DNA from: Alphaproteobacteria bacterium
GTDB taxonomy: Bacteria > Pseudomonadota > Alphaproteobacteria > Bin95
NCBI GenBank assembly: GCA_965205265.1
Contig: CBDBGH010000003.1
Location: 5,344,001-5,408,000, forward strand
Direction: 5' to 3'
Length of the DNA stretch: 64,000 nt
A program made the translations under genes and the position numbers. The notes below the pieces were generated by a model. It did no database searches. It was not told where the DNA came from and was given only the letters and a program-made list of their open reading frames with translations. Shown one piece after another: positions 1 to 64,000 of this stretch (position 1 is the stretch's first letter; every line of letters begins with the position of its first letter).

Positions 1-1095
1 GATGCGGGCCGCCTTGTCGAAGCTGCGCGGATGACGGGCGACGGTGTCGGCGCCGTCGAGGATGCGTACCTCCTCCAGTGTCGCGACCACGGTGAGGGTG
101 CGCCGCGTATGGGTATGCGGGACGCTATAGTCATTGAGGTCGAACCTGGCGTAGGGGGTCTTGCCGATCCTGACCTCGACCCTCTCGTCGACGGGGGGCC
201 GGTCGTCGGGCAGCGCCATCAGGGAGCCGCGCTCGCGCTCGAAGGCCTCGCGCACGGTGAGGGAGCGGTCGTCCGGCCAGCGACGGTCGGCGGCGACGCC
301 GTCGCACCAGGCGCGGGCCCGGGCGTTCAGGTCGTCGAGGTCGCGCCAGGCGCGGGCGGCGAAGAAGTTGTCGCGCACATAGCGTATGGCGCGCTCCACG
401 CGCCCCTTCTCGTTGCCGCGCGCGACCGCGACCGGCTTGGGCAGGAAGCGGTAGCGGGCGGCGAAGTCGAGGAGCCGGGGGTTGAACCGGATGGCGTCGC
501 CCTGGCGCTCCAGCACGACGCTCTTCAGGTTGTCGTACCATAGCTCGCGGGGCACGCCCTGCCAGGCCTCGAAGGCCTCGACATGGCCGCGCAGGAAGTT
601 GTCCATCGCGGCATTGAGGTAGAAGTGCAGGAAGATGCGGCGCGAGTAGCTCAGCACCATCACGAAGCCCATCAGCGGGCGCTCCGCGCGCCCGATCCTC
701 ACCTTGCCGAAGTGGGCCCAGTCCACCTGGGCCAGCTCGCCGGGCAGGGTCTTGAGGCGCAGATAGGCCTCGGCCACAGGCCGCGGGCGCTCCGGCGCGA
801 TCATGCGCCGGAAGTGGCTCTGGCTGCCCCGGTAGCCGCGCTCGACCGCCATCTGGTAGAGCCGGCTGGCTGGCAGCCTGGGCCAGACCGCCAGGGTCTG
901 GCGGATGAAGGGCCGGAACGGATCGATCATCGAAGCCCTGCGCCGCCTCTCACGCGCGGGCGCCCCGGCGGCCGCTACCGCGCGCTCGACCGTGCCGTGG
1001 TGGACGCCGAGCTGGCGCGCGATCGTGCCGATCCTCCACTTCTCGGCAAAATACAGCCGCTGGATCTCGGCACGGGTCTGCTTGTCGATCGCCAT
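1..1095 (-). CDS. istA: IS21 transposase IstA (3' end outside window)
   Basis: Own translation: [40 protein letters not shown], then [39 protein letters not shown]; absent from the ORF track because there is no stop in the window. Confidence 0.9.
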
Positions 1096-1096
1096 C

Positions 1097-1531
1097 TCAC
1101 TCCCTTCGCGCCTGGCGCAGGCCCGGATAGACCGCCAGGCCGCAGAACCGACCGCAGCGCTCGCAGCGGAACACCCGGGCGGGACGGTCGGGCCCGAAGG
1201 GCCGGGTTCCGGACCGCCCCGCCGGTATGCGCGCCACATCAGGACGCCGGCGCGCGACGGTCAAAGGGTGATGCGTCACTTTCTGCGCGATGGCCCGAAC
1301 TGCCGGCTGCCGCACACGGCGCCGTTCGCGGTAGCGCCGCTGGCGCTCGGCATGCTTGTGACGGCCCCGGCGGCTGTTCTGGTAGCGCTGCCCCGCAAGG
1401 CGCACCGACCGACGCCGCGCCCGCCCGCTGCAACGCGGCGAACAGTAGATATGGCCAGAGTCGCAGCGCCGGCAGAGAACCACCTGGCGGCGGCACAGGG
1501 CGCAGGTGAACAGGCGGGCGGCGTTCCTCAT
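1097..1531 (-). CDS. Cys-rich, Arg-rich accessory protein immediately upstream of istA (putative zinc-binding)
   Basis: [34 protein letters not shown]...[13 protein letters not shown]; stop lies 1 bp before the istA ATG. Confidence 0.7.
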
Positions 1532-1760
1532 CGCGACCGATGAGAACGGGGTGGACCCACGCCCGGACGCGCACGATACTGCGCTTCCGGGCCGCGCCTT
1601 GCATGGCTCGGGGGGTGCGGCGCCGGTCGTTGCCACCAAGCCAACGGGGCCGGCGCCGCATCGTTCTCAGAAGCCCCAGTCTACCCCCTGCCGCAGCCCG
1701 GGAACGGCCAACCCGGTCGCCAGGACGTCGCCGCCCTCCGGGAGGCGAAAATCTCAACGC

Positions 1761-1817
1761 GACGGGGGCCGAGGACTCCGGTCGGGCTACGCCCTCCTTC
1801 CGTCCTCGGCCCCCGTC
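1761..1817. other. 16-bp perfect stem with conserved 25-nt loop in IS21 left end
   Basis: GACGGGGGCCGAGGAC / GTCCTCGGCCCCCGTC around TCCGGTCGGGCTACGCCCTCCTTCC; same loop at 41662 and 45954. Confidence 0.8.
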
Positions 1818-1990
1818 ATAAACCCGGCCGCGCCTGTCTCACGCTGTTTGTCGTGCGCACCACAAAAGCGCGCTACGCCAGCAAATATGCGCCCTTTATG
1901 ATAATCACCGACACCCGGAGGGAAGCCGCCGGAAGAACGGCGCGCGGTCCGCGTCTGTCGCATCCTTGCGGCGCCTGTGTCCTGCCATCG

Positions 1991-2027
1991 AAAAAAGGAA
2001 GGGCGGCGCAGGAAACGCGCCACCCTT
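1991..2027 (-). terminator. Rho-independent terminator after lipoprotein copy 1
   Basis: Mirror of 12803-12837: AAGGGTGGCGC/GCGCCGCCCTT stem plus T tract. Confidence 0.75.
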
Positions 2028-2084
2028 GTCACGACCGGGAACCGGGCCGGCCTCCCGCATGAACGGGAGCCCGGCCCCGTGCGG

Positions 2085-4733
2085 CTACTCCGTCGTCGGC
2101 GTCTGAAGCTCCGTGCCGAAGGCGCCGACCATCCGGTGGGTGCCGCCGTGTTCGGCCTGGAACTTGCCCATGATCGCGGTCGGATGGTTGCTGCCGTCGC
2201 CGCCATTCTCAACCGTGCCGGGCTTGTCGTCATACAGGTTGGCCACCCAGCTCCCGGCCGGCGCCGCCTTGTTGCCGTTGATCGACCACACCGTCTTTTC
2301 CGTGTTGACGATGTGGCCCTTCTGGGCATCGGTGGCCAAGCTGGGGTCGGTGGTCCAGGCCGCCTTGTTCAACGTCACGCTCCAGTCGTTCTTCATCCCG
2401 TTTTTCAGCCTGAAGTCGTGGATCGTGCCGGTCAGGCCCGTGTCGGCGTTCAGGTTGGCGGTCCCGAACTGGGCCTTCAGCGTGGCCGTCGCCGTGAACT
2501 CGCCACCGCCGCCCTTCTCGTTGAGCGGGTCGTTGATGGCGTACCAGCCGATCGCGGGGCCCTCATAGGTCGCCGCCCTGCCTCGGTTGACGTTCAGGCT
2601 CTTGCCGTCCGTGGCGAGATCGACGCCCCCGCCGACGGACTGGTAGAAGGCGCTGACCGCCGCCGGCATGCCGTCGGCGTCGTTCCGCACCCACCAGCCG
2701 AAGTACATGTAGCTGAGGTCCCTTTCCAGCACCTTCGCGCCCGCGTCGTGGACGAAGTACCAGTCGGCGGACATGAAGTAGCCGCCGAACCCGCCTCCTC
2801 CGACCCCGGTCCCGACCGTGCAGGTGCCGCTTGCGGGGCAGAAGTAGTTGCCCGGCGCGCCGTAGTAGGTGCCGGGGACCTTGATCTCCGCGCCCCCGTC
2901 GGCCGGCTTCGGAGCGGTCACGGACCCTATCCCGACGGTCCACTTGTCGAACGTGGCGGATGCGATCGCCCGGTCGACCCCGGTGCCCAGGGTCAGTCTG
3001 CGCGCGTGTTTTGGGCCGCTGTTGCCGGATACGAACGGCTCGTAGGTCCCCTTGTTGATCCAGTCGGTGTCGTCCTTGAAGAACTTCGCGGCATCCATCG
3101 GGACGACACCCCATCTCTCCAGCGGGCCGCCCTGCCGGTCGTTGTACACCCGGACCTTGTCGGTGACCTTCATGCTGCCGGAGCCGGTGGTCCTTTCGTA
3201 GTGCGTGACGTTCCACCGGCCCACCTTGTCCATGGTCGTGTCGTGCCCGGGGCGCCCCTCCGCGCCGTGCCTGAAGTACACGGCGGTGTGGGTGTTCGCA
3301 GTCGCGATGCTCCCCGCGCCGGCCGCGGGGTCGATGCGGAAGTCCCCCCGCTCGCCCCTCTGACCGGTCGCCTCCGCCGGGGCGTCGTGCTGGCTATCGG
3401 TGATACTGGTGATGTAGTACGGGACGGTCGCGAGGTTGTTCAGCGCGTTCACCGGGGCCGTTGTGTCATCGGACGGACCCATCGCCGCGTACAGCGCCCG
3501 GCCCATCCTGTGCCCGTCCATGCGCGCCGTCTTGGCGTCGCCGAAGGCGTCCTCCTGCAGGGCGAGCCTCGTGCGCAGCAACTCCTTGTTGGCCTCGGGG
3601 ATGTTCGCGTCCGCGATCGCCGTCTTGGCCGCCGCGATGGCGGCTTCGACGTCGGTCACGGTGCTTTCCTCGGACAGGGACGTGATCCTGGCGATCGCGT
3701 CCATGACCGCCTTAATCTCGCCGTCCGTGATCGTCGTGACGACGCCGGCGATGCGGGTCTCCTCGGCCTTGGCCGCCATGCGGGAGTCCTTGGCCCGGTC
3801 GAGCGCGCCCTGATGCATGGCAATCTTCGAGCGAAGCTTCGCCTTTTCAGACTCGGGGATGTTTGCGCCCTCGATCTCCGCCTTGGCCGCGTCGATGGCG
3901 GCCTGGGCGTCCGTCACGGTGTCGTCGCCGGACGTGTTCGTGACCATCTTGACCGCCTCCATGGCCGCCGCGACCTGGGTGCCCTCGATGTTCTTGACAA
4001 CATGATCGTGGTAATGGCCCTGCGCCGTCTTGATCTGCCCGTCGTCAGCGTCCGCACGGTCCGCCTGAGCCTGATACCGGTCCTTTTCGTCGTCGGTCAG
4101 ATCCTCGGCGCCCGCGATCGCCGCTTTCAGCTCTCTGAGAGCGGCCATGGCGGCGTCGAGCTGCGCCTTCGTGGGCGTCACGCCCGCAAACGCCGCAAGA
4201 GCCATGTCGAGCTTTCCGGAAGCCCCCGAAAGCGCGTTCATCTGCTCTTTCCGGTCCACGGCTGTCTGGGCACTGGCCAGTTGCGTCCGATACGTCGCCT
4301 TGTTGGCATCGCTCACGTCGCCCGCATCGTCCAGCGCCTCCTTGAGAGCCGCGATGGCCGCCTTGGCCGCGGCGAGCTTGTCCGCGTCCGACAGGTCGGA
4401 CGTGTCGACCTCGGCGAGCGCGTCCATCAGCGCCTTCTTCTGATCCATCTCGCGAGCCATCGTCGCCAGCACCGTCTTGCGCGCCGCAGCCGCCGCCTGA
4501 AGCTTCGCGAGCTCCTCGCCGGAAACGCCGGCCGTTGCATCGGCAACGGCCTTGTCGACCGCAGCGTCCGTCGTGGCCGCCTTGATGGCCGCGTCCGCCT
4601 TCTGGTAGGGCGTCTGCGTCTGCGCCGGCATCTGCGTCGTCGTCGACGGCGAGCTTCCGCCCCCGCCGCAGCCGGCAAGCCCCAGAGCCGTGGCGGCCAT
4701 GACCGCGATCGCCCAATGCTTCACAATTCTCAT
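2085..4733 (-). CDS. Large surface lipoprotein with helical repeat stalk and C-terminal TbpB-like beta-barrel (type XI secretion cargo), copy 1
   Basis: Lipobox LAG-C22, Gly/Ser/Thr linker, Ala-rich repeats, C-terminal ATYEGPAIG...FTATATLKAQFG...LTGTI...MVGAFG barrel pattern. Confidence 0.8.
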   Translation of the reverse strand: MRIVKHWAIAVMAATALGLAGCGGGGSSPSTTTQMPAQTQTPYQKADAAIKAATTDAAVDKAVADATAGVSGEELAKLQAAAAARKTVLATMAREMDQKKALMDALAEVDTSDLSDADKLAAAKAAIAALKEALDDAGDVSDANKATYRTQLASAQTAVDRKEQMNALSGASGKLDMALAAFAGVTPTKAQLDAAMAALRELKAAIAGAEDLTDDEKDRYQAQADRADADDGQIKTAQGHYHDHVVKNIEGTQVAAAMEAVKMVTNTSGDDTVTDAQAAIDAAKAEIEGANIPESEKAKLRSKIAMHQGALDRAKDSRMAAKAEETRIAGVVTTITDGEIKAVMDAIARITSLSEESTVTDVEAAIAAAKTAIADANIPEANKELLRTRLALQEDAFGDAKTARMDGHRMGRALYAAMGPSDDTTAPVNALNNLATVPYYITSITDSQHDAPAEATGQRGERGDFRIDPAAGAGSIATANTHTAVYFRHGAEGRPGHDTTMDKVGRWNVTHYERTTGSGSMKVTDKVRVYNDRQGGPLERWGVVPMDAAKFFKDDTDWINKGTYEPFVSGNSGPKHARRLTLGTGVDRAIASATFDKWTVGIGSVTAPKPADGGAEIKVPGTYYGAPGNYFCPASGTCTVGTGVGGGGFGGYFMSADWYFVHDAGAKVLERDLSYMYFGWWVRNDADGMPAAVSAFYQSVGGGVDLATDGKSLNVNRGRAATYEGPAIGWYAINDPLNEKGGGGEFTATATLKAQFGTANLNADTGLTGTIHDFRLKNGMKNDWSVTLNKAAWTTDPSLATDAQKGHIVNTEKTVWSINGNKAAPAGSWVANLYDDKPGTVENGGDGSNHPTAIMGKFQAEHGGTHRMVGAFGTELQTPTTE

Positions 4734-4791
4734 GAACCCTTCTCCTTTCAGCAGGAACGCCTCGCCGGTCCCCGATGCAAACTCCGGGCAA

Positions 4792-4819
4792 AGTGTAGGT
4801 GGAACGCAGGGCGTGTCAA
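4792..4819 (-). promoter_or_regulatory. Sigma70-like promoter for lipoprotein copy 1
   Basis: Mirror of 10011-10038 (TTGACA-16-TACACT). Confidence 0.6.
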
Positions 4820-4897
4820 CAAACTAAAACACTTCATGCGCCGTTCCCTCATGCGAGCCCCAGCGCAGGCGGAGCATAGGCGGACAGGACGGGAGAA

Positions 4898-6055
4898 TCA
4901 ACAACTCCGGAGCTTCCGCTCGACCGCCACCGCCACCCGCTCGGCGGCTTGGCCGAGGGTCGCGTCGTCGAGATGGACATAGCGGTTCGTCGTGCTGGCC
5001 CGGCGGTGTCCGAGCAGGCGTCCTGCGACATGCAGGCTTTCGCCATTCATGACGGCGTGCGAGGCATGCGCATGTCGCAGGTCATGAAGCCGCGCATCCG
5101 CCACGATCCCGGCCGCATCGCGCGTCGTGGTCCAGAAATAGTGGAGTTCGTTGCTGCCCAACGGCCCGTCTCCGCTCCTGCCCGGAAACACACATTCCCC
5201 GGACGCCGATTCGGCGAGGCCGGCCAGCAACGCCCGCGCCGCTTCGCCCAGCAGAACGTGCCTCGGGCCCGTCTTGGTGTCGGGCAGCGCGAGCCGGTCC
5301 GGCTTGACCTCGCACCAGCGCAGGCGGCGAATCTCCCCCGGCCGGCACCCGGTCAGCAGGAGCAGGCGCACCGCCGCGGCGCAGACCGGGTGTTCGGCCT
5401 CGCGCTCGCGCAGCACCGCGCCCAGCTTCGCCAGATCGTCCGCACCCAGCAGCCGCCCGCGCGGCGGACGCCGGTAGCGGACGATGCCCGTGCACGGGTT
5501 CCCGGCGGCCTCGGGCCGATGACCCCACGCGACGGCGCAGTCGAACATGTTGCGAAGGATGTCATGGGCGCGGTTCGCCCCGCCCGGCCTCCGCCGCCCG
5601 TAGTCGTGGAAGAAGCGGGCAATGTCGGCCCGCACGACCGCGCCGACGCGCAGATGGCCGAGCGCGGGCAGGATGGCGCTGTCGAGGTAGCTCAGGGTCG
5701 CCTGCACCGTGGACGGCTTCCAGGACGGGGCGCGCCGCTCGACATATTCCACGGCGAACTTCGCCAGCGTCGGGCCGGAAGCGGGAAGGGGCAGAGAATC
5801 GCCGACGCCCTTCTCGCGGGCGAGGAAGGCGAGCGCCGCAGCGCGCGCCCGGTCGGCCTTTACCGCCTCCGGCCTGCCGAGCGTGACCCGGCACGGCTTG
5901 CCGTCGCGCCGGAAGCGGAACACCCAGGATCGCGCGCCGTTGGGCTGGACGCGCAGCATGAAGCCCTGAAGGGCGGTATCGTGGACGGCGTATTCGCGTT
6001 CGCGCGGACGGGCCGCGAGCGCGAGCGCATCGGTCAGCCGGGCGCGTTCGGTCAT
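4898..6055 (-). CDS. Tyrosine recombinase Int2 (N-terminal arm-binding-like domain)
   Basis: MTERARLTD start overlaps Int1 stop (ATGA); TGCRPGE, DTKTG, HDLRH, LLGH, TTNRY catalytic set intact. Confidence 0.92.
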   Translation of the reverse strand: MTERARLTDALALAARPREREYAVHDTALQGFMLRVQPNGARSWVFRFRRDGKPCRVTLGRPEAVKADRARAAALAFLAREKGVGDSLPLPASGPTLAKFAVEYVERRAPSWKPSTVQATLSYLDSAILPALGHLRVGAVVRADIARFFHDYGRRRPGGANRAHDILRNMFDCAVAWGHRPEAAGNPCTGIVRYRRPPRGRLLGADDLAKLGAVLREREAEHPVCAAAVRLLLLTGCRPGEIRRLRWCEVKPDRLALPDTKTGPRHVLLGEAARALLAGLAESASGECVFPGRSGDGPLGSNELHYFWTTTRDAAGIVADARLHDLRHAHASHAVMNGESLHVAGRLLGHRRASTTNRYVHLDDATLGQAAERVAVAVERKLRSC

Positions 6056-7203
6056 CGGTCCGCCTCCCCGCCGTCGAGCATGGCGGCAAGGCCGCGCGAG
6101 ACCCGGTTCGCGGCCTCGAACACGGAGCCCTCGGCAAGGTGCGCATAGCCGAAGGTGGTCTGGATGTCGGCATGGCCGAGCAGCCCGGCGACGATGCGCA
6201 GGCCCTCGCCGCCGCCGACCGCGACCGCCGCATAGCTGTGGCGGAGATCGTGAATGCGCAGCGTCGGCAGACCCGCCGCCGCGCGGACCGCGTTCCATGC
6301 CCTGTCCACCGTCGCAGGGCCGCCGCAGGGAGACGCGAACACCCACGGGCAGTCGTCGCGCCGGGGTTGCGCCGCGAGCACGGCGCGGGCGGGCGATGCG
6401 AGCCGGATCGTGCGCGGACCGGTCTTGCTGTCGGGCAACACAACACGGTCGCCGTGGACATGCTCCCACCTGAGCCGCAGAGCCTCGGACTTGCGCGCGC
6501 CGGTATGGAGCAGGAAGCGCAGCGCGGCGACGGCGACCGGCCATTCCGCTTCCGCGCCGTCGAGCGCCCGCCCAAGCGCGGCGAACTCGTCGTCCGTCAG
6601 GTAGTGCGCCTCGAAGCCGGTCCTGCGCCGCCGCAGCCCCTTGCACGGGTTGGAGTCCTCGCGCCGCAGGCCGAGCGCCTCCGCGTGCTTCATCATCGAC
6701 GACAGCACCGCCAGCGCCCGGTTCGCCGATCCCGCCCGCCTGGCCGACAGATCGTCGAACCAGTTGTGCACATCTTTCGCGCCGATCGAATCGACGCGCC
6801 GACCGCCAAACACGGGCAGGATGAAGCGGTTCATGCCGTCCGCGTGCGCGCGCCGCGTCGCCGGCTTCCAGCGTTCGGCGCAGTCGGCGAGGAACGCCGG
6901 CGCGAACGTCCGCACCGTCGGCACCGTCGCCGGTGCGCCGCCCGTCTCCGCATCGGCGAGCAGCGCTCGCGCCGCGTGCCGCGCATCCTCGACCGTCAGT
7001 TCGTCGAGCGCGCCGAGCGTCCGCCTGACGACGGAGCCGCCCGCGCGCCGGTGCACGATCCATGTCTTGCGCCCTTTCGCCCGCACCCGCAGGCCGAGGC
7101 CCGGCGCGGCGCTGTCCCACAGCACGGCCTCGCGCCCGTCCGCAGCAGCGAAGGCGCGCGCCCGCGCCTCGGTGATCTTCGTCCTCTTCGTTCCGTTCGG
7201 CAT
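6052..7203 (-). CDS. Tyrosine recombinase Int1
   Basis: MPNGTKRTKIT...LWDSAAPGLGLRV; TGARKSE, DSKTG, HDLRH, LLGH, TTFGY. Confidence 0.92.
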   Translation of the reverse strand: MPNGTKRTKITEARARAFAAADGREAVLWDSAAPGLGLRVRAKGRKTWIVHRRAGGSVVRRTLGALDELTVEDARHAARALLADAETGGAPATVPTVRTFAPAFLADCAERWKPATRRAHADGMNRFILPVFGGRRVDSIGAKDVHNWFDDLSARRAGSANRALAVLSSMMKHAEALGLRREDSNPCKGLRRRRTGFEAHYLTDDEFAALGRALDGAEAEWPVAVAALRFLLHTGARKSEALRLRWEHVHGDRVVLPDSKTGPRTIRLASPARAVLAAQPRRDDCPWVFASPCGGPATVDRAWNAVRAAAGLPTLRIHDLRHSYAAVAVGGGEGLRIVAGLLGHADIQTTFGYAHLAEGSVFEAANRVSRGLAAMLDGGEADR

Positions 7204-7414
7204 CTTCCGACCCCTTCCCTTGTCTGCCGGTCGCAGGAGCCCCCGTTGGGGAACACCCAGGACACGCCGGGGAACGGCGTCGGGTTCGAAGATCGGAAGG
7301 GCCGGAAGTGCCGCACTCAAACGCCGCGCGGGCTGCAAGCCATTGTCAGAACTGGCCTTGCGGCGCTTCGCGGATGCGGGGGCGGAGTGATGATTTCTAC
7401 GCCCTTCGGCGCGT

Positions 7415-7443
7415 GGTTCTCACACCCGACGCACCCGTGGTGC
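7415..7443 (+). other. att-like recombination site (inverted partner 14356-14384)
   Basis: GGTTCTCACACCCGACGCACCCGTGGTGC versus reverse complement of 14356-14384: 26/29, first 19 bp identical. Confidence 0.75.
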
Positions 7444-7620
7444 AGAGAGCGAGACCCGGCCGACCTTCAACGGTCGAGAGTTTTCCGTTGCACGACAAGG
7501 GGTTGGGGCCGGGTCCGGCCTCCGGCCGCGAGCCTGTGCGCAGGCCGCGTTGTCCGTTCGGAAACGCCGTTTCGTTCCCCCGGAACGGGCGGCATCCCAG
7601 GGAACGGATCCGGAGGCCCC

Positions 7621-8751
7621 ATGCGCATCCATGCCACCATCGACGAACGGACGGCCAACAGGCCGTTCGAGCAGCGCCGGAAATCCCGCAACGGCATCAC
7701 CGTCATCGACCGGGATCTGCCCGCCTTCGGCCTCAAGGTCGCGAAAGGCGGGGCAAGGTTCTTCCATGTCCTCGTCGGGGGAAGGACCGTCCGTCTCGGC
7801 TCCCCCGGCGACATGACCGCCGCCGAGGCGAGGGAGAAGGCGCTTGCCGCCATCGCGAAGGCCAGGGACGACAAGGAGGCCGGTCCCCTGTTCACCGACT
7901 TCGCAGCCGAGTTCATGCGCCGCCAGGGGCGGCGCTGGAAGCCGTCCACGAGGACAGGCAACGCCCACCTGATCGACCGCTACCTCGTCCCCTTCTTCGG
8001 TGCGATGCGCGTCCCGCAGATTGGCCGCGCCGACGTGCGGCGCTGGTTCGACGCCATGAGCGGCACGCCCGGCAACGCCAACCGGACCCTGCCGGTGCTC
8101 TCGGTGATGATGCGGCAGGCCGAGTTGTGGGACCTGCGCCCGCAGGGATCCAACCCCTGCCGCAACATGCGCCGCTACCGGACGAAGCCGAGAGAGCGGT
8201 TCCTGTCCGTGGACGAACTCAAGCGCCTCGGCTTCGTGCTCGACCATGCCGGGGACAGGCAGGCCGCCGCCGCAATCCAGCTCCTGCTGTTCACCGGCGC
8301 GCGCTCGTCCGAGATCGCCGGCCTGCAATGGGACTGGATCCGCGATACCCGCGCGGTCCTGCCCGACAGCAAGACCGGGCCGAAGGCAGTCCAGCTTCCG
8401 CCGCCTGCAAGGGCGGTCCTCAACGCCCTGCCGCGCAGGGGGCGCTACGTCTTCCCCAACGGGAGGGGCGACGGGCCGATGACCGACCTCGGCCCGCGCT
8501 GGCGGAAGCTGCGCGGCCTCGCCGGGCTCGACGATGTGCGCCTCCACGACTGCCGCCATACCTTCGCCTCCCACGCCGTGATGAGCGGCCTCGACCTCTA
8601 CACCGTCGGCCGTCTGCTCGGCCATGCCGACACCGCGTCCACCGAACGCTACGCCCATCTCGCCGACGGACATGTCCGCGCCGCCGCCGGGCGCATCTCC
8701 GGCATCGTCCACGATGCCATGACCGGCAGCGGGAAGGAGGACGGACGATGA
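7621..8751 (+). CDS. Tyrosine recombinase Int3
   Basis: MRIHATIDERT...DRDLPAFGLKV; TGARSSE, DSKTG, HDCRH, LLGH, STERY. Confidence 0.92.
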   Translation: MRIHATIDERTANRPFEQRRKSRNGITVIDRDLPAFGLKVAKGGARFFHVLVGGRTVRLGSPGDMTAAEAREKALAAIAKARDDKEAGPLFTDFAAEFMRRQGRRWKPSTRTGNAHLIDRYLVPFFGAMRVPQIGRADVRRWFDAMSGTPGNANRTLPVLSVMMRQAELWDLRPQGSNPCRNMRRYRTKPRERFLSVDELKRLGFVLDHAGDRQAAAAIQLLLFTGARSSEIAGLQWDWIRDTRAVLPDSKTGPKAVQLPPPARAVLNALPRRGRYVFPNGRGDGPMTDLGPRWRKLRGLAGLDDVRLHDCRHTFASHAVMSGLDLYTVGRLLGHADTASTERYAHLADGHVRAAAGRISGIVHDAMTGSGKEDGR

Positions 8752-9932
8752 GCGGGGGCAGGCGCCGCATCCGGCTGACCGTGAAGGCCATCGCCGCCGC
8801 CAGGCCGACGGAACGGGAATACACCCTCTGGGACAAGCTGCTGGCGCATTTCGGGGTCCGGGTGCAGCCTTCGGGAGTGCGCTCCTACATCGTCCAGACC
8901 CGCGTCAACGGGCGCATGCGCAAGATCACCCTCGGCCGCTTCCCCGAACTCTCCCTCGACGCCGCCCGGCGGGACGGCGCGGCCGCGCTCGCCCGCCTGT
9001 GGGGCGGCGAGGACATGGCGCCGCCGCGCAGGACCAGGGCGCCGCTGTTCCGCGACTTCGCCGCCCGCTACCGCGAACGGCGGAAACACCGCTGGAAGCC
9101 ATCCTCTCTGGAGACCTTCGACATCTACATGCGGAACCGCCTGATGCCGCATTTCGACAGGCTCCGGCTCGACGCCATCGACCATGCCTGTGTCTCGGCA
9201 TGGTTCGACGCCGCCAGCGTCGACCGGCCCGGCGCGGCCAACCGCGCCTTCGAGATCCTCCGCGCCATGCTCGCGACGGCCCGCCAGTGGGGCGACCTCG
9301 GCGAGCATGTCCCCGACGCCTGCGCCAACATCGCCAGGAACCCGCGGCGGCCGGTCGCCCGCCATCTCGACCGTGCGGAGCTCAAACGCCTCGGCGCGGT
9401 GCTGGACCGGCGCCGGGAGGACCACCCCTGGCCGGTTGCGGCCATCCGCCTGCTGACGCTCACCGGAGCGCGACTCTCCGAAATCCTCGACCTCACATGG
9501 GACGAGATCGGGGAACTGGACGAGGACGGCGCCAGCGCCCGGCTGGCCGACACCAAGACGGGCCCGAGGCACGTTCTGCTGGGCGAAGCGGCGCGGGCGT
9601 TGCTGGCCGGCCTCGCCGAATCGGCGTCCGGGGAATGTGTGTTTCCGGGCAGGAGCGGAGACGGGCCGTTGGGCAGCAACGAACTCCACTATTTCTGGAC
9701 CACGACGCGCGATGCGGCCGGGATCGTGGCGGATGCGCGGCTTCATGACCTGCGACATGCGCATGCCTCGCACGCCGTCATGAATGGCGAAAGCCTGCAT
9801 GTCGCAGGACGCCTGCTCGGACACCGCCGGGCCAGCACGACGAACCGCTATGTCCATCTCGACGACGCGACCCTCGGCCAAGCCGCCGAGCGGGTGGCGG
9901 TGGCGGTCGAGCGGAAGCTCCGGAGTTGTTGA
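8748..9932 (+). CDS. Tyrosine recombinase Int4 (C-terminal ~127 aa identical to Int2)
   Basis: ATGA overlap with Int3; LWDKLLAHFGVRV, TGARLSE; identical to Int2 from DTKTG onward. Confidence 0.92.
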   Translation: MSGGRRRIRLTVKAIAAARPTEREYTLWDKLLAHFGVRVQPSGVRSYIVQTRVNGRMRKITLGRFPELSLDAARRDGAAALARLWGGEDMAPPRRTRAPLFRDFAARYRERRKHRWKPSSLETFDIYMRNRLMPHFDRLRLDAIDHACVSAWFDAASVDRPGAANRAFEILRAMLATARQWGDLGEHVPDACANIARNPRRPVARHLDRAELKRLGAVLDRRREDHPWPVAAIRLLTLTGARLSEILDLTWDEIGELDEDGASARLADTKTGPRHVLLGEAARALLAGLAESASGECVFPGRSGDGPLGSNELHYFWTTTRDAAGIVADARLHDLRHAHASHAVMNGESLHVAGRLLGHRRASTTNRYVHLDDATLGQAAERVAVAVERKLRSC

Positions 9933-10010
9933 TTCTCCCGTCCTGTCCGCCTATGCTCCGCCTGCGCTGGGGCTCGCATGAGGGAACGGCGCATGAAGTG
10001 TTTTAGTTTG

Positions 10011-10038
10011 TTGACACGCCCTGCGTTCCACCTACACT
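10011..10038 (+). promoter_or_regulatory. Sigma70-like promoter for lipoprotein copy 2
   Basis: TTGACA (10011) -16 bp- TACACT (10033), AT-rich tract upstream, AAAGGAG RBS near 10082. Confidence 0.65.
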
Positions 10039-10096
10039 TTGCCCGGAGTTTGCATCGGGGACCGGCGAGGCGTTCCTGCTGAAAGGAGAAGGGTTC

Positions 10097-12745
10097 ATGA
10101 GAATTGTGAAGCATTGGGCGATCGCGGTCATGGCCGCCACGGCTCTGGGGCTTGCCGGCTGCGGCGGGGGCGGAAGCTCGCCGTCGACGACGACGCAGAT
10201 GCCGGCGCAGACGCAGACGCCCTACCAGAAGGCGGACGCGGCCATCAAGGCGGCCACGACGGACGCTGCGGTCGACAAGGCCGTTGCCGATGCAACGGCC
10301 GGCGTTTCCGGCGAGGAGCTCGCGAAGCTTCAGGCGGCGGCTGCGGCGCGCAAGACGGTGCTGGCGACGATGGCTCGCGAGATGGATCAGAAGAAGGCGC
10401 TGATGGACGCGCTCGCCGAGGTCGACACGTCCGACCTGTCGGACGCGGACAAGCTCGCCGCGGCCAAGGCGGCCATCGCGGCTCTCAAGGAGGCGCTGGA
10501 CGATGCGGGCGACGTGAGCGATGCCAACAAGGCGACGTATCGGACGCAACTGGCCAGTGCCCAGACAGCCGTGGACCGGAAAGAGCAGATGAACGCGCTT
10601 TCGGGGGCTTCCGGAAAGCTCGACATGGCTCTTGCGGCGTTTGCGGGCGTGACGCCCACGAAGGCGCAGCTCGACGCCGCCATGGCCGCTCTCAGAGAGC
10701 TGAAAGCGGCGATCGCGGGCGCCGAGGATCTGACCGACGACGAAAAGGACCGGTATCAGGCTCAGGCGGACCGTGCGGACGCTGACGACGGGCAGATCAA
10801 GACGGCGCAGGGCCATTACCACGATCATGTTGTCAAGAACATCGAGGGCACCCAGGTCGCGGCGGCCATGGAGGCGGTCAAGATGGTCACGAACACGTCC
10901 GGCGACGACACCGTGACGGACGCCCAGGCCGCCATCGACGCGGCCAAGGCGGAGATCGAGGGCGCAAACATCCCCGAGTCTGAAAAGGCGAAGCTTCGCT
11001 CGAAGATTGCCATGCATCAGGGCGCGCTCGACCGGGCCAAGGACTCCCGCATGGCGGCCAAGGCCGAGGAGACCCGCATCGCCGGCGTCGTCACGACGAT
11101 CACGGACGGCGAGATTAAGGCGGTCATGGACGCGATCGCCAGGATCACGTCCCTGTCCGAGGAAAGCACCGTGACCGACGTCGAAGCCGCCATCGCGGCG
11201 GCCAAGACGGCGATCGCGGACGCGAACATCCCCGAGGCCAACAAGGAGTTGCTGCGCACGAGGCTCGCCCTGCAGGAGGACGCCTTCGGCGACGCCAAGA
11301 CGGCGCGCATGGACGGGCACAGGATGGGCCGGGCGCTGTACGCGGCGATGGGTCCGTCCGATGACACAACGGCCCCGGTGAACGCGCTGAACAACCTCGC
11401 GACCGTCCCGTACTACATCACCAGTATCACCGATAGCCAGCACGACGCCCCGGCGGAGGCGACCGGTCAGAGGGGCGAGCGGGGGGACTTCCGCATCGAC
11501 CCCGCGGCCGGCGCGGGGAGCATCGCGACTGCGAACACCCACACCGCCGTGTACTTCAGGCACGGCGCGGAGGGGCGCCCCGGGCACGACACGACCATGG
11601 ACAAGGTGGGCCGGTGGAACGTCACGCACTACGAAAGGACCACCGGCTCCGGCAGCATGAAGGTCACCGACAAGGTCCGGGTGTACAACGACCGGCAGGG
11701 CGGCCCGCTGGAGAGATGGGGTGTCGTCCCGATGGATGCCGCGAAGTTCTTCAAGGACGACACCGACTGGATCAACAAGGGGACCTACGAGCCGTTCGTA
11801 TCCGGCAACAGCGGCCCAAAACACGCGCGCAGACTGACCCTGGGCACCGGGGTCGACCGGGCGATCGCATCCGCCACGTTCGACAAGTGGACCGTCGGGA
11901 TAGGGTCCGTGACCGCTCCGAAGCCGGCCGACGGGGGCGCGGAGATCAAGGTCCCCGGCACCTACTACGGCGCGCCGGGCAACTACTTCTGCCCCGCAAG
12001 CGGCACCTGCACGGTCGGGACCGGGGTCGGAGGAGGCGGGTTCGGCGGCTACTTCATGTCCGCCGACTGGTACTTCGTCCACGACGCGGGCGCGAAGGTG
12101 CTGGAAAGGGACCTCAGCTACATGTACTTCGGCTGGTGGGTGCGGAACGACGCCGACGGCATGCCGGCGGCGGTCAGCGCCTTCTACCAGTCCGTCGGCG
12201 GGGGCGTCGATCTCGCCACGGACGGCAAGAGCCTGAACGTCAACCGAGGCAGGGCGGCGACCTATGAGGGCCCCGCGATCGGCTGGTACGCCATCAACGA
12301 CCCGCTCAACGAGAAGGGCGGCGGTGGCGAGTTCACGGCGACGGCCACGCTGAAGGCCCAGTTCGGGACCGCCAACCTGAACGCCGACACGGGCCTGACC
12401 GGCACGATCCACGACTTCAGGCTGAAAAACGGGATGAAGAACGACTGGAGCGTGACGTTGAACAAGGCGGCCTGGACCACCGACCCCAGCTTGGCCACCG
12501 ATGCCCAGAAGGGCCACATCGTCAACACGGAAAAGACGGTGTGGTCGATCAACGGCAACAAGGCGGCGCCGGCCGGGAGCTGGGTGGCCAACCTGTATGA
12601 CGACAAGCCCGGCACGGTTGAGAATGGCGGCGACGGCAGCAACCATCCGACCGCGATCATGGGCAAGTTCCAGGCCGAACACGGCGGCACCCACCGGATG
12701 GTCGGCGCCTTCGGCACGGAGCTTCAGACGCCGACGACGGAGTAG
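10097..12745 (+). CDS. Large TbpB-barrel surface lipoprotein, copy 2 (identical to copy 1)
   Basis: Identical 882-aa translation; directly upstream of a Slam gene. Confidence 0.82.
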   Translation: MRIVKHWAIAVMAATALGLAGCGGGGSSPSTTTQMPAQTQTPYQKADAAIKAATTDAAVDKAVADATAGVSGEELAKLQAAAAARKTVLATMAREMDQKKALMDALAEVDTSDLSDADKLAAAKAAIAALKEALDDAGDVSDANKATYRTQLASAQTAVDRKEQMNALSGASGKLDMALAAFAGVTPTKAQLDAAMAALRELKAAIAGAEDLTDDEKDRYQAQADRADADDGQIKTAQGHYHDHVVKNIEGTQVAAAMEAVKMVTNTSGDDTVTDAQAAIDAAKAEIEGANIPESEKAKLRSKIAMHQGALDRAKDSRMAAKAEETRIAGVVTTITDGEIKAVMDAIARITSLSEESTVTDVEAAIAAAKTAIADANIPEANKELLRTRLALQEDAFGDAKTARMDGHRMGRALYAAMGPSDDTTAPVNALNNLATVPYYITSITDSQHDAPAEATGQRGERGDFRIDPAAGAGSIATANTHTAVYFRHGAEGRPGHDTTMDKVGRWNVTHYERTTGSGSMKVTDKVRVYNDRQGGPLERWGVVPMDAAKFFKDDTDWINKGTYEPFVSGNSGPKHARRLTLGTGVDRAIASATFDKWTVGIGSVTAPKPADGGAEIKVPGTYYGAPGNYFCPASGTCTVGTGVGGGGFGGYFMSADWYFVHDAGAKVLERDLSYMYFGWWVRNDADGMPAAVSAFYQSVGGGVDLATDGKSLNVNRGRAATYEGPAIGWYAINDPLNEKGGGGEFTATATLKAQFGTANLNADTGLTGTIHDFRLKNGMKNDWSVTLNKAAWTTDPSLATDAQKGHIVNTEKTVWSINGNKAAPAGSWVANLYDDKPGTVENGGDGSNHPTAIMGKFQAEHGGTHRMVGAFGTELQTPTTE

Positions 12746-12802
12746 CCGCACGGGGCCGGGCTCCCGTTCATGCGGGAGGCCGGCCCGGTTCCCGGTCGTG
12801 AC

Positions 12803-12837
12803 AAGGGTGGCGCGTTTCCTGCGCCGCCCTTCTTTTT
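12803..12837 (+). terminator. Rho-independent terminator between cargo and Slam
   Basis: AAGGGTGGCGC-GTTTCCT-GCGCCGCCCTT-CTTTTT. Confidence 0.75.
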
Positions 12838-12876
12838 CGATCGGGAGCCCGGACGGCAAGCGATGCGACAGACGCG

Positions 12877-14151
12877 ATGAGACCTTTCCGGTTCCTTGTT
12901 CCCGTGCTGGCGGGGCTGTCGGTCCTGCTTGTTGCGGCGCCCGTCGCGCGCCCCGCCCTGGGCCAGGATGCGACCGACATGCGCTTCCGGGCCGGGATGG
13001 AGGCGCTTGCCGCCGCCGATGCCGCACCGGACCGGGAAGCCCGCGAGGGCAGGCTCGACGAGGCGGTCGCCGCCTTCCGGGCCATCCTGGTGGACCGCCC
13101 GGAGCTGGTGCGGGTGCGTCTCGAACTCGCCCGCGCCTTCTTCCTGAAGGAGGAGGACACGCTGGCGCGGCGGCATTTCGAGCAGGTGCTGGCGGGCGAC
13201 GTGCCCCCGGCGGTCGCCGCCAACATCCGGCGCTTCCTCGACATCATCCGCGCGCGGCGGCGCTGGGAGGCGTGGTTCGGGGCGGCCATCGTCCCGGACA
13301 GCAACCTCAACGCCGCCTCGGGCGAGCGCACGGTCTTCCTCGACACCCCGTTCGGCCGGCTGCCTTTCACCCTGGACGATCCCGCGAAGCCCGAATCCGG
13401 CCTCGGCGTCTCCTTCTGGGGCGGCGGCGAATACCAGCATCCGCTGAACGACCGCCTGCGCCTGCGCGCCGGGGCGGACGCCAGCGTCCGGGAATACAGG
13501 GGCGGGGAGTTCGACCGGCATTTCCTTGCCGCCCATGTCGGCCCGCGCTGGCTGATCGACGCCCGCACCGAAGCGAGCCTGCTGGCGACCGCGGACCGGC
13601 AATGGACCGCCGGCCGGCCCGAGACCGACAGCGTCGGCCTGCGCCTCGAAGGCGAGCATCTGCTGACGCCGCGCCTCGCGCTCTTCGCCCGCGCCGGCGC
13701 CGCCCGGCGCAACTGCCGCGGCTGCGACTGGCTCGACGGCCCGGTGGGCGACGTCTCGCTCGGCGCCAACTGGGCCGCGCTGACCATCCTGCGCCTCGGC
13801 GGCAATGCCGGCTGGAGCTGGGCCCGCGCCAGGGCCGAACACTGGCGCAACAGCGGCCCGCGGGCGAGCCTCGGCGCCACGCTGGCGCTGCCGGCCGGCT
13901 TCACGCTCGGCCTGCGCGCCGCCCTGCAGCGCACCGACTATGAGGGCGGCGGCGCCGCCCACCGCACCATCGACCGCAAGCCGCGCCGGGACGACACGCG
14001 GACCCTCTCGGTCTCGGTCCACAACCGCGCCGTGACCGTGCTCGGCTTCAGCCCCCGCCTCTCCCTCATCCGCGAGGAGCGCAAGACCAACGCCCAGGCC
14101 CTCGACTACCGGCGCAACCGCGCCGAACTCAGCTTCGTGCGCCAGTTCTGA
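12877..14151 (+). CDS. Slam / DUF560 outer-membrane translocon (type XI secretion)
   Basis: Signal peptide, TPR-like RVRLELARAFF...ARRHFEQVL, PDSNLN motif, amphipathic beta strands, terminal Phe. Confidence 0.85.
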   Translation: MRPFRFLVPVLAGLSVLLVAAPVARPALGQDATDMRFRAGMEALAAADAAPDREAREGRLDEAVAAFRAILVDRPELVRVRLELARAFFLKEEDTLARRHFEQVLAGDVPPAVAANIRRFLDIIRARRRWEAWFGAAIVPDSNLNAASGERTVFLDTPFGRLPFTLDDPAKPESGLGVSFWGGGEYQHPLNDRLRLRAGADASVREYRGGEFDRHFLAAHVGPRWLIDARTEASLLATADRQWTAGRPETDSVGLRLEGEHLLTPRLALFARAGAARRNCRGCDWLDGPVGDVSLGANWAALTILRLGGNAGWSWARARAEHWRNSGPRASLGATLALPAGFTLGLRAALQRTDYEGGGAAHRTIDRKPRRDDTRTLSVSVHNRAVTVLGFSPRLSLIREERKTNAQALDYRRNRAELSFVRQF

Positions 14152-14384
14152 ACGAACCCGGCCGCGGCGCGCCGAAAGGGGCCGGCCGTCCGGAAAGGGT
14201 GGACCCGACCCGCAGGACATGCCACAACGTGTCCTGGACAGGGCCCCGGGCTCGCGGGCAGGAGGACAAGGAAGCGGCAGGCGGGAAGACCGGAAACCGT
14301 TGCAAAACAAGGGTTCCCCGGCAACCTCCCGCAACGCCAACCGGAAAGCGAAAAGGCATCACAGATGCGTCGGGTGTGAGAACC
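14152..14384 (+). repeat. Non-coding module end with att-like site at 14356-14384 (near-identical copy 48461-48687)
   Basis: Direct repeat of 48461-48687; contains CAGGACA..TGTCCTG and CCGTTG-N5-CAAGGG dyads; ends GATGCGTCGGGTGTGAGAACC. Confidence 0.85.
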
Positions 14385-14741
14385 GAGGCCGCCCCGGGCG
14401 GTCGGGACGGCTGAGTCTGCGGCATTGACGATGGGGGAATCGACGCCGGCGAGAGCGGCGGAGGGGAGCAGCCGCGGGGTGTGAGCGGCGTCGTCGGGCG
14501 CGGCGTCCGAGGCATTCATGCGGAGCATGATGCGAGGGCGCGCGGGCGGCAGTGCGCCGGGTTCGGCGCAGTGGCCGGTGCACTCATGCGCGGCATGGTG
14601 CAGCGTCGGGTGACGCGGATGCGGAGCCCGAGCGCGGCGCGGAGCGCGCGCGAGGATGGCGTTGCAGCGACCGGTGTGCGCACGCGGAAACGGGCCGCAC
14701 TGCCGCCGGAGCGACGGTGCGGCCCGCGAGAGTGTTGCGGA

Positions 14742-15659
14742 TTAGGCGGCGCAGCGCATGACCGGGATGCCGAGCTGGCGCGCCTTGTCGACGAGGTTCT
14801 CGGTGATGCCGGAGCCGGGGAAGGCGATGACGCCCTTGGGCAGGAGGTTGAGGAGTTCGTCGTTGCGGCGGAAGGGTGCGGCGCGCCCGTGGCGGTCCCA
14901 GTCGGGCTTGCAGACGACCTGGTGGACGCCGTTCCGCTCGGCCCAGCCTGCGGCGATCTTCTCGACGCCGGGGCCGCCGCCGTGGACGAGGACGATGTCG
15001 GCGTACTTGGCGCGGGCCTGGTCGAGGCGTGCGATGACGGCGGCGGGGTCGGCGATGTCCCTGCCGCCGGCGATGGCGACGAGGGTGCCCTGCGGCAGGT
15101 GGGCGGCGGTCTTGCGGTCCTTGCGGGCGCGGATGAAGTCGCGGGCGTCGATGCTGGCGGAGGTCAGCTTGCCGGTTTCGGAGACGTGGCTGCCGCGCCG
15201 GGGGCGCCAGACCTCGCCGGTGGCGTCGCGGTAGGCGTCGGCGGCGATGTCGCGCAGGGTCTCGAAGGCGTCGCGGCGGTCTCCGAGGTTCTGTGCGCGG
15301 TCGGTGACGAGTTCGAGTTCGCGGGACTTGATCTCGGAGCCGTCCTGTTCGCGCTGGAGGTCGCGGAGTTCGGGGGTGAGCCTGTCGGCGGAGCGCTCGA
15401 TGCGCTGTGTCTGGGCGTGGAGCATGTTGACGAAGCCCCAGAGCAGGCTCTCGCGTTCGTCGGCGAGCTGTGTGCCGTCGGGGCAGACGTCGTTGGCGAT
15501 GACGCGGAAGGCGTCGGCGACGGCGTCGATGGCGCCGTCCTGGTCCCAGATGGCGCGGGTGTCGAACTCGTCGCGCTCGGGGGTGGCGCCGAACAGCGCC
15601 GCGTTCTCGCAGACGGTTGCGGTGACGGAGTGCCCGGTGCTCTCGATGATGGTGTTCAT
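14742..15659 (-). CDS. DUF2493 / SLOG-type protein
   Basis: C-terminal VAIAGGRD...LVHGGGPGVEKIAAGWA...AAPFRRNDELL...FPGSGIT; AAGGAG RBS before MNTIIE. Confidence 0.85.
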   Translation of the reverse strand: MNTIIESTGHSVTATVCENAALFGATPERDEFDTRAIWDQDGAIDAVADAFRVIANDVCPDGTQLADERESLLWGFVNMLHAQTQRIERSADRLTPELRDLQREQDGSEIKSRELELVTDRAQNLGDRRDAFETLRDIAADAYRDATGEVWRPRRGSHVSETGKLTSASIDARDFIRARKDRKTAAHLPQGTLVAIAGGRDIADPAAVIARLDQARAKYADIVLVHGGGPGVEKIAAGWAERNGVHQVVCKPDWDRHGRAAPFRRNDELLNLLPKGVIAFPGSGITENLVDKARQLGIPVMRCAA

Positions 15660-16130
15660 GTCGATCTCCTTGATCGTTTTCACGTCCGGGGCCGATCCCC
15701 GGTGTGGTGTCCTGTTGGGTCACGCGCGCGCAGCGGAACCACCGGGTCCGGAATGAATGGCCCGATGGGGTGCGCGAGTGGTGCGGGCGCACAAGCGACC
15801 GCAGGGAGCGCGGAGCCACGGTCGCGCGCCGCATCGGGCCTAGGCGCGCGAGCGCCGTTTCATTGCGAGTCCCGGCCGGAGCGGAGCGGAGGACCCGCGC
15901 AGCGGGTTGGTGGAGTGAGCACGTGTGTCACAATGGGACATCACAGCGGGGTGGCGTATCTGTTTCCACACGCACGGACCCCTTGGGCGGTTCCGCCCGG
16001 CACGGCCTCCGGGAGTGCTCCCGGACCTGGCCGCCGGGCGTGCAAGCGGAGCGCGCAGGGAGCGCCAGCGACCGGAGGCATCGCCCGGACGATCCCCGCG
16101 CCGTTCGATGGGGCGCCGATGGACAGCCGG

Positions 16131-16358
16131 TCACCCCCACAGAGGATGCGAGAGGATCCGCTGCCCGGCCACCTCGCGGATGCGGTCGCGGTCATGGACG
16201 CGGCAGGGACCGCGCGGATCCTCGTCGAGATGGATGACGTAATACCGCGCGCCCTCGCGCAGCGGATCGTCGCGGGCGCAGACGTCGCCGACATGGTCGC
16301 CGTCGCAGTAGATGCGCGACCGGTCCGGGGCGATGCGGCGGAAGGCGATGGCGCTCAT
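16131..16358 (-). CDS. Small hypothetical protein
   Basis: MSAIAFRRIAPDRSRIY...; ATGA overlap with the upstream gene. Confidence 0.6.
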   Translation of the reverse strand: MSAIAFRRIAPDRSRIYCDGDHVGDVCARDDPLREGARYYVIHLDEDPRGPCRVHDRDRIREVAGQRILSHPLWG

Positions 16359-16690
16359 GACGCGCGCCCCTGCGCCAGCTGCCGCGCCGCCCAGGCCGCG
16401 GCACGGGCCAGCACATGGCCGTGACAGGGCAGCGGCGCGCACCAGCAGGCGAGGCGGCGGCCATGCAGCGCGGCCAGCGCCTCCAGATCGATCTCGCCGG
16501 CGCGGATGCGCCGCCAGAGATCGGCGCGGTAGCGCGCGATCGCCTGGGCGCGGTCCTGGCCGGGGCCGATCCGGAACGGATTGCCCCAGGGCGTGCGGCG
16601 GTCGATCAGGACGGCGGCGTCCTGCACCGGCTGGCGGGCGAGCAGCGCGCGCAGCGCGGGTGCGTGCTTCAGGTTGATGACGGCATCCAT
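16355..16690 (-). CDS. DUF4326-like protein
   Basis: IDRRTPWGNPF...LHGRRLACWCAPLPCHGHVL. Confidence 0.85.
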   Translation of the reverse strand: MDAVINLKHAPALRALLARQPVQDAAVLIDRRTPWGNPFRIGPGQDRAQAIARYRADLWRRIRAGEIDLEALAALHGRRLACWCAPLPCHGHVLARAAAWAARQLAQGRAS

Positions 16691-16756
16691 CGACTTTCTC
16701 CTCTCTTCGGGGCGGCTTGCCCGGCCTCCGCATTCCTCTCCCTCCCCCGGACCGGG

Positions 16757-17731
16757 TCAGGCGCCGGGGCGGAACAGGGGTGCGAGGCGGGCGCGCAGCG
16801 CCGCCGCGCCGAGCCCGACCAGGTCGTCGTTGAAGTCGTTGCCCTGAGGGACGATCACCGTGGCGGCGACGCCGGCCCGCGCGGAGCGCCGGGCGAGGCG
16901 TTCGGCGGCGCGCGCGCCCTCCTCGTCGTTGTCGCGCGCGATCACCAGGCGGGCGAGGCCGGGCGGAGGCGCGAACGCGCCGAGGCTGCCGGCCGAGAGC
17001 GCCGCCGCGGCACGGATTTCCGGCACGGCGGCGACCAGCGAGAGCACGGTCTCGATGCCCTCGCCGACGACGAGCGCAGCGTCGTCGGCAGGAACGCCGA
17101 AGCGCACCGCGAGGCCGTGGATGCGGCCGAGCGCCTTGCGCGGATGCGCGACCCCCGCCTTGGCGGGCCGGCGCGGATCGAGCCAGGTGCGCTGGACGCC
17201 GAAGAGCCGGCCGTCGCCGCCGGTGACGGCGGCGACCAGCGCCGGGAGATGGCGCACCGAGGCGCCTTCGCGGTAGCGAAGGGCCGGGTGGAAGCGCAGC
17301 GCCGCGAAGCGGCAGCGGCTGAGCCCGCGGGCGTGGAGATAGCGCTCGGCATGGCTGCCGTCGAGAGCGCGGCAGCCGCGCCACAGGCGGCGCGCCGCCT
17401 CGGTGGCGTCCCAGGGGTCGTCCGATGCCGTTGCCGGCGCAGCCGGCACGGCGAGGAAGCGCCGCGCCTCGTCGAGGGCCGCGCGCAGCGTCGGCGCGCG
17501 GGAGCGGTGGCGAATGATGTCGAGCAGGTCGCCGTGCTCGCCGGAGGCGGCATCGGTGAACTTGCCGGGCGTTCCGGGGCCGGAGAGGCGGACGAAGAGC
17601 GAGCGCCCGCGAGCGCCGTCGAGATCGCCGCAGATCCAGTAGCGGCCCTGGCGACGGCCGTGGGGCAGGTAGTGGCGGCAGACCGCCTCGGCGCGCGCCG
17701 CGAGCGCGGCGGCGAGGGCGCCGGCGTTCAT
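16757..17731 (-). CDS. Toprim-domain primase-like protein
   Basis: GVQRTWL, VGEGIETVLS, VIARDNDEEG, NDFNDDL. Confidence 0.85.
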   Translation of the reverse strand: MNAGALAAALAARAEAVCRHYLPHGRRQGRYWICGDLDGARGRSLFVRLSGPGTPGKFTDAASGEHGDLLDIIRHRSRAPTLRAALDEARRFLAVPAAPATASDDPWDATEAARRLWRGCRALDGSHAERYLHARGLSRCRFAALRFHPALRYREGASVRHLPALVAAVTGGDGRLFGVQRTWLDPRRPAKAGVAHPRKALGRIHGLAVRFGVPADDAALVVGEGIETVLSLVAAVPEIRAAAALSAGSLGAFAPPPGLARLVIARDNDEEGARAAERLARRSARAGVAATVIVPQGNDFNDDLVGLGAAALRARLAPLFRPGA

Positions 17732-17906
17732 GGCCGGCCCCCGGCGGGACGGCGGCGGAACCTGTCATCGGGCATGGCGGGACTCCTGCATGGGAACGGA
17801 ACGCCCGATACCGGCCGGCCTCCGCCTCCGGCCGGCGCCGGAGAAGGCGCGCGCCGCGCGAAGCGCGGACGCGCCATGGAACCGGGGACGCCTCCGGACC
17901 GGCAGC

Positions 17907-17935
17907 AAAAAAAGACCGGCGCCGAAGCGCCGGCC
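17907..17935 (-). terminator. Terminator after ssb
   Basis: Minus strand GGCCGGCGC-TTCG-GCGCCGGTC-TTTTTTT. Confidence 0.75.
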
Positions 17936-17961
17936 AGGCCGGGGAGGAAGCATGACGCCGA

Positions 17962-18408
17962 TCAGAACGGAATCCGGTCGCCGTCCATGTCGGCGGGCGC
18001 CGCAACCGGAGCGGCGTCGCCCGCCATGTCCGGGTCGGGCTGCGGCCGGGAGCCGTTGGCCTTGTCGAGGAACTGGACGCGCCCGCCCGGGACCAGCAGG
18101 ATCTCGGTCGAGAAGCGGTCGGAGTCCTCGCCCTCCTTCTTCCAGCGCCGGGTCTGGAGCTTGCCCGCGACGTAGACCAGCCGGCCCTTCACCGCGTGCT
18201 TCACCAGCATGTCGATCAGCCCGTCCTGGAAGGTGACGATGCGGTGCCACTCGGTGCGGTCGACCCGTTCGCCGGTCTTGGCGTCGATGTAGGACTCGTC
18301 GGTGGCGATCGACATGTTGGCGACGCGGCCGCCGCTCTGGAGGTGATTGACGGTGACGTCGGCGCCGAGGCGACCGATCAGTTCCGCGCGATTGAGACCG
18401 AAGGCCAT
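17962..18408 (-). CDS. ssb: Single-stranded DNA-binding protein
   Basis: LNRAELIGRLGAD, TEWHRIV, KGRLVYVAGKLQTRRW, acidic DGDRIPF tail. Confidence 0.95.
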   Translation of the reverse strand: MAFGLNRAELIGRLGADVTVNHLQSGGRVANMSIATDESYIDAKTGERVDRTEWHRIVTFQDGLIDMLVKHAVKGRLVYVAGKLQTRRWKKEGEDSDRFSTEILLVPGGRVQFLDKANGSRPQPDPDMAGDAAPVAAPADMDGDRIPF

Positions 18409-19379
18409 GGGATATCTCCTTGCAAGGCTGGTTGCTGACGATGGGTGCGAACGGCCGGGGCCGGGGTCACTCTCCCGAACCCCCGACCGTTCAATCTCCT
18501 CAAGCCCTCCTCCACCTCCGGCAGGCCGGGGCGGACGCGGGAGCCGGGAAGAGGTCCGCGATGCGCCGTTCGGGAAACACCGCCTCGCGGTCGGCGCAGC
18601 GCAGCGCCCGGTCCTCGGCGATCACTTCGCGCACGCAGGCGGACGGGATGCCAAGCTCGGCGAGCAGTTCGCCGGTCTGATCGTCGAGGGAATGGTCGGG
18701 ATGGAACATGGGCGGGGTCTCCTCTGCCGTGGCCCGGCATCGGCGCGGGGGACCCACTCCCTCCGCCCTGCCGGGCATTCGCCCGACAGGCGCTCCTCTC
18801 CGCCTCTACGCCCCGAACCGGATCGGTTTCTCCCACTGCCCGCCAAGTAGGATCGCGCCGTTGCGCGCGTGCAGCTTGCGGACGGCCGGCGAACACCGCG
18901 TCCAGGCCGGATGCAGCGGCGCGGCGTTATCCATGCGGGCCGGCAGTTCGGCCCGTCATGCCCGTTGTCGCCCCGCCACGGCAGCCACAGCGTCCGCCGG
19001 CCGGCGCTCCGGCTGCGAACGCGCTGTGCGCTCCATCCGCGCCGCCGCTCGCCAGATGCCAGCCGGTGCGCGCCAGCCATCCCGCCATCACCGTCATGTC
19101 CGCCAGCACGGCCATCGGCACCGCCCGCGCCCCGATGCCGGCGTAGGCCGGTGTCGTCATGTTCCGCCTCCACCGGTTGCAATCCCGCCGTTCTCTTGCC
19201 GGCCGGGTCGGCGGTGCAAGCGATGCGCTGGTTCGGAGCGCCGGGCGAGGCGATGGCAGTGTCGGGTTTGCTTGCCGTCACCCGCCCCTGCGGCCTGCCG
19301 ATCCGGATCGCATGTCTGTGGCGCACGGGAAGCGGCCAGCGCCGACGGCGACGGGCCGGCTGCGCAGCGGGACGGCGCT

Positions 19380-19649
19380 TCAATGCCACGGATCGCTCTC
19401 GGGATCGTCGTCCTCGGCGTGCATGGAGGCGGCGGCCATGGCGGTCCAGGCCGCGCGGTCGTATCCGAGGCGGCGGTTGAGCTTGTCGCAGATGTTCAGG
19501 GCATCGTCGAGGTTCAACGCGATCAGAGCGGTCGGCACATGGCCGGCCAGCCCTTCGATGACGATGCGGATCTGCTGAACGTCGGTCTCGACATCGTAAG
19601 CCGGGACGAAGCAGAAGTCGGGCTCGTCGGGCAGGGTCTGCGCAGTCAT
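19380..19649 (-). CDS. Small hypothetical protein
   Basis: 89-aa ORF with AAGGAG RBS, co-oriented with the backbone. Confidence 0.6.
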   Translation of the reverse strand: MTAQTLPDEPDFCFVPAYDVETDVQQIRIVIEGLAGHVPTALIALNLDDALNICDKLNRRLGYDRAAWTAMAAASMHAEDDDPESDPWH

Positions 19650-19854
19650 GAAGGTGCTCCTTGTCCGTGGAATCGGGGCCGGCGGTACGGACCCCGACGC
19701 GCCACCGGCGTCATGACGGCGGGCGCCGGGCCGGCAATATGTATCCGGGGAGGCGGCGGTGCGAGCCTGCCGTGGGGTGGAATCGCCGCCGACGCGATCC
19801 CGAGCACGGTTGCGCGGAGGACGGCGGGCCGGCCATGGGTATCACACGGGCCGC

Positions 19855-22800
19855 TCATGCGGCGAGCGGCCAGCGCTGGAGGATGCGGTCGAGGGTGTCC
19901 GCCTTCGGCGCGAAGATGCGCGCGCGGAAGGAGACGATCTCGACGGTGCAGCCGAAGCGCTTGAGCGCGTCCATGTCGGTGTCGGCCGGCCCCTCGACCT
20001 CGATGCGGTCGGCGCCCATGATCCTCCGGCGGGCGAGCCGCCAACCATTGGCGAGGGCGAGGGCGTTGCCGCGTCCCATGACCGCCTCGAAGGCTTCGGC
20101 GCCGGTCATGGCGGGACCGCCGCCGAGGCCGAAGCTCAGCCGCACGGCGCGGACCTGTTCGGCGTCGAGCACGCGGCCGATGATGGCCGCGCCGCAGTCG
20201 GCGGTGAGCCGGCGCACGCGCATGTTGTCGGCCGGCAGGCGGTCCCAGACCGGCAGCAGCAGGCCGGTGGCGAGCCAGAAGCGCGAGTCCCGGTGCGACG
20301 GCAGGCCGGCGATCTCGGCGTCCCACACAGCGCGCCACCTGGCCTCGTCGGCGCGGCGCCAACGGGAGGCGTCGAGTTCGGCCCGGGCCATGGTCTCAGC
20401 TGCGGCGGGCCGGATCAGGCGGACCCGTTCCTGGACGCCGCCGTCGTCGAACAGGCGCGAGGGCGCCGGCAGGAGGACGGCGGCGCGCCCGGAGCGGGCA
20501 TTGACGGCGAGGCGCGGCTTCCCGTCGGGGCCGGGATCGCGTTCGCCGATCTCCAGCGCGGCCTCGGCGGCGAGCGGCGCCAGCCGGTCGCAACGGACGA
20601 TCTCGACGAGTTCGGTCGCCGCGCCGGCGCCGGGATGCGCGTGGAGGGTCTCGCGCCCGGCGACGATGAGCGAATCGGCGGTGACGGTCTCGACGCCGAC
20701 CTCATGGGTGCCGGCCTCGATGGCCTGCTCGATGTTGGCGGCGATGCGGTCCTCCAGTTCGGCGAAGAGCCGGTTCTGCTCGGCGATGGGAAGCGCCAGG
20801 AGGCGGTTGAGGAACTTGGGCATGGGCGGCAGGTCGTCCCTGAGACCGCCCTCCCAGGTGAGCTTGAGGCCTGTGGCGGTCTCGAAGCGCTCCAGGGTCC
20901 AGTCCTCGATGGAGCCGCGCCAGAGCGCGCCGTAGAACTGGCGCAGCGCGGCCCTTGCGTAAACGCTCTCCAGGTTGTCGCTCTCGCGGAAGAGCGCCGC
21001 GTCCTTGCCGCCCATGGCGGTCTGGGAATCCCGCTGTCCGCGCGTGATGGCGCCGAGGCTGTCGAGACGCCGCGCGATGGTGGCGATGAAGCGGCGCTCG
21101 CCCTTGACGTCGGTGGCGACGGGGCGGAACAGCGGGGCCGAGGCCTGATGCGTCCTGTGGGTGCGGCCCAACCCCTGGATCGCCTGGTCGGCGCGCCAGC
21201 CGGGCTCCAGCAGGTAGTGGATGCGCCGCTCGGTATTCCCGCGGGAAAGATCGGCGTGGTAGCTGCGGCCGGTGCCGCCGGCCATGGAGAAGACCAGGAT
21301 GCGCTTGGTCCCGTCCATGAAGGCGGCGGTCTCGGCGAGGTTGGCGGAGGCCGGCCGCGAGCGCAGCGCCAGCCGCTCGCCCCGGGCGTCCGTGATTCTG
21401 AGCACGCGGCGCGACCGGCCGGTGACCTCGGCGACCTGCTCGTGCCCGAAGTGCTGCACGATCCGGTCGAGGGCCGTGGGCACCGGCGGCAGGGCGGCCA
21501 GCTTCCCGATCAGCGCGTCGCGCCGTTCTTCCGCCTCCTTGCAGATCACCGGGTTGCCGTCCTCGTCCATGGCAGGCCGGCTGAGGAGATTGCCGCCGTC
21601 GTCGGTGAACGGCTCCTGCAACTGCACCGGGAAGGCGTGCATCAGGTAGGCGAGGATCGCGTCCCGGGGCGTGAGATCGATGTTGAGGTCGTCCCACTCG
21701 GATGCGGGGACCTCGGCGATGCGCCGTTCCATCAGGGCCTCGCCGGTCGAGACCAGCTGCACGACCGCCGACCTGCCGGCGTCGAGGTCGGCCTCGACGG
21801 CGCGGATCAGGGAGGGGCACTTCATGCCGGTCAGCAGATGGCCGAAGAAGCGCTGCCTGGTGGCCTCGAAGGCGCCGAGCGCCGCCGACCTGGCGTTGCG
21901 GTTGAGCGTGTCGGCGCCCTGGACGATGCCGGTGGCCTTCAGCGCCTCCTCGATGTTGGCGTGGATCACCTTGAACGCCCCGGCATAGGCGTCCCAGATG
22001 CGCCGCTGCTCGGGCGTGAGGAGATGCTCCAGGATGTCGACCTCGATGCCGTCCCAGGCGAGCGCGCGGGCCTGGTAGAGACCGAGCGCCTTCAGGTCCC
22101 TCGCGACGACCTCCATCGCGGCGACGCCGCCGGCCTCCATGGCGGCGACGAAGGCGGCGCGGCTCTCGAAGGGCGTCTCGCCGGCGGCCCAGAGGCCCAG
22201 GCGTCCGGCATAGGCGAGGCCCGGCACGGTGGTGGCGCCGGTGGCCGAGACATAGGCGATGCGGGCATCCGGCAGCGCGTTCTGCAACCGCAGCCCGGCG
22301 CGGCCCTGCTGGGACGGCTTGGTCTCGCCGCGCTCGGACTTCGAGCCGGCGGCGTTGGCCATGGCGTGGGCCTCGTCGAACACCACGACCCCGTCGAATC
22401 CGTGGCGGTCCGCCTCGTCCAGCGAGCCGGCGAGCCATGCGACGATCTGGTCGAGCCGCGAGGGCTTCCCCTGGCGGGACGGCGAGCGCAGCGTGGCGTA
22501 GGTCGCGAACAGGATGCCGGCATCGAGGGGGATCTCCATGCCCTGCCGGAACCTGCCGAGCGGGATGACGTCGCTCTCCAGCCCGCCCAATGCGGTCCAG
22601 TCGCGGCGCGCGTCCTCCAGCAGCTTGTCGGACTGCGACAGCCAGAGGGCGCGCTTTCTGCCGCGCAGGCGGTTGTCGAGGATGACGGCGGCGACCTGGC
22701 GGCCCTTGCCGCAGCCGGTGCCGTCGCCCAGCATCCAGCCCCGGCGGAAGCGCACCGGCGCCGACAGGGGCTCGCCCCCGGAACCAGTCCGGGGCAGGCT

Positions 22801-24366
22801 CTCGGACGTAACGAAGGACGCGCAGGCCTCTTCCGCGTCCTTGCCGCCGTCCTCGCGGCAGCGGTGGACGGTCTCCCAGCCCGAGCCGATGCGGTAGTCC
22901 GCCGCCAGATGCCGGGCATGGGCCTCGCCGGCCAGCACGACGCTCTCCAGCTGGGCGTCGGACAGCAGGCCCTCCACCACGACGCGTTCGGGCAGCATGG
23001 GCCTGTAGGCCGGCGCGGGATGCGGCACGGCGGCCATGGCGGCGGACTGGACCAGCGGCGTCGGATGCGCGACCGCGCCGGGCACGCGCACGACACCCGG
23101 CCGCCACGGGGCCCAGGGGCCGGCGTCGTTTGCAGGGGCGTCGGCGGCAGGTTCCACCGGATCGGTCTCGACGGCGAGTTCGGAGACCGGCCCCCAGTCG
23201 TGGGACTGCCGCGTCTCGGGTGTCGATGCGGGCTTCGGACCCCGGCGCGTGGCGGGCTTCGCCACTGCCGGCTTGCCGAACAGGTCGCGGGCGGGACAGG
23301 CGGGAACCGGCGGCGGCGCCATGTACAGACGCGACGGCACGCCCGCGATGACGGCGTCGAGCAGTTCGGCGGCGTTGGCGGCGCGGGCGGTTCCGTCGAG
23401 GTGGATGGCCGGTCCGGCGCCGCGCTCCAGCACGCTGAGGCGGGTGTCGAACCCGGTGCCCCGCCGGGCATAGGCGCGGCCGTCGATGGCCATGGTGAAG
23501 ATGCAGCGCGCCGGGGGATCGAGCCGGCCGACGGCGTCGCCGAGGACGCAACGGGCCGAGGTGATGGCGACCAGCCGCCCGCCCGGCGGCAGCATCGAGG
23601 CGGCGGAGCGGACATGGCGGAGGTCGGCGCCGTGGTTGATCCGCGCCACCCCCGGCGTGGCCGAGAACGGCGGGTTCATCAGCACCACGGTCGGCCGGAC
23701 GCCGCGCAGCCGGTCAGCGATGGCCTCGGCGTTGAAGGCGGTCACCGGGGCGTGCGGAAACAGCCCGGCCAGCAGCCTGGCGCGGGTCGCGGCCACCTCG
23801 TTGAGATGGAGCGCGCCCGCCGCCCGGCCGCGCAGCGCGCATTCCGCCATCACCGCCAGCATGCCGGTGCCGGCGCTGGGTTCCAGCACCACATCGCCCG
23901 GCCCGACGGCGGCGGCCTGGAGCACGGCCCAGGCCAGCGGCAGCGGGGTCGAGAACTGCTGGAGCCGGACCTGTTCCTCGGAACGCCTGGTGTGCGAGGG
24001 CTCCAGTGCCGCGACCGCCTCCAGCATCGCCAGCATGCGGTGGGGTCCGTCCGGTCCCGGGCCGGCATGGCGGCGCATGGCGCGGCCGTGGCGCCGGAGG
24101 AACAGCACGACGGCCGCCTCGGCGGCCTCCCAGGCGTCCTTCCACACCCAGCCGCCGGCGGCGTCGGTCGCGCCGAAGGCGGCCGTCATGGTCTCGCGCA
24201 GGGTCGCGGCGTCGAGGGGCGTGCCGGCCTCCAGCACCGGCAGCAGGGCCTGGGCCGCGGCGAGGGTCGCGTCGCCCCGGACCGGGCGGGCGGCGGGACG
24301 ATCAATGGGGTTGGCGGCAAGGGGCGGACGCGCGAGGGCGTCCGGCGCCGGGCGGGCGTCGAGCAT
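19855..24366 (-). CDS. Methyltransferase / strawberry-notch helicase fusion
   Basis: QQFSTP, LEPSAGTG, MNPPF, LGDGTGCGKGR, FDEAH, YVSATG, QGLGRTHR. Confidence 0.92.
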   Translation of the reverse strand: MLDARPAPDALARPPLAANPIDRPAARPVRGDATLAAAQALLPVLEAGTPLDAATLRETMTAAFGATDAAGGWVWKDAWEAAEAAVVLFLRRHGRAMRRHAGPGPDGPHRMLAMLEAVAALEPSHTRRSEEQVRLQQFSTPLPLAWAVLQAAAVGPGDVVLEPSAGTGMLAVMAECALRGRAAGALHLNEVAATRARLLAGLFPHAPVTAFNAEAIADRLRGVRPTVVLMNPPFSATPGVARINHGADLRHVRSAASMLPPGGRLVAITSARCVLGDAVGRLDPPARCIFTMAIDGRAYARRGTGFDTRLSVLERGAGPAIHLDGTARAANAAELLDAVIAGVPSRLYMAPPPVPACPARDLFGKPAVAKPATRRGPKPASTPETRQSHDWGPVSELAVETDPVEPAADAPANDAGPWAPWRPGVVRVPGAVAHPTPLVQSAAMAAVPHPAPAYRPMLPERVVVEGLLSDAQLESVVLAGEAHARHLAADYRIGSGWETVHRCREDGGKDAEEACASFVTSESLPRTGSGGEPLSAPVRFRRGWMLGDGTGCGKGRQVAAVILDNRLRGRKRALWLSQSDKLLEDARRDWTALGGLESDVIPLGRFRQGMEIPLDAGILFATYATLRSPSRQGKPSRLDQIVAWLAGSLDEADRHGFDGVVVFDEAHAMANAAGSKSERGETKPSQQGRAGLRLQNALPDARIAYVSATGATTVPGLAYAGRLGLWAAGETPFESRAAFVAAMEAGGVAAMEVVARDLKALGLYQARALAWDGIEVDILEHLLTPEQRRIWDAYAGAFKVIHANIEEALKATGIVQGADTLNRNARSAALGAFEATRQRFFGHLLTGMKCPSLIRAVEADLDAGRSAVVQLVSTGEALMERRIAEVPASEWDDLNIDLTPRDAILAYLMHAFPVQLQEPFTDDGGNLLSRPAMDEDGNPVICKEAEERRDALIGKLAALPPVPTALDRIVQHFGHEQVAEVTGRSRRVLRITDARGERLALRSRPASANLAETAAFMDGTKRILVFSMAGGTGRSYHADLSRGNTERRIHYLLEPGWRADQAIQGLGRTHRTHQASAPLFRPVATDVKGERRFIATIARRLDSLGAITRGQRDSQTAMGGKDAALFRESDNLESVYARAALRQFYGALWRGSIEDWTLERFETATGLKLTWEGGLRDDLPPMPKFLNRLLALPIAEQNRLFAELEDRIAANIEQAIEAGTHEVGVETVTADSLIVAGRETLHAHPGAGAATELVEIVRCDRLAPLAAEAALEIGERDPGPDGKPRLAVNARSGRAAVLLPAPSRLFDDGGVQERVRLIRPAAAETMARAELDASRWRRADEARWRAVWDAEIAGLPSHRDSRFWLATGLLLPVWDRLPADNMRVRRLTADCGAAIIGRVLDAEQVRAVRLSFGLGGGPAMTGAEAFEAVMGRGNALALANGWRLARRRIMGADRIEVEGPADTDMDALKRFGCTVEIVSFRARIFAPKADTLDRILQRWPLAA
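22776..22802. repeat. Short palindromic repeat unit within the helicase ORF
   Basis: CCCCGGA-ACCAG-TCCGGGG-CAGGCTCT; resembles the alphaproteobacterial CCCCGGATCAAGTCCGGGGCAGGCT repeat (from memory). Confidence 0.5.
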
Positions 24367-24866
24367 GGCAGGCTCCGTGCTGGAAGGACATCGACGGGCC
24401 CCGGGTCGCACCGGGGCAGGCGGCCGGCGCGGGACAGGACTCGCGCCCCGCCCCGCCGGACCGCCCCCGGCCGGCTGGCCGGACTCCCGGCGGCGAGACG
24501 CACGAAGATGTGAGGGTGGAAGCAGCGAGTCGCCGAAACGGCGGGCGGTCGGCACGGGCAGCGACAGGGAATCGCCGAGGGCGCTCGGACTGGAGGGGGT
24601 GGAATCCGTCGTCCGTGCCGAAAGCGGCCGCGGCACAACCGGCGGCGGCCGATACCCTGACAATGTTCTTGTGCGTCCGCTCAACCGATGAGCGGGAACA
24701 TCAACCGTTCGCCTCCGCGATGGATGACTTGGAGTTCACGATCGGGATGGCGCTGCGCGAGACGAGCAAGCCATGGCCGAAGAGAGCCTGCGGGATGCGC
24801 CGCTTCCGGACGTCGCTGGGGCGCGGTCCGATGTCGGCGCCCGGCCGAGGAAGCAGAGAGACTTCG

Positions 24867-25895
24867 CTAATCCGTCCCGGTCGGTCCGGTCCCGGCGGTA
24901 TCGGTCGCCGCCAGACGCCGGGTGAGTTTCTTCTTGATGAGCGTGTCGTCGCGCCTGAGGGCGCGCTGCGCCGCGTGCAGCAGTTCCGGTTCGGGAGAGC
25001 CGCTTCTCGGCGCATGCATGCGCGGCAGCAGGGTGGCGAGGGCGTAGCCGACGCCGCCCATATGCCTGTAGGCGGGCCCGGCGACGGAGGCGACTTCGGC
25101 GATGCGTACGGTGATATCGACCGCGCGGGCACGGATGTCGCACAGGCGCTTGATGTCAACGTTCCGTTCGAACCCGGCGGGGAGGTCTTCGTGGCTGTAA
25201 ACGTAGTCAAGGCAGGCGGATCCGTCTTCGGCGACACTGAGCCAGGCGCCGTGGCAGAGTGCATTGCGCCAGGGCCTGATCTCGTCGAGGCGGGCCACGA
25301 GTTCCTTGCGAACGGCGCGGGGGACCAGGCCGGCTTCTTTCAGGACACGGTCGAGTTCACGCGTCAGGCGGTGCAGGGTGTCGGTCCGGGAGGCCAGGAG
25401 CCGCCTGGTCCACCGGCGCATGGCCTCCTGGTCCTTCGATTCCAGAAGCGCGGTGGCCCGCTCGCCGGTTGCGAGGAGTGCGTGGCAGGTGGAGGCCAGC
25501 ATGTGTTCCAGGTATCCGAAAGCCGCGACCGTCTTGCCGAGTTCCTGCCAGAAGACGGCGGATCCCTGGTTCACCGGCCAGTCGGACGGCAAGGCGTCGC
25601 GGTCGATGGGGAGACAGCGGCGCAAGCGTTCGCGGGCCTCGCGGATCGCGTCGGCGTCGCGGGATGCCGCGAGGCGGCGGATGAACCATGCGCCGTTCTT
25701 GCGGTCCGGACGCTGTTGCTGGCCTGCGATGCGTCCGGCGCGCAGCAGATTGCGCAGCGGCAGGCCGTTCTTGCGGTCTGGCAGCAGGCCTGCCTCGTCG
25801 AGCCAACGCGCGGCCTCGACGGCGCGGACTTCCTCGCGCCCGGCCCGTTCGAGCCGCTCCTGAAGATGAAGATTGATGGCGTGGAGATCGAGCAT
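24867..25895 (-). CDS. Hypothetical protein with HEPN-like Rx4H motif
   Basis: Helical domain FGYLEHML...WRNALCHGAW plus a separate ~75-aa N-terminal domain. Confidence 0.6.
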   Translation of the reverse strand: MLDLHAINLHLQERLERAGREEVRAVEAARWLDEAGLLPDRKNGLPLRNLLRAGRIAGQQQRPDRKNGAWFIRRLAASRDADAIREARERLRRCLPIDRDALPSDWPVNQGSAVFWQELGKTVAAFGYLEHMLASTCHALLATGERATALLESKDQEAMRRWTRRLLASRTDTLHRLTRELDRVLKEAGLVPRAVRKELVARLDEIRPWRNALCHGAWLSVAEDGSACLDYVYSHEDLPAGFERNVDIKRLCDIRARAVDITVRIAEVASVAGPAYRHMGGVGYALATLLPRMHAPRSGSPEPELLHAAQRALRRDDTLIKKKLTRRLAATDTAGTGPTGTD

Positions 25896-25991
25896 GAAGC
25901 ACTCTGTTTGGATGGCAGCGCGGAGGAAGGATTGCCGGGCGGTGCAGGCCTCGTCAATGGTGGGAAGGACGGGTCGAAATGATCGGCGAGG

Positions 25992-26636
25992 TCAGCCGAA
26001 TCTGCGACCGTCCGCGGTGAAGCTGAACGCATTGGCCGCGAGCGCCTCGTCGACGGCCTCGTCGGAGGTCATGTATTCGAATTCGGCGCGGAGTTGACGG
26101 TAGAGCCAGCGGGCGAGGTCGCGCAGCGCCCCGGTGACGGCGTCCTCGGCGCCATCGGTGGGAGGCTGTCCGGTGGGGCTGTCGCGCTCGACCTCGACCG
26201 CCATGGCGTATTCGTGGCAATGGCGGCCCCGCTGGCGGACGGTGGCATGAAGCTGGAAGAAGTTCCGCCTCTGGATGTCGCGCAGGGCATCGGCGATCCG
26301 GTGCAGTTCCTCGTCCGTCGGAGCGTGGGCGCGAATGGCCTTGCCCGCGCCCCCGGCGTGGCTGTAGGTGCCTTCGTAACTGGCGCCGTCGCCCTGCGCG
26401 AAGGCGAGCTGGAAGAAGATGCGGGGGCTGTCGCGGGTTCCGCCGCCATGGAGGGGCACGGGCGTGGTGGCGAGGGTGACGCCGAGGAGCCCGCAGACCG
26501 TCTCGAAGTCTTCGCAGACGGCGTCGTGCCAGTCGTTGTGCAGGCCTGCCTGGCGATACCAGCTTCGGGCGGCCTCCTTTGCTGCGCCGGACAGTTCGTC
26601 GATGTCGTAGACCGTGGTCTCGATGATCCTGGGCAT
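25992..26636 (-). CDS. Conserved ICE/plasmid protein (often annotated as an antitoxin of a TA stability system)
   Basis: MPRIIETTVY...AKEAARSWYR...QGDGAS...QRRNFFQL...SDEAVDE...FTADGRRFG. Confidence 0.8.
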   Translation of the reverse strand: MPRIIETTVYDIDELSGAAKEAARSWYRQAGLHNDWHDAVCEDFETVCGLLGVTLATTPVPLHGGGTRDSPRIFFQLAFAQGDGASYEGTYSHAGGAGKAIRAHAPTDEELHRIADALRDIQRRNFFQLHATVRQRGRHCHEYAMAVEVERDSPTGQPPTDGAEDAVTGALRDLARWLYRQLRAEFEYMTSDEAVDEALAANAFSFTADGRRFG

Positions 26637-26639
26637 GGG

Positions 26640-27056
26640 TCAGCCCTCCCGCTGCCTGGAGACCGGCGCGAAGCGGACGGCTTCCGCGATGCGCCGGAGT
26701 GCAACGCGGGCGTGGTCCGGGTTGTCCCGGGACCACGGCGCCGGCCGGCGCGAAAAGAACCAGGCGGAATCCGCCACGAGCCCATCGCCATACGCGACGA
26801 CGTGACCGCTCGTCGCGATCGCCCAGGCGCCCGGGGGCGCGGCGTCGAGGAAGGTTCCGAGGGTGACGGCGCGGACCTCGAACGGGACATCCGCGAAGAG
26901 GCGTTTCCGGATCTCATCGCGGGCATGGGGGCGGTCGCGAAGCGTGGGATGACGCAGCGCCTGGACAGGCGCCCGGCCGAGTTCGGCAAGCGCGGCGGCG
27001 AGTTCGTCCATGTGGACGCCGTTGACCGCACGGCGGCCGGTGATGCGGTGCAGCAT
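26640..27056 (-). CDS. Hypothetical protein
   Basis: MLHRITGRRAVNGVH...ATSGHVVAY; GAAGGAG RBS. Confidence 0.55.
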   Translation of the reverse strand: MLHRITGRRAVNGVHMDELAAALAELGRAPVQALRHPTLRDRPHARDEIRKRLFADVPFEVRAVTLGTFLDAAPPGAWAIATSGHVVAYGDGLVADSAWFFSRRPAPWSRDNPDHARVALRRIAEAVRFAPVSRQREG

Positions 27057-27114
27057 GACGGCTCCTTCGGGCGCTGGAGGATGCGGGGACAGGCGCCGAG
27101 GCGTTGCGGGACGG

Positions 27115-27360
27115 TCAGTCCTTCTTCTGCAGCGCTTCGTAACGGGCGGCCTCGCTTCGGGCGTAGACTTCGGGGGCATGGTGCTTGAGCGCGCGTTCGT
27201 AGCCGGAGAGCCAGGCTTCGACTTCGCGCCATGACGGGAACTGCTTCTGGTATGCGCCGTCCTTCAGGATCTGCGCGACATGGGGGTCGGGCACCCAGCC
27301 GAGGTCGAGCCCCACCTTCCGGAAGCACTGCCTGAGGTATTCCTTTCCGGCCCTGGTCAT
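27115..27360 (-). CDS. Small hypothetical protein
   Basis: MTRAGKEYLRQCF...; GGAGG RBS. Confidence 0.55.
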   Translation of the reverse strand: MTRAGKEYLRQCFRKVGLDLGWVPDPHVAQILKDGAYQKQFPSWREVEAWLSGYERALKHHAPEVYARSEAARYEALQKKD

Positions 27361-27446
27361 GGGTTCCTCCCTGTCAGTTCGCGTCTTCGATCGCACGCCG
27401 GTCGATCGCCGGGTTCACGCCGGCTGCGGATCGCGGCGCGGGCGGT

Positions 27447-27863
27447 TCAGTCGTCCTCGGGAAACATGATGGTGGCGACCGCCTCACCTTCGTCGCCGGG
27501 GCCGAGGACCACGACGGGAAAGTGCCGGCGGGGCGGGCGGCTGCTGTCGCGCAGGTCCTCGGCGATGTCGCGCACGGACACGCACATCCTCACGCGGTCG
27601 CTGCCGGGTGCGCCGAGCGCGTGATGGCGCGCCATCCAGAGCACGTCCCACAGCCGTCCGGCCTCGTCCTGAACGCCGCGGTAGCCCTCGGGCAGGGCGA
27701 CCAGCCGGTCCCACACGCTGCGGCTGAGCGCGACGGGGATGCGGAAGCCGGCCTCGCGGGCGGTGCCGGTGACGTCGACGAGCACGCCGTCCGCGATCGC
27801 CTGGCGGCGGGTATAAGAGAAGACGACCGGGCCGAACGGCGCGGCGGTGGAGATGTCGGGCAT
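27447..27863 (-). CDS. DUF6573-like mobile-element protein
   Basis: YTRRQAIADGVLVDV, AREAGFRIPVA, QDEAGRLWDVLWM, TIMFPEDD. Confidence 0.75.
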   Translation of the reverse strand: MPDISTAAPFGPVVFSYTRRQAIADGVLVDVTGTAREAGFRIPVALSRSVWDRLVALPEGYRGVQDEAGRLWDVLWMARHHALGAPGSDRVRMCVSVRDIAEDLRDSSRPPRRHFPVVVLGPGDEGEAVATIMFPEDD

Positions 27864-27881
27864 GGCGGTGTCCTTGTCGTG

Positions 27882-28640
27882 TCAAGAGGCGGTGGTCGCC
27901 CGGGCCGGGGCGGCCGTTCGGAGCAGGCCCTGCTGGCTGAAGCTGAAGGCGGCGGCGGGGGTGACGATCACATGGTCGAGCAGTGTGACCTCGATCGTCT
28001 TCAGCGCGTCCTCGATGCGTCGCGTCATGACGAGGTCGGCACGGGACGGATCGGGAGCGCCGGAAGGGTGCGGGTGGAGGACAACGACCGCGCTGGCCTG
28101 CAGTTCGAGGCAGCGGATGCAGATCTCTCTCGGATAGACCGGCGCGTGGCCGACGGAGCCTCTCTGGACGCATTCGTCGGCGATGAGACGGTTCCGGCAG
28201 TCGAGGTAGAGGACATGGAACTCCTCGACCTCACGGTGGCCGGCGAGGGCGCGGCAATAGTCGACCACCTTGCCGTAGCTGCCGAGGGAGGGGCGGACCC
28301 GGGGCGGAACCTCCGCCCGCGCCATGCGGATGCCGAGGGCCTCGGCGGCCTTGAGGGCGGCGATGGCGTCGTCCGGCAGGCCGGGCACGGTGCGCAGCCG
28401 GTCGGCCCGGGCGGCGAGGACGCGCGGGGCCGTGCCGAAGATGTCGAGCAGGGTTGCGGCAAGGGCGCCGTCCGCCGACGGGCGGCCGGCGAGGAGCAGT
28501 TCCAGCAGGTCGCGGTCGTCGACGGCCTCGCGTCCGGCGCGCAGGAAGCGGCGCCGGAGCCGGCGGTCCGCGGCCGGCCGGACCGATGCGGGCACGCCGC
28601 AGCGCGGCATGTCGTCGAAACCCGTCACGGAATCGGGCAT
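27882..28640 (-). CDS. radC: RadC/JAB-domain protein
   Basis: EEFHVLYLD, VYPREI, HPHPSG, PSRAD, LLDHVIV. Confidence 0.9.
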   Translation of the reverse strand: MPDSVTGFDDMPRCGVPASVRPAADRRLRRRFLRAGREAVDDRDLLELLLAGRPSADGALAATLLDIFGTAPRVLAARADRLRTVPGLPDDAIAALKAAEALGIRMARAEVPPRVRPSLGSYGKVVDYCRALAGHREVEEFHVLYLDCRNRLIADECVQRGSVGHAPVYPREICIRCLELQASAVVVLHPHPSGAPDPSRADLVMTRRIEDALKTIEVTLLDHVIVTPAAAFSFSQQGLLRTAAPARATTAS

Positions 28641-28708
28641 GGCACTGTTCTCCAGTGAAGCGGAACCGACGCGCCCCGTCCCGGCGAGCGGGACGGAGCC
28701 CGGCCGGA

Positions 28709-30523
28709 TCAACGGGCGGGAACCTCCGGCGCCGGATCGGCCTCGCCGGGACCGGCCGGGCCGAGACTGACGGCAACCCTGCGATCGGCGAGGGTGACGG
28801 TGACGTCGGGCCGGCGGATGCGGATATCGACGGCGCGGTTCGCGGGCACGAGCCACATCAGCTCGCGCTGCGCCGCCTCGGCGAGGGACTGGCGGCAGGC
28901 GTCGTCGTCCGACAGCAGCAGCCGCGTCGCCAGGTGGAGGGCGTCGCCGTCGAAGCGTGCGAGCTGGGTCTCGTAGCTGTCGGCGTCGGCGTCGTCGGAG
29001 GCCGAGAAGAAGGCGGCGCGCAGCAAGGCCGCGAGGTCGTGCGGCTGCAGCGCGCTGCCGGCGGTCACCAGCGGCAGGGCGTCGTCGAGCCAGCAGCGCC
29101 AGGCCTCGCCGGCGAAGGCGAGATCGGCGGCAAGGCCGAGGGTGCGTTCCCGCCCGTCCGCCGCCCGGACGGCGAGGTCGATGCGGACCGCGTCCGGCCT
29201 CGGCGGCAGCGCCGCGGCGGCCGGATCTGTCCGTTCGGGCAGCGGGGCGTCGCCGAGCGCATGAGGCGTGCCGTCCAGCGTGACCTTGATGGCGATGCCG
29301 GCCGCCCGGTCGAGGCGGTCGTACCAGGGGTAGCCCTCGAGCCGGCGGTCGGCCTCGAACAGGCGCGGCGCGAGGCCGTCGCGTTCGGCGGCGCGCCACA
29401 GCGCCTGGGCTTCCGGCGGTTCGGGATCGTCCGCCATGACCAGGGCGTCCGGGCCGGCGGCGGCGAGCGGCGGCGGGTCGCGCCAGTCGTCGATGCTGGC
29501 GATGGCGGGCCGCCAGGGCCGCAGCACGGCCGGCGGCGGGGCGATGGCGATGCCGGCCTCGCGGGCCTGCATCCAGTCTCCGAAGCCGGGGCGCGGATCG
29601 GGGTCGGCCGCCATGGCGCGCCAGATGGCGAGACGGGCGGCGTCCCGCATCTCGCCGAGGAAGGGGTTCTCGACCGCCTCCTTGCGGGCCGGCAGCACCA
29701 GTTCGAGACCGGGGCAGTCCCCGGCATCGGCCAGCACGGACCAGGCGGCGCCGTGGACGGTCTCGACGGTGGGCAGGCCGACGGCAAGCGTCAGGCCGTG
29801 GACATTGAGGTCGGGGTCCCTGTAGCCGTCATGGCGGTTCCTGAAGACGCCGAAGACGAGGCCGCGCCACGGCTCGGCATGGACCGCGCCGTCGAGGAAG
29901 GCGCGGCGCGGCAGCTCCTCCGGGGCGGCATCGCCGCCGGTGCGATCCTCGAAGACCACCGGCAGAGGATAATGCCGGGCGGCGGCCGCGGCAGCGTTGC
30001 GGATGGCGGCGGCGGATTCCGCTGCCCGGAACGAGACCGCCGTGCCGTGCGGGTGCGGCGCGCTTTCGTCTGCATGGACCTCGGCGTCCGCCTCGCCGAG
30101 GAAGTGCTCCGGCGACAGGGAGACCTGCCAGCCGGGCATCGTCTCCCCGCCGGGCGCACGCGGCCTGGAGGAGACGGCGCAGGTGCGCCGCGCCAGGCTG
30201 GCGAAGCCGAAGCCGGCGGCGTCCTCGCGCCGGACCAGGGCGTCGTCCCAGCCGTTCTCGCCGAAGCTCAGCAGCACGGCGGGATCGGCGATGCCGGCGC
30301 CGTCGTCGGAGACGGTGACGGTGAACGGCGTGTCGCCGGTCGCGGGGACGGAGTCGGCCGGACGGGGAGCGGAAGCGGCGACAGAGATGCGCACCCGCGC
30401 GGCGTCGGCGCGGCGGGCGTTCTGCAGCAGTTCGACGAAGATCTCGGCGAGGGTGGCGGCGTAGATGCGGGTGACGCGCCTGACGGCGCTGTCGTGGATG
30501 CGGGCGCGGATCGTGCGGTTCAT
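28709..30523 (-). CDS. GHKL (HATPase_c) ATP-binding protein
   Basis: ELLQNARRA, VSDDGAGI, DAAGFGFASL, HGTAVSF. Confidence 0.85.
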   Translation of the reverse strand: MNRTIRARIHDSAVRRVTRIYAATLAEIFVELLQNARRADAARVRISVAASAPRPADSVPATGDTPFTVTVSDDGAGIADPAVLLSFGENGWDDALVRREDAAGFGFASLARRTCAVSSRPRAPGGETMPGWQVSLSPEHFLGEADAEVHADESAPHPHGTAVSFRAAESAAAIRNAAAAAARHYPLPVVFEDRTGGDAAPEELPRRAFLDGAVHAEPWRGLVFGVFRNRHDGYRDPDLNVHGLTLAVGLPTVETVHGAAWSVLADAGDCPGLELVLPARKEAVENPFLGEMRDAARLAIWRAMAADPDPRPGFGDWMQAREAGIAIAPPPAVLRPWRPAIASIDDWRDPPPLAAAGPDALVMADDPEPPEAQALWRAAERDGLAPRLFEADRRLEGYPWYDRLDRAAGIAIKVTLDGTPHALGDAPLPERTDPAAAALPPRPDAVRIDLAVRAADGRERTLGLAADLAFAGEAWRCWLDDALPLVTAGSALQPHDLAALLRAAFFSASDDADADSYETQLARFDGDALHLATRLLLSDDDACRQSLAEAAQRELMWLVPANRAVDIRIRRPDVTVTLADRRVAVSLGPAGPGEADPAPEVPAR

Positions 30524-30608
30524 GGGTGGACCTCCGTTGGGACATGCGGAAACGGAAGCGCCCCGCCGGGTTTGCCGCCCGGCGGGGCGCTTCATCGGGA
30601 CGGGACGG

Positions 30609-32882
30609 CTACCGGACGTGGCGCAGGAACTCAGGGATCGCCGCCGGGCCGGCATCGACGTCATGGCCGTTGACCGGAACCGGAGGCACCGGATCGGCGG
30701 TTGCGGCGGCGTCCGGCCGCCCGGTCTCCGGTTCGGCCGCCTCCATCGTTCCGGCCGCATCGGCCGCCGGGCCGGACGCGGGTTCGGAGCCCGGCGCGTC
30801 TCCGGCAGCGGCTGCCGCGTTCCCGGCGTTGCCGTCCGTCCGCCCGGCATCGAAGGCGGCGAACCCCGGCGGCGTCCAGGCCAGGGCGGCCGCGTGGGCG
30901 GCGGCGGAGAGCCCGAGCGGGCGCTCGCCGGCCGCGAAGGCCTGCTCCATCGCCTCGGCCAGCGCCGGCTTCCTGTACTTCGACCGCGCCGAGGCCCAGG
31001 CGGCGCCGAACACCGTGCGGGCGATGTCGAGGATGCGGCCCTTCGGCATGCGCGACCACAGCAGGCCGGCGGTCGGGCGGACATGGCCCGCGAAGTCGAT
31101 GCCGAGCCGGGCCACGGTGGCTTCGAGTTCGGGCCGCGCCTGCAGCTCGAAGGCGAGCTGGCCCTGCACGGTGCGCGCGACGCAGGCCGCGAACAGCGTC
31201 TCCTTCTCCGCCCGGGACAGGGCCCGGAGCGCGGCGAAGGCCTCGCCGTCGTCGGCGGCCTCCAGCCAGTCCAGGGGCAGGCCGGAACGATCCGCCAGCA
31301 TCGCCTCGCCCGGCGACCAGCCGGCGAAGTCCGCGTCGTTCATCCGGGCGCCGGGCCGGTCGGGGGTCTCCTTGACCGCGATGTCCAGCGCATGGGCCGC
31401 ATGGCCCGGCGCGAACACGGCCCGGCCGATCTGGAACAGCGCGAGATCGAAGGCGGCCTCGAAGTCTTGCGCCAGATGCGCCTTGACCAGGGCGGTGCGG
31501 ATCGACCGCAGGTCGTCGGCGAGACCGATGCCGACGCCGGCCTCCTTCCGCGCCTCGGCCTCGCGGTCCTTCGCCGCCGCCAGGGGCTGGACGACCGGCG
31601 AGGCGGGGGGATGGGTTGCGTGGCTCATGGCGTCCGGGTCGCGGCCGTTGCCGGCCCGGGTTGCCGGATCGCCGGATTCCGCCGGCATGTCCTCGGGCCT
31701 GACCAGCCCCTGGATCGTCCGGAGGCTGCCGTCATGGCCGATGGTGACGATGCAGCCGGCGATGGCGAAGTCCTCGGCCCGGAACACCGCGCGGGCCTCG
31801 ATGGCGCCCTCGATGGCGTCGAGCCGGTCGTCGTTGGCCTCGGACTCGGCGGCCAGCTCTTCCGTCCAGTCGTCCCCGTCGAGAGCGGCCAGTTCGATCT
31901 GGCGGGTCTCCAGCCTCTCGATCTCGGCCTGCTCCTCGTCCGTGGGCCGGCCGGGCTGCGGTTCGATGCGGCCGTGGCGGGCGGTCGCGCCCCAGTCGGC
32001 CTCGACCATGGGCACGGCCCACTTCCAGCGCGTCGCCAGTTCGTCGGCCGCCGCCCCGAGCTTCGCCATGGCGAGGGTTTCCAGCAGCGCCGGGTCCTCG
32101 AACCAGACGCCGTCCTCGCCGTCCTCGGCGAACAGGTCGCGCATGACCGTGCCGCCGGTGGCCTCGTAGGCCTCCGCCCCGACGAAGCGGGCGATGGCCG
32201 CCGCCCCCGGCACCCGTTCCTCGGTCAAGATGCGTTTCACCTGCCAGGCAGACGGGCGGTAGCCCTGGGCCGAGACCTGCGCCCAGACCGCCAGCTGGCG
32301 CGCCCGGTCGGCGGTGACGGCGAAGGCTTGCAGCGTCGCCAGGTCGATCTCGCCGGCCCGGTAGGCGTCGAGCAGTTCCGGCGCGGCGTTGCCGAGGCGC
32401 AGGCGCTGCTCGACGATGCGCTCCGACGCGCCGAAGCGCGCGGCGATGGCGGCGACCGACCGGCCGGATGCGGCCAGTTCGGCGAAGGCCGTGACCTGGT
32501 CGGCCGGGTGCATGGGGATGCGGATGACGTTCTCGGCGAGCGAGACCTCGCCGGGCGCGTCAGTGTCGGTTCTGACCTGGCAGGGCACGGGATGACCGGC
32601 ATCCAGCGCGCCGTCCGCGGCCAGCGCCTGCATCGCCCTGAGGCGGCGGCCGCCGGCGACCACGGCAAAGCGTTCGGTTCCCTCGTCGTCGGGCTCGTCC
32701 GGCCGGACGATGAGGTTCTCCAGCAGGCCGAAGGCGGCGATCGAGGCCGCGAGCGCGGCATCGGCTTGCCCATCGGGCGGGGTCCTGCGGACGTTCTCGG
32801 GCGCAAGGCCGAGCCGGGAGAGCGGAATCTCCCGGATGATCGGCGTGTCGCCGGGGGCGCCGGGCGTGGCGGTGCGGTTCAT
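30609..32882 (-). CDS. Large ParB N-terminal-domain protein
   Basis: ENVRRT, GLLENLIV, VVAGGRRLRA, SLAENVIR, MHPADQ, HTH. Confidence 0.9.
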   Translation of the reverse strand: MNRTATPGAPGDTPIIREIPLSRLGLAPENVRRTPPDGQADAALAASIAAFGLLENLIVRPDEPDDEGTERFAVVAGGRRLRAMQALAADGALDAGHPVPCQVRTDTDAPGEVSLAENVIRIPMHPADQVTAFAELAASGRSVAAIAARFGASERIVEQRLRLGNAAPELLDAYRAGEIDLATLQAFAVTADRARQLAVWAQVSAQGYRPSAWQVKRILTEERVPGAAAIARFVGAEAYEATGGTVMRDLFAEDGEDGVWFEDPALLETLAMAKLGAAADELATRWKWAVPMVEADWGATARHGRIEPQPGRPTDEEQAEIERLETRQIELAALDGDDWTEELAAESEANDDRLDAIEGAIEARAVFRAEDFAIAGCIVTIGHDGSLRTIQGLVRPEDMPAESGDPATRAGNGRDPDAMSHATHPPASPVVQPLAAAKDREAEARKEAGVGIGLADDLRSIRTALVKAHLAQDFEAAFDLALFQIGRAVFAPGHAAHALDIAVKETPDRPGARMNDADFAGWSPGEAMLADRSGLPLDWLEAADDGEAFAALRALSRAEKETLFAACVARTVQGQLAFELQARPELEATVARLGIDFAGHVRPTAGLLWSRMPKGRILDIARTVFGAAWASARSKYRKPALAEAMEQAFAAGERPLGLSAAAHAAALAWTPPGFAAFDAGRTDGNAGNAAAAAGDAPGSEPASGPAADAAGTMEAAEPETGRPDAAATADPVPPVPVNGHDVDAGPAAIPEFLRHVR

Positions 32883-33062
32883 GCGAAACTCCTGGATGGT
32901 GTATGGAAAGGACGAAAGCGGCGTCGGGGACCGGACCCCGCCGGCCCGGCCGCGTCGCCCCGGCCGCCGCCCGGCTCCGCCTCTCGGCGGCGGGACCGGC
33001 GAAAGACGGCGCCGGACAACGGCGCGGGCAGCGCCCCGGACGAACGGGATCGGGGCTGAAAC

Positions 33063-34313
33063 TCAGGCGATGGCGAGATGTTCGCCCCAGGGCGGCGGGC
33101 TCCGGAAGGGTCCGGACCCGGACTGCCAGTCGCACCACAGAACCGGAAAGGGAGGTTCCGCCTCGGGGTAGCGGTCGCACGCCATGTCGGTGAAGTAGAG
33201 GCAGACCGCGGGTTGCACGCCGTGCGCCTCCAGCCAGGCGAAGCCGGGCCGGAAGTCGGTGCCGCCCCGTCCCCTGACGACGATCTCCTCGGGGAGATCG
33301 TCCGGGGCATGGTCGGCGGCGTCGCGCACCGCGGTGTCGACCTGGAGCACGATGACGCGCGCGGGATCGGTCTCCATCGCAGCCTCGCGCACCTCCGACC
33401 AGAAGGCGGCCAGGGTCGCCGTGTCGACCGAGCCCGAAGTGTCGACGATGACGGCGATGGCGTCCATGCCCTCGGAGCGAAGCGAGGGCAGGTAGAGCCC
33501 GGAGTCGATGAAGCGCCGGTTGGGGACGCTCCAGGAATAGTCGCTCTTCGCCGCCCCGGTCATGAAGCGGCGCAGCAGCGCGCGCCAGTCGAGCGCGGCG
33601 GCATGGGCGCCGCGCACGGTCTCCTCGACGGCGCCGGGCATCCGGCCTTCGGCCTTCGCGAGGCTGGCGGCCTGGTGCATGGCCTCGTCCCACGCCTGCT
33701 CCTCGGCGGCGAGAGCGCCCGGCGCATCCATGACCTCGCCGGTGCCGGCGGGATCGCAGCTCGGCGGCCCGGCGCCATCCTGTCCGGGTTCGTCCCGGCC
33801 GGACGGATCGCCGGCGTTACCGCCATCGCTGCCGTCCGGGGAGCCGGACGCGCGGTTTCCGTTGCCCGCACCGTCCGGGCCGGGCGGCGCGGCGTCATCG
33901 GCGTCGGGCTCCGGCAGGCGGTCATAGGCCTGCTCGACGCTGATCCCGTCCCAGGCCTCGGCGTCCGGCGGCAGGACGAACCCGGCGTCCTTCAGCAGCC
34001 CGTGGGTGACCAGCTGCGAGGCGTGCTGCCAGCGTTCCGGGTCGCGCCCGCCGCGCCGCGTGTGGTGCTTGAGGGCGCAGGCGAGCACCACCCGGGCGAT
34101 CGCGGTCTCGATCAGGTGGGCGTCGGTCTCCGCGATCCAGGCCGGGGAATAGCGGATCTCGCGCCCGTCGCTCGCCAGGGTCTCGCGGCCGGCATCGGCC
34201 CGCACCGGCAGGCGGAGCGCGAGTGCGCCGAAGAAGGGCTGCCGGCGCAGCAGCGCCGTGACGCAGCGGCTCACCCGCTCGGCCGACTCGCCGCGCGGCC
34301 GGGCCGCCATCAC
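33063..34313 (-). CDS. DUF2201-type metallopeptidase-like + VWA protein (HExxH degenerate)
   Basis: PFFGALAL, LASDG, ALKHHTRR, acidic linker, VDTSGS MIDAS, GGTDFRP, YFTD. Confidence 0.85.
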   Translation of the reverse strand: MMAARPRGESAERVSRCVTALLRRQPFFGALALRLPVRADAGRETLASDGREIRYSPAWIAETDAHLIETAIARVVLACALKHHTRRGGRDPERWQHASQLVTHGLLKDAGFVLPPDAEAWDGISVEQAYDRLPEPDADDAAPPGPDGAGNGNRASGSPDGSDGGNAGDPSGRDEPGQDGAGPPSCDPAGTGEVMDAPGALAAEEQAWDEAMHQAASLAKAEGRMPGAVEETVRGAHAAALDWRALLRRFMTGAAKSDYSWSVPNRRFIDSGLYLPSLRSEGMDAIAVIVDTSGSVDTATLAAFWSEVREAAMETDPARVIVLQVDTAVRDAADHAPDDLPEEIVVRGRGGTDFRPGFAWLEAHGVQPAVCLYFTDMACDRYPEAEPPFPVLWCDWQSGSGPFRSPPPWGEHLAIA

Positions 34314-35209
34314 GCCGCCTCCCGCACCGGCTCGGCCTGCGTCCCGAAATACCCCGCGAACGCCTCCGCCAGCGCGTCGGCCTCGCGCTTGACCTGCGCG
34401 CGCGCCATCGGGTCGAAGCTCTTCGACGGCCTGAGTGCGTCCGGCTCGACGCTGGCGATCTTCTCCTTCACCTGCCCGCAGAGACGCGCAAGTTCGTCGT
34501 CGCCGAAGATGTTGAGCCGCGGCACCACGTCCACCAGATCGCGGATGTTGCCGATCATCGAATCGCGGAACACCAGCGGCTTGCCCTCATCGTCTTCCCG
34601 GAGGCGTTCGGAGACCCGCTCCACCGCTTCGCCCAGGCGGCGGTAGAGGTCGCCCACCGCGTCGTGGAGGCGCTCCTCGATCTGGCTCTCGATGTCGCGC
34701 TTCACCCGCTCGGTGTCGTCGGAGGCGAGCTTGGCCATGAAGTGGTCGGCGTCCGGCACCGGGACGATGCGCCAGCGCAGGCCGAACCTCTCCCGCAGGT
34801 CCTCCTTCGCGGGATAGTCCGCGATGCGGAACAGCCTGCCGAGTTCCAGCCGGGCCCGGTCGATGTTGTCCTCGTAGTCGTCGATGAAGCGGGCGCGTTC
34901 GCGCACCAGGCGCTCGCGCAGGCCCTCCATCAGTCCGGTGTAGCGCTCGTAGTTGGCGACGGTGAGCAGGCGGCTCCCCTGGTCGTCCCAGGGCAGGGTG
35001 TTGGCGTAGTGGGCGCCGCGCGCCGCGCTGACGGTCGCGTTCAGCGCGGCGAAGGCGGCCTTCGGCAGCAGGCACTTGTTGTAGCGCCCGGCGGCGGCGC
35101 TGGCCTCGTGATGGACCGCGACATGGGTCGAGGCCTGGCGGTCGTGGAGCCGGCCCGACCAGGCGGCGATGCGCAGGGACACCAGCATGGCGTCGTGGGT
35201 GAGATTCAT
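34310..35209 (-). CDS. Conserved hypothetical protein (DUF3150-like) of the AAA-VWA cassette
   Basis: AGRYNKCLLP, TLPWDDQGSRLL, DYP, LVPRLN-like; overlaps the downstream gene. Confidence 0.65.
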   Translation of the reverse strand: MNLTHDAMLVSLRIAAWSGRLHDRQASTHVAVHHEASAAAGRYNKCLLPKAAFAALNATVSAARGAHYANTLPWDDQGSRLLTVANYERYTGLMEGLRERLVRERARFIDDYEDNIDRARLELGRLFRIADYPAKEDLRERFGLRWRIVPVPDADHFMAKLASDDTERVKRDIESQIEERLHDAVGDLYRRLGEAVERVSERLREDDEGKPLVFRDSMIGNIRDLVDVVPRLNIFGDDELARLCGQVKEKIASVEPDALRPSKSFDPMARAQVKREADALAEAFAGYFGTQAEPVREAA

Positions 35210-35389
35210 GGCGGCAACTCCTGTGTGAGGGCTATCGCAGGGTCCACACCGGCACGCGCAGGGCGGCGGCGGGCCTGCGTCTTGCCGTTTCGCGGTCGGG
35301 AGCGCGCACGGCGTATGCGCGCGAGGGCGCGTCTCCCGCGGGATGGTGGAGAATCCTCCAGACCGCCGGTGCGGCCTTCGGGTCCTTCG

Positions 35390-36415
35390 TCATGGCGTGC
35401 GCGCCGCCGCCCAGCGGATGAAAGCGGGCGTGCGCTGGAGGTCCGGGTCGCGGCGGACGCAGGAGCCGACCAGGAACTCGCCGACCTCGCGCCGCAGCCG
35501 TCCGGCATAGGTGACGATGGCGTCGAGCGTGATGTCGTCGGCCATGCGGTAGAGCGCGCCGCAGAGCGCGATCAGGGCGCTGGCGTTCTCCGGCACCGGG
35601 GCGCCCGCGGGATCGTCGAGCACCGCCTTCGGATGAGGCAGTTCCCGCCACACCTTGAGGAAGGCCGAGAACTCCACCGCCGCCGCCTCGCCCACCGTGC
35701 CCCGGAACAGGGCGCGCTCGACGCCGGCATCGAGGCCGGCGCGGCGGTTGACGATGCCGGAGACCATCGCCCAGGTGCGGGGGCAGCAGAACGCCTTCTC
35801 CTTCGCCTGCGGATCGAAGCTGTGCAGCAGGTCCGGGCGCATGCGGATGTAGAACAGCACCTCCGGGGCGATACCGTGGGCCGCGCCCCAGGCGAGCCAG
35901 TCGTCGGCGTCGACCGCGATCTCCAGATGGACGAAGCGCGAAGCGAGCGGCGTCGGCATGCGGTGGACCACGCCCCGGTCGCCCTCGCGGTTGCCGCAGG
36001 CGATCAGCGAGGCGCCCTCGGGCAGTTCGTACTCCCCGACCCGGCGGTCGAGCACCAGCTGGTAGAGGGCGGCCTGCACCAGCGGCACGGCCGAGGGCAA
36101 TTCTTCCAGGTTGATGAGCCAGCGGCCGGGATCGTCCGTCGGCGGCAGGAAGGCCGGCGGCGCCCAGCGGGTGCGGCCGGACCCGTCGCGCCAGGGAATG
36201 CCGCGCAGGTCCACGGGATCGAGCAACAGTGCGCGGATGTCGACATAGGCGCGTCCGGCCTCGGCCGCCACCTGCCGCGCGATGGCGCTCTTGGCCGCCC
36301 CGGGCGGGCCCCAGACGATGCAGGGCTGGCGCGCCTCGACCAGCAGCGCCAGCGTCGCGGCAAGCTCGCTCGGGCGCAGCGTGTAGTCGGCGGAAATCGT
36401 CCCAGATTCGGTCAT
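35390..36415 (-). CDS. MoxR-like AAA+ ATPase
   Basis: WGPPGAAKS, DLRGIP, INLEEL, ACGNREGD, LASRF, CPRTW. Confidence 0.88.
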   Translation of the reverse strand: MTESGTISADYTLRPSELAATLALLVEARQPCIVWGPPGAAKSAIARQVAAEAGRAYVDIRALLLDPVDLRGIPWRDGSGRTRWAPPAFLPPTDDPGRWLINLEELPSAVPLVQAALYQLVLDRRVGEYELPEGASLIACGNREGDRGVVHRMPTPLASRFVHLEIAVDADDWLAWGAAHGIAPEVLFYIRMRPDLLHSFDPQAKEKAFCCPRTWAMVSGIVNRRAGLDAGVERALFRGTVGEAAAVEFSAFLKVWRELPHPKAVLDDPAGAPVPENASALIALCGALYRMADDITLDAIVTYAGRLRREVGEFLVGSCVRRDPDLQRTPAFIRWAAARTP

Positions 36416-36568
36416 CGGCAGCCTCCGGATGGCGGGAAGACGGCGAAGGCCGGGCACCCTCCGGCCGCCCGACCTTCGACCGGACGGCAGCGCCGCTTCA
36501 CTCATCGTGTTTGGTGACACGGGACGGGCGTCGGCAGCCGGTGGGCGGCGGGGCGCGGACCGCCGGGC

Positions 36569-37369
36569 TCAGGCGCGGTCCGGGCCGGCCGGGCCGCCAT
36601 GCTTGGCGGCGACCGGGGAAATGCCGATCAACTTGGGCAGGGACACGCCGGACGGCGAAAGCGTGTGGCGGATGCGGCGCTCGATCGGGGCAGACCGGCG
36701 ATAGAGGTTCGGACGGAGTTTGGCTGCCCGGCGCAGGTCTTCGGGTGAGGAGAAGATGCAGAAGGAGCAGCTGCACCGCCCCGGGTGGTTGTAGATCCAG
36801 TGGGGCTTCTGGCCGGCGGCGCGGATGACCCGGACGCGTCGGCGGTCGTGAGGTCGACGATCGGCAGCCAGTCGAATGCTCGTTGCGACGCCAAGGAACG
36901 CGCCTCCCGCGCGCGGCACCCTCGTCGCGGCGGAGGCCGAGGCAGTTGACAAGCCGGCGGCAAGAGCGGGGATCGACCTTCAGATAACGGCGCAGCTCGC
37001 GTCCGATCGGCCCGCGCTTGTGACCAGCGGTGCACCATCTCTGGCGGACCCCGGAGAACATGCCGCGCCACTCGACCCGGCTGAGCCGCGACCCGCGACC
37101 CGCGACTTGCCGGATGCGGCGGGCGCGAGGATCAACGGCACGCCCCTGGGAAGCGTCGCCTCGACATGCTCGACCGTGCCGGGCCAGTCGACCTCGCCGA
37201 GCGGGGCGTGAACCGCGACCAGCCGATCGCACGGGACCCGCCGCGACAGCAGGATCGTCATGGCCTGCGAATCCTTGCCGCTCGAGGTATTGACGGCGAT
37301 GAGCGCGCCGGCGCGGATCATGTCCCTGCACCGCGGCGGTACGGGAACATCGGCCATGCGGCTGGACAT
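36569..37369 (-). pseudogene. PAPS-reductase-family protein, frameshifted
   Basis: SSGKDSQ, RWCT..KRGPI, GLRRDE, DWLPI and RCSCSFCIF motifs spread over different frames. Confidence 0.8.
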
Positions 37370-37890
37370 GAATCGGCCTCCCGAACGGTGGCGTCGAGGA
37401 CCGTTCCGCGGCCCCGGCTTCGCCCGGAGGATGCCGCCCACTGCCTTCCGCCGCCGCGCGTCCGACCGGCGGAGCCGCCGGGGCGTGGGTGCCGTACGCG
37501 ACAGGCGTCATTTCATGGTCGCTGGGGAATCGGATTCGGAGGCGCGCATTCCTAAAGCGCACCGAAGCGCTCGCGATTGCGGGGGAAGGAGTTAGGGAAG
37601 GCGTCGAAGTTCACGGCGGATGGGTGTAGTGTCCGTATCGCAGGAACGGCACCGACGGCTGACCCGACGAAGGAGACGAAGATTTTGGGCGGACAAAACC
37701 AGATACAAGGCACCGCCGAGTGAAGAGCGTCACTCCAAGCTTGCACCCTAGGATATCTACATTGAAACTAGACCAGTCGGCAGTGGCAGGTCAATTTATC
37801 GAACGAATTTACGGAACAAAACACTAGCGACCCTGATTCTCCCCAACATGGTCGGACCGCAGGGGCACATGATGCCATTCGCGCGCCACC

Positions 37891-38620
37891 TCACACATCT
37901 ATGTCATGGGATAATATGGCATCCAGTATTCTTTTCATCGCCGGAGGCTGAAAACCATCCCTCACCATTTCACTCACAATAATGTTTCGCAAAGTTTCGT
38001 AGCGCACGTTTCCGACTCGCCCTGCACAAAATCTTTTGAGCACGTCCCGCCCGCGAAATAGTTTTTTCCAGTTGTTGGAGCTAACACTCCTCAACAATTT
38101 GTTCTCTTCCGCCCGCACATCACCTTCTATGCGCTCCGGCGTTGCTTCCTCGGCAACTGTTTTTTTGGATAACATTTACCTTTTCTTTAGCTCGCCTCGC
38201 TAGTTCTTCTCCTACATTATTTGTTAATTGTGTAGTATCAATATGTCCAATATGCCTTATGTCCCTGCTTATTCTTCCCGCTACTCTTTCGATGGCAAAT
38301 CCCCGCGCCAGGTCCTTTCAAGTGTTCTTTAACTCTGTTCGAACCAATGCCTCTATATCCTTTTCAGGTTCCATTTCCAGTTCGAGGGACCGTAATGCCT
38401 CCGCAATGTATTTTTCTTCCAGCAGATAGTTTTCGATATGATACCTATCCCACTTTAATACTTGATTCGGTATCTGCGCACCATCCTCTTTGCTTTCATC
38501 CGCGTCCTCATCCGTTATTGCCCAAACTCGCTGTTCCCCATTCTCCTTTGCCGCGAGCTCATTCAATATCTCACGCAACTCCTTTACGCTCCGTCGAGAA
38601 CCGCCGCCAACTAAGGTTGC
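37891..38620 (-). pseudogene. Low-GC Toprim-type nuclease C-terminal fragment (OLD/DUF4435-like)
   Basis: WAITDEDAD, WDRYHIENYLL, FRGRDVLK; TGA at 38318-38320, frameshift at the A-run near 38160, 5' part missing. Confidence 0.6.
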
Positions 38621-39227
38621 TTCCGTTTCCGGCGCGGAGCTCGTGAAGCTTCAGGCGGCGGCTGCGGCGCGCAAGACGGCGCTGGCGACGATGGCTCGCG
38701 AGATGGATCAGAAGAAGGCGCTGATGGACGCGCTCGCCGAGGTCGACACGTCCGACCTGTCGGACGCGGACAAGCTCGCCGCGGCCAAGGCGGCCATCGC
38801 GGCTCTCAAGGAGGCGCTGGACGATGCGGGCGACGTGAGCGATGCCGACAAGGCGACGTATCGGACGCAACTGGCCAGTGCCCAAACAGCGGTGGACCGG
38901 AAAGAGCAGATGAACGCGCTTTCGGCTGCTTCCGGAAAGCTCGACATGGCTCTTGCGGCGTTTTCGTATAGCGCGACAATCTGGGTGAGAGCCGCGCGTC
39001 AATCAGGATGAGATTCCCCGGCGGCATCGGCGAGTTGATGATTGTCGCGCGGGGCGCGGATTGCAAGCGGTTTCGGATTTTGATTGTCGCGGCGCGACAA
39101 ACAAGGTTTTCGGAGAGCGTTTTGATTGTCGCGGGGGGGCCGTCGGGTCGGAGAAGAGACGGCCCGCGGAGGCGATTCCCGCGGGCCGTGAGTGTTGTGG
39201 CCGCTGGGCCGATCTGGCGGCAGCGGT

Positions 39228-41575
<2,348 letters not shown>

Positions 41576-43519
41576 CTACTCGGAAAAACGTCACCGTTCG
41601 CCCAGCCGACCGACCCCGCCAGAAGGTCCAGGAAAAATTTTTTGAGGCGGCGGCCCGGAACTCCGGTCGGGCTACGCCCTCCCTCCGTTCCGGGCCGCCG
41701 CCTTCCCCCGTCTCATCCTGATTGTCGCCAGCGTCTCAAGCTGATTGTCGCGCCGCAGTTTTCGGGCGTGACGCCCACGAAGGAGCAGCTCGACGCCGCC
41801 ATGGCCGCCCTCAGGGACCTGAAAGCGGCGCTCACGGGCGCCGAGGATCTGACCGACGACGAAAAGGACCGGTATCAGGCTCAGGCGGACCGTGCGGACG
41901 CTGACGACGGGCAGATCAAGACGGCGCAGGGCCATTACCAGGATCATGTTGTCGAGAACATCGAGGACATCCAGATCGCGGCGGCCATGAAGGCGGTCGA
42001 GATGGTCACTGACACCTCCGACGAAGACACCGTGACGGACGCGCAGGAGGCCATCGACGCCGCCAAGGAGGAGATCAGCGGCGCAAACATCACTGATGCT
42101 CAGAAGGCGACGCTCCTTGCGGCCATTAACATCCATCAGGGTGCGCTCGACCGGGCGAAGCTCTCCCGCACCAGGTACACGGAAAATCAGACCCGCATCG
42201 CCGGCGTCGTCAAGACGATCACGGACACCCAGATCAAGGCGGTCATGGACGCGATCGAGAAGATCACGAACACGTCCGACGACAGCACCGTGACGGACGC
42301 CCAGACCGCCATCGACGCGGCCAAGAAGGCGATCACGGACGCTCAGCTCCCTGACGCCAACAAGGAGACGCTTCGCAGGCAGCTTGACGACCAAGAGACG
42401 GCCTTTAACGAAGCCAAGATAGATCGTGAAGTCGCGATGATCACGGACGGCGAGATCAAGGCGGTCATGGAAGCGATCGGGATGATCACGGCCCTGTCCG
42501 AGGAGAGCACCGTGACCGACGTCGAAGCCGCCATCGCGGCGGCCAGGAAGGCGATCGCGGACGCACAGCTCCCTGACGTCAACAAGGAGGCGCTTCGCGC
42601 GAGGCTCGCCGCGCAGGAGACCGCCTTCGGCGCCGCCAAGATGGACCGCGCGGACGGGGCCAAGAGGGGCAAGGCGCTGCACGCGGCGATGGCCGGCCCT
42701 AAGGCGACGACGGCACCCAATAACGCGCTGACAAATCTCCAGTCCGCCCCGTACTACGTCACCGCACTCGTCGATTCCGGGAATGACCTCGGGACCGGCG
42801 AAGCCATCGGCAGACGGGGTGACTTCCGGATCGATCCCGCAGAGGGCGCGGGGGTGATCCCGGACGGCAATGCGCACAAGGCCGTGTTCTTCAGGCATGT
42901 CGGCAGTGAGCACATCGTCGATGAGGACGACGATCGGTTCGGTCAACCGCACTCCACGGCCCTCCCGAACGTCCCGAAGAAGGGGAAGTACCCGGAGAAC
43001 TTCGATACCGGTGAACATGGCAACGTGGGCACTGAGTGGTACGTCACGGACTTCACCAGGACCACCGGCTCCGGCGACGATCGGGTCACCGACAGGGTCC
43101 GGGTGTACAACGACAAGGTGGGAGGCCCGCTGACGGATACGAGGAGCGGGTACCTTCTCGAGAAGGATCTCGCGACGTACTTCGCGACCAGCGAGAAGCC
43201 GGTGAACGCGGGGGACCTCGACACGGACAAGCGCTCGCTGTCCCTGGGCACCGGGGTCTATAGCGCGACAATCTGGGTGAGAGCCGCGCGTCAATCAGGA
43301 TGAGATTCCCCGGCGGCATCGGCGAGTTGATGATTGTCGCGCGGGGCGCGGATTGCAAGCGGTTTCGGATTTTGATTGTCGCGGCGCGACAAACAAGGTT
43401 TTCGGAGAGCGTTTTGATTGTCGCGGGGGGGCCGTCGGGTCGGAGAAGAGACGGCCCGCGGAGGCGATTCCCGCGGGCCGTGAGTGTTGTGGCCGCTGGG
43501 CCGATCTGGCGGCAGCGGT

Positions 43520-45867
<2,348 letters not shown>

Positions 45868-46970
45868 CTACTCGGAAAAACGTCACCGTTCGCCCAGCCG
45901 ACCGACCCCGCCAGAAGGTCCAGGAAAAATTTTTTGAGGCGGCGGCCCGGAACTCCGGTCGGGCTACGCCCTCCCTCCGTTCCGGGCCGCCGCCTTCCCC
46001 CGTCTCATCCTGATTGTCGCCAGCGTCTCAAGCTGATTGTCGCGCCGCAGGGGTCGACCGGCACCTCGCCGCCCCGGTGTTCGACCGGTCGGGAGCCAAG
46101 ACCTACGATGTGTCTGACGGGAAGTCGGAGCAAGATCCGACCTTGATCAAGATTCCGGGCACCTACATGGGCGCGCCGGGCGACTACTACTGCCCCTCCG
46201 CCAGCACCTGCACGGTCGGGATCGGGGTCGGCGGCTGGTTCCTGAGCGAGGCCTGGTACTTCGTCTACGACGAGGGCGCGAAGGTGCAGGAGAGGGACTT
46301 CGACCATCTCTACTTCGGCTGGTGGATCAGAGAGGATGACGAAGGCGTGCCCGCGGCGGTCAGCGCCTTCTACCGGTCCGTCGGCGGGGACATCGAGCTC
46401 GCCACGGACGGCGGCAGCCTGAACGGCACGGCGCGCTTCGAGGGCCCCGCGGTCGGCGTGTACGCCATCCACGACCCGCTCAACGAGAAGGGCGACGGCG
46501 GCGACTTCACGGCGACGGCCAAGCTCCTGGCCAAGTTCGGGGCCACCAACCTGGTGCCCGAGGCGGGCATGACCGGCACGATCGACGGGTTCCGCCTGGA
46601 CAACGGGTCGGAGCCGAACTGGAGCGTGACGTTGCAGAAGGGCGCCTGGACCACCGGGGCCAGTCGTGAGATCGGGGCGCAGAAAGGCCACACCGACAAG
46701 ACGGCCAAGACGGTCTGGTCGATCAACGGCACCAAGGGGACGCCGGGCGGCAGCTGGGAGGCCTCGCTGTATGACGAGGCGGCCGGCACCATTGCGGATG
46801 GCGGCGACGGCAGCGACAGGCCGAGTTCGGTGCTCGGCAAGTTCTACGCCGAGCACGGCGACACCCATCGGATGGTGGGCGCCTTCGGCGCGAAGATCCA
46901 GCTGGAGGAGTAGCCGAACGGAGCCGGGCTCCCGTTGATGCGGGAGCCCGGCCCGGTTCCCGGTCGTGAC

Positions 46971-47005
46971 AAGGGTGGCGCGCTTCCTGCGCCGCCCTTC
47001 TTTTT
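46971..47005 (+). terminator. Terminator after lipoprotein copy 3
   Basis: AAGGGTGGCGC/GCGCCGCCCTT plus T tract. Confidence 0.7.
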
Positions 47006-47185
47006 CGATCGAGAGCCCGGACAGCAAGCGATGCGACAGACGCGGCCCGCGCGCCGTTCTTCCAGCGGCTTCTCTCCGGGCGAGCGGCGGCGCCCCGAGG
47101 CGGTTCCTGGCCCTTCCCCCCTTTCGATGAGCGTGTCCGGGGCGATGCGGGCCTCCCTCCCGGGCGGCGGGAGACGAGTGACGCG

Positions 47186-48460
47186 ATGAGACCTTTCCGG
47201 TTCCTTGTTCCCGTGCTGGCGGGGCTGTCGGTCCTGCTTGTTGCGGCGCCCGTCGCGCGCCCCGCCCTGGGCCAGGATGCGGCCGACATGCGCTTCCGGG
47301 CCGGGATGGAGGCGCTTGCCGCCGCCGATGCCGCGCCGGACCGGGAAGCCCGCGAGGGCAGGCTCGACGAGGCGGTCGCCGCCTTCCGGGCCATCCTGGT
47401 GGACCGCCCGGAGCTGGTGCGGGTGCGTCTCGAACTCGCCCGCGCCTTCTTCCTGAAGGAGGAGGACACGCTGGCGCGGCGGCATTTCGAGCAGGTGCTG
47501 GCGGGCGACGTGCCCCCGGCGGTCGCCGCCAACATCCGGCGCTTCCTCGACATCATGCGCGCGCGGCGGCGCTGGGAGGCGTGGTTCGGGGCGGCCATCG
47601 TCCCGGACAGCAACCTCAACGCCGCCTCGGGCGAGCGCACGGTCTTCCTCGACACCCCGTACGGCCGGCTGCCCTTCACCCTGGACGATCCCGCGAAGCC
47701 CGAATCCGGCTTCGGCGTCTCCTTCTGGGGCGGCGGCGAATACCAGCATCCGCTGACGGACCGCCTGCGCCTGCGCGCCGGGGCGGATGCCAGCGTCCGG
47801 GAATACAGGGGCGGGGAGTTCGACCGGCATTTCCTCGCCGCCCATGTCGGCCCGCGCTGGCTGATCGACGCCCGCACCGAAGCGAGCCTTCTGGCGACCG
47901 CGGACCGGCAATGGACCGCCGGCCGGCCCGAGACCGACAGCGTCGGCCTGCGCCTCGAAGGCGAGCATCTCCTGACGCCGCGCCTCGCGCTCTTCGCCCG
48001 CGCCGGCGCCGCCCGGCGCAACTGCCGCGGCTGCGACTGGCTCGACGGCCCGGTGGGCGACGTCTCGCTCGGCGCCAGCTGGGCCGCGCTGACCATCCTG
48101 CGCCTCGGCGGCAATGCCGGCTGGAGCTGGGCCCGCGCCAGGGCCGAACACTGGCGCAACAGCGGTCCGCGGGCGAGCCTCGGCGCCACGCTGGCGCTGC
48201 CGGCCGGCTTCACGCTCGGCCTGCGCGCCGCCCTGCAGCGCACCGAATACCAAGGCGGCGGCGCCGCCCACCGCACCATCGACCGCAAGTCGCGCCGGGA
48301 CGAGACGCGGACCCTCTCGGTCTCGGTCCACAACCGCGCCGTGACCGTGCTCGGCTTCAGCCCCCGCCTCTCCCTCATCCGCGAGGAGCGCAAGACCAAC
48401 GCCCAGGCCCTCGACTACCAGCGCAACCGCGCCGAACTCAGCTTCGTGCGCCAGTTCTGA
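47186..48460 (+). CDS. Slam / DUF560 translocon, paralog 2
   Basis: 424 aa; 11 aa differences counted against 12877-14151. Confidence 0.85.
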   Translation: MRPFRFLVPVLAGLSVLLVAAPVARPALGQDAADMRFRAGMEALAAADAAPDREAREGRLDEAVAAFRAILVDRPELVRVRLELARAFFLKEEDTLARRHFEQVLAGDVPPAVAANIRRFLDIMRARRRWEAWFGAAIVPDSNLNAASGERTVFLDTPYGRLPFTLDDPAKPESGFGVSFWGGGEYQHPLTDRLRLRAGADASVREYRGGEFDRHFLAAHVGPRWLIDARTEASLLATADRQWTAGRPETDSVGLRLEGEHLLTPRLALFARAGAARRNCRGCDWLDGPVGDVSLGASWAALTILRLGGNAGWSWARARAEHWRNSGPRASLGATLALPAGFTLGLRAALQRTEYQGGGAAHRTIDRKSRRDETRTLSVSVHNRAVTVLGFSPRLSLIREERKTNAQALDYQRNRAELSFVRQF

Positions 48461-48687
48461 ACGAACCCGGCCGCGGCGCGCCGAAAGGGGCCGAGCGTCC
48501 GGAAAGGGTGGACCCGACCCGCAGGACATGCCACAACGTGTCCTGGACAGGGCCCCGGGCTCGCGGGCAGGAGGACAAGGAAGCGGCAGGCGGGAAGACC
48601 GGAAACCGTTGCAAAACAAGGGTTCCCCGGCAACCTCCCGCAACGCAGACCGGAAGGCGAAAAGGCATCATTGATGCGTCGGGCGTG
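48461..48687 (+). repeat. Module end, second copy, with partial att-like core at 48665-48687
   Basis: Matches 14152-14378 up to GATGCGTCGGGyGTG, then diverges. Confidence 0.85.
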
Positions 48688-49347
48688 CGTGCCCGGCGCG
48701 TGCGCTTCAAGGCCGAGGGCAGCTGGTGGCGCGGCGACAGCAACGCGTTGCTGGGATTCCGCGCCGAGGACGGCCGGCCGGTGGCCCTGCTGCCGGGACT
48801 GTTCGGGCGCTACCGGGAAGTCGACCCCGTCAGCAAGCGCAGCGTCCGGATCACCGGGGAGCGCGCAGGCGCGCTGGCGGAGGAGGCCTGGATGTTCTAC
48901 CGGCCGCTGCCGTCGGGGAACGTCGCGCCGGCGGACCTGCTGCGGGTCGCGCTGCGCGGATCCGGCGCGGATCTGGCGCGGCTGGTAGTCGCCGGGCTTC
49001 CGGGCGGCCTGATCAAGCTGCTGCCGGCGATCGCGCTCGGGTTCGTGGCAAGTCATGTAGCGGCGGGCGGAAGCGCCGGAGCGCTTTATGCCGTGGCCTT
49101 GCTCCTTGCGGGGTTCGGCCTCCTCGGCGCCCTGCTGCATCTGCTTCAGAGCACCGCGATGATGCGGCTCGAGGGGCGCTCGGCATCGCGGGTCGAAGCC
49201 GCCTTCTGGGACCGCCTCATGCGCCTTCCGCCCAGCATCCTGCACCGCCACCCGGCCGGCGATCTGGCCATGTCCGGGATGACATTCCAGAATCTTCGCG
49301 ACGGCCTGCAGGGAATCGTCGCCGACAGCCTGCTGTCGATCGTTTTC
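48673..49347 (+). pseudogene. Internal fragment of an NHLP-type bacteriocin ABC exporter permease/ATPase
   Basis: SGVRARRVRF...WWRGD...GRPVALLP...AWMFYRPLP...AAFWDRLMRLP...AGDLA; no start or normal end. Confidence 0.8.
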
Positions 49348-49547
49348 CGAAGAGGATACTGTCGAAGCGTCAGCTGAAGGAGTTGGTCTTGTATTCGCCT
49401 CAGCACATCCAGCGTCTGGAGAAGGCCGGGACATTCCCCAAGCGGGTCGTACTCGGGCCTAACCGGGTCGGGTGGGTTGAGGAGGAAGTGCTGGACTGGC
49501 TCAACGAGCGGCTGGATCGTCGAGACAATCCCACCAGAGACTCCTGA
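49347..49547 (+). pseudogene. alpA: AlpA-family excisionase/regulator lacking its start codon
   Basis: PKRILSKRQL...HIQRLEKAGTFPKRVVLGPNRVGWVEEEVLDWL. Confidence 0.8.
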
Positions 49548-49556
49548 ACGGGAGTC

Positions 49557-49582
49557 GGGTGACCGGAGTGATCCGGTCACCC
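49557..49582. other. Perfect 11-bp hairpin with GTGA tetraloop
   Basis: GGGTGACCGGA-GTGA-TCCGGTCACCC. Confidence 0.6.
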
Positions 49583-49610
49583 CTTCCCCGGAACCCCAAG
49601 GATACCATGC

Positions 49611-50096
49611 ATGGATCTGTTATTTCGCCGCGAGCAGACATCGGGACGGTTCGCCCGCGTCACCTTCCGACTCTGGAGCAAGATTGAGCTGACCGAAGAG
49701 GAGACGGAGCTTGCGGACCGCTACCGATTCCATGACGCGATCCTCATTGTCACCGAGCAGGAACAGCTGTTGCGGCAGACGGTGAACGTCGGGATAACAG
49801 CGGGGTTAGTCGTCGGCGTCCTCTTCTACCTCTGGCTCGGCCTTCTCGCTGCCGGTGTCATGGCGCTCTTCGCCGGCGCGGGAACGGGCTACCTGTACTT
49901 CACGGAGAAGCGCGAGACCATCTACGTCAAGGACCTCCTGCACGGTCGGCACTTCAGCTGCCGGAGCATCGTTGACATCGCCGAAAAGGAACTACACCTG
50001 AAATCCATCGTCACCACCTTCCGGCAGGTCATGGAAGCCGCCAAGAACTGGGACGGCACCGAACAGATACCGATTGAGCCGACCGGAGACCGGTAG
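49611..50096 (+). CDS. Hypothetical membrane protein
   Basis: Two central hydrophobic segments; abuts the coupling-protein gene. Confidence 0.7.
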   Translation: MDLLFRREQTSGRFARVTFRLWSKIELTEEETELADRYRFHDAILIVTEQEQLLRQTVNVGITAGLVVGVLFYLWLGLLAAGVMALFAGAGTGYLYFTEKRETIYVKDLLHGRHFSCRSIVDIAEKELHLKSIVTTFRQVMEAAKNWDGTEQIPIEPTGDR

Positions 50097-52220
50097 ATGC
50101 CGCTGCATCCCGGCCCCCGACTGCATGCCCTCGTGCATGGACTCTTCCGCGCAAGCGACAAGACGAAGGTCAAACGGGTCCACCGGAATGTGGAGGGACA
50201 CCTTCGTCGGCACGGGCTCTTGGACCGTAGTAGCCGGCATGCCTTCGAGGATGAGATTACCAATGACGTGCTCATCCTGCTCGGCCTTGACCCGGAGAAT
50301 CTTCACGTCCCGCACCTTGTCCGGCTGATCCGCCGGCTCCTGGTCTACGAGGAACTCTTCGAACTCCCGGAGATCGATTGGCAGGAGCGCCGGACCATTG
50401 CCACGTGGTGGCAGCTACGCGACACGCTCAGTGAACGGCTCCCGGCATCCAGGGACGCACCGGATGCCGGCTGGCTTGTCGCCCGAGTCGTTGCCGATGC
50501 CCTTGATCCCGTCATTGCCGCGACCGCCCTCTTCGGCGATCCTGATGAGGACGCGCTGACAGTCACCACGGACCTGGTGCATACCCTCGGTGACGCCGGC
50601 GCCGTCGCGGACCGGATCATCACCGCTTTTACCGATGAGGATGCGGACCGATTTAGTCTCTTCAGCCGGCTCATTGACCGGCTGGAGCGAAACACCGTCG
50701 CTGCCTCCGGCGGTGATCCGGCGAATCCGCAGGCATTCACCCGGCCGCTGAAGCTGCCGAGTGCCTCTGGGATACGCGACAACGCCCGGCTTTTGGAGAC
50801 CTACTTTGCCGGCACGCCGCTTCTTGATTTCTTTGACCGGGAGGCGGACGTTCCCCTGCCGACCGTGACCCGGTTCGAGCACCACCACATCGTCGCCGGT
50901 TCCGGTCACGGCAAGACCCAGACCCTACAATACCTTATCGGCAACGACTTGGACGCCGTTGCCCAAGGGAAGCGATCCGTCATTGTTATCGACAGCCAGG
51001 GCGATCTGATCCGTACCGTTTCCTCCCTTGCCGCGTTTGCTCCGGGCGGATCATTGCATGACCGGCTTGTCCTGATTGACCCGACCGATGTTGAGTACCC
51101 CGTCTCGTTGAATCTGTTCGATGTCGGGATCGACCGTATCTCGTCGTACGAAGCATTAGAGAAAGAACGGCTTACCAATTCTATTCTTGAACTTTACGAC
51201 TTTGTTTTGGGCTCATTACTTGAAGCGGAGATGACGCAGAAGCAGAGCGTTATCTTTCGCTACGTCACCCGATTGATGTTGCGGATACCGGATGCAACGA
51301 TACATACCCTCCGGGAATTGCTTGAACCCGACGGGGCCGAACGGTTCAAGGAACATATATCGTCTTTGACCGGTGTCTCCCGTGCATTTTTCAACACCGA
51401 GTTCTCATCCCGTGAGTTCGAGCAGACCAAACGACAGGTCGTCCGCAGACTCTGGGGCATCCTTGAAAACCGGACGTTCGAGCGTATGTTCTCACACCCC
51501 CGGTCAAAGCTTGACCTGTTCACCGAGATGAACGCCGGCAACGTCATTCTCATCAACACAGCGAAGGACTTACTGAAAGAACAGGGATCCGAGATATTCG
51601 GTCGGTTCTTCATCGCGCTCATCGCCCAGGCGGCACAGGAACGCGCAACGATACCGGAAGAAAACCGCATGCCCACCTTCGTCTACATTGACGAAGCGGC
51701 GGACTACTTTGATGAGAACATCGCCGTCATTCTCTCGCAGGCCCGTAAGTACAATGTGGGGATGGTACTGGCACATCAATATTTATCACAACTTGACGCA
51801 AAACTCCTTGATGCCTTCGCCGCCAACACCGCAATCAAGTTCGCCGGGGGAGTCTCCGCCAAAGATGCCCGCTCCCTTTCCTCCATGCTCTCCTGCGAAC
51901 CGTCGTTCATTGAAGCACAGGGGAAAGGAAGCTTTGCGGCGCACATACGAGGCAGAACCGCACGGGCGATACCCTTGCGGTTTCCGTTCGGGTTTCTGGA
52001 AGAGAGACCCCGTATGTCGGACGAAGACCGTGTGCGTGTGCGAGCCATGATGCGGAAGCGCTATGCCGTGCATTACTCAAAGATCGAGAGGACGGAACCG
52101 ACGGACGAACCGGAGCAACCACCGACACCCGAGCCACGAGGCAGACGAAGGAGACGACGATCTCCACGGAAGCCACCTGACTCCACGAATGACGGCACGG
52201 ACGCCTCGTTCGATCTATGA
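50097..52220 (+). CDS. TraD/VirD4-like coupling ATPase
   Basis: HHHIVAGSGHGKT, VIDSQGD, VYIDEAADY, SQARKY, LAHQYLSQL. Confidence 0.85.
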   Translation: MPLHPGPRLHALVHGLFRASDKTKVKRVHRNVEGHLRRHGLLDRSSRHAFEDEITNDVLILLGLDPENLHVPHLVRLIRRLLVYEELFELPEIDWQERRTIATWWQLRDTLSERLPASRDAPDAGWLVARVVADALDPVIAATALFGDPDEDALTVTTDLVHTLGDAGAVADRIITAFTDEDADRFSLFSRLIDRLERNTVAASGGDPANPQAFTRPLKLPSASGIRDNARLLETYFAGTPLLDFFDREADVPLPTVTRFEHHHIVAGSGHGKTQTLQYLIGNDLDAVAQGKRSVIVIDSQGDLIRTVSSLAAFAPGGSLHDRLVLIDPTDVEYPVSLNLFDVGIDRISSYEALEKERLTNSILELYDFVLGSLLEAEMTQKQSVIFRYVTRLMLRIPDATIHTLRELLEPDGAERFKEHISSLTGVSRAFFNTEFSSREFEQTKRQVVRRLWGILENRTFERMFSHPRSKLDLFTEMNAGNVILINTAKDLLKEQGSEIFGRFFIALIAQAAQERATIPEENRMPTFVYIDEAADYFDENIAVILSQARKYNVGMVLAHQYLSQLDAKLLDAFAANTAIKFAGGVSAKDARSLSSMLSCEPSFIEAQGKGSFAAHIRGRTARAIPLRFPFGFLEERPRMSDEDRVRVRAMMRKRYAVHYSKIERTEPTDEPEQPPTPEPRGRRRRRRSPRKPPDSTNDGTDASFDL

Positions 52221-53179
52221 CGGCGTACGACCGGATCGGGCGGCGCAAGCGGACAACGAGAACATCGACCGGCAAGCGCATCATTCTTCAGGAACGGGAC
52301 TTGTTGTGGTTCCGGACACTCAGGGAACACGGACCGTTGCCTTCGTCGTACCTTCTCTCCTTTTGCAAACGGACGCATGCGAGCGATACACGCTCCCTTG
52401 AACGGCTGACCGATCTGTTCAATGAAGAGGACACGAAACACGGCGGCGCCTACCTCTCCCGTCCCGTCCAGCAGTTCCACACCCTGGACAGCCGGTACAA
52501 CCAATTGGTGTACGATCTGACGCCGGCGGCGCACCGGGCACTGGCGGATGCCGGCGACACCGACAGTCCGTCTGTCCGGTCGGGACCGTGGCTGCATTCC
52601 TTCATGGTTGCCTGCATCACCGCCTCGGTTGCCCTTGCGGTCGCGGAGAGACCCGACCTCTCGTTCCTGAACCAGTCAAGATTGCTTGCGCGATCCGGCG
52701 CCGAACTCCGGTATCCGGTGCGGATCGCTGATCCAGCAGGAGGTGAGAGCAAACGGAAGGACCTCATCCCGGATGCCCTGTTCGGTCTTGCCTACCGGAG
52801 CGAAGAGGGTACCCGGTACCGCTGCTTTCTGGTGGAGGCAGACCGGTCAACCGAACCGGCAGTCTCCGGGAACTTCAACCGGAAGTCCTGGGAGCGCAGC
52901 TTCCGGCAGTACGAGGCGTACATCGGCAGCGGCCTCTACCGCGAGCACCTTGCCCTGAGGGCCCCGCTGCTTCTGCTTACCGTCGTCACCGACACCCGGC
53001 GGCTGATGCAGCTGCTGCACCTTGTCGAAGACCTTGACCTCTCCATTCGACCGCAAGTGCTCCTGCAGCCCTGGGGGGCGTTCAGCACCCCCTTCTCTCC
53101 GCCCACGCCGAACCCTGCGCTGCTTGGCGCTCCCTGGCTGCGTGCCGGGTTGCCCGCGTTCAGGATTGATGGGGTGTAG
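52217..53179 (+). CDS. Replication-relaxation family protein
   Basis: ILQERD HTH start, WLHSFMVA, LIPDALF, FLVEADRSTE; ATGA overlap with the coupling-protein gene. Confidence 0.8.
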   Translation: MTAYDRIGRRKRTTRTSTGKRIILQERDLLWFRTLREHGPLPSSYLLSFCKRTHASDTRSLERLTDLFNEEDTKHGGAYLSRPVQQFHTLDSRYNQLVYDLTPAAHRALADAGDTDSPSVRSGPWLHSFMVACITASVALAVAERPDLSFLNQSRLLARSGAELRYPVRIADPAGGESKRKDLIPDALFGLAYRSEEGTRYRCFLVEADRSTEPAVSGNFNRKSWERSFRQYEAYIGSGLYREHLALRAPLLLLTVVTDTRRLMQLLHLVEDLDLSIRPQVLLQPWGAFSTPFSPPTPNPALLGAPWLRAGLPAFRIDGV

Positions 53180-53362
53180 CAGCGGGGTTGCCGGCGTGCG
53201 CTGGCGCATGCAGTCTGTACGCGCGGCGGTTCCGTGTATCTGGATAGGTAAGATGGGTCGCTCCCTGCACTGTAGAGCCGGGTCGCACCCGGTCGGCCAA
53301 TGAGCGGGGCCGTCGCACGTGTTCGGGAGATACTGGTATTCTCTGATTTCAGGAACATACCC

Positions 53363-53863
53363 ATGGAAGCAATTGTTCAGCACTCAGTAGATCGTGCCAC
53401 TGACGAAGCCATACGGCTCTGGTCGATGGCCAATGCTCAGTATCCCTCCACATGGGAGCCGGATATTCGTGTCCGGCTTGCACATATGATTATTGAGCGT
53501 GCGAGCATATTCGCGCTCAACGCCCGCCGTGCCATGGAGGGTTTATCTGACAAACGGCAATTCAAACTCAATCAATCGTGGTACGACTGGAAGCCGATAG
53601 CCAAGGGCGATATTGTGGAGGATTTTGTTGAGGCTTTGAATCGTATAATCCACGCGAGGGTGTTGAAGGTTGGTTATGAGAATGTTAGCAACAGCACCAT
53701 CTTGGGCGGTGCGTTAGTAATCCCCTGCCTGCAAGCCGAGACTGACAGACAAACAGTGGCGTTCATTGACATATTCTCACTTGCTCATTGTTTTCTGTAC
53801 CACGTGCTCCCGAAACTGTTTTCTCCACAGGCACACGCGCTCACGATTCTGCCTGTTCGATAA
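53363..53863 (+). CDS. Lower-GC hypothetical protein
   Basis: Clean ORF MEAIVQHS...ALNRIIHAR. Confidence 0.65.
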   Translation: MEAIVQHSVDRATDEAIRLWSMANAQYPSTWEPDIRVRLAHMIIERASIFALNARRAMEGLSDKRQFKLNQSWYDWKPIAKGDIVEDFVEALNRIIHARVLKVGYENVSNSTILGGALVIPCLQAETDRQTVAFIDIFSLAHCFLYHVLPKLFSPQAHALTILPVR

Positions 53864-53887
53864 TTCAACATATATCTGGAACTGTAC

Positions 53888-54475
53888 TCACGAACCGGCG
53901 TCCACCCACAAATCCCCGAGACTGAACGCTACGGCATCAAACGGCGGAAGCGACACGGACGCGTTGCCGGTCAGGGTTTCAAGCAGCACCCAGCGGTCAT
54001 CGCTCAGCTGGAAGACTTCAAGCGTCCGGGCATCGGGATCAACGAACCAGAGGTGGCCGACGCCTTCTCTGGCATAGATGGTCCGTTTCTGCCCCTGGTC
54101 GAGCGCCCGAGTTGACGGGGAGAGCACCTCGCAGACCCAATCGGGTGCCAGGGAGAAGTAAGCGGTTCCCGGGAATACCGGCATCCGTTCCCTGCGCCAG
54201 CCGGCAAGATCGGGAACGACAATGTCGTCGCCAAGGTGCAGCTCGGGTTCATCGATGATCCACCAGCCGCCCGGTCCTCCCCGGCCGTAATCGAAGGGCG
54301 GCGCGATGCTTGCCCCGAGTCCGGAGCTCGCCCGCGCATGCCTCGGTGCCGGTCTGGGGCTCGTATGCAGGATGCCTTCAACGACCTCGGCGACCTTGTG
54401 CCGTGGCGCCCGGAGCACGTCCTCGTACGTTGCCCGTCTCGGTCGTGCTTTTGTCTGTACGCGCAGTGCTGTCAC
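53888..54475 (-). CDS. Uma2 family endonuclease
   Basis: AEVVEG, EPEL, VPDLAGW, APDWVCEVLSPST, HLWFVDP; GTG start after AAGGGA. Confidence 0.92.
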   Translation of the reverse strand: MTALRVQTKARPRRATYEDVLRAPRHKVAEVVEGILHTSPRPAPRHARASSGLGASIAPPFDYGRGGPGGWWIIDEPELHLGDDIVVPDLAGWRRERMPVFPGTAYFSLAPDWVCEVLSPSTRALDQGQKRTIYAREGVGHLWFVDPDARTLEVFQLSDDRWVLLETLTGNASVSLPPFDAVAFSLGDLWVDAGS

Positions 54476-54692
54476 TCCCTTGTCTCTCACGGTTAGGTAT
54501 GCCAGCCTTATCGTGCAGTCAATCGCAGGTCTCCCGCTCTGTCGGGTCGCCTGCCGAATACAAGAGCCATGACCTGACAGCGGGGTCGCTCCCCGTTGTG
54601 CGGCGAATAGGTGGGGCATCTACGTACCTGTGGATTGACTGCAACGACCCGGCACCAGCCGGCGTGTGTCCGTTGCCTATGGAGCAGATCGC

Positions 54693-55661
54693 ATGCAGTC
54701 GATCAAAACGACCCTTCCTCTCTTCCTTGTCCTGTCCCTTGCCGCCTGCGGTGGTGGGGGAGGCGGTCCGAAGGCCGCCAATGATATGCCGGACATGCCC
54801 GGCGCGCAGCAGCCAGGCACTGACGTGACCGGCGGCTCCGGTGAGCAGCCCGCGACCGCTTCCGGTCCGCGCTACACCGTCACCGGTCGGGGAGCGAACG
54901 CCAGGGTCACCGGACTGGCTTACTCAACGACTGACGGTGTTATTGACCGCATGCATGTCGCGACCATTCCTGGGTTCGCCGCATATGGCGGATTCGTCTA
55001 TCACAGCTTGCAAAGTACTCCGCGCCCCGATAACCCGGAGTGGTTCGATATCGTCATGGAAACCACTTCCGTTTCCGACGGCACCCTCTCCTGGGGCATT
55101 TGGCTCGGCCCTTCGCTTGATGGTGACCCGCTGAACCCACAGGAGACCGCGTTTCATCACGGACCGTCGTACGACGCCTCGTCGCTTGCCGGATTGACCG
55201 GCAGGGCAACCTACCGGGGTATGGCGCGCGCGCATGCTCGGTATGGCGATATTGAAGACACCGGTCACCACGACGAGTACGCATTGCTGGGCGAGGCGAC
55301 GCTCACGGCGGACTTCACTGCGGAAACCCTGTCCGGCTTCATCACTGACCGTCGGGTCAACAACGTCCTTGATGATGAACGCGGCACGTGGAACATCCGG
55401 CTCGGTGCCGTTCCTCTCATCGCCGGCAGTGCCGACTTCTCCTCGGGCGCGGATGTCGTGACCGCCACGTTCGTACCCGGTGCTGATCCGCCGTACGGCT
55501 TTACCCCGAATCTCGTCACCACCGCCACCGGCTCCTGGCAGGGCTCGTTCCGGGGAACGGAAACTGACGGATCACCGTCCGGTGTCACCGGCACGTTCAG
55601 TGCGGACGCCGGATCAGCGGGTGTTGCCATTGCCGGCTCCTTCGGGGCGAGTAAGCGCTAA
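54693..55661 (+). CDS. Small TbpB-barrel lipoprotein
   Basis: LAA-C19 GGGGG; GRATYRGMA, ATLTADF, WQGSFRG, VTGTF, IAGSFGA. Confidence 0.78.
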   Translation: MQSIKTTLPLFLVLSLAACGGGGGGPKAANDMPDMPGAQQPGTDVTGGSGEQPATASGPRYTVTGRGANARVTGLAYSTTDGVIDRMHVATIPGFAAYGGFVYHSLQSTPRPDNPEWFDIVMETTSVSDGTLSWGIWLGPSLDGDPLNPQETAFHHGPSYDASSLAGLTGRATYRGMARAHARYGDIEDTGHHDEYALLGEATLTADFTAETLSGFITDRRVNNVLDDERGTWNIRLGAVPLIAGSADFSSGADVVTATFVPGADPPYGFTPNLVTTATGSWQGSFRGTETDGSPSGVTGTFSADAGSAGVAIAGSFGASKR

Positions 55662-55949
55662 TGGGTACCGAAGCGAGGAGAACTCTCACCATGACCCGGT
55701 ACCGTTTTGGTACTCTTGTCCTTCTTCCGCTGCTTCTTAGTGCTTGTCTGAGCACAACGGAGGTGGGTAGCGGCGGGTCGGTCGTGCAAGGCGCGGCGGG
55801 CACCACCGCCTCGCGTGCAACCCGCACTACGTCGCAGCCGACCGGCAGCACAAGCACAGGCGAGGCGAAGCAGTTAGAGAAGTGCTCCGCTCCTATTGCC
55901 ACGGTCGCTCTGGCGGAAGATGAGGGGAACAAGCAAGCATATGCGGTTG

Positions 55950-56287
55950 TGCTTTCGCAGTTGCAGTTGCCACAGTCTCCGCTTCCGTTGATCCGACTGA
56001 TGTTCCAGCAGAGCAACTGCTTCCAGATTGTTGATCGCGGCAGAGGGCTTCAGGCAATCAGCACCGAGCAGCAACTGGCCAAGCAGGGCATGCTTCAGGC
56101 AGGGAGCAATGTGCAGGGAGGCTCGCTGGTCGCGGCTGACTACACCATCACCCCAAATGTCGTCTTCTCGGACCAGAATGCGGGGGGTATGGGGATGGCG
56201 GCGGGAATGCTCGGCGCCATTATCCCCGGTGCCGGGCTCCTGGGCGGCATCAATGTCAAAAGCAAGGAAGCCCAGGTGGTGCTGTTT
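55950..56287 (+). repeat. 338-bp target duplication (partner 58204-58541)
   Basis: Same sequence at offset 2254 on both sides of the IS. Confidence 0.95.
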
Positions 56288-58203
56288 CCTGACTTCGACG
56301 GTTGATTCGCATAAGTAGTTGATATTGCCTGGTTCTCATTTCGGCTAGGCACTACATCCGGCATTTCTTCGAGCCGTGCTTCGTCGACGGTCAGGCGAGT
56401 TGATACGGGGTGATCGTCAGGGGCAGCCCCATGGTTGCGTAAATCTGCTCCGCCGCCGGTGTCGGCTTCGAGGGGATGACGTAGCGGTTGCCCGATTGCC
56501 GACAGCGCAGCAGGGAGCACTGGCGGTGGACGAGGGCGGAGCGGATGACCTCCGGGGACATCCGCCGCTTCTGGATGGCGACGCGGTACGCAAGGTGTCG
56601 AACGCAGGCGAAGGCCAGGAAGGCGATGGCGATGTGAGCGCGGATCCGGTCCGGGTTCCAGTGCCAGATGGGACGTATCTTCAGGTCGTGTTTGGTGATC
56701 CGGAAGCTCTCCTCGACCTGCCAGAGCCCCTGGTAGTGAGCCATCACTTCGGTGACGCGCGCGTCGCGCAGATTGGTGATGACGCCGGTGAGCCCGTCCC
56801 ATCGTGCGGCCTCGGCGATCTTCTCCGGGTTCACCGTGAGCCGTGCGTCGCCCTCGACGGCGATGAAGCGCTTCGCCCCGTGATTGGAGAGCAGTTCCCT
56901 GGGATTGTCGCTGCGGGCCAGCCTGTCGAGCAGGCGTTCCACCTGATGGCGGCGCTCGTGCGCGTCCTTGCGTGCGCGCTGGGGGCAGAAGACGACGATC
57001 AGGCGACGGCCCTTGTACTCCCACTCGCCGACCCGGCGGTCCTGTGAGCCCTCCAGCGGGGCATAGGTCCCGGGGTCGAGAACCTGCCCCAGCAGCGCGA
57101 GCGGCAGCTTGCGCAGCCGCGCGCCGACGACATACTCGCCGCCGATGGCGTCCATGGCGTCGAGGTTGTCGGCGCTCAGCATGCCCCGGTCGGCCACGCA
57201 TACCGTGCGCTCCACCTGGTGGCGGCGCTGCATGTCCTGCAGGACCGGGACCATGCTGTGTCCCTCGTAGGTGGCGCCGGGGAAGACCTCGTAGCTGATC
57301 GGCAGCCCTTCGCGCGTCACCATCAGCGCCAGCAGAACCTGCGAGTCCTTGTGTTTGCCGTCCTTGCTGAAGCCGTGCTGGCGAAGCTCGTCCTCGGCGG
57401 CCGTCTCGAAGTAGAGCGTGGTGCAATCGAAGAAGAGGATCGCGACCGGCTCCGGCAGCAGCGACCGGCTCGCCTCGCCGACGCGCGTGCGCAGTCGCTC
57501 GATCACCGTCGCGTCGAGCTGATCCATCATCCGGTAGACCTTCTCGAGCGGAAGACTCACGCCGAAGTCCTCCTCGAGCCGGCGCACGCTGCCCCGCTTG
57601 CTGTCGGGGTTGGCTACCCGCGCCATCACCACATGGAACAGCGCGTCATGGGAGGCCCGGTAGCGCGAGCGCGGCAGCAGCGCGTCGAGGCCCAGCAGCC
57701 GGTAGATCTCGCCATAGACCTCGTGGATGCCTGTGATCAGGCGCTGCTCCTCTTCAAGCTGCTTGAGGTCGACCGGGAGTTCCTCCTTGCCGTCCCCCCG
57801 GCGGCCGACACGGATCGCCTGCTCAGCGATCTTCTCGGGCGCAAACAATGCCGGCTGACGCTCGTCCTCCAGCTTCGCCTTGACGTACTCGCCGAGCTGC
57901 CTCAGGCGCTCGAGCTCGTCCTCGTCCATGGCCACGCCGACATGGCGGACGATGCGCTGTCGGACCTTGCCGCCGTCGCGCACGGCCTCGACGATCTGGA
58001 CCGAGCGTCGCGGGCTGTTGGGGGAGGTCTTGATGCGCACGAACATGGGGGGAGTGTAGCGCGTGGCGGAGGCATTGACAGTCTCAAAGATTTACTAGGC
58101 ACTACAACGCAGCTTGACCGCACCGCAACTGCCAACTCATTGGCTTTACTGAAAACTCCAGACGCGAGATCGGTCAGAAGTCAGCCCAACCGTCGAAGTC
58201 AGG
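56288..58203 (-). mobile_element. IS1634-family element, ~1,916 bp
   Basis: 17-bp perfect TIR CCTGACTTCGACGGTTG / CAACCGTCGAAGTCAGG (ends ambiguous by 1 bp). Confidence 0.92.
56391..58046 (-). CDS. IS1634-family DDE transposase
   Basis: FFDCTTLYFE, GFSKDGK, VADRGM, LWQVEESFRITK, RPIWH, IRAHIAIAFLA. Confidence 0.93.
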   Translation of the reverse strand: MFVRIKTSPNSPRRSVQIVEAVRDGGKVRQRIVRHVGVAMDEDELERLRQLGEYVKAKLEDERQPALFAPEKIAEQAIRVGRRGDGKEELPVDLKQLEEEQRLITGIHEVYGEIYRLLGLDALLPRSRYRASHDALFHVVMARVANPDSKRGSVRRLEEDFGVSLPLEKVYRMMDQLDATVIERLRTRVGEASRSLLPEPVAILFFDCTTLYFETAAEDELRQHGFSKDGKHKDSQVLLALMVTREGLPISYEVFPGATYEGHSMVPVLQDMQRRHQVERTVCVADRGMLSADNLDAMDAIGGEYVVGARLRKLPLALLGQVLDPGTYAPLEGSQDRRVGEWEYKGRRLIVVFCPQRARKDAHERRHQVERLLDRLARSDNPRELLSNHGAKRFIAVEGDARLTVNPEKIAEAARWDGLTGVITNLRDARVTEVMAHYQGLWQVEESFRITKHDLKIRPIWHWNPDRIRAHIAIAFLAFACVRHLAYRVAIQKRRMSPEVIRSALVHRQCSLLRCRQSGNRYVIPSKPTPAAEQIYATMGLPLTITPYQLA

Positions 58204-58968
58204 TGCTTTCGCAGTTGCAGTTGCCACAGTCTCCGCTTCCGTTGATCCGACTGATGTTCCAGCAGAGCAACTGCTTCCAGATTGTTGATCGCGGCAGAGG
58301 GCTTCAGGCAATCAGCACCGAGCAGCAACTGGCCAAGCAGGGCATGCTTCAGGCAGGGAGCAATGTGCAGGGAGGCTCGCTGGTCGCGGCTGACTACACC
58401 ATCACCCCAAATGTCGTCTTCTCGGACCAGAATGCGGGGGGTATGGGGATGGCGGCGGGAATGCTCGGCGCCATTATCCCCGGTGCCGGGCTCCTGGGCG
58501 GCATCAATGTCAAAAGCAAGGAAGCCCAGGTGGTGCTGTTTCTGACGGACAACCGATCCGGCGTGCAGGTTGCCGCAGCGGAAGGTTCGGCGAAGGTCTC
58601 CGACATTGGGTTCGGCGCGTTGGGATTTGGCGGCGGTTTGGGCGCGCTCGGCGGTGCTTACGGAAGCTCCGACCAGGGCAAGGTTGTTGCCGCCGCGCTG
58701 CTGGACGCCACCAACAAGGTGATTGCCGTCGTCCGGTCGCGCAGGCAGTAGCCTCTGCTTGGCGGCGTGTCTTTACGAACCTCGCGGTCGGGGACGCTCC
58801 GCTGCGCCACCCGGTTCCCCGGAGGATGTACGCGCCTCCGGGGAACCGTCTCACCCGATGACATACGCTCTTACCGAATCACGTTCAGGAAGGGTGACTG
58901 AAAGGTGGATGACTGCTCCGGCATCTTGATTTTTTCTTTGCAGATAACAGGTTGTGGGATGCGGCGGT

Positions 58969-58985
58969 TCCTCTCCTGGGCACCA
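58969..58985 (+). other. tRNA-Leu-like 3' fragment, candidate island attR
   Basis: TCCTCTCCTGGGCACCA = T-stem 3' strand + acceptor strand + CCA with no tRNA body upstream; at the accessory/core boundary. Confidence 0.65.
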
Positions 58986-59047
58986 TCTTTCGTTCCGGCA
59001 TGTCCCGCCCGAACGTGTCGCCGGCGTCCCCGTATGCAAATGCCGGG

Positions 59048-59443
59048 CTAGAGGCAGCCCGCGCCGGCGCGGGCGCAGTCTTCGTCTTCCTGCCCGGTGC
59101 CGCCGCCGACGCCGCAGGCGCCGATGACCCGTCCATCGCGGAGGATCGGCACAGCGCCCTGGCCGTAGATGAGGCGCCCGCCGTCGGCCGCCGCGATGCC
59201 GCGGAAAGTCGGGTGGTCGGCGCGCTCCGTCAGGTCGCCGCTCGGCCGGCCGAAAGCGGCGGATGCGGCGGCCTTGCCCTGGGAGCCGTAAACGGCGGCC
59301 CAGATCGCCCCGTCCATGCGCTGGAAGGCGATGAGGCGCCCGCCGGCATCCGACACCGAAACGCAAACGAGAATGCCCAGGCTCTCCGCATGCGCGATGG
59401 CGGCCGCGGCGACACGGTTGGCTTCCTGGAGGGTGAGCGGCAT
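59048..59443 (-). CDS. GlcG/HbpS heme-binding family protein
   Basis: VSVSDAGG, QRMDGA, GKA, GAVPI, GACGVGGG, EDEDCA. Confidence 0.9.
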   Translation of the reverse strand: MPLTLQEANRVAAAAIAHAESLGILVCVSVSDAGGRLIAFQRMDGAIWAAVYGSQGKAAASAAFGRPSGDLTERADHPTFRGIAAADGGRLIYGQGAVPILRDGRVIGACGVGGGTGQEDEDCARAGAGCL

Positions 59444-59554
59444 GAGAGGTCTCCGGATCGCTAAGGTTCAACGCCCCTGCCGGGCGCGCATAGTGTATAG
59501 CAACCGCCTTCGCCGTCGGAAGGACGGACGGGAAGCCGGCAGGGGAGGCAGCCC

Positions 59555-60937
59555 ATGCGACCGAACGAAAGAACCCTCGACCTCAGATCCTTTCTTGAAG
59601 ACCTGGAAGCGGCGGACCCCGCAAGCATCCTGCGCATTCCGGAACCGGTCGCCCTCGACTTCGACGCGACGGCGGTGGCGATGGAACTGGAGAGGCAGGG
59701 CCGCGCGCCGGTGGTCCGCTTCGACAAGATCGGGGACTCGCCCTTTCCCGTCGTCGCCAACCTGTTCGGCAACCGCCGGCGCTATGCTCAGGCGCTGGGC
59801 GTTTCCGAAGCGGAGCTGATCGAGACCTGGAGCGGGCTCGGCGACGGGACCATCGAGCCGGTGATCCTGAAAACGGGCCCTGTTCTGGACAGGGTGGTGA
59901 CCGGCGGCGATGTCGATCTCGGCGCGCTGCCGATCATGAACCATTTCGCCGAGGACGGCGGGCGCTATGTCACCAACGGCATCGTCGTCGCGCGGGACCC
60001 GGACAGCGGGGTGCGCAATGCCAGCTACCACCGGCTGCAGGTCATGGGCCGGACCCGTTTCGGCACCAGCCTGCACAGCCGCCGGCATCTCTGGAACTAT
60101 GCAGAGCGCGCCGCCGAAAAAGGCGAGGCGATCCCGGTATCCATCGTCATCGGGCACCATCCGCTGTTCGCCTTCGGCAGCGGCCTCTGGAAGGGACCCA
60201 TGGACGCCGACGAATACGCCGTCGCCGGCGGCTTCATGGGGCGGCCTCTCGAGCTGGTCCGGGGCGTGACGGTGCCGGTCGAGGCACCGGCCTTCGCCGA
60301 GTTCGTCATTGAGGGCCATATCCTTCCCGGCGAAAAGGCTGACGAGGGGCCGTTCGCGGAATTCACCGGCTATGCCTCGGCCCGTTCTACGCAGCATGTC
60401 ATCGAGGTGTCGGCGATCCTGCACCGCGAGGACGCGATCTACCAGGACATCGTGCCGGGCATTTCCGACGAGCATACCGGCCTCCTTGCGGTGCCGATGG
60501 AAGCGCGGCTGCTCAAGGTGCTGCGCCAGAACTATCCCAATGTCACCGGAGTCGCGATGCCGAAATCCGGCACCTGCCGCATGCATGTCTATATCGCCAT
60601 GAGGAATCCCGCCCCCGGCCAGGCGAAGAACGCGGCCGCCACGGCGCTCGGCGAAGACCTCAGCCTGAAGCTCGCCATCGTGGTGGACGACGACGTGGAT
60701 ATCGCCAGCGACCGGGATGTCATGTGGGCCGTCTGCACCCGCATGCAGGCGGACGCGGACGTGGATATCCTGAAGAACTGCATGGGCGCGATCCTCGACC
60801 CGTCCAACCATGACGGGCTGACCGCCAAGATGATGATCGACGCGACCAGACCCGCCGGCGACTTCCCGCCCCGCCATACGATTCCGGAAGACGCGGCGGT
60901 GCGCGCGCGGGAGCTGGTCCGGAAATACACCGCCTGA
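59555..60937 (+). CDS. UbiD-family (prFMN-dependent) decarboxylase
   Basis: DGGRYV, NASYHR, EFVIEG, EGPFAEFTGY, IVVDDDVD, LDPS, KMMIDAT. Confidence 0.92.
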   Translation: MRPNERTLDLRSFLEDLEAADPASILRIPEPVALDFDATAVAMELERQGRAPVVRFDKIGDSPFPVVANLFGNRRRYAQALGVSEAELIETWSGLGDGTIEPVILKTGPVLDRVVTGGDVDLGALPIMNHFAEDGGRYVTNGIVVARDPDSGVRNASYHRLQVMGRTRFGTSLHSRRHLWNYAERAAEKGEAIPVSIVIGHHPLFAFGSGLWKGPMDADEYAVAGGFMGRPLELVRGVTVPVEAPAFAEFVIEGHILPGEKADEGPFAEFTGYASARSTQHVIEVSAILHREDAIYQDIVPGISDEHTGLLAVPMEARLLKVLRQNYPNVTGVAMPKSGTCRMHVYIAMRNPAPGQAKNAAATALGEDLSLKLAIVVDDDVDIASDRDVMWAVCTRMQADADVDILKNCMGAILDPSNHDGLTAKMMIDATRPAGDFPPRHTIPEDAAVRARELVRKYTA

Positions 60938-61221
60938 GCGCCGTCCCCGGAATCCTGCGACAGCGAGTCTTTGACTCGCAGGGCGCATGGCATAAGCTGG
61001 GCGGGCACCCCGGCCGCGATGCATCCGTTTCCGGATGCACGCCTCTCATTCGGAGGCGCCGGCCTGCGGAGCGGCGTAATCGATACCCGGTTCGGCTGCG
61101 CTGCGCCTTCGCGATGCGGGTGTCTTGCACGCAGCCTGCGGGCCGCATGCAGGCGGGTTGCCGGCGCGCGCGGAGGGCGCCGCCAGCCGAGCCACGAACA
61201 CCGGGCAAAAGGGAGACCGCC

Positions 61222-62361
61222 ATGCTTCGCTCATATCTTCCACGCATTGCCACATTTGCAGGGGCCGCCGCCTTTGCCGCCGCGACGGTGATGCTTGCCG
61301 CGGCGCCGACGCCGGCCAAAGCCGAACTGGAGAAGGTCATCATCCGGGTCTCGGTGGACCTGCCGCCGCCGCCGCATCCCACGGCCATCGCCATGGAGTG
61401 GTTCAAGGAACAGGTGGAATCGCAATTCCCCGAGGGCAGCGAGGTGCGGAACTTCTATGCCGGCGCCCTCTACAAGGACCCCGACGCCATGACCGCCATG
61501 ACCCAGGGCAATCTGGAGATGGGCTGGCTGGTCTCCGGCAAGACGGCCGCAACGGACATCTGGATGAGCATTATCGGCCAGCCCGGCGTGCTTACCACGG
61601 TCGCGGCCATCCACGACCTGGAGAACCAGGCCACGGGCAAGATGCTGCTGAACCGCCTGCGTGAGAAGCACTTCATCGAGCCGTTCGGCTTCGTCGATCT
61701 CAGCTTCGCGCTCGCCATTGCGGGCAAGGAGCGGCTGCTTGCGATGGACTCCTTCCAGGGCAAGAAGATCCGGACATTCGCCGCCGCGGTGAACCCGGTA
61801 GTGGCCTCCTGGGGCGCCTCCCCGGTGGTCATGTCCTTCGGCGACGTGCCGAGCGCGCTCGAATCCGGCGTGCTCGACGGCGTCATCACCTCCATCGGTG
61901 GATGGCGCTCGATCACCGAGCAGACGCCCTATTACACCATCGCGGGCATCTCCACGGTGACCTTCGACAACTACTGGGTCGGCGCCAGCCAGGCGTGGTT
62001 CAACAAGCTGAACGACGAGACCCAGGCGAAAATCCGCGAGCTGGTCGAGCAGGCCGTGAAGTACCAGAACGAGCTCAACTGGTGCAACGACCAGTTCGCC
62101 ATCCGCCAGTACAAGGCCGAGAACCCTTCGGATGTCGGCATCTACTCCGCGACTCCCGAAGAGGCGAAGCCCCTGCAGGAAGCCATCGGCAACAATGTCG
62201 CCGACTACCTCAAGGAGCGGCTGCCGGAAGAGGCGCATGAATGGGTGGACAGGTTCCTCAAGGAGGGGCGCGAAGCCTCGGCGCGCCTCGGGCCGGGCAC
62301 CGATCCGGTGGAGAGCGTCGATTGCGCCAAGCATGAGCCGGTGCTCAAGAAGAAGGGGTAA
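61222..62361 (+). CDS. dctP: TRAP transporter substrate-binding protein
   Basis: Signal peptide, FQGKKIRT, WGASPVVMSFGDVPSALESGVLDG. Confidence 0.88.
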   Translation: MLRSYLPRIATFAGAAAFAAATVMLAAAPTPAKAELEKVIIRVSVDLPPPPHPTAIAMEWFKEQVESQFPEGSEVRNFYAGALYKDPDAMTAMTQGNLEMGWLVSGKTAATDIWMSIIGQPGVLTTVAAIHDLENQATGKMLLNRLREKHFIEPFGFVDLSFALAIAGKERLLAMDSFQGKKIRTFAAAVNPVVASWGASPVVMSFGDVPSALESGVLDGVITSIGGWRSITEQTPYYTIAGISTVTFDNYWVGASQAWFNKLNDETQAKIRELVEQAVKYQNELNWCNDQFAIRQYKAENPSDVGIYSATPEEAKPLQEAIGNNVADYLKERLPEEAHEWVDRFLKEGREASARLGPGTDPVESVDCAKHEPVLKKKG

Positions 62362-62421
62362 TCCGGGCATGACCGCCCGGGAGGACGGGGAGGCCCGCCG
62401 GGCCTCCCCGGCCCCGCCCGC

Positions 62422-62985
62422 ATGAACCGCCTCTATTACATCTGGCGCACCTTCCAGGAACGGTTCGTCCAGTATGTCGCGGCGTCGCTGCTGCTGGCGC
62501 TGACCCTGCTGGCAGGGCTGGAGGTCATTCGCCGCTATATCTTCGGCGTGTCCTTCGAGTGGCAGCAGGACGCGGTCACCTTCGGCATTCTTGCCGGCGT
62601 GTACCTGTTTTTCGCGATCACGCAGAGCCGCGGGGCCCATCTGCGGGTGACGATCATGCTGATATTGCTGCGCGAGAAGGCCGGGCGGTGGGGCCGCGTC
62701 CTCGCTGGCCTGTTCGAGATCTTCGGCGCAATCGTCGGGCTCGCGTTCTGCGCATGGCTGGTTTGGCGGGGCCTCGAAGTGGCGGACCTGATGATCCTGC
62801 AGGAACGCAAGACCGAGAGCCTGGCGTTCCTGCTGTGGCACTTCTTCGTCGTCTTCCTCCTCGGCATGGCGTTTCTCGCGGTGAGCTATGCTTTCCAGCT
62901 CTACCACCACATTTGCACGATGCTGGGCGGAGCAGGACTGGTGGAGCGCTACGAGTCCCACACCGATGAAGGCTCGCTGCTCTAG
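62422..62985 (+). CDS. dctQ: TRAP small permease
   Basis: Four TM segments, VIRRY, GAHLRV. Confidence 0.88.
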   Translation: MNRLYYIWRTFQERFVQYVAASLLLALTLLAGLEVIRRYIFGVSFEWQQDAVTFGILAGVYLFFAITQSRGAHLRVTIMLILLREKAGRWGRVLAGLFEIFGAIVGLAFCAWLVWRGLEVADLMILQERKTESLAFLLWHFFVVFLLGMAFLAVSYAFQLYHHICTMLGGAGLVERYESHTDEGSLL

Positions 62986-63040
62986 ATGATCCGCATACAC
63001 GAGCCGCCAGGCGCCGGAGGCCCCGAAGGAGCCTTGCAGG

Positions 63041-64000
63041 ATGGGTAGTCTGCTCGCCGGCATCCTGGCCTTTCTCGGCTCGGGAGTCACCATCGGCATC
63101 GCGCTCGGCGCCGCCAGCGCGATCTACATCCTTTTCGATCCGCTGCTGGATGCGCGGGCGCTGTCCTCGGCTTTCTTCTCGTTCCTCGGCCACTACAGCC
63201 TGATGGCGGTGCCGCTGTTCATCTTCGCCGGTTTCCTCATGGAGCGCACCGGCATGGTGCGCCAGCTGTTCCAGTTCGCGGAAGCCCTGGTGAGCTGGGT
63301 CATTGGCGGGTTCGGGCTGGCGACGGTCACGACCTGCGTGCTGTTCAGCGCCATCTCCGGCTCGAGCGTCGCCGTCGCCTCGGCGATGAGCCTCATCACG
63401 ATTCCGGAGATGCGCAAGCGCAACTATCCGGACTGGCTGTCGGCCGGCATCGTGGCCTCGGGCGGCGGCATCGGCCTGCTCATCCCACCGAGCCTCTCGC
63501 TCATCATCTACGGCATCGCGACGGAAACCTCGATCGTGCGCCTGTTCATGGCCGGCATAATTCCCGGCCTGATGCTGGCGGGTGGCATGTTCATACTCAT
63601 CATACTCGCCGCCTGGCGCACCGGGAGCCTGAGCCGAGGCCACTTCGCTTGGGGCCCGTTGGGGCGGGCGACCGTAGGGGCGCTGCCCGGCCTCGCCATG
63701 CCGGTGCTGGTGCTGGGCGGCCTCTATGGCGGGCTGTTCACGCCGACCGAAGCGGCCGCGGCCGCTTGCGGCTACGCCCTGCTCTACGGCCTTGTCACGG
63801 GCCGCGGCGAGTTCCTGCGGAACCTGCTGCCGACGGCGGCGCGGGCCATGAACCTGAGCGCCGTGGTGTTCTTCCTGGTCGGGAGCGTCGGCATCTTCCA
63901 GTTCGTCGCCGCCAACCAGGCATGGCCGCAGCAGCTCGCGCAATTGGTCATCGAGATGCAGCTGGAGCCGCTCCCGTTCCTGTTCGGCTACATGGCGCTG
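63041..64000 (+). CDS. dctM: TRAP large permease (partial)
   Basis: Own translation: AVPLFIFAGFLM, FSAISGSSVA, LIPPS, LFMAGIIPG, FTPTEAAA. Confidence 0.92.
   Translation, partial: MGSLLAGILAFLGSGVTIGIALGAASAIYILFDPLLDARALSSAFFSFLGHYSLMAVPLFIFAGFLMERTGMVRQLFQFAEALVSWVIGGFGLATVTTCVLFSAISGSSVAVASAMSLITIPEMRKRNYPDWLSAGIVASGGGIGLLIPPSLSLIIYGIATETSIVRLFMAGIIPGLMLAGGMFILIILAAWRTGSLSRGHFAWGPLGRATVGALPGLAMPVLVLGGLYGGLFTPTEAAAAACGYALLYGLVTGRGEFLRNLLPTAARAMNLSAVVFFLVGSVGIFQFVAANQAWPQQLAQLVIEMQLEPLPFLFGYMAL

Follow-up and report, generated by a model that had tools for sequence, protein, structure and literature searches.

The window analysed here is a stretch of 64,000 nucleotides of a metagenome genome of 5.7 Mb (G000, contig C3), for which marker genes indicate 7.3% contamination. 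Two pairs of integrase genes are arranged head-to-head in it, on either side of a 14-nt putative att core, TGCGTCGGGTGTGA, at 7420-7433 on the minus strand, which is the end of both the left unit and, in the opposite reading direction, the island that carries IntA and IntB. Leftward on the minus strand, the core is followed by the 216-nt arm of the canonical unit (7204-7419), the first and second integrase of that unit, IntA' (6052-7203, 383 aa) and IntB' (4898-6055, 385 aa), and the gene of lipoprotein' (2085-4733), whose 882 aa are identical to those of the right-hand copy. Rightward on the plus strand lie an arm of the IntA-IntB island type (7434-7620), IntA (7621-8751, 376 aa), the hybrid gene IntB (8748-9932, 394 aa), a sigma-70-like promoter (TTGACA-16-TACACT, 10011-10038), the gene of a surface lipoprotein of 882 aa (10097-12745), a terminator-like hairpin followed by a T-run (12803-12831), Slam (12877-14151), a 214-nt distal arm of the canonical unit type (14152-14365) and a second exact core on the plus strand (14366-14379), which with the adjacent GAACC extends to 14384.

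In both pairs the two integrase genes overlap by ATGA. All four products matched Phage_integrase (PF00589, E 5e-15 to 1e-19), and IntB, IntA' and IntB' matched Arm-DNA-bind_3/DUF4102 (PF13356) at E 5.5e-12 to 2e-9, the match of IntA being under the curated cut-off (18.9 bits vs 27). Residues R228, K251, H309, R312, H335 and Y344 (IntA numbering) were invariant in a four-way alignment, in which IntA-IntB and IntA'-IntB' are different proteins with 41-42% identity. By their sequences, the four proteins are predicted to be arm-binding tyrosine integrases of the IntSXT/P4-like class; the DUF4102/IntSXT integrase subgroup is described in PMC8138268. An earlier note on this DNA had reported two ATGA-coupled integrases with an intact R-K-H-R-H-Y signature, which is borne out by the alignment. 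The profile searches that it had proposed returned Phage_integrase for all four proteins, Arm-DNA-bind_3 with the reservation for IntA, and SlipAM for the putative exporter.

The promoter-like site downstream of IntB was found once, vs 0.3 occurrences expected from shuffled sequences. The lipoprotein consists of an LAGC lipobox, a repeat-rich N-terminal half and a C-terminal fHbp/TbpB-like lobe, and had no Pfam match in a profile search. An AlphaFold model of residues 480-882 (pLDDT 79.7) was superimposed on fHbp with Z 15.3 (rmsd 3.1, 170 aligned), on the TbpB C-lobe with Z 12.1, on HpuA with Z 11.0 and on PmSLP, a Slam-dependent lipoprotein, with Z 10.9. The family is small: none of the 35 relatives carries a Pfam domain or an informative name, one being called 'hypothetical protein'. 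The neighbouring Slam matched SlipAM (PF04575, E 1.5e-18) along the whole model (positions 1-288 of 288) and can be described as a SlipAM/DUF560 barrel plus TPR, the TPR_Slam match (E 2.8e-6) lying under its cut-off. Since the terminator precedes it, Slam likely starts at the ATG at 12877 (424 aa). Export by Slam is known as type XI secretion. With a lipobox, a handle and eight-stranded barrel lobe in the model, and a gene directly upstream of Slam, the lipoprotein is predicted to be a Slam-dependent surface lipoprotein. Both the order promoter, lipoprotein, terminator, Slam and conserved end at 7621-14384 and the TbpB-barrel lipoprotein beside Slam, as read in the earlier note, are therefore present.

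The same note had taken 7621-14384 for a complete element. All parts are present in the order given, but the two cores of this copy are inverted, not direct, and it is composite. An exact inverted repeat of 3,296 nt (100% identity) links 1993-5288 to 9542-12837: the N-terminal 264 codons of IntB are of the IntA-IntB island type, and from 9542 on the DNA is identical to IntB'. The plus-strand copy is thus a hybrid in which two island types meet within IntB, at position 9542. There the repeat has its inner end, CCGACACCAAGAC (9542-9554, plus strand; mirror copy at 5276-5288), which codes for D-T-K-T and is a recombination hot spot. The leftward mirror that had been proposed from 7203 is exact within the repeat only, and begins with a different integrase pair.

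The canonical unit in the window is the minus-strand copy running left from 7433, which is broken by two IS insertions. The IS at 1-1913 (minus strand) was recognised by Pfam and by its genomic copies as the right part of an element of ~4.0 kb; its transposase domains are rve, Mu-transpos_C_2 and HTH. In an IS21-family element, as which the note labels it, an IstB ATPase gene would follow the IstA transposase gene; the partner gene of this IS is located outside the window. It is inserted between the terminator of lipoprotein' and the start of Slam', which continues beyond the window. The IS edge at 1913, already recognised in the earlier note, is confirmed by 13 other genomic copies that end at 1913-1943. 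A third, 5'-truncated copy of the distal half recurs at 38624-48688 on the plus strand, likewise as the note had reported, and comprises lipoprotein pieces, Slam (about 47188-48460), the arm and a core variant, TGCGTCGGGCGTGC (48675-48688), which abuts a fragment of an ABC-transporter gene. Its Slam side is 97.6% identical to 12848-14378. Two identical 2.8-kb IS copies (38967-41757 and about 43259-46049), of an element with >40 copies, split its lipoprotein gene. The other IS of the window (39228-41575) bears IstB_IS21.

Exact repeats in a metagenome assembly with this level of contamination could be affected by the assembly, and the head-to-head arrangement, together with the exact inverted repeat in it, might be an artefact of a repeat-rich metagenome genome, which would be in line with the 100% identity of the arms as well as with the contamination. 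We regard this as highly improbable, as the head-to-head order (a different IntA-type pair, core, IntA'-IntB') also occurs in another assembly (L021, L040) and as an 80%-diverged relic at 0.4385 Mb of the same genome.

The core TGCGTCGGGTGTGA has 10 exact occurrences in the genome, and 13 with one mismatch allowed, vs ~0.07 exact matches expected by chance according to our own composition estimate. A complete four-gene unit between direct cores was found at G000:C3:3507663-3514645 (6,983 bp including both cores) and a second one at locus L040 of the other assembly. The order of the unit is core, 216-nt arm, IntA', IntB', promoter, lipoprotein, terminator, Slam, 214-nt arm, core. The 216-nt arm holds a core-like inverted motif and 10-mers in common with the distal arm; the two exact 10-mers common to both arms, GTTCCCCGGC and CGTGTCCTGG, are weak candidates for arm-type sites given the G+C content. 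Within its 6,983 bp, no long coding-type ORF was noted apart from the four genes, so that an Xis-like gene is not seen among the long ORFs. The ~7-kb site-specific Slam element postulated in the earlier note is accordingly recovered with direct cores in two assemblies, although its integrase pair is not specific for Slam.

Similarity between IntA'-IntB' unit copies ends at the core, with four left flanks in this genome and three in another assembly, and four different right flanks were found. In total, unit ends meet at least seven different flanks or junction types, which supports the att-like end suggested before. A 12.4-kb direct duplicate at 5.15 Mb retains 99.9% identity as far as core-GAACC and diverges thereafter; at 5.166 Mb the duplicate departs from the window within the 19 nt of 14366-14384. 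The arm at 7434-7620 recurs 11 times in another genome, G005, with 78-81% identity, and there similarity ends at the core or at most 21 nt beyond. A tRNA gene as target was rejected: ARAGORN detected no tRNA or tmRNA in the window, and none of the 88 genomic ones lies within 6 kb of any integrase pair. An Rfam scan of five loci (E <= 0.01) gave no RNA gene at the conserved arm beside the core.

Beyond the core at 14366, an ICE-like backbone on the minus strand (14742-36568) encodes YspA, DUF4326, DUF7146-Toprim, SSB, a Strawberry-notch helicase, DUF6573, ParB_N and DUF2201. The backbone follows directly on the core, and we therefore interpret it as a neighbouring array module; the same start at the core is seen at three near-identical places, and two diverged backbones lie behind one-mismatch cores. 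Together with the third lipoprotein-Slam copy, the backbone occupies 34.3 kb (14380-48674) between two cores in direct orientation, and a block of about 11.6 kb at 2.546-2.558 Mb combines backbone genes with an integrase pair and terminates in a core variant. At 50-53 kb of the window, a T4CP-like ORF (judged by its Walker A motif) and a Replic_Relax gene are found. All of these arrangements would also be expected if the 7-kb unit were non-autonomous, its integrase pair and lipoprotein-Slam cassette being the end module and the cargo of a far larger island of ICE/IME type, with inter-module cores as relics of accretion and the large composite as the form that moves today. However, the unit with both cores has different neighbours, i.e. 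a backbone, the ABC-transporter gene, at 5.166 Mb an unrelated flank and at 4.708 Mb an arm of a third type, and the integrase pairs of G005 have only about 2.6-2.8 kb in common, with differing neighbours. This makes a larger island as the moving entity unlikely.

In the third copy, the right junction falls on a core-like site near codon 332 of an ABC-transporter gene of 980 aa. In seven homologous loci (six other genomes and one paralogue in this genome) the gene is uninterrupted and reads ...GATGC|GTCAGGCGTGCGCGCC..., and in G005 an IntA-type island ends at the identical position. Seven uninterrupted loci therefore stand against two that are interrupted at the same base, for a single junction on the right side of the gene. 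A search of this genome for the 5' half of the interrupted gene found nothing, so that a complete attL/attR pair around a known target is lacking. Empty sites had been proposed in the earlier note as a test, and by sequence comparison the uninterrupted loci would serve as the empty site of this one junction only. Loose ends of locus L052 at 9112 and 9142 agree with other contexts of the multi-copy arm and do not qualify as a further empty site. Six public runs contain the unit, all as short assembled contigs in which rare forms cannot show. Within this limit, neither a joint skipping the ~6.97 kb between cores (contigs of four runs, compared with the canonical copy) nor circular arm-core-arm junctions or precise unit deletions were seen.

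The integrase pairs are by no means restricted to the Slam unit. In this genome, 36 of 43 integrase matches fall into 18 adjacent same-strand pairs with varied cargo, and runs of four integrase genes are two abutting pairs. Within the genus, 15 of 16 genomes carry the two-integrase family, pairs overlapping by 4 nt were found on each of five plasmids of Alphaproteobacteria that were inspected, and pairs adjoin lipoprotein-Slam cassettes in 4 of 15 other assemblies sampled, so the association proposed in the earlier note does occur elsewhere. Among eight copies of the pair module in G005, similarity stops at different distances (0-300 nt) behind the second integrase gene, and no repeat was found at this left end. 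A 7.5-kb lipoprotein-Slam-integrase-pair unit of the same genome has a sharp right end, ...GGTGCGCTC followed by three variable nt and GGTGT; no repeat matching it was found at the left end. In a phylogenetic tree, first and second genes of the pairs clustered by position (two label changes for second and four for first genes, vs about 15 in shuffles), although near-copies in the tree overstate the independence of these counts. The 16 'second' genes of the main clade, those of Aurantiacibacter and Leisingera plasmids among them, all fall into a single group (SH-aLRT 92), and IntA' groups with a Leisingera first gene at 99. These results establish the integrase pair as a general module with many cargoes that is wide in Alphaproteobacteria, Slam being one cargo among many.

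Since many copies are 99-100% identical in an IS-dense region, part of the unit copy number can be attributed to segmental duplication. In a second assembly, five unit copies are present, and all three with a covered IntA' region carry the same 327-nt internal IntA' deletion; these copies were spread either by other means or with integrases supplied in trans. One could go further and ascribe all copies to homologous recombination, segmental duplication and IS rearrangement, with the integrases as inactive passengers and the 14-mer as merely part of the repeat. The exact 3.3-kb inverted and 12.4-kb direct duplications, the abundance of the 2.8-kb IS, the clear IS-mediated breaks in the left unit and the internal deletion would all agree with this. 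On the other hand, the same 14 nt mark the loss of similarity in at least seven junction types, a gene that is uninterrupted in seven loci has a core-like sequence exactly at the break, none of the catalytic residues has been lost, and the clustering of first and second genes by position extends across orders. Wholly passive copying is therefore quite improbable in our view.

Taken together, we propose, with a probability of about 0.68, that two islands of one site-specific integrative family, characterised by paired integrases and a shared core, meet head-to-head in the window. This proposal builds on the termini, the direct repeats, the differing flanks, one uninterrupted target, the spread of the pairs and their clustering by position. 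All islands of the family would have one attachment core, TGCGTCGGGTGTGA(C)GAACC, and each would encode two adjacent arm-binding integrases (DUF4102, IntSXT-type). We infer that both integrases act together on the core, as a heteromer, that a circular form integrates into core-like sequences and that the islands are active at present. If the core is kept at both ends of every integrated island, each end would be a landing site for relatives, and for this reason islands such as the Slam unit and the ICE-like backbone, among others, would pile up in arrays. Recombination between any two direct cores would then release one or several modules.

A bolder version of this proposal is possible but doubtful. 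Translationally coupled pairs of arm-binding integrases might constitute an obligate two-subunit recombinase of lambda type with an XerC/XerD-like division of labour and no Xis, and thereby a sixth, undescribed group of tyrosine-recombinase elements that is widespread in Alphaproteobacteria. One core at both ends would generate integron-like arrays of self-mobile modules, by which lipoprotein/Slam cassettes are shuffled and amplified in the genus. A second clade of pairs would attach at the D-T-K-T-coding stretch of the integrase genes of other pairs, i.e. insert into the integrase of rival islands; its candidate attachment sequence may be CCCGACACCAAGAC.

In the literature, subscription journals and supplements aside, we found neither coupled pairs of arm-binding integrases described nor a Slam gene on an element of this type, in agreement with the earlier note, which knew of no element with this architecture; the two-integrase island family is apparently undescribed. 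Tn554, RITs, GInts and SEs are few and poorly understood multi-recombinase elements, and a two-integrase arm-binding module would be a new, simple model of paralogous tyrosine recombinases that share one reaction. In one genus, the paired-integrase system has clear ends and a defined core, an uninterrupted form of a target is available, and copies number in the dozens per genome. Pairs on Sphingomonadales and Rhodobacterales plasmids are annotated merely as "site-specific integrase", and annotation pipelines therefore probably miss the whole class of islands. For Slam biology, the findings suggest that a self-contained 7-kb unit can carry the genes of a lipoprotein and its exporter from place to place and multiply them within a genome, a plausible route to surface-protein diversification.

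Among known systems, P4/SXT-type islands and IMEs resemble the unit in an arm-binding integrase near one end, direct core repeats, a specific site and the formation of arrays. They differ in having Int plus Xis, whereas the unit here has two adjacent integrases and no Xis-like gene was noted, and in that the target here is not a tRNA gene. Tandem accretion of islands at one att site is named in PMC13651849.

Tn554, SEs (IntA-Tfp-IntB-Srap), GInts (ginABCD) and RITs (RitABC) are mobile elements that depend on at least two tyrosine recombinase genes, arranged as an operon at one end (PMC10214605, PMC5385486). They need three or four proteins (a non-catalytic Tfp or GinC, a small TnpC, Srap or GinD, or a trio), Tn554 and SEs contain a large recombinase, and RITs have inverted ends of 34 bp. 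The five groups of tyrosine-recombinase transposons recognised in the classification of PMC10214605 do not include a pair of the present kind. Here, in contrast, there are two similar arm-binding integrases of 376-394 aa, with no third conserved gene in the 7-kb unit. A RIT element was rejected on the count of two integrase genes, with runs of four resolving into pairs; Tn554, SE and GInt were rejected because both integrases of the canonical unit have 383-385 aa and no further long coding-type ORF was noted. The distinction that the earlier note had drawn from RIT (two genes, not three) and from Tn554 (no third long coding-type ORF noted) is upheld. The BIM module of Cupriavidus is likewise a two-gene module with a tyrosine recombinase. 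It was rejected as a known equivalent, as its second protein is described in PMC3414803 as conserved, SMC-like and of unknown function, not a recombinase.

XerC and XerD are two paralogous tyrosine recombinases that work as a pair on one core site, and the position-specific integrase clades suggest by analogy that labour is divided here in a comparable way. An arm-binding domain is absent from Xer proteins, whose role is chromosome dimer resolution; joint action of the pairs studied here would be the feature held in common. As in known Slam systems, the gene of a lipobox lipoprotein lies directly upstream of a DUF560 Slam, and the C-terminal lobe matches known substrates; differences are the small family, the long repeat-rich N-terminal half and the location of the cassette on a small integrative unit. 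Finally, the arrays resemble integrons in that modules are separated by one recombination site, but differ from them in the absence of an attC-like folded site, in cassettes of at least 7 kb and in that the modules can carry their own integrases.

Because the G+C content of the window is ~70%, long spurious ORFs are common in it; genes were chosen by third-position G+C and then checked against Pfam. On the plus strand, the integrase genes IntA (7621..8751) and IntB (8748..9932), which overlap by ATGA, are followed by a promoter-like site (TTGACA-16-TACACT, 10011-10038), the gene of an 882-aa lipoprotein with the lipobox LAGC (10097..12745), a hairpin with a T-run (12803-12831), Slam (likely start 12877, end 14151) and a non-coding stretch of 214 nt. 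On the minus strand, a second ATGA-coupled pair, IntA' and then IntB', runs leftward from 7203, with a lipoprotein gene identical to that of the plus strand (lipoprotein') to the left of IntB' and, beyond it, an IS with its end at 1913. All four integrases harbor a Phage_integrase domain and match Arm-DNA-bind_3 in Pfam (IntA under the cut-off), and R-K-H-R-H-Y is kept in each of them in the alignment. The SlipAM match of Slam spans the whole Pfam model. No Pfam domain was found in the lipoprotein, and its relatives, only 35, are essentially all unnamed metagenome proteins. A model of residues 480-882 (pLDDT 79.7) matched the known Slam substrates fHbp (Z 15.3), hemophilin (12.7), TbpB C-lobe (12.1), HpuA (11.0) and PmSLP (10.9), with fHbp and TbpB as top Foldseek matches. 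The order of coupled integrases, promoter, lipoprotein, terminator and Slam described in the earlier note was thus borne out by ORF calls, Pfam, alignment and structural matches. The lipoprotein gene also holds two tandem 258-nt repeats of 63-85% identity (10832-11351, also 42209-42692), which sit in the repeat-rich N-terminal half of the protein.

The ends of the unit were mapped by comparison with the genome to which the window belongs, G000, a 5.7-Mb metagenome assembly in which marker contamination amounts to 7.3%. In three other places of this genome (3.514, 4.734 and 5.320 Mb), each with different flanks, similarity to the IntA'-IntB' unit ends at 7433-7435, and the last 14 nt of the unit, read on the minus strand, are TGCGTCGGGTGTGA, hereafter the core. 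Past Slam, at a distance of 214 nt, the plus strand carries the same sequence (14366-14379). A 12.4-kb duplicate (5.154-5.166 Mb) matches with 99.9% identity as far as this core and diverges from the window there. Ten exact cores were found in G000 (13 with one mismatch allowed), and ~0.07 exact copies are expected by chance according to a composition estimate. A complete canonical unit of 6,983 bp, both cores included, is located between two same-orientation cores at C3:3507663-3514645 (C3 being the contig of the window) in the order core, arm, IntA', IntB', lipoprotein, Slam, arm, core. In public runs, assembled into short contigs, neither a circle nor precise excision of the unit was seen.

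An uninterrupted target was identified with a third, 5'-truncated copy of the lipoprotein-Slam repeat (38624-48688), which comprises a lipoprotein gene split by two identical IS, Slam, the arm and a core variant (48675-48688). Directly after this variant comes an open frame that corresponds to the central part of an ABC-transporter gene. The stretch has a match in 13 of the 17 genomes of the genus, and in seven loci (G012, G014, G007, G002, G009, G006 and a paralogue at 4.21 Mb in G000) the gene is uninterrupted through ...GATGC|GTCAGGCGTGCGCGCC..., the site lying at about codon 332 of an intact 980-aa gene (ABC_membrane + ABC_tran) that adjoins a C39-peptidase ABC transporter. In G005, another genome of the genus, the part of the ABC gene upstream of the same base has given way to an IntA-type arm and core. 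This uninterrupted target is the best evidence for site-specific insertion, with only the right junction existing in G000; both interrupted ABC genes may derive from one old insertion with later change of the array. Of the ABC gene, the window retains a fragment of ~230 codons (48689-49377), truncated 5' by the island array and 3' by another insertion. The two IS copies inside the third lipoprotein gene (38967-41757 and ~43259-46049) are 2.8 kb long and carry an IstB_IS21 gene, and this IS is present in >40 copies in G000.

Modules other than the Slam unit also begin at the core. To the right of 14384, an ICE-like backbone starts directly at the core, as in two further near-identical places in G000; behind cores with one mismatch lie two diverged backbones. 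What comes after the core in four other genomes, and at 4.708 Mb in G000, is a third conserved arm. The core therefore separates modules of several kinds. The backbone in the window (14742-36568) encodes YspA, DUF4326, DUF7146-Toprim, SSB, a 1,626-aa Strawberry-notch-like helicase, DUF6573, an 817-aa ParB_N protein and DUF2201; a mating-pore module was not visible in it, and ~10 related copies with 60-100% protein identity are present in G000. The left unit of the window was once complete: a 4.0-kb IS lies between the terminator of lipoprotein' and the start of Slam', Slam' resumes at C3:5340447-5341718, and its arm is broken off 15 nt short of the core by a 2.8-kb IS, another copy of which, at 4.708 Mb, adjoins the 18 nt that are missing, together with the core and the third arm type. 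Further right, an ORF of 707 aa, read as T4CP-like from its Walker A motif, and then a Replic_Relax gene (50097-53179) may constitute the mobilisation module of another island. An Rfam match to the Ruegeria Trans44 sRNA (49294-49581, 121.6 bits vs a gathering score of 108) overlaps a candidate AlpA-like open frame.

The leftward mirroring of the plus-strand copy, as proposed in the earlier note, holds for an exact inverted repeat of 3,296 nt (1993-5288 vs 9542-12837, 100%) and fails for the integrases. The inner ends of this repeat lie inside IntB and IntB' at CCGACACCAAGAC, which codes for the conserved D-T-K-T. Since IntB and IntB' differ upstream of CCGACACCAAGAC and IntA and IntA' are only 42% identical in the alignment, two different integrase pairs face each other. 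The two cores around the plus-strand copy point in opposite directions. Together with the core, the 187 nt that precede IntA recur in 11 copies in G005 with 78-81% identity, and the similarity of all 11 stops at the core or ≤21 nt past it; IntA-IntB therefore come from an island type whose integrases lie at the opposite end with respect to the core. IntB genes of G005 are 82% identical to IntB of the window over residues 4-286 and only 72-75% over the full length, which points to a much less similar C-terminus, so that the C-terminal third of IntB is foreign to the IntA-IntB island type. This third is common to IntB', which is 97% conserved over its full length in a second assembly. The plus-strand copy is thus a hybrid of two island types. 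The head-to-head order (another IntA-type pair, core, IntA'-IntB') was also found in the second assembly (loci L021 and L040) and, in G000, as a relic at 0.4385 Mb (80%-diverged), and is the expected outcome if a Slam unit integrates into the core that ends a resident island.

A second feature, CCCGACACCAAGAC, likewise coding for the conserved D-T-K-T, is a recombination hot spot, with four events found at it inside IntB-type genes (window 5276-5288 and 9542-9554; G000:C3:5323029-5323061 and 3491273-3491304). One is the window's hybrid join; in another, the copy at 4.736 Mb has a different C-terminus. At 5.323 Mb, IntB' is cut, with an A+T-rich arm and then a second-clade integrase pair behind the cut, and at 3.491 Mb a further A+T-rich arm leads into the same 14 nt and the C-terminus of IntB'. 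The latter two resemble left and right junctions of a second-clade island in an integrase gene, which, with one sighting per side, is a lead only. This island would seem to use the integrase gene of another island as its attachment site.

The integrase pair, tied to lipoprotein and Slam in the earlier note, is a general module with varied cargo. In G000, 36 of 43 integrase-family matches form 18 adjacent same-strand pairs of 11 distinct lineages (own count), with four integrases in a row in two stretches. A survey downstream of ten other pairs and one more IntA'-IntB' copy revealed a type ISP restriction-modification enzyme, a reverse transcriptase, an AAA-ATPase/PD-(D/E)XK protein, a 1,533-aa fn3/PKD protein, TraE with an S24 peptidase, metabolic genes and many IS elements. 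Two near-identical copies of one pair, in inverted orientation, lie beside a 1,674-aa type ISP restriction-modification gene (G000:C3:3792300-3800350 and 5436900-5444900). With a cut-off of E ≤ 1e-40, 5 to 51 integrase matches each were found in 15 of the 16 other genomes in the genus, and matches in the two sister genera were limited to 1/10 and 0/10 genomes. A tblastn search against 72,556 plasmids returned 30 records, with at least two places in 10 of the 25 records listed. All five plasmids opened (Aurantiacibacter, Leisingera, Tritonibacter, Polymorphobacter, Novosphingobium) carry two integrase genes with a 4-nt overlap, annotated merely as integrases, and no Slam was found near the pair in these five. 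On a 44-integrase tree, position within the pair requires 2 changes (second) or 4 (first) vs ~15 in shuffles, counts that are inflated by near-copies. In the main clade all 16 second genes, two plasmid ones included, form one group (SH-aLRT 92), and IntA' groups with the first (99) and IntB' with the second Leisingera gene (93), the plasmid branches being long. Even so, this clustering fits an old pair inherited together. From the coupling, the pairing frequency, the clustering by position and the lack of a Xis gene, we infer that both integrases act jointly.

Co-conservation of the pair with lipoprotein and Slam recurs and is not exclusive. Six of the 11 Slam genes in G000 have integrases or an integrase fragment upstream, all six from one unit type. 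Close Slam relatives were examined at 31 loci of 15 other assemblies; an integrase pair lay within the fetched flank at 14 of these loci, in 4 assemblies. The second assembly contains five copies of the Slam unit with 92-97% protein identity. A 7.2-7.5-kb unit made of the same parts arranged differently, lipoprotein and Slam first and then an integrase pair on the opposite strand, has at least six copies in G005; its right end is sharp and core-like. Going by pattern, a lipoprotein with nearly constant signal peptide and lipobox precedes Slam in 24 of 30 loci, two of the 24 being doubtful. The association is therefore real and recurrent, although not exclusive. Of the five unit copies in the second assembly, the three with IntA' covered (L019, L021, L040) have a common 327-nt deletion inside IntA'. 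A run of GCCTCGC heptamers, ~2 to >14 depending on the unit copy, lies upstream of the lipoprotein-Slam unit in G005 (L026, ~6518-6620; likewise L027, L029 and L033) and could switch expression by slippage.

No description of such integrase pairs was found in the literature searched, which covered mainly open-access text. The integrases of the window are of the DUF4102/IntSXT kind, according to the accessible text of PMC8138268. Several tyrosine recombinases are known to be needed by Tn554, SEs, GInts and RITs (PMC10214605; GInts PMC5385486, both in excerpt), and a paper of 2023 lists five recognised groups, ICE/IMEs counted (PMC10214605). As far as the excerpted text of that paper goes, none of the five corresponds to an ordinary arm-binding integrase pair without a third conserved gene. 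BIM modules consist of one recombinase and an unrelated protein (PMC3414803, in excerpt). We file the system as a site-specific genomic island with a two-integrase module, forming arrays.
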